Positions 1-18,695 of a DNA stretch of 18,695 bases are shown here, one piece after another. This stretch comes from an archaeon (lineage in GTDB: Archaea > Iainarchaeota > Iainarchaeia > Iainarchaeales > Iainarchaeaceae). The number at the start of each line of letters is the position of its first letter. Position 1 is the stretch's first letter. A program made the translations under genes and the position numbers. The DNA lies in the NCBI GenBank assembly GCA_038046625.1, contig JBBSVV010000018.1, forward strand, positions 1 through 18,695, in the 5' to 3' direction. Below the pieces are notes generated by a model. The model had not been told where the DNA came from and searched no databases. It was given only the letters and a program-made list of their open reading frames with translations.

Positions 1-69
1 GATTGAGTGGGAATGAAGGGAGGAGCAATAATGGGGACGCGACGATTCTCGAAAACGAAATCAAAAGCA

Positions 70-116
70 TTTTAAACTGTTCATTGTTAATGAACATATG
101 TTCAGTATTGATGAAC
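70..116 (+). promoter_or_regulatory. TATA-like box followed by two tandem palindromic operators (GTTCA-N7-TGAAC)
   Basis: TTTTAAA at 70-76. GTTCAttgttaaTGAAC at 79-95 (extends to the 8-bp inverted repeat TGTTCATT/AATGAACA, 78-96) and GTTCAgtattgaTGAAC at 100-116. Both lie just upstream of an HTH-containing gene. Confidence 0.75.
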
Positions 117-127
117 GGTGATTTTTT

Positions 128-745
128 ATGAATATTGTGTCAAGGATTATAGATACCAATTCGAAGACAGAATTGTTAATTAAATTGCTTGAAAGGCCAA
201 ACGCATCTTTTTCGGTTTCGGGACTCGGGAGGCTCGCGGATTTACCCAAAGCGTCTGTTTCAAACATAGTTTCAGAATGGGAAAAAACGGGTTTGGTTCT
301 CTCAACACATGAAGGCAGGAACAAAATGGTTTACATCAACACCAAGTTTTACCTTCTTCCTGAACTGAAAAGGATTTTCGAGAAAACTAGGGATTTCCAG
401 AAACCTTTGATCGAAGAGCTCGGGAAAATGCCGAGCCTGAAAAACAAACAAGTGAAGGCCGTAATAGTGTTTGGCTCTAGGGCAAGGAAAGACTTCACCC
501 ACTACTCCGATTTTGATGTGCTTGTTGTGATAGAAGACAGCAACAGCAATGTTTCTGAAAGAATCATGGAAGAATCCGTAAAAGCATCAGGAAAAACAGG
601 CATTCGTTTTTCACCCGTAATAATGGGAAAAAAGGATTTCCATGACAGGTGGAAAGAAAAAGACAAGTTCATACAAAACATATTGACAGAAGGAAAAACA
701 CTCAGGGGGGGAAAATGGATTGAGCACGCACAAGCAGCACGCTGA
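128..745 (+). CDS. N-terminal winged HTH fused to a minimal nucleotidyltransferase (MNT) domain; MntA-like antitoxin
   Basis: N-terminal wHTH-like segment (SVSGLGRLADLPKASVSNIVSEWEKTGLV) and the Pol-beta-like motif FGSRARKDFTHYSDFDVLV (GS-x10-DxD). Overlaps the downstream HEPN gene. Confidence 0.88.
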   Translation: MNIVSRIIDTNSKTELLIKLLERPNASFSVSGLGRLADLPKASVSNIVSEWEKTGLVLSTHEGRNKMVYINTKFYLLPELKRIFEKTRDFQKPLIEELGKMPSLKNKQVKAVIVFGSRARKDFTHYSDFDVLVVIEDSNSNVSERIMEESVKASGKTGIRFSPVIMGKKDFHDRWKEKDKFIQNILTEGKTLRGGKWIEHAQAAR

Positions 746-1088
746 CCTCGCAAGTGAACGCTACCAGGCAGCAGAGGAACAATTTGAGGACGAAAAATAC
801 CATACGGCAGCGCACCTCTACATCAACGCAGCAATCAATTATCACAATGCAATCTGCCAGAAATTTCTTAAACAAATACCCTCACACAAACAACATTCTG
901 ACACGAGCTACTTCGACGAACTCAAAAAGCCACTTGGTTCAGAACTGCAAAAATACACGGACGCCTACAAATTCCTTATAGGGTACAAGAGCCAAGCAGA
1001 CTACGGAACAGAGCTATCATTCAGCATTGCAAAACAAATCCAGCGAAGGGCAAGGACAATAAAAGAAATAGCTGAACACCTGCTGTAA
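720..1088 (+). CDS. HEPN-domain protein, partner of the MNT
   Basis: 122-aa helical protein with HEPN-type pattern (A...YQAAE..FE..KYHTAA..Y..A; C-terminal KSQADY matching the R-x3-DY type motif). TTG start, overlapping the MNT gene by 26 nt. Confidence 0.75.
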   Translation: MSTHKQHADLASERYQAAEEQFEDEKYHTAAHLYINAAINYHNAICQKFLKQIPSHKQHSDTSYFDELKKPLGSELQKYTDAYKFLIGYKSQADYGTELSFSIAKQIQRRARTIKEIAEHLL

Positions 1089-1094
1089 AAACAG

Positions 1095-1195
1095 CAAGAT
1101 TTTAGGCACTACAGCACACTTTTCAGCTGGCAAAAAGCGATTTTTGGTTGGGCACTACAGATTTACTCAAGGATTTTGGCAATAACTATAGCAAC
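1095..1195 (+). repeat. Degenerate short direct repeats (GATTTT..GGCA..CTAYAG)
   Basis: GGCACTACAG is exact at 1105-1114 and 1151-1160. A third degenerate unit GATTTTGGCAATAACTATAGCA lies at 1172-1193. Confidence 0.5.
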
Positions 1196-1353
1196 TGATT
1201 TTCGAACACAAAAGCAAGGCAATCCTCTATTGTCGTGTTCTCAATGGGATTGAGTGGGGGTAGCACTCCTGCCTGCAGCAAACCCTGAATCGCGATTTTT
1301 GCGGGAGCATTTAAGTTATGTATGCATAACAAATTTCAAAAAGGTTTTTTCTC

Positions 1354-2523
1354 ATGAGTCTGCTCGCATTGCTCAAGCAAAAAGACATTTTGAACGTGCT
1401 TTTTGCGGTTTTCATGTTCTCGTTCGGCTTCGGAATAATTCTGCCGTTGCTCCCTTTCTATTCAATAAGTTTCGGCGCGACTCCGTTTGAACTCGGGCTT
1501 CTCACGGCAACTTTCGCATTCATGAGCCTAGTTTTCAGCCCGATTTTCGGGAAAATCTCCGACAAAGTCGGGAGGAAAAAAGTTCTCGGGTTGGGTGCGG
1601 GTGGATTCATAGTGGCATATGTTATTTTTGCGTTCGCAAACTCGCTTCAAATGCTGTTCATTGCGCGCGCGATAGAAGGGATTTGCGCCGCAGCCATGTT
1701 CCCTTCGGCCGTTTCCCTGCTCTCGGATTTCAGCGATGAGAAAAACAGGGGCGCTATGATGAGCCTCATGAGCATGGCATTCAGCCTCGGTTTTATTCTG
1801 GGGCCAGCTTTCGGAGGAATAGCGTCTTCATTCTCTATACAGGGTGCTTTCCTGCTCGCGGCACTTCTGGCTCTGTTAAATTCTGCATCCATATTTTTAT
1901 TCCTCAAGGAGCCTCAGGAGAAGGAGGAAAGCAAGGGCATTGTTGAAAAGGAAATGGGTTTCCTCGCACACATAAAGAGCCGCACACTGCTGCTTTTCAT
2001 TGCCACGTTCATGCTGAGCTTCATGATTGGTTCCCTGGAAGCGACTTTCGCGCTCTTCACTTCCGAAAAATTCGGTTTCGGCAGCGGCCAGGTAGGGGTG
2101 GTTTTCACTTACATCGGAATACTGATTTTTTTCGGGCAGATGGTTAGCGCAAAGCTCCTGTTGAAGCACAAGGAAACGAGCCTCATCAAGGTCGGTTTCC
2201 TGCTCAACTCAACCGGGTTTCTTGGAATATTTTTCGCGCCCGACATGATAACTCTGGGCTTGACGCTTGCATTGATGGTGTTCGGCAACGCACTGTGCTT
2301 CCCTTCCGTGATTTCTCTCATAACAAAGAAGGCACATGCAAAGCGCGGAACGATTCTCGGTTTGAATTCCTCTTTCCAGTCGCTTGGGCAATTGATTGGC
2401 CCGATTTTTTCAGGATTCCTTTTCGGTTTGGGGCACATCTTTTCCTTTGCAGGGGTCTGGGGAGCGCTCATTGTTTTCCTCATGGTTTTTGCGGGCTTCG
2501 AGTACCTGAACAAGAGATTCTGA
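1354..2523 (+). CDS. MFS transporter, DHA1/TetA-like drug:H+ antiporter family
   Basis: 389 aa with about 12 hydrophobic segments; motif A (GKISDKVGRKKVL) and a motif C-like segment (GFILGPAFGG). Confidence 0.92.
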   Translation: MSLLALLKQKDILNVLFAVFMFSFGFGIILPLLPFYSISFGATPFELGLLTATFAFMSLVFSPIFGKISDKVGRKKVLGLGAGGFIVAYVIFAFANSLQMLFIARAIEGICAAAMFPSAVSLLSDFSDEKNRGAMMSLMSMAFSLGFILGPAFGGIASSFSIQGAFLLAALLALLNSASIFLFLKEPQEKEESKGIVEKEMGFLAHIKSRTLLLFIATFMLSFMIGSLEATFALFTSEKFGFGSGQVGVVFTYIGILIFFGQMVSAKLLLKHKETSLIKVGFLLNSTGFLGIFFAPDMITLGLTLALMVFGNALCFPSVISLITKKAHAKRGTILGLNSSFQSLGQLIGPIFSGFLFGLGHIFSFAGVWGALIVFLMVFAGFEYLNKRF

Positions 2524-2606
2524 ATCCCAAAATAATTTTCAATGCGCATTGGCTGGAAAAAATGCCAAAAGAAAATTTATTATACAGGAAACGGCATTAT
2601 CTGGCT

Positions 2607-2864
2607 ATGAGTTTTCTCACGAAGAACCTTTTCGAGTTGATTTTCTACTCCATACTTGGCGTGTTCCTGGTCTCGCTCTTCTTCATTTCTTTTATCCAGG
2701 GAATCACGCTGCAGCTCGTCGAGAGAAACGTAGGGCAGGCATTCATTTACTACCTCACATCCGTATTCGCCTCGCTGGTTGGCTTCGTTGTTTACCTGCG
2801 CGGGAAAAGGGTAATAGAACTCATTTCCGAGCACGACTTCATCAGGAACCTGTTCAAGGGCTGA
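2607..2864 (+). CDS. Small hypothetical membrane protein (~85 aa, 2 TM)
   Basis: 3' part of the 2295..2864 ORF from the ATG at 2607 (MSFLTKNLFELIFYSILGVFLVSLFFISF...). Has two hydrophobic helices and fills the gap between the MFS and SIMPL genes. Confidence 0.7.
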   Translation: MSFLTKNLFELIFYSILGVFLVSLFFISFIQGITLQLVERNVGQAFIYYLTSVFASLVGFVVYLRGKRVIELISEHDFIRNLFKG

Positions 2865-2926
2865 ACCTGCAAAATAAATTAACCTGCCTTTCGGGCGTTA
2901 GCTTTTTCCCTAACAATGTTGAACCC

Positions 2927-2988
2927 TTTATAAGGAAGTAATTGCCAATATTAGCAATGCATTAAAACCATTTTTTCTTCGGAGGTGA
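2927..2988 (+). promoter_or_regulatory. TATA box, imperfect palindrome and Shine-Dalgarno of the SIMPL gene
   Basis: TTTATAA at 2927-2933; ATTGCCAAT/ATTAGCAAT (8/9 inverted repeat) at 2941-2958; GGAGGTGA at 2981-2988, 6 nt before the ATG. Confidence 0.55.
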
Positions 2989-2994
2989 AAAAGA

Positions 2995-3777
2995 ATGGAT
3001 TTGAACAAGATAGTTCCGGTAATGGGATTGTTCCTCGTAATGCTTCTTGTAGGCCTCGCATTCACTGGCTACGCACAGACAAACACTGCTGAAAAACAGG
3101 GCGTGGCCTCGTTTGCGGAAGACACAAAGGAAGAGCCGAGACTTATTTCCGTGAGCGGAACCGCAAAGAAAACAATGGCTCCAGATACAGCGGAAATTTA
3201 TCTGAGCGTGGAAACTCTCGATAAGTCCGCATCGAAGAGCCAGAACCAGAACGCCGTTATTTCAGAGAAAGTCAGGGCCGCACTGAAGGCAGCTGGAATA
3301 GCGGACAAGGACATACAAACCACTTCATACAACCTTTATCAGGAGTACGAGTGGAACCAAAGCACCTTGAAGTCGGAAGTGAAAGGGTACAAAACAGTGA
3401 ACTCAATCAAGGTAATTGTGAGGAACCTTTCCAATGTAGGAACCACGATAGATGTCGCGGTAGGCGTGGGAGCCAACAGCGTGAGCGGAGTTTCATTCAC
3501 GCTCTCTGATGAGAAGCAGGCCCAGCTCGCGAACGAGGCGCTGCAGCAGGCCGCCGCAAACGCCTCTTTGAAGGCGCAGAACATTGCAAAGGGCCTCGGA
3601 ATAGCCCTGGGCAAAGTCCAGACCGCTTTGGAAAGCTCGAGCTACTACCCGCCGACGCCATACTACAGGTCATATGACCTGGCTGCGGGAGCAACTGCCG
3701 AATCAGCAAAGACGAGCATAACGCCCGGAGACATTGAAGTGAATGCCTCTGTGAGCGTGACATACGAAATAATCTGA
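2995..3777 (+). CDS. SIMPL domain protein (DUF541/YggE/BP26 family), secreted or membrane-anchored
   Basis: N-terminal signal/TM segment; family-type motifs ISVSGTAKKTMAPDTAEIYLSVET, GYKTVNSIKVIVRNL and GANSVSGVSFTLSD; C-terminal PGDIEVNASVSVTYEI. Confidence 0.92.
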   Translation: MDLNKIVPVMGLFLVMLLVGLAFTGYAQTNTAEKQGVASFAEDTKEEPRLISVSGTAKKTMAPDTAEIYLSVETLDKSASKSQNQNAVISEKVRAALKAAGIADKDIQTTSYNLYQEYEWNQSTLKSEVKGYKTVNSIKVIVRNLSNVGTTIDVAVGVGANSVSGVSFTLSDEKQAQLANEALQQAAANASLKAQNIAKGLGIALGKVQTALESSSYYPPTPYYRSYDLAAGATAESAKTSITPGDIEVNASVSVTYEII

Positions 3778-3779
3778 AT

Positions 3780-3825
3780 GAAAAAAACGAGGGGTTGAAA
3801 AAAACCCTTCGGATTTTCTTTTTTT
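3780..3825. terminator. Putative bidirectional terminator between SIMPL and the convergent tRNA
   Basis: Stem CGAGGGGTT/AACCCTTCG (3788-3811) with an A-tract before and a T-tract after. Confidence 0.55.
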
Positions 3826-3850
3826 ACAAAAAAATTAGAAAAACTTTTTC

Positions 3851-3905
3851 GCACTCTTTCTTTTTAGTGCAGGTTTTCCAGCACTCTTTCTTTTTAGTGC
3901 AGGTT
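3851..3905 (+). repeat. Perfect 25-bp tandem direct repeat, two copies
   Basis: GCACTCTTTCTTTTTAGTGCAGGTT at 3851-3875 and 3881-3905 (period 30). Each copy contains a GCACT/AGTGC inverted repeat. Confidence 0.92.
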
Positions 3906-3955
3906 CCTTGTGGAATCAAAGATTCCACGAGGCCTCGTACCCTTTGGGTACAAGG
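3906..3955. repeat. REP-like twin-hairpin element, copy 1
   Basis: CCTTGTGGAATC-AAA-GATTCCACGAGG abuts CCTCGTACCC-TTT-GGGTACAAGG. Positions 3930-3955 match the reverse complement of 18605-18630 at 24/26. Confidence 0.8.
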
Positions 3956-3980
3956 TTTCTTTCTCCGCAGGAGAAAGAAA
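3956..3980. terminator. Perfect 11-bp hairpin just downstream of the tRNA (terminator or processing signal)
   Basis: TTTCTTTCTCC-GCA-GGAGAAAGAAA, starting 8 nt 3' of the tRNA CCA on the minus strand. Confidence 0.55.
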
Positions 3981-3987
3981 AAAGTGC

Positions 3988-4064
3988 TGGTGGACCGACC
4001 GGGACTTGCACCCGGCGCCTCCCCGTTGCGAACGGGGCGCTCTGGCTGTCTGAGCTATCGGCCC
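3988..4064 (-). tRNA. tRNA-Ala, anticodon CGC, CCA encoded
   Basis: Minus strand folds as GGGCCGA TA GCTC AGACAGCCA GAGC G CCCCG TTCGCAA CGGGG AGGCG CCGGG TGCAAGT CCCGG TCGGTCC A CCA. It has the G3:U70 alanine identity pair and A73. A TATA-like CTTATATA lies ~39 nt upstream (4103-4110). Confidence 0.95.
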
Positions 4065-4127
4065 TGAAAAAAACCATTGCTAAAAAGTTTGGTTAGGTAA
4101 AGTATATAAGTAGTTAATTTTCAAATT

Positions 4128-4427
4128 CTAAATTAGTTCTTTATTCCTATTTTTCTTTTTTCCGCCGGCTGCCCGCGCTATCAATCTTCGACCGGTTTTT
4201 GTTGAAATTGTAGCGGCTGTTACTCCAGCACCAATTGCAAGGCCCTTGTTCTGGGTAGCATGATAGGTTGCGGCTCCTGCTGCTGCGCCAATGGCTATAG
4301 TCCTAACTGGTTTACTTGTTGCAACACGCCAGCCAAGCCTTGCTGTTGTGCGAACTGTTGCACCTGCCGCTCTTCTAAAAAGGCTTTTTTTTGGTACGGG
4401 TTTAGCTGGAGGTTTGTGTGCTGGCAT
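4128..4427 (-). CDS. Small, highly basic hypothetical protein with a glycine-zipper-like segment (99 aa)
   Basis: ATG at 4427 (MPAHKPPAKPVPKKSLFRR...), preceded ~22 nt upstream by TTTTTATAT (leaderless archaeal promoter geometry). Contains IAIGAAAGAA and LAIGAGVTAA segments. Confidence 0.7.
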   Translation of the reverse strand: MPAHKPPAKPVPKKSLFRRAAGATVRTTARLGWRVATSKPVRTIAIGAAAGAATYHATQNKGLAIGAGVTAATISTKTGRRLIARAAGGKKKNRNKELI

Positions 4428-4832
4428 TATAGGTTCAAGCACTTTGAGATATAAAAACACGATCTTTTCATTCACTCATTAACGGGAACGCCTAAATAAT
4501 TGATTATTTTTTAACGCCTCCGATTGGCTTGAGGATTGGTTAATCTGCAGGAAAAATCGAATCCTGCAGTATAAGATGCCCAATGTGAAAAAAAAGCTAT
4601 TTTAACCTGTTTGGGCTCGAAAAAGCAACCAGAAACCACAGATTGGCTGAAACGGAAAGCATTAACCAGCTTGAGTCAAATTAAAACAGCTGGAAACCCC
4701 AGAAATCCAAAAAGAACGCCATTTGACAGCTTGTTTCGGGGGAAATGTTTTTAAACATGGGGCGCATATTAATAGTAATTGTTTTATGCCTTGAAACCAA
4801 TGGGCAAGAGCAGGAGAAGGTGAAAAACGAAA

Positions 4833-5282
4833 ATGAACAGTTCCGGTGAAACCATAAGGCTGGATGGCACACACTTGATGCTGGATTGCTTCGGGTGCAA
4901 CAAAAAGGCCTTGGCCAGCGAAGAAGCCATTACGGGGTTCCTGAACGAACTTCCGGACAAGCTGGGGATGAAGAAACTCATAAAACCCTACATTGTAACG
5001 TATCCCGGTGGAGACAGCTGGGATAAGGGGGGCTTGACTGCAATAATGCTTATAGCGGAAAGCCACATAAGCCTGCATACGTTCCCGCACGACGGGTTTT
5101 TCACTGCGGATGTTTATTCCTGCAAACCTTTCGATGTGGAGGAAGCACTGAACATTTTCAGGAGATATTTCAGGGCAAAGACCGAGAAGATACAGATTGC
5201 CAAGCGCGACATAGAGTTCCTCAGGAACAGGAACATGGCGGTTCTCCTGAACAAGCATAAAGTAAAGCAAAAAGGTCAATAA
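4833..5282 (+). CDS. speD: Pyruvoyl-dependent decarboxylase proenzyme of the AdoMetDC/SpeD family; context suggests arginine decarboxylase
   Basis: GTHLMLDCFGC, autocleavage motif IAE|SHISLHTFP and DVYSC. GGAGAAGGTGA ribosome-binding site upstream. Confidence 0.88.
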   Translation: MNSSGETIRLDGTHLMLDCFGCNKKALASEEAITGFLNELPDKLGMKKLIKPYIVTYPGGDSWDKGGLTAIMLIAESHISLHTFPHDGFFTADVYSCKPFDVEEALNIFRRYFRAKTEKIQIAKRDIEFLRNRNMAVLLNKHKVKQKGQ

Positions 5283-5317
5283 ATAAATTTACAGAAAAGC
5301 ATTTGGGGGCGTGAATA

Positions 5318-6520
5318 ATGGGCAAGGTACTGATTATAGGCGCAGGCGGCGTGGGCAATGTCGCGGTAAAGAAGTGCGCGCAGATCCCCGAAGTTTTCGA
5401 CGAAATAATGGTTGCCAGCAGGAGCATCGAGAAGTGCGAGAAAATAAAAAAGGAAACAAAAACCAAAATTCCGATGCGAACCGCAAAGGTTGACGCGGAC
5501 AACGTGAAGGAAACGGCTTCGCTGATTTCAAAGTTCGAGCCGGAAGTCGTGATTAATCTCGCTTTGCCTTATCAGGACCTGACCATAATGGATGCGTGCC
5601 TCGAGACAGGAACGCACTACATTGACACCGCGAATTATGAGCCTCCCGAAGAGGCTAAATTCAGCTATAGTTGGCAGTGGCCTTATGATTCCAAATTCAA
5701 GGGCACGGGAAAAATGGCTTTGCTCGGCTGCGGTTTTGACCCAGGGGTTTCGAACATTTTTTGCGCGTATGCGCAAAAGCATTTGTTCGATGAGATAAAA
5801 AATATTGATATTGTTGACTGCAACGCGGGTTCGCACGGACATCCCTTTGCAACGAATTTTAACCCTGAAATAAACATCCGCGAAATAACGCAGCGCGGAA
5901 AATACTGGGAAAAAGGGCAGTGGAAGGAAATTGAGCCCATGTCAATCAGCTTCGACTTTGATTACCCTGTAGCGGGTCCCAAGAAGAGTTACTTGCTTTT
6001 CCACGAGGAGCTCGAATCATTGGTGAAGAACATCAAGGGGCTTGAACGCATAAGGTTCTGGATGACTTTTTCGCAGAATTACATTACCCACCTCAACGTG
6101 ATTCAGAATCTCGGCCTGAGCAGGATTGATGAGGTTGAGTTTGAGGGCAAAAAAATCGTGCCGCTGAAATTTTTGAAGGCGCTTTTGCCGGACCCATCAA
6201 GCCTGGGCGCAACCTATACAGGAAAAACCGTAATCGGGTGCGTGTTTGACGGCACGAAAAATGGCAAGAGAATTCGGAAATTCATTTACAATGTGTGCGA
6301 CCACGCAGAGGTTTACAAGGAAGTGCAGTCGCAGGCAGTTTCTTACACCGCGGGGGTTCCCCCCGTAATTGGAGCAATGATGATTATGAAGGGCCTCTGG
6401 AAAGGGAAAGGAGTTTTCAATGTCGAACAATTGAACCCGGATCCGTTCATGGAGGAGCTCAACAGGAGGGGCTTGCCTTGGCAAACAGTGGACTTCAAGG
6501 GAAAACTTCTGGAAGGGTAG
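5318..6520 (+). CDS. Carboxy(nor)spermidine dehydrogenase (saccharopine dehydrogenase family)
   Basis: Rossmann motif GAGGVG; family motifs NLALPYQDLTIMDAC, YIDTANYEP, GCGFDPG, FATNFNPEINIREIT and SQAVSYTAGVP. Directly upstream of nspC. Confidence 0.93.
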   Translation: MGKVLIIGAGGVGNVAVKKCAQIPEVFDEIMVASRSIEKCEKIKKETKTKIPMRTAKVDADNVKETASLISKFEPEVVINLALPYQDLTIMDACLETGTHYIDTANYEPPEEAKFSYSWQWPYDSKFKGTGKMALLGCGFDPGVSNIFCAYAQKHLFDEIKNIDIVDCNAGSHGHPFATNFNPEINIREITQRGKYWEKGQWKEIEPMSISFDFDYPVAGPKKSYLLFHEELESLVKNIKGLERIRFWMTFSQNYITHLNVIQNLGLSRIDEVEFEGKKIVPLKFLKALLPDPSSLGATYTGKTVIGCVFDGTKNGKRIRKFIYNVCDHAEVYKEVQSQAVSYTAGVPPVIGAMMIMKGLWKGKGVFNVEQLNPDPFMEELNRRGLPWQTVDFKGKLLEG

Positions 6521-6567
6521 AAACCCCATTCTATGTCATAAATGACACGGGCTTTCCGAAGGCCGAT

Positions 6568-7680
6568 TTGAGCCAAATTGAAACGCCGTTTTACGTAGTT
6601 GACGAGGCACTTCTCGAGAAAAATCTCCGCGTACTTAGCTACGTGAAGAAGAAAACCGGCTGCAAAATCCTTCTCGCTCTGAAGGGCTTTGCAATGCACA
6701 GCACGTTCCCGCTAATAAGAAAATATCTGGACGGGATTTGCGCAAGTTCTCCCCACGAAGCTAAATTAGGCAGGGAAAAATTCGGCAAAGAGGTTCATGC
6801 TTTTGCGCCGGCTTACAGCGAAAATGATATTCGCGGGTTGCTGAAGACCTGCGACCACATTGTGTTCAATTCCTTTGCACAGTGGAAAAAATTCCGCAAA
6901 AAGTTAAAAGGCAAAGTTGAGGCCAGCATAAGGATTAACCCCGAGTATGCGGAAGTGGAAACGGAGCTTTACAATCCATGCGCGCCGAATTCCAGGATGG
7001 GCGTAACATTGAAAAATTTTGATGAAACTGAATTGCAAGGAATCAGCGGGCTGCATTTCCACGCGCTATGCGAACAGAATTCGGACACGCTTGAAAGGGT
7101 TCTGGAGGCGGCCGAGAAAAATTTTGGCAAATATTTTTCAAAAATGAAGTGGATTAATTTTGGCGGAGGCCATCATATCACGCGGAAGGATTATGATGTC
7201 GAGAAGCTCTGCAAGCTGATAATTGATTTCAAGAAAAAATACGGGGTACAGGTAATTCTCGAGCCTGGGGAAGCGGTTGCTTTGAACGCTGGCTTTTTGG
7301 TTTCAAGTGTGCTTGACGCGATAAACAACGGAATGGATATAGCAATCATGGATACGAGCGCGGAAACGCATATGCCGGACACTCTTGCAATGCCTTACCG
7401 ACCATACATAATCGGTTCCGGGAATCCGGGAGAAAAGAAATACACCTACCGGCTCGGCGGCCTGACCTGCCTTTCCGGGGATGTCATTGGCGATTATTCT
7501 TTCGATAAAAAGCTTGAAGTGGGAACAAGGCTCGCGTTCACTGACATGGCAATTTATTCCATGGTGAAGAACACCACCTTCAACGGCGTGCAATTGCCTT
7601 CGATTGTGCTCGTGAAGAACGGCAAGGCAAAAGTGGTAAAAAGGTTCGGCTACGAAGATTACAAGAACAGGCTCTCGTGA
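6568..7680 (+). CDS. nspC: Carboxy(nor)spermidine decarboxylase (PLP, fold III); start uncertain
   Basis: ETPFYVVDE, PLP-lysine motif LLALKGF, LHFHALCEQ, WINFGGGHHIT, LEPGEA, TCLSGDVIGDY and final YEDYKNRLS. No in-frame ATG near the N-terminus; TTG at 6568 chosen, but the frame is open well upstream. Confidence 0.88.
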   Translation: MSQIETPFYVVDEALLEKNLRVLSYVKKKTGCKILLALKGFAMHSTFPLIRKYLDGICASSPHEAKLGREKFGKEVHAFAPAYSENDIRGLLKTCDHIVFNSFAQWKKFRKKLKGKVEASIRINPEYAEVETELYNPCAPNSRMGVTLKNFDETELQGISGLHFHALCEQNSDTLERVLEAAEKNFGKYFSKMKWINFGGGHHITRKDYDVEKLCKLIIDFKKKYGVQVILEPGEAVALNAGFLVSSVLDAINNGMDIAIMDTSAETHMPDTLAMPYRPYIIGSGNPGEKKYTYRLGGLTCLSGDVIGDYSFDKKLEVGTRLAFTDMAIYSMVKNTTFNGVQLPSIVLVKNGKAKVVKRFGYEDYKNRLS

Positions 7681-7699
7681 ATCCGCTTAACGCAGATTT

Positions 7700-8758
7700 T
7701 TAGACGCTGGGCTGCTGCTGGGAAATGCAGTGTATGGTTCCGTATCCGAAAACAAGGTCGAGGCAGTCAATTCCGATTACTTTCCGCGAAGGAAAATGGT
7801 GCGCAATTATTTCAAGCGCCTTTTTGTCTGTTTCAACTCCGAACTGCGGCACCAGGACTGCATTATTTGCTATGTAAAAGTTGCAGTAGCTCGCGGAAAG
7901 CTTTCTCTGGCCGGCAAAAACTTTTGGGGACGGCAGCTTGACAACATCGAATTTTTTTCCGGCAGAATCCGTTGAGGCCGAGAGGATTGAAAGGTTTTTC
8001 AGGAGATTGCGGTAATTGGAATCTTTTTCATTCCCCTCAATAGAGCAGAGTACGGTGTTTTCGCCCACAAATCTGGCGAGATTATCTATGTGGCCGTCGG
8101 TATCGTCGCCTTCAATTCCACCCGGAAGCCATATTATTTTGGAAACGCCTAGATGCGATTTTAATATTTGCTCAATCTTTTCCTTAGGAATGCCGGGGTT
8201 TCTGTTTGGATTAAGGAGGCACTGCTCGGTTGTGAGCAGCACTCCTTTGCCGTTTGTTTCTATTGCGCCGCCCTCCATCACTATTCCTGAAACAAAGAAC
8301 GGCAACTTCATTTGCTCATTGATTGCCTTGGGCATTTTATCGTCTTTCAGCAGCTCGGGGTATTTGTTGCCCCATGCATTGAATTTCCATTTCACCATTG
8401 CAAGCTTTTTTTCCCCGTGATTCACGACAAATGTTGGCCCGTAATCGCGGAACCACACATCGCCGTAATTATGCACAAAAAATTTGATTCTGGAAACGTC
8501 TGCTCCATTGCTTTCAAGGATTTTTATGGCGCGCTTCTTCATTCTCGCGCCGGTAACAAAGAGCTTCACTTCCTCGCTTTTGGTTTCCTGGAGCGCCTTT
8601 ATTATTTGCGAGTAGGTTTGCTCTACCTTTTCGAGGCTCGGAAAGGAAATTATATCGTATGGCCAGGAAAGGAAAATCGCGTCGTGCTTCTCCCATTCCG
8701 CGGGAAAAAAATAGGCGAGTTCACTTGGAGCCGGAGCGCTTTTTTTTGATTGCACCAT
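7700..8758 (-). CDS. aguA: Agmatine deiminase (PPAD family)
   Basis: PAEWE, WFRDYGP, FNAWG, EGGAIETNG, DDTDGHID and catalytic Cys in GTIHCISQQQP. ATG at 8758 preceded by GGAGG. Confidence 0.93.
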   Translation of the reverse strand: MVQSKKSAPAPSELAYFFPAEWEKHDAIFLSWPYDIISFPSLEKVEQTYSQIIKALQETKSEEVKLFVTGARMKKRAIKILESNGADVSRIKFFVHNYGDVWFRDYGPTFVVNHGEKKLAMVKWKFNAWGNKYPELLKDDKMPKAINEQMKLPFFVSGIVMEGGAIETNGKGVLLTTEQCLLNPNRNPGIPKEKIEQILKSHLGVSKIIWLPGGIEGDDTDGHIDNLARFVGENTVLCSIEGNEKDSNYRNLLKNLSILSASTDSAGKKFDVVKLPSPKVFAGQRKLSASYCNFYIANNAVLVPQFGVETDKKALEIIAHHFPSRKVIGIDCLDLVFGYGTIHCISQQQPSV

Positions 8759-9584
8759 AATTTTCAGGCCTCCTTTTTGCAAAAAATCCCCAGCCACGCC
8801 TTATTCGCGTGTTGTCGGAAAAGTCCACGGAAGCAACAAGGATTTCTTCCTTTTGGGAAGCGCGCTTCAGGATTTTTCCGAAGGAATCCGAAATGAAAGA
8901 GCCGCCCCAGAATTTGAGTTTGCCTTCCTTGCCGGCGCGGTTCACCGCAGCAACGTGTATTCCGTTTGCAATTGCATGGCCCCTTTGGATTGTTTCCCAT
9001 GCGGAGTGCCAGTCATCAGGCTCTTTGCCCCCGACAGGCGTTGCTATTGCAGTAGGGTAAAATATTATGTCTGCTCCATTGAGTGCGCTGATTCTTGCGG
9101 CTTCGGGAAACCACTGGTCGAAGCATATGAGCGGCGCGATTTTGCCGAATTTTGTTTTGAAAACCTTAAAGCCGAGGTTGCCTTCCGCGAAATAATTGGC
9201 TTCCCAGAACAAAGGGTCGTGGGGAATGTGCATTTTCCTGTATTTTCCGAGCAGCTTTCCTTTTTCACTGATGACTGCAATGGCGTTGTAGAATTTTTTG
9301 CCCGCCTTTTCGAACAAAGGCACGATTATTACTATGCCGAGCTCTTTTGCGAGCGCGCCCATGTTCTTGGTTGTTTTTCCGGGAACTTTTTCGGCAAGCA
9401 AAAATGCGGATTTATCCTTGTTTTTTTGCGGAAAGTAAAGTGTGCTGAATAGCTCAGGCAGGCACACTATCTGTGCGCCCCTTGAGGCGGCTTTTCTGGC
9501 CGAAGAAACGGCCTTTTCAATGTTCGCGTTTTTGTCGCTGGACATCGGCATCTGAACCAAGCCGATAACGGTTTTTTTTGCCAT
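8721..9584 (-). CDS. aguB: N-carbamoylputrescine amidase (carbon-nitrogen hydrolase family)
   Basis: Nitrilase triad motifs CLPELF, YRKMHIP and ICFDQWFPEAAR, plus YPTAI and QRGHAIANG. Overlaps aguA. Start set at MAKKTVIGLVQ (9584). Confidence 0.88.
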   Translation of the reverse strand: MAKKTVIGLVQMPMSSDKNANIEKAVSSARKAASRGAQIVCLPELFSTLYFPQKNKDKSAFLLAEKVPGKTTKNMGALAKELGIVIIVPLFEKAGKKFYNAIAVISEKGKLLGKYRKMHIPHDPLFWEANYFAEGNLGFKVFKTKFGKIAPLICFDQWFPEAARISALNGADIIFYPTAIATPVGGKEPDDWHSAWETIQRGHAIANGIHVAAVNRAGKEGKLKFWGGSFISDSFGKILKRASQKEEILVASVDFSDNTRIRRGWGFFAKRRPENYGAIKKKRSGSK

Positions 9585-9774
9585 GCAAAGAAGAGTGGGG
9601 GGCAAATTTTTTAACATGATGGAGCAAAAGACACGCAAAAAAATTGGAAAAAGCTGAAAAAACGAAACCCGAAAAAAACGGTCAAACGGTGTTTTTCGGA
9701 AAAAAAGAATAGCTGGGTGACCGATTGACGGTAGTATTTTATTCCCTGACATTGTTAATTGATTAAGTGGTTTT

Positions 9775-10026
9775 ATGGGTGCAAATGGTAAAGTTCCTCC
9801 GGGGAGAAGTCCGAAACTTTTCATTAAACCAGCAGTAATTGCCGACAGAGAAGCAAAAAAGCCGAAAGGCACTTTGAGGCGGACATCCGAACAATTTCAG
9901 GCCGAAAGAATCAAATCAAGGATAGAGCAGAAAGCACGAGTCCGGGCAAGAGTTTCGGCCGCTAATGTAGTGCAACGAGCGATTGCCGATCTTAAAGGTT
10001 CAAGAGGGCGCAGACGTTTGCTCTGA
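9775..10026 (+). CDS. Small Arg/Lys-rich hypothetical protein (83 aa)
   Basis: ATG-started ORF filling the gap between aguB and the zinc-ribbon gene, with an AT-rich TATA-like stretch upstream. No recognisable domain. Confidence 0.55.
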   Translation: MGANGKVPPGRSPKLFIKPAVIADREAKKPKGTLRRTSEQFQAERIKSRIEQKARVRARVSAANVVQRAIADLKGSRGRRRLL

Positions 10027-10065
10027 CTTGATAACTATTTTTGGCCAGAAAGCCCAAACAATGAC

Positions 10066-10172
10066 TTTAAATAGCCTTGGTGGAAAAAAGTATGAATCAG
10101 GCATCGGGGGAACACAGGCATTTAATGCCGGTTTTCGCAAGATGCCTAGTTATCAAACAGGAGGAAGAAGTA
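10066..10172 (+). promoter_or_regulatory. TATA box and structured 5' leader of the CxxC-x17-CxxC gene
   Basis: TTTAAATA at 10066-10073. A hairpin at 10099-10147 has stems AGGCATC/GATGCCT, GGGAAC/GTTTTC and GGCAT-TTA-ATGCC. AGGAGG Shine-Dalgarno follows. Confidence 0.6.
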
Positions 10173-10337
10173 ATGGGTTATAGGGATTTCGGCAATCAGG
10201 GACCTAGGCAGATGTATACTGCAACATGCTCTGACTGCGGAAAGGAAACTGAAGTTCCGTTTAAGCCTGCCGAAGGAAGGCCGGTTTACTGCAGGGACTG
10301 CTACCAGAAGCACAAGCCAAAAAGAGACAGCTATTAA
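10173..10337 (+). CDS. CxxC-x17-CxxC zinc-ribbon protein (54 aa)
   Basis: PRQMYTATCSDCGKETEVPFKPAEGRPVYCRDCY: two CxxC motifs separated by 17 residues. Strong Shine-Dalgarno before the ATG at 10173. Confidence 0.93.
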   Translation: MGYRDFGNQGPRQMYTATCSDCGKETEVPFKPAEGRPVYCRDCYQKHKPKRDSY

Positions 10338-10377
10338 TTCTTGGCTATTTCTTGAAGTTTGCAAATTTTAATCACAC

Positions 10378-10413
10378 GCGGTTCCGCGAGGGGCCGCAAT
10401 TTACTATTTTTTT
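10378..10413 (+). terminator. GNRA-capped hairpin followed by a T-rich tract
   Basis: GCGGTTCC-GCGA-GGGGCCGC (10378-10397; two G-U pairs, so it folds on the + strand) followed by AATTTACTATTTTTTT. Confidence 0.6.
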
Positions 10414-10503
10414 AGAAATTTTTTGGATTAATCAGAACTCCGACATGCGCCGCTTTCGCGGCACAGGATTATCATTTAATGATTTCTGAGCACTCATGCA
10501 TTC

Positions 10504-11838
10504 ATGCTCGTGATGAAATTCGGGGGAAGTTCGGTTGCCACTTCCGAACGCATAATCAATGCGTGCAAAATCATCAAGTCAAGCATTGGCAAAAATCCTG
10601 TAGTTGTTTTTTCCGCACTCGGGACAAGCACGGACAACCTGCTCGAGGCCGGAAACAAAGCCCTGAAAGGCGAAATCCATGTTGAGGAGATCAGGAATTT
10701 TCACCTCAAGGTTTGCCAGGAGCTCGGGGTCGACAAAACAAAAATCGAGGGCCTGCTTGGGGAACTGGATGATTTGATTACGGGGTTGTCACTAATTAGG
10801 GATTTGGCCCCAAAAACAAAGGATTTGCTGGTTTCGTTCGGGGAAAGGCTTTCCGTGCGCATAATAAGCGAGTACCTGAATGCCATAGGCATCAGGGCAA
10901 AATTTTTTGACGCATGGGATATAGGTTTTGTGAGCGACTCCAATTTTGTGAACGCGAGGCTGTTGCCGGAAACCTATGAGAGGGTTGCGAAAGCGCTTGC
11001 GCCGCTCAAAAGGAATTACTCTTACACCCCCGTAATAACGGGCTTCCTCGCGAAGGATGAGGACGGAAACATAACGACAACAGGAAGGGGCGGAAGCGAC
11101 TTAACCGCTTCAGTGATAGGCGCCGCAATAAAGGCGGACAAGATTGAAATCTGGAAGGACGTTGACGGGCTTTTCACAACCGACCCCGGGATAGTCCCCA
11201 ATGCGCTGCACGTGCCAAAGGTTTCTTTCGAGGAGGCTTCGGAACTCGCTTATTTCGGCGCCAAGGTGTTCCATCCGCGCTCAATTCTTCCCGCAATGAG
11301 CGCTAACATACCTGTTGTCGTCAGGAATTCTTTCAAGCCCTCTGGAGAAGGGACGATTGTGCTCAAGGAATTCAAAAAGAAAAATAGTGGCCTTACAGGA
11401 ATCAGCTTCAAAAAGAATATTATAGTGATAGACATAATTTCAACGAGAATGGTCGGGCAATCCGGCTTTTTGGCGCGCGTATTCAACGAGTTCCGGGAAC
11501 TCGGCATTTCCGTGGATTTAATTGCGACGAGCGAAGTAAGCATTTCGCTGACCATTGACGATGACAGGAACCTTAGGGAACTGCACAGGCGCCTGGAGGA
11601 AATCGCGAACGTGAACATAAGGTCGGAAAAGGCTAGCATAAGCCTTGTAGGGGATGTCAACAACGGCGGGAATGTCATGGGCCGGCTTTTGGTGGCGCTT
11701 GCCCGCAACGGAATAGCCCCAGAACTGGTTTCTTACGGGGCCTCGAAAGTGAGCGCCAGCATTGTTGTGGATAATTCAAAGGCCGAGGAGTGCGTGAAGA
11801 TACTTCATAAGGAGTTTTTTTCGGAGGCGGGAAAATGA
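10504..11838 (+). CDS. lysC: Aspartate kinase with C-terminal ACT domains
   Basis: MKFGGSSV, SFGERLS, GRGGSDLTA, WKDVDG..TTDP, EASELAYFGAKVFHP and ACT motif DLIATSEVSIS. Confidence 0.96.
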   Translation: MLVMKFGGSSVATSERIINACKIIKSSIGKNPVVVFSALGTSTDNLLEAGNKALKGEIHVEEIRNFHLKVCQELGVDKTKIEGLLGELDDLITGLSLIRDLAPKTKDLLVSFGERLSVRIISEYLNAIGIRAKFFDAWDIGFVSDSNFVNARLLPETYERVAKALAPLKRNYSYTPVITGFLAKDEDGNITTTGRGGSDLTASVIGAAIKADKIEIWKDVDGLFTTDPGIVPNALHVPKVSFEEASELAYFGAKVFHPRSILPAMSANIPVVVRNSFKPSGEGTIVLKEFKKKNSGLTGISFKKNIIVIDIISTRMVGQSGFLARVFNEFRELGISVDLIATSEVSISLTIDDDRNLRELHRRLEEIANVNIRSEKASISLVGDVNNGGNVMGRLLVALARNGIAPELVSYGASKVSASIVVDNSKAEECVKILHKEFFSEAGK

Positions 11839-12599
11839 ACATGGCATTGATTGGCTACGGAAAAATGGGGCAGATGGTGCAAAGGGTTGCGGAAGAAAGG
11901 AAGCACAGGATAGTATCGATAATTGATGTCTCGAACAAAAAAGCGATGTTCAGGGAAATAAACAAAGGCTCGGTAAAGGATGCCGACGTGTGCATCGATT
12001 TTACCGCCCCTGAATCCGCCATAGAGAACATCAAAAAAGTTTCTTCGCTTGGAAAAAACATCGTGGTTGGAACAACCGGCTGGTATAGCCATATTCAGGA
12101 AGCCGGGGAGATAGTGAAAAAAAGTGGCGTTGGCTGCATTTACGCCTCAAACTTTTCCATAGGCATGAACATAATGTTCGGCCTCACTGAATACGCCTCC
12201 AGGATATTCGACAGGTTTGACGCCTATGATGCCGCCGGCTTCGAGATGCACCACAACAAAAAGGCGGACAGCCCATCCGGAACGGCAAAGAGTCTGGCGG
12301 AAATAATGAAGGCCAATATTTCGCGCAAAAAGAGGATTGTTTATGATATGGTGAACCGCAGGATAGAGCCTGACGAGCTTCATTTCGCGAGCCTGAGGAT
12401 CGGCTCGGTTCCGGGAACGCACAAAATAATTTTCGATTCAATCGCGGACACAATAGAATTGAGCCACACGGCACGCAGCCGCGAAGGGTTCGCATTGGGC
12501 GCGGTGCTTGCAGCCGAATGGTTAAGGGGGAAAAAAGGGTTCTACACCATAAATGATTTCATGAAGGAAATAATGCATCCTGATTCGGGAAAACACTGA
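11835..12599 (+). CDS. dapB: 4-hydroxy-tetrahydrodipicolinate reductase
   Basis: GYGKMG, IDFT, VVGTTG, NFSIG, EMHHNKKADSPSGTA and SREGFALGA. ATGA overlap with lysC. Confidence 0.96.
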   Translation: MNMALIGYGKMGQMVQRVAEERKHRIVSIIDVSNKKAMFREINKGSVKDADVCIDFTAPESAIENIKKVSSLGKNIVVGTTGWYSHIQEAGEIVKKSGVGCIYASNFSIGMNIMFGLTEYASRIFDRFDAYDAAGFEMHHNKKADSPSGTAKSLAEIMKANISRKKRIVYDMVNRRIEPDELHFASLRIGSVPGTHKIIFDSIADTIELSHTARSREGFALGAVLAAEWLRGKKGFYTINDFMKEIMHPDSGKH

Positions 12600-12609
12600 A
12601 GGGCTTTTT

Positions 12610-13911
12610 TTGGCAAAAACAATCAGCATAGGTTTAATCGGCTGCGGAACCGTGGGCTCGGGAGTGCTCGAACTGCTGAAGGAGAACGGCGCGGAAATCG
12701 AGAAAAAAACCGGCATAAAAATCAGCGTGAAAAAAGTTGTTGTGCGCGACAGGCACAAGAAGAGGAATGCCGACGTTGATAAAGGGCTGCTCACCGAGAA
12801 CGTTGATGAAGTGCTGGAAGACAATGAAATTGACATGGTTGTAGAGCTCATAGGGGGCTACGAGCCGGCAAAAACGATTACGCTCAGGGCATTGAAAAAC
12901 GGGAAGTATGTAGTGAGCGCGAACAAGGCGCTTTACGCGAGGTTTGGCTCGGAGCTTTTCGAGGAAGCCAGGAAATGCAATTCAGACATTTACATCGAGG
13001 CCGCGGTTGCGGGTGCCATACCAATTGTCCTGCCGATGAGCCTTTCCCTGTGCGCCAACAGGATAACTTCCATACACGCGATTCTGAACGGAACCTGCAA
13101 CTTCATACTCACGAAAATGATGGAAGAGGGCCTGAGCTATGAAACTGCGCTGAAGCAGGCGCAGGAAAAGGGTTTTGCGGAAGCTGATCCTGCGCTGGAC
13201 GTGAACGGCACGGACACGATGCACAAGCTTGTTATCCTTGCTTCGATAGCTTTCGGCACCGCCCTGAAGGAAAGCGACGTTTTTGTCGAGGGCATAACGG
13301 GAATCTCGAAGGAGGATATGGCTTATGCCGAAGAGCTCGGTTATGTGATCAGGCTTTTGGGGATTGCGAAGCTCGAGAAGGGAAAGCTGGAGTTGCGTGT
13401 CCATCCCACAATGGTGCCAAAGCTTGAGCCGCTCGCCTCCGTGAGGAACGAGTTCAATGCGGTCATGGTGAACGGGAATTTTTCCGACAGGCTCCTCTTT
13501 CAGGGGCGGGGCGCGGGAAGCAGGCCCACGGCTTCCGCGGTTGTCGCGGACATAATCAATGTTGCACAGGACAAGTTTTCCGGCGCGAAATATGACACCG
13601 AGCTCATAAAAATTGGTTCCTCGAGAACGGTTGAAATGAGGGACATCAAAGATGCAGAGTGTTATTACTATCTGATGGCGCATCTTGAGGGCAAAGCAGG
13701 GGTTCTCACGCGGGTCAGCGAGGTTTTCGGAAAGCACGGCGTCAGCATCCAGGTTGTCATCCAGAAAGAGCAGCCCGAGGCAAAGCGTTTCGTTCCCGTT
13801 GTTCTTCTTACGCACAAAACAAGGGAAGGGCTAATCCGGAAGGTTGTGAAGGAAGTGGATGCCCTGAGCATTACGGACGGAAAAACCAAACTCATAAGAA
13901 TAGAGAAATGA
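12610..13911 (+). CDS. hom: Homoserine dehydrogenase with C-terminal ACT domain
   Basis: GCGTVG, VVSANKA, EAAVAGAIP, LNGTCNFIL, GFAEADP..DV.G.D..HKL and GRGAG..PTASAV. TTG start. Confidence 0.95.
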   Translation: MAKTISIGLIGCGTVGSGVLELLKENGAEIEKKTGIKISVKKVVVRDRHKKRNADVDKGLLTENVDEVLEDNEIDMVVELIGGYEPAKTITLRALKNGKYVVSANKALYARFGSELFEEARKCNSDIYIEAAVAGAIPIVLPMSLSLCANRITSIHAILNGTCNFILTKMMEEGLSYETALKQAQEKGFAEADPALDVNGTDTMHKLVILASIAFGTALKESDVFVEGITGISKEDMAYAEELGYVIRLLGIAKLEKGKLELRVHPTMVPKLEPLASVRNEFNAVMVNGNFSDRLLFQGRGAGSRPTASAVVADIINVAQDKFSGAKYDTELIKIGSSRTVEMRDIKDAECYYYLMAHLEGKAGVLTRVSEVFGKHGVSIQVVIQKEQPEAKRFVPVVLLTHKTREGLIRKVVKEVDALSITDGKTKLIRIEK

Positions 13912-13974
13912 CGCCAGAAACGAAAAAAAGGTGTTTAAAGGTTTAGTGGTCTAAGGTTAAGTGGTGAATAGCCA

Positions 13975-14859
13975 ATGGACATAAGGGGAGTTTATACCGC
14001 AATGGTGACGCCATTCAGGGGCAAAGAGGTTGATTATGATGGCCTGAGGCAGAACATTGCTTTCCAGATTGAGAACGGCATTTCAGGGATACTTGTTCTT
14101 GGGACAACGGGCGAAAACCCGACGCTTTCCCGCAAGGAACAGGACACAATAATCAAGGTTGCGGCCGAGGAAACAAAAGGCAAGGCAATTTTGATGGTCG
14201 GCACGGGAACCAACTCAACGGAAAAAACAATCGAGAACACGGGAACCGCAAAAGAGCTTGGTGCCGACATTGCATTGATAGTCACCCCATACTACAACAA
14301 GCCCACCAATGAGGGACTTTACAGGCACTTCAAGGCTGTAAGCGAAGCGGTTGACATTCCGGTTGTTGTTTACAACATACAGGGCAGGACCGGAAAAAAC
14401 ATCGACACCGCAACAATGAAGAGGATTGCACAGCTGAAAAATATTGCAGGCGTAAAGGAAGCATCCGGAAACATTGACCAGATTGGTGAAGTGCTGGGCG
14501 AAATAGCGTCGAAAAACCCTGAATTCAGCGTGATGAGCGGCGATGATTCAATGACATTTCCTTTGATGGCTTTGGGCGGAAAAGGCATTATTTCGGTCGT
14601 GAGCAACCTGGTTCCGAAAAAGGTAGTTGAAATGGCCAATGCCGCGGAGCGCGGCGACTTTAATGAAGCGAGGAAACTGCATTTCGAACTGCTGCCCATA
14701 TTCAAGGGCGCGTTCATTGAAACAAACCCCATTCCGATAAAGGAGGCAATGGATATGGCAGGAATGCCTTCCGGCCCATGCAGGCTGCCTCTTTGTGAAA
14801 TGGAGCCGCAGAACCGCGAGAAGCTAAAAAAGATACTCGAACAGATGAAAATAATATAA
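13975..14859 (+). CDS. dapA: 4-hydroxy-tetrahydrodipicolinate synthase
   Basis: TAMVTPF, GTTGE, PYYNKP, YNIQGRTG, Schiff-base lysine in GVKEASG, SGDD and ETNPIPIK. Confidence 0.96.
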   Translation: MDIRGVYTAMVTPFRGKEVDYDGLRQNIAFQIENGISGILVLGTTGENPTLSRKEQDTIIKVAAEETKGKAILMVGTGTNSTEKTIENTGTAKELGADIALIVTPYYNKPTNEGLYRHFKAVSEAVDIPVVVYNIQGRTGKNIDTATMKRIAQLKNIAGVKEASGNIDQIGEVLGEIASKNPEFSVMSGDDSMTFPLMALGGKGIISVVSNLVPKKVVEMANAAERGDFNEARKLHFELLPIFKGAFIETNPIPIKEAMDMAGMPSGPCRLPLCEMEPQNREKLKKILEQMKII

Positions 14860-14866
14860 GCACATT

Positions 14867-15964
14867 ATGCACAATTTTTTTGGAAGTGTAAAATTGGACA
14901 AAAAGAAAGTTGGAATTCTCGGCGCAACCGGAATGGTCGGGCAGCAGTACGTGAGCCTCTTGGAAAACCACCCGTGGTTCGAGGTGGGCTGCGTTGCGGC
15001 TTCCGAAAGGTCGGCAGGCAAAAAGTATTCCGAGGCAGTTGAGGGAAGATGGCACATGCAGAAGGAAATTCCGCAAACCGCAAAGGAATTAATGGTTCGG
15101 GATGTCGCACAGGTAAAAGAAATCGCAAAGGAGTGCGACTTTGTTTTTTCGGCGCTTGACACTCCTGTTGCAAAAGTTTTCGAGGAAAAATATGCGGAGG
15201 CAGGAACGCCAGTTGTTTCGAACGCGTCAACGCACAGGAACACAAAAGACGTTCCAATGCTCATTCCTGAAATAAACGCGGAGCACATGAGCATTATTCC
15301 GATGCAGCAAAAAAACCGCGGCTGGGCAAATGGGTTCATTGTCGTGAAGCCGAATTGTTCCTTGCAGAGCTACATGACGCCATTGTTCGCGCTGCACGGA
15401 AAATTCAGTGTGAAAAAAGTAATCGTGACTACGCTACAGGCCGTAAGCGGCGCGGGGCACCCCGGAGTTTCCTCATTCGACATTATTGACAATGTGATTC
15501 CTTACATTGGCGGGGAAGAGGAGAAAAGCGAGAACGAGCCGATGAAAATACTTGGAAGCGTAAAGGGCAACGAGATAGTGAACGCTTCAGGGATAGAGAT
15601 TTCCGCGCACTGCAACCGCGTTCCCGTAATTGACGGGCACCTCGCGTGCGTCTCCGCTGCTTTTGAGAAAAAGCCTTCGCGCGCGGAAATTCTGGATGCG
15701 TGGAAAAAATTCAGGGGCATTCCGCAGGAACTTAAACTTCCTTTCGCGCCAAAGCAGCCTATCATTTATCGCGAGGAGGAGAACAGACCCCAGCCGCGCC
15801 TTGACCGCGATGTTGACAAGGGAATGGCCGTAACTGTCGGAAGGCTGAGGAAATGCAATGTTCTGGATTGGCGCTTTGTGGGGCTATCGCACAACACAAT
15901 AAGAGGGGCTGCCGGCGGCGGAATCCTGAACGCGGAGCTCCTCGCGGCGAAAAAGTTTATTTGA
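14867..15964 (+). CDS. asd: Aspartate-semialdehyde dehydrogenase (archaeal/fungal-like type); alternative TTG start at 14894
   Basis: LGATGMVGQ, catalytic [30 protein letters not shown] and HNTIRGAAG. Confidence 0.95.
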
Positions 15965-15997
15965 TTTTCAGGTTTTGTTATTTGCAGGCGTGATTCA

Positions 15998-17224
15998 GTG
16001 GTTAAAACGAACCCTAACTATGACAAATTGGTTTCCGGTTATCTTTTTCCTGAAATAAACAGGCGCGTGAACACGTTCCGCGAAAAAAATCGGGGCGTTG
16101 AAGTGATGCACCTCGGCATCGGCGACACAACGCACGCATTGGCACCAAGCATTGTAAAGGCGATGCACAATGCAGTTGAGAAGCTCGCTGACGAAAAAAC
16201 CTATACTGGTTACGGGGATGAACAGGGAAACAAAGAACTGAGGAAAGCAATTGCAGAGTATTACAAAAATCGCGGGGTTGAATTGGCGACCGATGAGGTG
16301 TTTGTGAGCGACGGAGCGAAATGCGATTTAGCGAACATGCAATCCATTTTTTCGCAGGAAGCCATTATTGCAGTGCAGGATCCTGTTTACCCTGTGTACG
16401 TTGACACGAACGTGATTGCGGGAAGGACAGGGGCACTCAACCCGAAAGGCGGGTTCGATGGAATCGTTTACATGCCCTGCACCGAGGATAACAATTTTTT
16501 CCCCGAGGTGCCGAGGCAAAAAGTCGATTTAGTTTATTTGTGCTCGCCCAACAACCCAACTGGCGCAACCGCGACTAAACAGCAGCTTGGGAAGTTCGTT
16601 GATTACGCGAGGAAAAACAAGGCCATAATATTGTTTGATGCCGCTTACAACGAGTACATTTCGGATTCCTCGCTGCCCAAGAGCATTTACCAGATTAAAG
16701 GCGCGATGGAATGCTGCATTGAAATAAACAGTTTTTCCAAGAGCGCGGGCTTCACGGGAGTCAGGCTGGGCTGGACAATAGTGCCGAAGAGCGTTTCGTG
16801 CGAAAATGCGGCACCCGGAAAGCTCAATGCGCTCTGGAACAGGAGGCAAACCACTATGTTCAATGGGGCCTCGAACATCGCGCAGGAAGGCGGCATCGCG
16901 TCTTTATCGGAAAAGGGAATAAAGGAGAACAGGAAAATAATAGATTATTACATGGAGAATGCGCGCATCATAAAAAAGTGCTTCGAAGGCAAGGGCATGA
17001 AGGTTTTCGGCGGCGAAAATGCGCCTTATCTTTGGGTAAAGCTTCCGCGCGGAATAAAATCATGGGATTTTTTTGACAAGCTTCTAGCCGAGGCGCATGT
17101 GGTCTGCACACCGGGCTCAGGATTCGGCTCGAAAGGAGAGGGTTTTGTGAGGCTGAGCGCGTTCGGGAAGCGCAAGGAAACAGAGAGAGCAATTGAAAGC
17201 ATAAAGAAGAATTTGAAACTTTGA
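15998..17224 (+). CDS. dapL: LL-diaminopimelate aminotransferase
   Basis: [38 protein letters not shown]-lysine motif [14 protein letters not shown] and FNGASNI. GTG start. Confidence 0.95.
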
Positions 17225-17268
17225 ATAAGTTCAGCAAGCAATAAGCAAAAGGAAAAAAACGTGATGCC

Positions 17269-18558
17269 ATGAACTCGGACTCTGATTTGCCATTCACCAA
17301 GCAACAGATTGAAAAAATAGCGGAAAAGTATCCCACGCCGTTCCATATTTATTACGAGGAAGGAATCAGGAAGAATGCAAAAGCATTGAACAGGGCTTTT
17401 TCGCGCTTTCCGGGCTTCAAAAATTTTTTTGCGGTGAAAGCCTGCCCGAACCCATACATAATGGAAATAGTGAAGGAAGAAGGCATGGGGGTTGACTGCA
17501 GTTCGCTGCCAGAGCTTTTGCTCGCGCAAGCTGTAGGCTTCAAGGGAGAGGAAATAATGTTCACCTCAAACAACACTCCCGCAAACGAGTTCAAAAAGGC
17601 TTTCGAGCTCGGCGCGATAATAAACCTCGACGACATCACGCACATCACTTTCCTGGAGAAGCATGCCAGAATTCCTGAACTCATTTGTTTCAGGTATAAT
17701 CCGGGGCCGCTGCGAACAACTGCAGAAGGGAATGTTATTGGCAACCCGCAGGACGCAAAGTATGGCCTCACAAAGGAACAGCTCTTCGGGGCATACAGAA
17801 TAATGCAGGGAAAGGGAGTGAAGCGCTTCGGTTTGCACACAATGATTGCTTCCAACGAACTCAGGAAAGATGTGTTCGCGGAAACAGCAGCCATGCTCTT
17901 TGACATCGCAATCGAGCTGAACAAAAAGCTCGGCATAAAGCTCGAGTTTGTGAATCTCGGCGGCGGAATAGGAATTCCCTACAAGCCGGAACAGAAGCCT
18001 GTTGATTTGGAGGCGCTTTCGAAAATGATTGCGGAGGAATATGCCAAAAAAAACATTTCGAAAATGCTCCCGAAAATGAAAATCGTAATGGAGAACGGGA
18101 GAATGGTTACCGGCCCATACGGATATCTTATCACAAGGGCGATTCACGAAAAGCACATCTATAAAGAATACATCGGTGTTGACGCTTCAATGGCGAACCT
18201 CATGAGGCCGGGAATGTACGGCGCGTACCACCACATAACAGTGCTGGGAAAGGAGAGCCGAGAGGCGACGGAAACCTACAGTATAGTGGGTTCGCTTTGC
18301 GAGAACAACGACATGTTCGCTGTGCAAAGGAAATTCCCGAAAATAGAAGTGGGAGACTTGCTCGCGATACACGATTCGGGGGCTCATGGGCACGCAATGG
18401 GTTTCAACTACAATGGCAAGCTGCGCTCAGCGGAGCTGCTGCTGAAAAAGTCCGGAGAAGTTCAGCTTATACGCAGGGTCGAAACCCCGGCGGATTACTT
18501 CAAAACACTGGACTTCAAGGATTCGAAGTACGCTGATTTGGGAAAAAACAAAAAATAG
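17269..18558 (+). CDS. lysA: Diaminopimelate decarboxylase
   Basis: YPTPFHIY, PLP-lysine motif FAVKACPNP, NLGGGIG, MENGR, LMRPGMYGAYH, GSLCENND and GAHGHAMGFNYNG. Last gene of the dap operon. Confidence 0.93.
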   Translation: MNSDSDLPFTKQQIEKIAEKYPTPFHIYYEEGIRKNAKALNRAFSRFPGFKNFFAVKACPNPYIMEIVKEEGMGVDCSSLPELLLAQAVGFKGEEIMFTSNNTPANEFKKAFELGAIINLDDITHITFLEKHARIPELICFRYNPGPLRTTAEGNVIGNPQDAKYGLTKEQLFGAYRIMQGKGVKRFGLHTMIASNELRKDVFAETAAMLFDIAIELNKKLGIKLEFVNLGGGIGIPYKPEQKPVDLEALSKMIAEEYAKKNISKMLPKMKIVMENGRMVTGPYGYLITRAIHEKHIYKEYIGVDASMANLMRPGMYGAYHHITVLGKESREATETYSIVGSLCENNDMFAVQRKFPKIEVGDLLAIHDSGAHGHAMGFNYNGKLRSAELLLKKSGEVQLIRRVETPADYFKTLDFKDSKYADLGKNKK

Positions 18559-18604
18559 CGGGCTATAGCAAACCAATAAAGTAATTTGGCGGATTTTCAT
18601 TGTT

Positions 18605-18650
18605 CCTTGTACCCGCAGGGTACGAGGCCTAGTACCCATTGGGCACCAGG
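18605..18650. repeat. REP-like twin-hairpin element, copy 2
   Basis: CCTTGTACCC-GCA-GGGTACGAGG abuts CCTAGTACCC-ATT-GGGCACCAGG. Positions 18622-18651 match 3927-3956 at 26/30 in direct orientation. Confidence 0.8.
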
Positions 18651-18695
18651 TGCTATCTAGCAGACCGCCATAAATGCCGAAAAACTTTCGCGGTC

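Follow-up and report, generated by a model that had tools for sequence, protein, structure and literature searches.

A candidate SAM-independent, agmatine-first gene cluster for arginine-to-spermidine conversion in a DPANN archaeon of the Iainarchaeum lineage

Our analysis of an 18,695-nucleotide stretch of DNA (hereafter the window) points to a SAM-independent gene cluster leading from arginine to spermidine, with an agmatine-first order of steps, in a member of the Iainarchaeum lineage of DPANN archaea; we give this reading a probability of about 0.6. The original prediction, made from the letters alone, had placed the DNA in an archaeon and had proposed a five-gene, SAM-independent arginine-to-spermidine module; both points are supported. 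Its order of intermediates was probably wrong: putrescine is probably no intermediate, because the dehydrogenase is CAPADH-like and the closest counterparts of the AguA and AguB homologues are SpeY-linked forms, inactive on agmatine in the bacterial case tested. The cluster combines known modules in a new way. Its central idea is not new, since Li et al. described AdoMetDC-derived arginine decarboxylases (SpeDA) in 2023, the 72%-identical PIN84875 being one of those characterised (PMC10407285).

The sequence gives the gene content of the locus, the conserved catalytic residues of its products and their similarity to tested enzymes. All five cluster genes were recovered by Pfam and NCBIfam matches where they had been predicted (Table 1). 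The speD start is preceded by the ribosome-binding site GGAGAAGGTGA, and 35 bases separate speD from the dehydrogenase gene. The decarboxylase gene starts at TTG 6478 (400 aa, AGGAGG upstream) or TTG 6568 (370 aa). This plus-strand operon and the minus-strand aguB-aguA pair are convergent, their stop codons lying 19 bases apart; aguB and aguA overlap by 38 bases in different frames, and aguA starts at ATG 8758 with a GGAGG site upstream. The gene order of the window is repeated in a contig titled Ca. Iainarchaeum andersonii (L004), whose SpeD homologue shares 98% identity with that of the window.

Table 1. Features of the window, with coordinates, strand and basis of assignment.
Feature	Position	Strand	Basis
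speDA, AdoMetDC-fold pyruvoyl-dependent arginine decarboxylase proenzyme (predicted), 149 aa	4833..5282	+	PF02675 AdoMet_dc (Pfam, 92.3 bits), TIGR03330, identity to PIN84875, tree
Ser77 codon, predicted pyruvoyl cofactor precursor	5061..5063	+	Alignment to PDB 1tlu and 2iii; residue roles per Li et al. 2023
CASDH/CAPADH-family aspartate-semialdehyde-dependent dehydrogenase, predicted CAPADH, 400 aa	5318..6520	+	Sacchrp_dh_NADP and Sacchrp_dh_C, N/E/H/E residues
PLP-dependent carboxy(nor)spermidine / carboxyaminopropylagmatine decarboxylase (CASDC/CAPADC)	6478 or 6568..7680	+	TIGR01047 nspC
AguA homologue (guanidino-group deiminase / iminohydrolase), 352 aa	7700..8758	-	PAD_porph PF04371
AguB homologue (N-carbamoyl-polyamine amidohydrolase), 287 aa	8721..9584	-	CN_hydrolase PF00795
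Aspartate kinase	10504..11838	+	AA_kinase and ACT domains; TIGR00657 (368.8 bits)
asd, aspartate-semialdehyde dehydrogenase	14867..15964	+	NF006416 (492.9 bits)

In the proposed pathway, SpeDA would cleave itself at Glu76-Ser77, generating its pyruvoyl cofactor, and convert L-arginine to agmatine. The dehydrogenase would then join agmatine and aspartate beta-semialdehyde with NADPH to form carboxyaminopropylagmatine, which the nspC-type PLP enzyme would decarboxylate to N1-aminopropylagmatine. The AguA homologue would deiminate the guanidino group of this compound, giving a carbamoylated spermidine, and the AguB homologue would remove the carbamoyl group, yielding spermidine. We infer all of these activities in the host, the order of the four steps after agmatine formation, and what AguA and AguB act on.

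The semialdehyde could be supplied by the adjacent aspartate kinase and asd genes, whose products are predicted to catalyse, respectively, the first step towards this co-substrate and the formation of the aminopropyl donor for the dehydrogenase. Both genes are conserved neighbours of the cluster, here and in L004: the kinase occupies the same position in both, and the L004 asd, 89% identical to that of the window, directly follows the kinase.

The SpeD homologue is very probably an arginine decarboxylase, judging from its likeness to a tested enzyme. It shares 98 of 136 residues (72%), in a gapless alignment, with PIN84875 from Ca. Diapherotrites archaeon CG11, for which a Km of 0.095 mM and a kcat/Km of 2200 M-1 s-1 are reported with arginine, together with no activity on ornithine or lysine (Li et al. 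2023 Table 2, PMC10407285). Within the 36-residue catalytic centre the two proteins differ at three positions (L68I, L81I, H86E), and the residue after Phe-Pro (His86 here, Glu in PIN84875) is freely variable in close relatives. Ser77, His82 and Cys97 align with S63, H68 and C83 of T. maritima AdoMetDC (PDB 1tlu, 2iii), with identical spacing of His82 and Cys97 after the serine; these Ser/His/Cys residues make up the self-processing centre according to Li et al. 2023 (PMC10407285), and cleavage is predicted between Glu76 and Ser77. A 179-row tree grouped the protein with the arginine-specific PIN84875 in a seven-row clade (SH-aLRT 92), nested within a 47-row clade (SH-aLRT 98). The subfamily is compact, since only three of 1.84 billion cluster representatives matched the protein at E <= 1e-30.

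The original prediction had assigned the missing conversion of arginine to agmatine to this protein and had noted no speE, speA or pdaD in the window. The identity to PIN84875 supports the assignment, and the searches for an alternative arginine or ornithine decarboxylase found none. Neither speE, speA nor pdaD occurred among the 16 large ORFs of the window scanned with Pfam and NCBIfam, or in the assembly as a whole, which spans 986 kb in 57 contigs and is 84.6% complete. In that 84.6% complete assembly, PF02675 had a single match; PF01564 (SpeE), PF01862 (PdaD) and PF00491 (agmatinase/arginase) had none; TIGR01273 (SpeA) matched lysA alone, at 37 bits; PF02784 also matched lysA alone; and PF01276 gave just one match, of 14 bits. 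The same negatives were obtained for a same-genus comparison genome (87% complete). An unseen speE or arginine decarboxylase gene is possible, because the assembly is 84.6% complete.

These searches also bear on whether the protein could be a genuine AdoMet decarboxylase serving an unassembled or unrecognised aminopropyltransferase, which we consider extremely improbable. The incompleteness of the genome would allow for it, as would the Pfam match and a near-threshold NCBIfam match (TIGR03330, 74.3 bits against a cut-off of 75.65). Public annotation names relatives 'adenosylmethionine decarboxylase', as had been foreseen for automated labels. The proline of the HTFP motif is kept as well, aligned with that of T. 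maritima HTWP, but it is also retained in PIN84875, nevertheless an arginine decarboxylase (PMC10407285). Moreover, the cluster already has a full aminopropyl-donating system that works without dcAdoMet, and SpeE above the cut-off was absent here, from the same-genus genome, and from all nine of the 31 related genomes that carry a SpeD homologue. For the subclade, loss of AdoMetDC activity rests on a general statement in Li et al. 2023 (PMC10407285), since the homologues named for the E. coli speD mutant complementation there do not include PIN84875.

Gene neighbourhoods were compared for the five closest SpeD relatives with DNA context (L004-L008). None had speE beside the SpeD homologue, and three had agmatine-pathway neighbours: SpeY and a fused AguB-AguA in L007 and L005, and SpeY and SpeB in L006. 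L004 had the cluster of the window, and in L008 the SpeD homologue had no polyamine neighbours. The presence of SpeB or AguB-AguA beside close relatives, and of aguB-aguA in the window, which implies agmatine production, argues against the protein being an ornithine decarboxylase (SpeDC) that would deliver putrescine directly to CASDH/CASDC and leave imported agmatine to AguA and AguB. This seems very unlikely, even though the casdh/casdc clusters of Li et al. 2023 (PMC10407285) held speDC, not speDA, and the sequences sister to the 47-row clade include some with Gln before Glu-Ser (10 of 120 aligned matches) that are maybe SpeDC-like. The window protein has Ala75 at this position, not Gln, and PIN84875, whose catalytic centre is almost the same, showed no detectable activity on ornithine (PMC10407285).

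The dehydrogenase is predicted to be an agmatine-using CAPADH, not a putrescine-using CASDH. It matched PDB 8DEB (B. fragilis CAPADH) at 556.6 bits, PDB 4INA at 557.9 bits and NF043000 (carboxynorspermidine synthase) at 408 bits, under the 800-bit cut-off. Its N106, E108, H229 and E230 align with B. fragilis N105, E107, H228 and E229, of which the N/E/E set (N105/E107/E229) is hypothesised, on the strength of aligning five sequences and docking with Boltz-2, to recognise agmatine in CAPADH (Ostlund et al. 2026, PMC13683441). The set is common to all 119 nearest homologues, unlike the I/E/D (I/E/H/D with His) found in 3/3 alphaproteobacterial homologues, from genera or families with tested putrescine enzymes, all of which have 4 extra residues in a loop and share 43% identity with the window protein. 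Identity reaches 67.8% with a D. desulfuricans homologue (WP_013008001), which we take as the tested CASDH of that organism because its accession directly precedes the named arginine decarboxylase WP_013008002. In E. coli the D. desulfuricans enzyme pair is reported to make N1-aminopropylagmatine, with carboxyspermidine about 100-fold below that from Agrobacterium CASDH, and genomes encoding arginine decarboxylase are linked with the aminopropylagmatine route (Li et al. 2025, PMC11999265). The decarboxylase matched TIGR01047 nspC at 519.7 bits (cut-off 409), PDB 9eaf at 480 bits and PDB 3n29 at 382 bits.

The AguA homologue matched PF04371 (379 bits), PDB 1xkn (314 bits) and plant AIH 3h7c (223 bits), and the AguB homologue PF00795 (212.6 bits) and the N-carbamoylputrescine amidohydrolase PDB 5h8i (202 bits). 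Among relatives of known context, those nearest to the two are SpeY-linked, AguA and AguB being 57% and 58% identical to the C-terminal and N-terminal halves, respectively, of the L007 fused protein; in the tested bacterial case, agmatine was not a substrate of SpeY-linked forms. The predicted AguA substrate is N1-aminopropylagmatine, an iminohydrolase activity that the literature on the route gives as 'likely' or 'predicted'.

Agmatine would be the AguA substrate in the order originally proposed, in which AguA and AguB turn it into putrescine by way of N-carbamoylputrescine and a classical CASDH/CASDC pair then forms spermidine via carboxyspermidine. The gene content fits this order equally well, and the best named matches are agmatine deiminase, N-carbamoylputrescine amidase and carboxynorspermidine enzymes. 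We nonetheless regard it as rather unlikely, given the N/E/E residues of the dehydrogenase and its much stronger resemblance to the enzymes of D. desulfuricans and B. fragilis than to those of alphaproteobacterial type, the SpeY-linked relatives of AguA and AguB, and the scores of both below NCBIfam equivalog cut-offs (TIGR03380, 277.8 against 381.8; TIGR03381, 278.8 against 410.25). CAPADH-type enzymes keep a weak putrescine activity, at millimolar Km, so both routes could run; N-carbamoylputrescine was no viable CAPADH substrate in B. fragilis (Ostlund et al. 2026, PMC13683441).

Two downstream roles had also been suggested. The supply of agmatine for tRNA-Ile agmatidine is unsupported, since searches for both TiaS Pfam domains found them in none of the 31 genomes of the order, the window's genome included. 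The supply of spermidine for aIF5A hypusination is plausible: deoxyhypusine synthase was not found in the window's assembly (84.6% complete), but the same-genus genome encodes it, as do 26 of the 31 genomes searched.

Among known systems, the PIN84875 SpeDA shares with the window protein its fold, its Ser/His/Cys centre, a DPANN Diapherotrites/Iainarchaeia origin, the first place in a polyamine operon and a genome without speE. It is partnered by SpeY, a deoxyhypusine synthase homologue that serves homospermidine formation, and by a fused AguB-AguA, whereas the window has a CAPADH/CAPADC-type pair and separate, opposite-strand aguB and aguA; speDA is mostly clustered with speY, and casdh/casdc clusters with speDC, in Li et al. 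2023 (PMC10407285). The agmatine-initiated CAPADH/CAPADC route has been described in Synechocystis (Xi et al. 2023), in D. desulfuricans, H. thermophila and C. leptum (Li et al. 2025, PMC11999265) and in B. fragilis (Ostlund et al. 2026, PMC13683441), with which the window shares an N/E/E dehydrogenase and an nspC-type decarboxylase. The B. fragilis route is predicted to end with a deiminase and a C-N hydrolase (PMC13683441), matching AguA and AguB here, unlike the ureohydrolase that ends it in Synechocystis and C. leptum. The systems described in these papers belong to bacteria with a PLP-dependent arginine decarboxylase, in contrast to an archaeon with a small pyruvoyl SpeDA. The classical CASDH/CASDC pathway of Agrobacterium, Brucella and Paracoccus and the carboxynorspermidine pathway of Vibrio use the same two families and the same aspartate-semialdehyde chemistry, but putrescine or diaminopropane enzymes have I/E/D or V/V/D at the positions proposed for recognition (PMC13683441), where the window has N/E/E. 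Sulfolobus solfataricus, by its description, likewise has an archaeal AdoMetDC paralogue turned arginine decarboxylase, one that emerged independently and stands beside a genuine AdoMetDC and SpeE pathway (Li et al. 2023, PMC10407285).

The polyamine genes lie in two converging units whose stop codons are 19 bases apart, a plus-strand operon headed by a SpeD homologue and a minus-strand aguB-aguA pair in which the last 38 bases of aguB also encode the start of aguA, in a different frame. Pfam and NCBIfam matches and the reading of start codons agree in placing all five genes where the original prediction had them (see table). As it had also stated, none of speE, speA and pdaD occurs among the 16 large open reading frames of the window scanned with Pfam and NCBIfam models. 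The proposed genome-wide search for these three genes gave the same answer in the host assembly (57 contigs totalling 986 kb, with the window as contig 18, and a completeness of 84.6%), where the SpeD homologue of the cluster is the sole PF02675 match. Spermine_synth PF01564 (SpeE), PvlArgDC PF01862 (PdaD) and the arginase/agmatinase family had no match in the host or in a same-genus genome (87% complete). In the host, the speA model TIGR01273, searched there only, found lysA alone (37 bits), as did Orn_Arg_deC_N PF02784, and OKR_DC_1 PF01276 gave one 14-bit match; the latter two were likewise negative in the same-genus genome. No SpeE, canonical arginine decarboxylase (ADC) or ornithine decarboxylase (ODC) was therefore found, a test limited by the incompleteness of both assemblies. 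Assignment of the host to the Archaea also held, since a locus titled Ca. Iainarchaeum andersonii (L004) has the same order of genes and a SpeD homologue 98% identical to that of the window.

Features of the polyamine cluster and the genes around it
Feature	Coordinates	Strand	Remarks
Nucleotidyltransferase	128-745		weak MntA-antitoxin similarity
MFS transporter	1354-2523		Tet efflux pump similarity sub-threshold, 175 bits vs 475 cut-off
SIMPL/DUF541 protein	2995-3777		
tRNA	3991-4064	-	Rfam
115-residue ORF	4128-4475		no family match
SpeD homologue	4833-5282	+	149 residues; AdoMet_dc PF02675, 92.3 bits, residues 14-125; start ATG 4833 after GGAGAAGGTGA
Saccharopine-dehydrogenase-family protein	5318-6520	+	400 residues; start ATG 5318
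nspC-type decarboxylase	frame ending 7680	+	TIGR01047 519.7 bits (equivalog cut-off 409.05); start TTG 6478 (AGGAGG upstream) or TTG 6568
PAD_porph gene (aguA homologue)	7700-8758	-	PAD_porph 379 bits; start ATG 8758 after GGAGG
CN_hydrolase gene (aguB homologue)	8721-9584	-	CN_hydrolase 212.6 bits; start ATG 9584
Treble-clef zinc-finger gene	10173-10337	+	54 residues; PF23477 78 bits; GGAGG upstream; between aguB and aspartate kinase
Aspartate kinase	10504-11838		downstream of cluster
dapB, hom, dapA			between aspartate kinase and asd
asd	14867-15964		LL-DAP aminotransferase, lysA next

The SpeD homologue matches the Class 1b AdoMet decarboxylase (AdoMetDC) fold (PDB 2iii and 1tlu), and its S77, H82 and C97 occupy the aligned positions of S63, H68 and C83, which serve processing and catalysis in the Thermotoga maritima enzyme. 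A search of 5.8 billion proteins returned 183 relatives at E <= 0.001 among 211 candidates, including GenBank PIN84875.1 from a Ca. Diapherotrites archaeon, which is 72% identical to the window protein (98/136, no gaps). Purified PIN84875 decarboxylates L-arginine with a Km of 0.095 mM and a kcat/Km of 2200 M-1 s-1, its activity on ornithine or lysine being undetectable, and Li, Liang, Phillips and Michael (JBC 2023, PMC10407285) named such enzymes SpeDA. Only 3 of about 36 positions of the catalytic centre differ between the two proteins, Leu68, Leu81 and His86 of the window protein being Ile, Ile and Glu in PIN84875; position 86 is variable in the closest relatives (H, Q, E, Y, S, F, D, C). 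When 1.84 billion cluster representatives were scanned in full with HMMER, 2982 relatives passed E <= 0.001 but just 3 passed E <= 1e-30; this is a compact subfamily, and a distinct one.

In a maximum-likelihood tree (179 rows, 148 columns, quick IQ-TREE run, LG+G4), the window protein and PIN84875 fall in a clade of seven rows (SH-aLRT 92) nested within one of 47 (SH-aLRT 98). Phage SpeD homologues amounted to 92 records, every one below 60% identity; the tree includes a single one of them, the genuine AdoMetDC of Sinorhizobium phage phiN3, as outgroup. It is the sole genuine AdoMetDC in the tree, and the root is weak because its branch is long (1.86). In this tree, of the kind that had been proposed, the window SpeD groups with an assayed ADC; no characterised SpeDC, the ornithine-specific counterpart, is among its rows. 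Accessions of characterised SpeDC enzymes were absent from the homologue list, from a search seeded with a Gln-Glu-Ser-type CPR protein and from cluster look-ups. Li et al. 2023 (PMC10407285, Fig. 8) give four central-region residues, Gln, Thr, Phe and Tyr, as diagnostic for SpeDC. The residue before Glu-Ser is Ala in the window protein and Gln in 10 of 120 aligned hits, and its Thr83, Phe84 and Tyr95 are shared with the ADC PIN84875. As a marker separating AdoMetDC from ADC, the conserved Pro proved uninformative for a single sequence: the window protein and the characterised ADC PIN84875 both read HTFP, the Pro of which aligns with the Pro in HTWP of T. maritima.

Among the cluster representatives (within P0156-P0277), ten SpeD homologues with two domains and 243-271 residues were considered as stand-ins for the published SpeD-SpeDC fusions and rejected; their centres are divergent. 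A Glu-Ser/Thr-His cleavage-site match occurs once in seven of the ten, not at all in one and twice in two, and these last two have only one plausible cleavage site each. They recall the degraded SpeD-SpeDC fusions of Li et al. 2023 (PMC10407285).

The identification of the SpeD homologue as the missing arginine decarboxylase is well supported by sequence comparison, through its 72% identity to an assayed ADC, its place in the same clade and the conserved Ser, His and Cys, and on this point the original prediction appears sound. Its reasoning follows the logic by which Li et al. 2023 (PMC10407285) searched for SpeDA, that is, a SpeD homologue beside SpeB or AguA/AguB in a genome lacking SpeE and canonical ADC or ODC. 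The class itself was published in 2023, and the window protein is an instance of it. Candidates for the consumption of agmatine share its cluster, namely the AguA and AguB homologues and a dehydrogenase of the agmatine-route type (CAPADH).

The substrate of this dehydrogenase bears most directly on the order of steps. Pairs annotated as carboxyspermidine dehydrogenase and decarboxylase (CASDH/CASDC) from Deferribacter desulfuricans, Hydrogenimonas thermophila and Clostridium leptum convert agmatine to N1-aminopropylagmatine and form little carboxyspermidine; specificity is set by the dehydrogenase, not the decarboxylase, and the aminopropylagmatine route occurs in ADC-encoding species, the carboxyspermidine route in ODC-encoding ones (Li et al. 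2025, PMC11999265). Kinetic work identified the enzymes of B. fragilis (PDB 8DEB) and C. leptum as carboxyaminopropylagmatine dehydrogenases, in which agmatine is proposed to be recognised by N105, E107 and E229, with H228 as the base (B. fragilis numbering); at the recognition positions the Brucella and Agrobacterium putrescine enzymes have I/E/D and the Vibrio diaminopropane enzyme has V/V/D, a rule drawn from docking and five sequences (Ostlund et al. 2026, PMC13683441). The window dehydrogenase scored 556.6 bits against the B. fragilis structure (8deb_A), 529.5 against 4rl6 and 484 against 8h4z. In the 8deb_A alignment, its N106 and E108 (DTAN106-Y-E108-P) and H229 and E230 (LLFH229-E230-ELE) correspond to N105, E107, H228 and E229, so that Asn and Glu stand where CASDH-type enzymes have Ile and Asp.

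Negative controls came from plasmids of Pseudochrobactrum (Brucellaceae), Sinorhizobium meliloti and Paracoccus pantotrophus; these three homologues, each at 43% identity to the window enzyme, all read I/E/H/D and share a four-residue loop insertion. The N/E/H/E pattern recurs in a Catenovulum homologue (56% identical), in the L004 protein and in all 119 of the nearest dehydrogenase homologues, two controls in the same alignment reading I/E/H/D. The homologue P0488 (WP_013008001) from D. desulfuricans SSM1 is 67.8% identical to the window enzyme (271/400); we infer that it is the D. desulfuricans dehydrogenase tested by Li et al. 2025 (PMC11999265), because its accession directly precedes WP_013008002, named there as the ADC of that species. 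The nearest named homologues (73-75% identity) belong to Woesearchaeota and Nanoarchaeota assemblies, and so the gene is in circulation among DPANN archaea. The partner gene, of the nspC family, encodes a decarboxylase that scores above its equivalog cut-off. A 551-residue homologue (P0391), left out of the set of 119, was considered as a SpeDA-dehydrogenase fusion and rejected, having no similarity to SpeDA; it resembles Bacteroides dehydrogenases, repeats a stretch of about 150 residues internally and is probably a misassembly.

The two remaining enzymes point in the same direction. The AguA homologue falls below its equivalog cut-offs (TIGR03380, 277.8 vs 381.8 bits; NF010070, 295.3 vs 483), as does the AguB homologue for N-carbamoylputrescine amidase (TIGR03381, 278.8 vs 410.25), although the PAD_porph and CN_hydrolase folds are clearly present. 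They are 57% (198/349) and 58% (167/287) identical, respectively, to the C-terminal and N-terminal halves of a fused protein linked to the deoxyhypusine synthase homologue SpeY at L007, the locus of PIN84875. SpeY couples two agmatines, and its associated deiminase homologues act on the bis-guanidino product, not on agmatine (Li et al. 2026, PMC13625781). The same authors describe the deiminases of Bacteroides, Akkermansia and Hydrogenimonas as 'likely to act on N1-aminopropylagmatine', and the B. fragilis pathway is predicted to end with the action of an AguA-like deiminase and a C-N hydrolase on aminopropylagmatine (Ostlund et al. 2026, PMC13683441); in both papers the iminohydrolase activity is a prediction.

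Taking the dehydrogenase and AguA/AguB comparisons together, as indirect support, we favour an agmatine-first route without putrescine, in which arginine would be converted to agmatine, carboxyaminopropylagmatine, N1-aminopropylagmatine, carbamoylated spermidine and finally spermidine. The original prediction had instead placed N-carbamoylputrescine, putrescine and carboxyspermidine between agmatine and spermidine. The weak putrescine activity retained by CAPADH enzymes (Ostlund et al. 2026, PMC13683441) would be compatible with that order, but the order is probably wrong, given the N/E/H/E residues of the dehydrogenase and the sub-cut-off scores of AguA and AguB homologues whose nearest counterpart is the SpeY-linked fusion.

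Gene context was compared at the five closest loci with available DNA (L004-L008). L004 has the arrangement of the window. At L007 and at L005 (71% identity), SpeD is followed by SpeY and then by a 630-residue CN_hydrolase-PAD_porph fusion; L006 (67%) has SpeD, SpeY and an arginase-family protein, and L008 (59%) has no polyamine neighbour at the locus. The more distant loci of Marinimicrobia (46%; SpeD-SpeB-SpeY) and Micrarchaeota (39%; SpeD-SpeY) fit the pattern of the close relatives. The separate aguB and aguA genes occupy 7700-9584 of the window, and one protein of about 630 residues with the same domain order is encoded at 4027-5925 of L005 and 2683-4575 of L007.

Across 31 genomes of the order (the host and 30 relatives), PF02675 occurs in nine and Spermine_synth above cut-off in seven. 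None combines SpeD with an above-cut-off SpeE, two SpeD holders having sub-threshold 22-bit matches. Six genomes have PAD_porph; its frame measures about 366 residues in this genus and 353 in one other genome, and in three relatives it reaches 632-667 residues and is apparently fused. Matches to the nspC model are limited to the host and its same-genus relative, so that within the order searched the module is confined to this genus (2/31 genomes), and relatives use SpeY.

Genes for the supply of aspartate semialdehyde, the aminopropyl donor, lie downstream of the cluster. We compared window positions 10504-18558 with L004 positions 6054-11190, where asd (89% identical to that of the window) comes immediately after aspartate kinase and is itself followed by an unrelated HerA-like gene. 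The L004 genome has no match to DHDPS or Orn_Arg_deC_N, and these close relatives seem to differ in lysine biosynthesis. Since L004 keeps aspartate kinase and asd without lysine genes, it is the semialdehyde pair, and not the lysine genes, that is the conserved neighbour of the polyamine genes. Rfam found only the tRNA in the window, and no riboswitch before the aspartate-family genes. The zinc-finger gene is almost identical in L004. About 350 bases between it and the aguB start (window ~9596-9940), single-copy in the host genome, have no counterpart in L004; this segment overlaps a basic 83-residue reading frame (9775-10026) with no Pfam match.

These comparisons would be consistent with the first archaeal pathway from arginine to spermidine to proceed without SAM or putrescine, through SpeDA, CAPADH, the matching decarboxylase CAPADC, an N1-aminopropylagmatine iminohydrolase and a carbamoyl-spermidine amidohydrolase. 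One DPANN genus would have exchanged SpeY, the ancestral enzyme of homospermidine synthesis, for a CAPADH/CAPADC pair shared among DPANN archaea, kept AguB and AguA enzymes pre-adapted to N-substituted agmatines, and set all of these beside its own aspartate kinase and asd. We give this reading as a whole about an even chance (probability near 0.5).

Two downstream uses of the products had also been suggested, agmatine for tRNA-Ile agmatidine and spermidine for hypusination. The first is unsupported, as the TiaS domains PF08489 (TiaS_FLD) and PF22641 (TiaS_TCKD) are found in none of the 31 genomes (11 of high quality), and both match in four of four control archaea. ARAGORN detected only 25 tRNAs in the host genome, with no tRNA-Ile among them. 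In this order AUA may be decoded by a tRNA-Ile with UAU, through a TilS-like enzyme or through a divergent TiaS. A search of the 84.6% complete host assembly gave no deoxyhypusine synthase (PF01916), probably because of an assembly gap; the enzyme is present in 26 of the 31 genomes, including the same-genus relative (C21:7334-8158, unlinked to the polyamine cluster), and relatives pairing SpeDA with SpeY have two or more copies.

Automatic pipelines are likely to misname three of the five genes. The AdoMet decarboxylase label should read arginine decarboxylase, the saccharopine or carboxyspermidine dehydrogenase label should read CAPADH, and the agmatine deiminase and N-carbamoylputrescine amidase labels probably conceal enzymes acting on aminopropylagmatine. 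The gene set also offers a compact test case for the residue rule of 2026 that is proposed to separate agmatine-, putrescine- and diaminopropane-using dehydrogenases (PMC13683441). Judging from its gene content, a DPANN archaeon of roughly 1 Mb would keep its own spermidine synthesis.

The novelty lies in the combination: in an archaeon, a SpeDA gene heads a CAPADH/CAPADC operon, AguB and AguA are split, and aspartate kinase and asd adjoin the cluster. We found no account of this cluster among the papers listed for Iainarchaeum and for polyamines in Diapherotrites, which did not include the first genome paper of the phylum and of which Li et al. 2023 (PMC10407285) alone was relevant. The cluster suggests that the small pyruvoyl enzyme SpeDA can be combined with the spermidine module that uses aspartate semialdehyde; in the clusters described by Li et al. 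2023 (PMC10407285) that module was seen only with the ornithine-specific SpeDC. If true, this would run counter to the impression, given in the literature, that speDA fits poorly into clusters other than those of speY. In those clusters speDA stands mostly with speY, and casdh/casdc with speDC, whereas in the window speDA stands with CAPADH/CAPADC.
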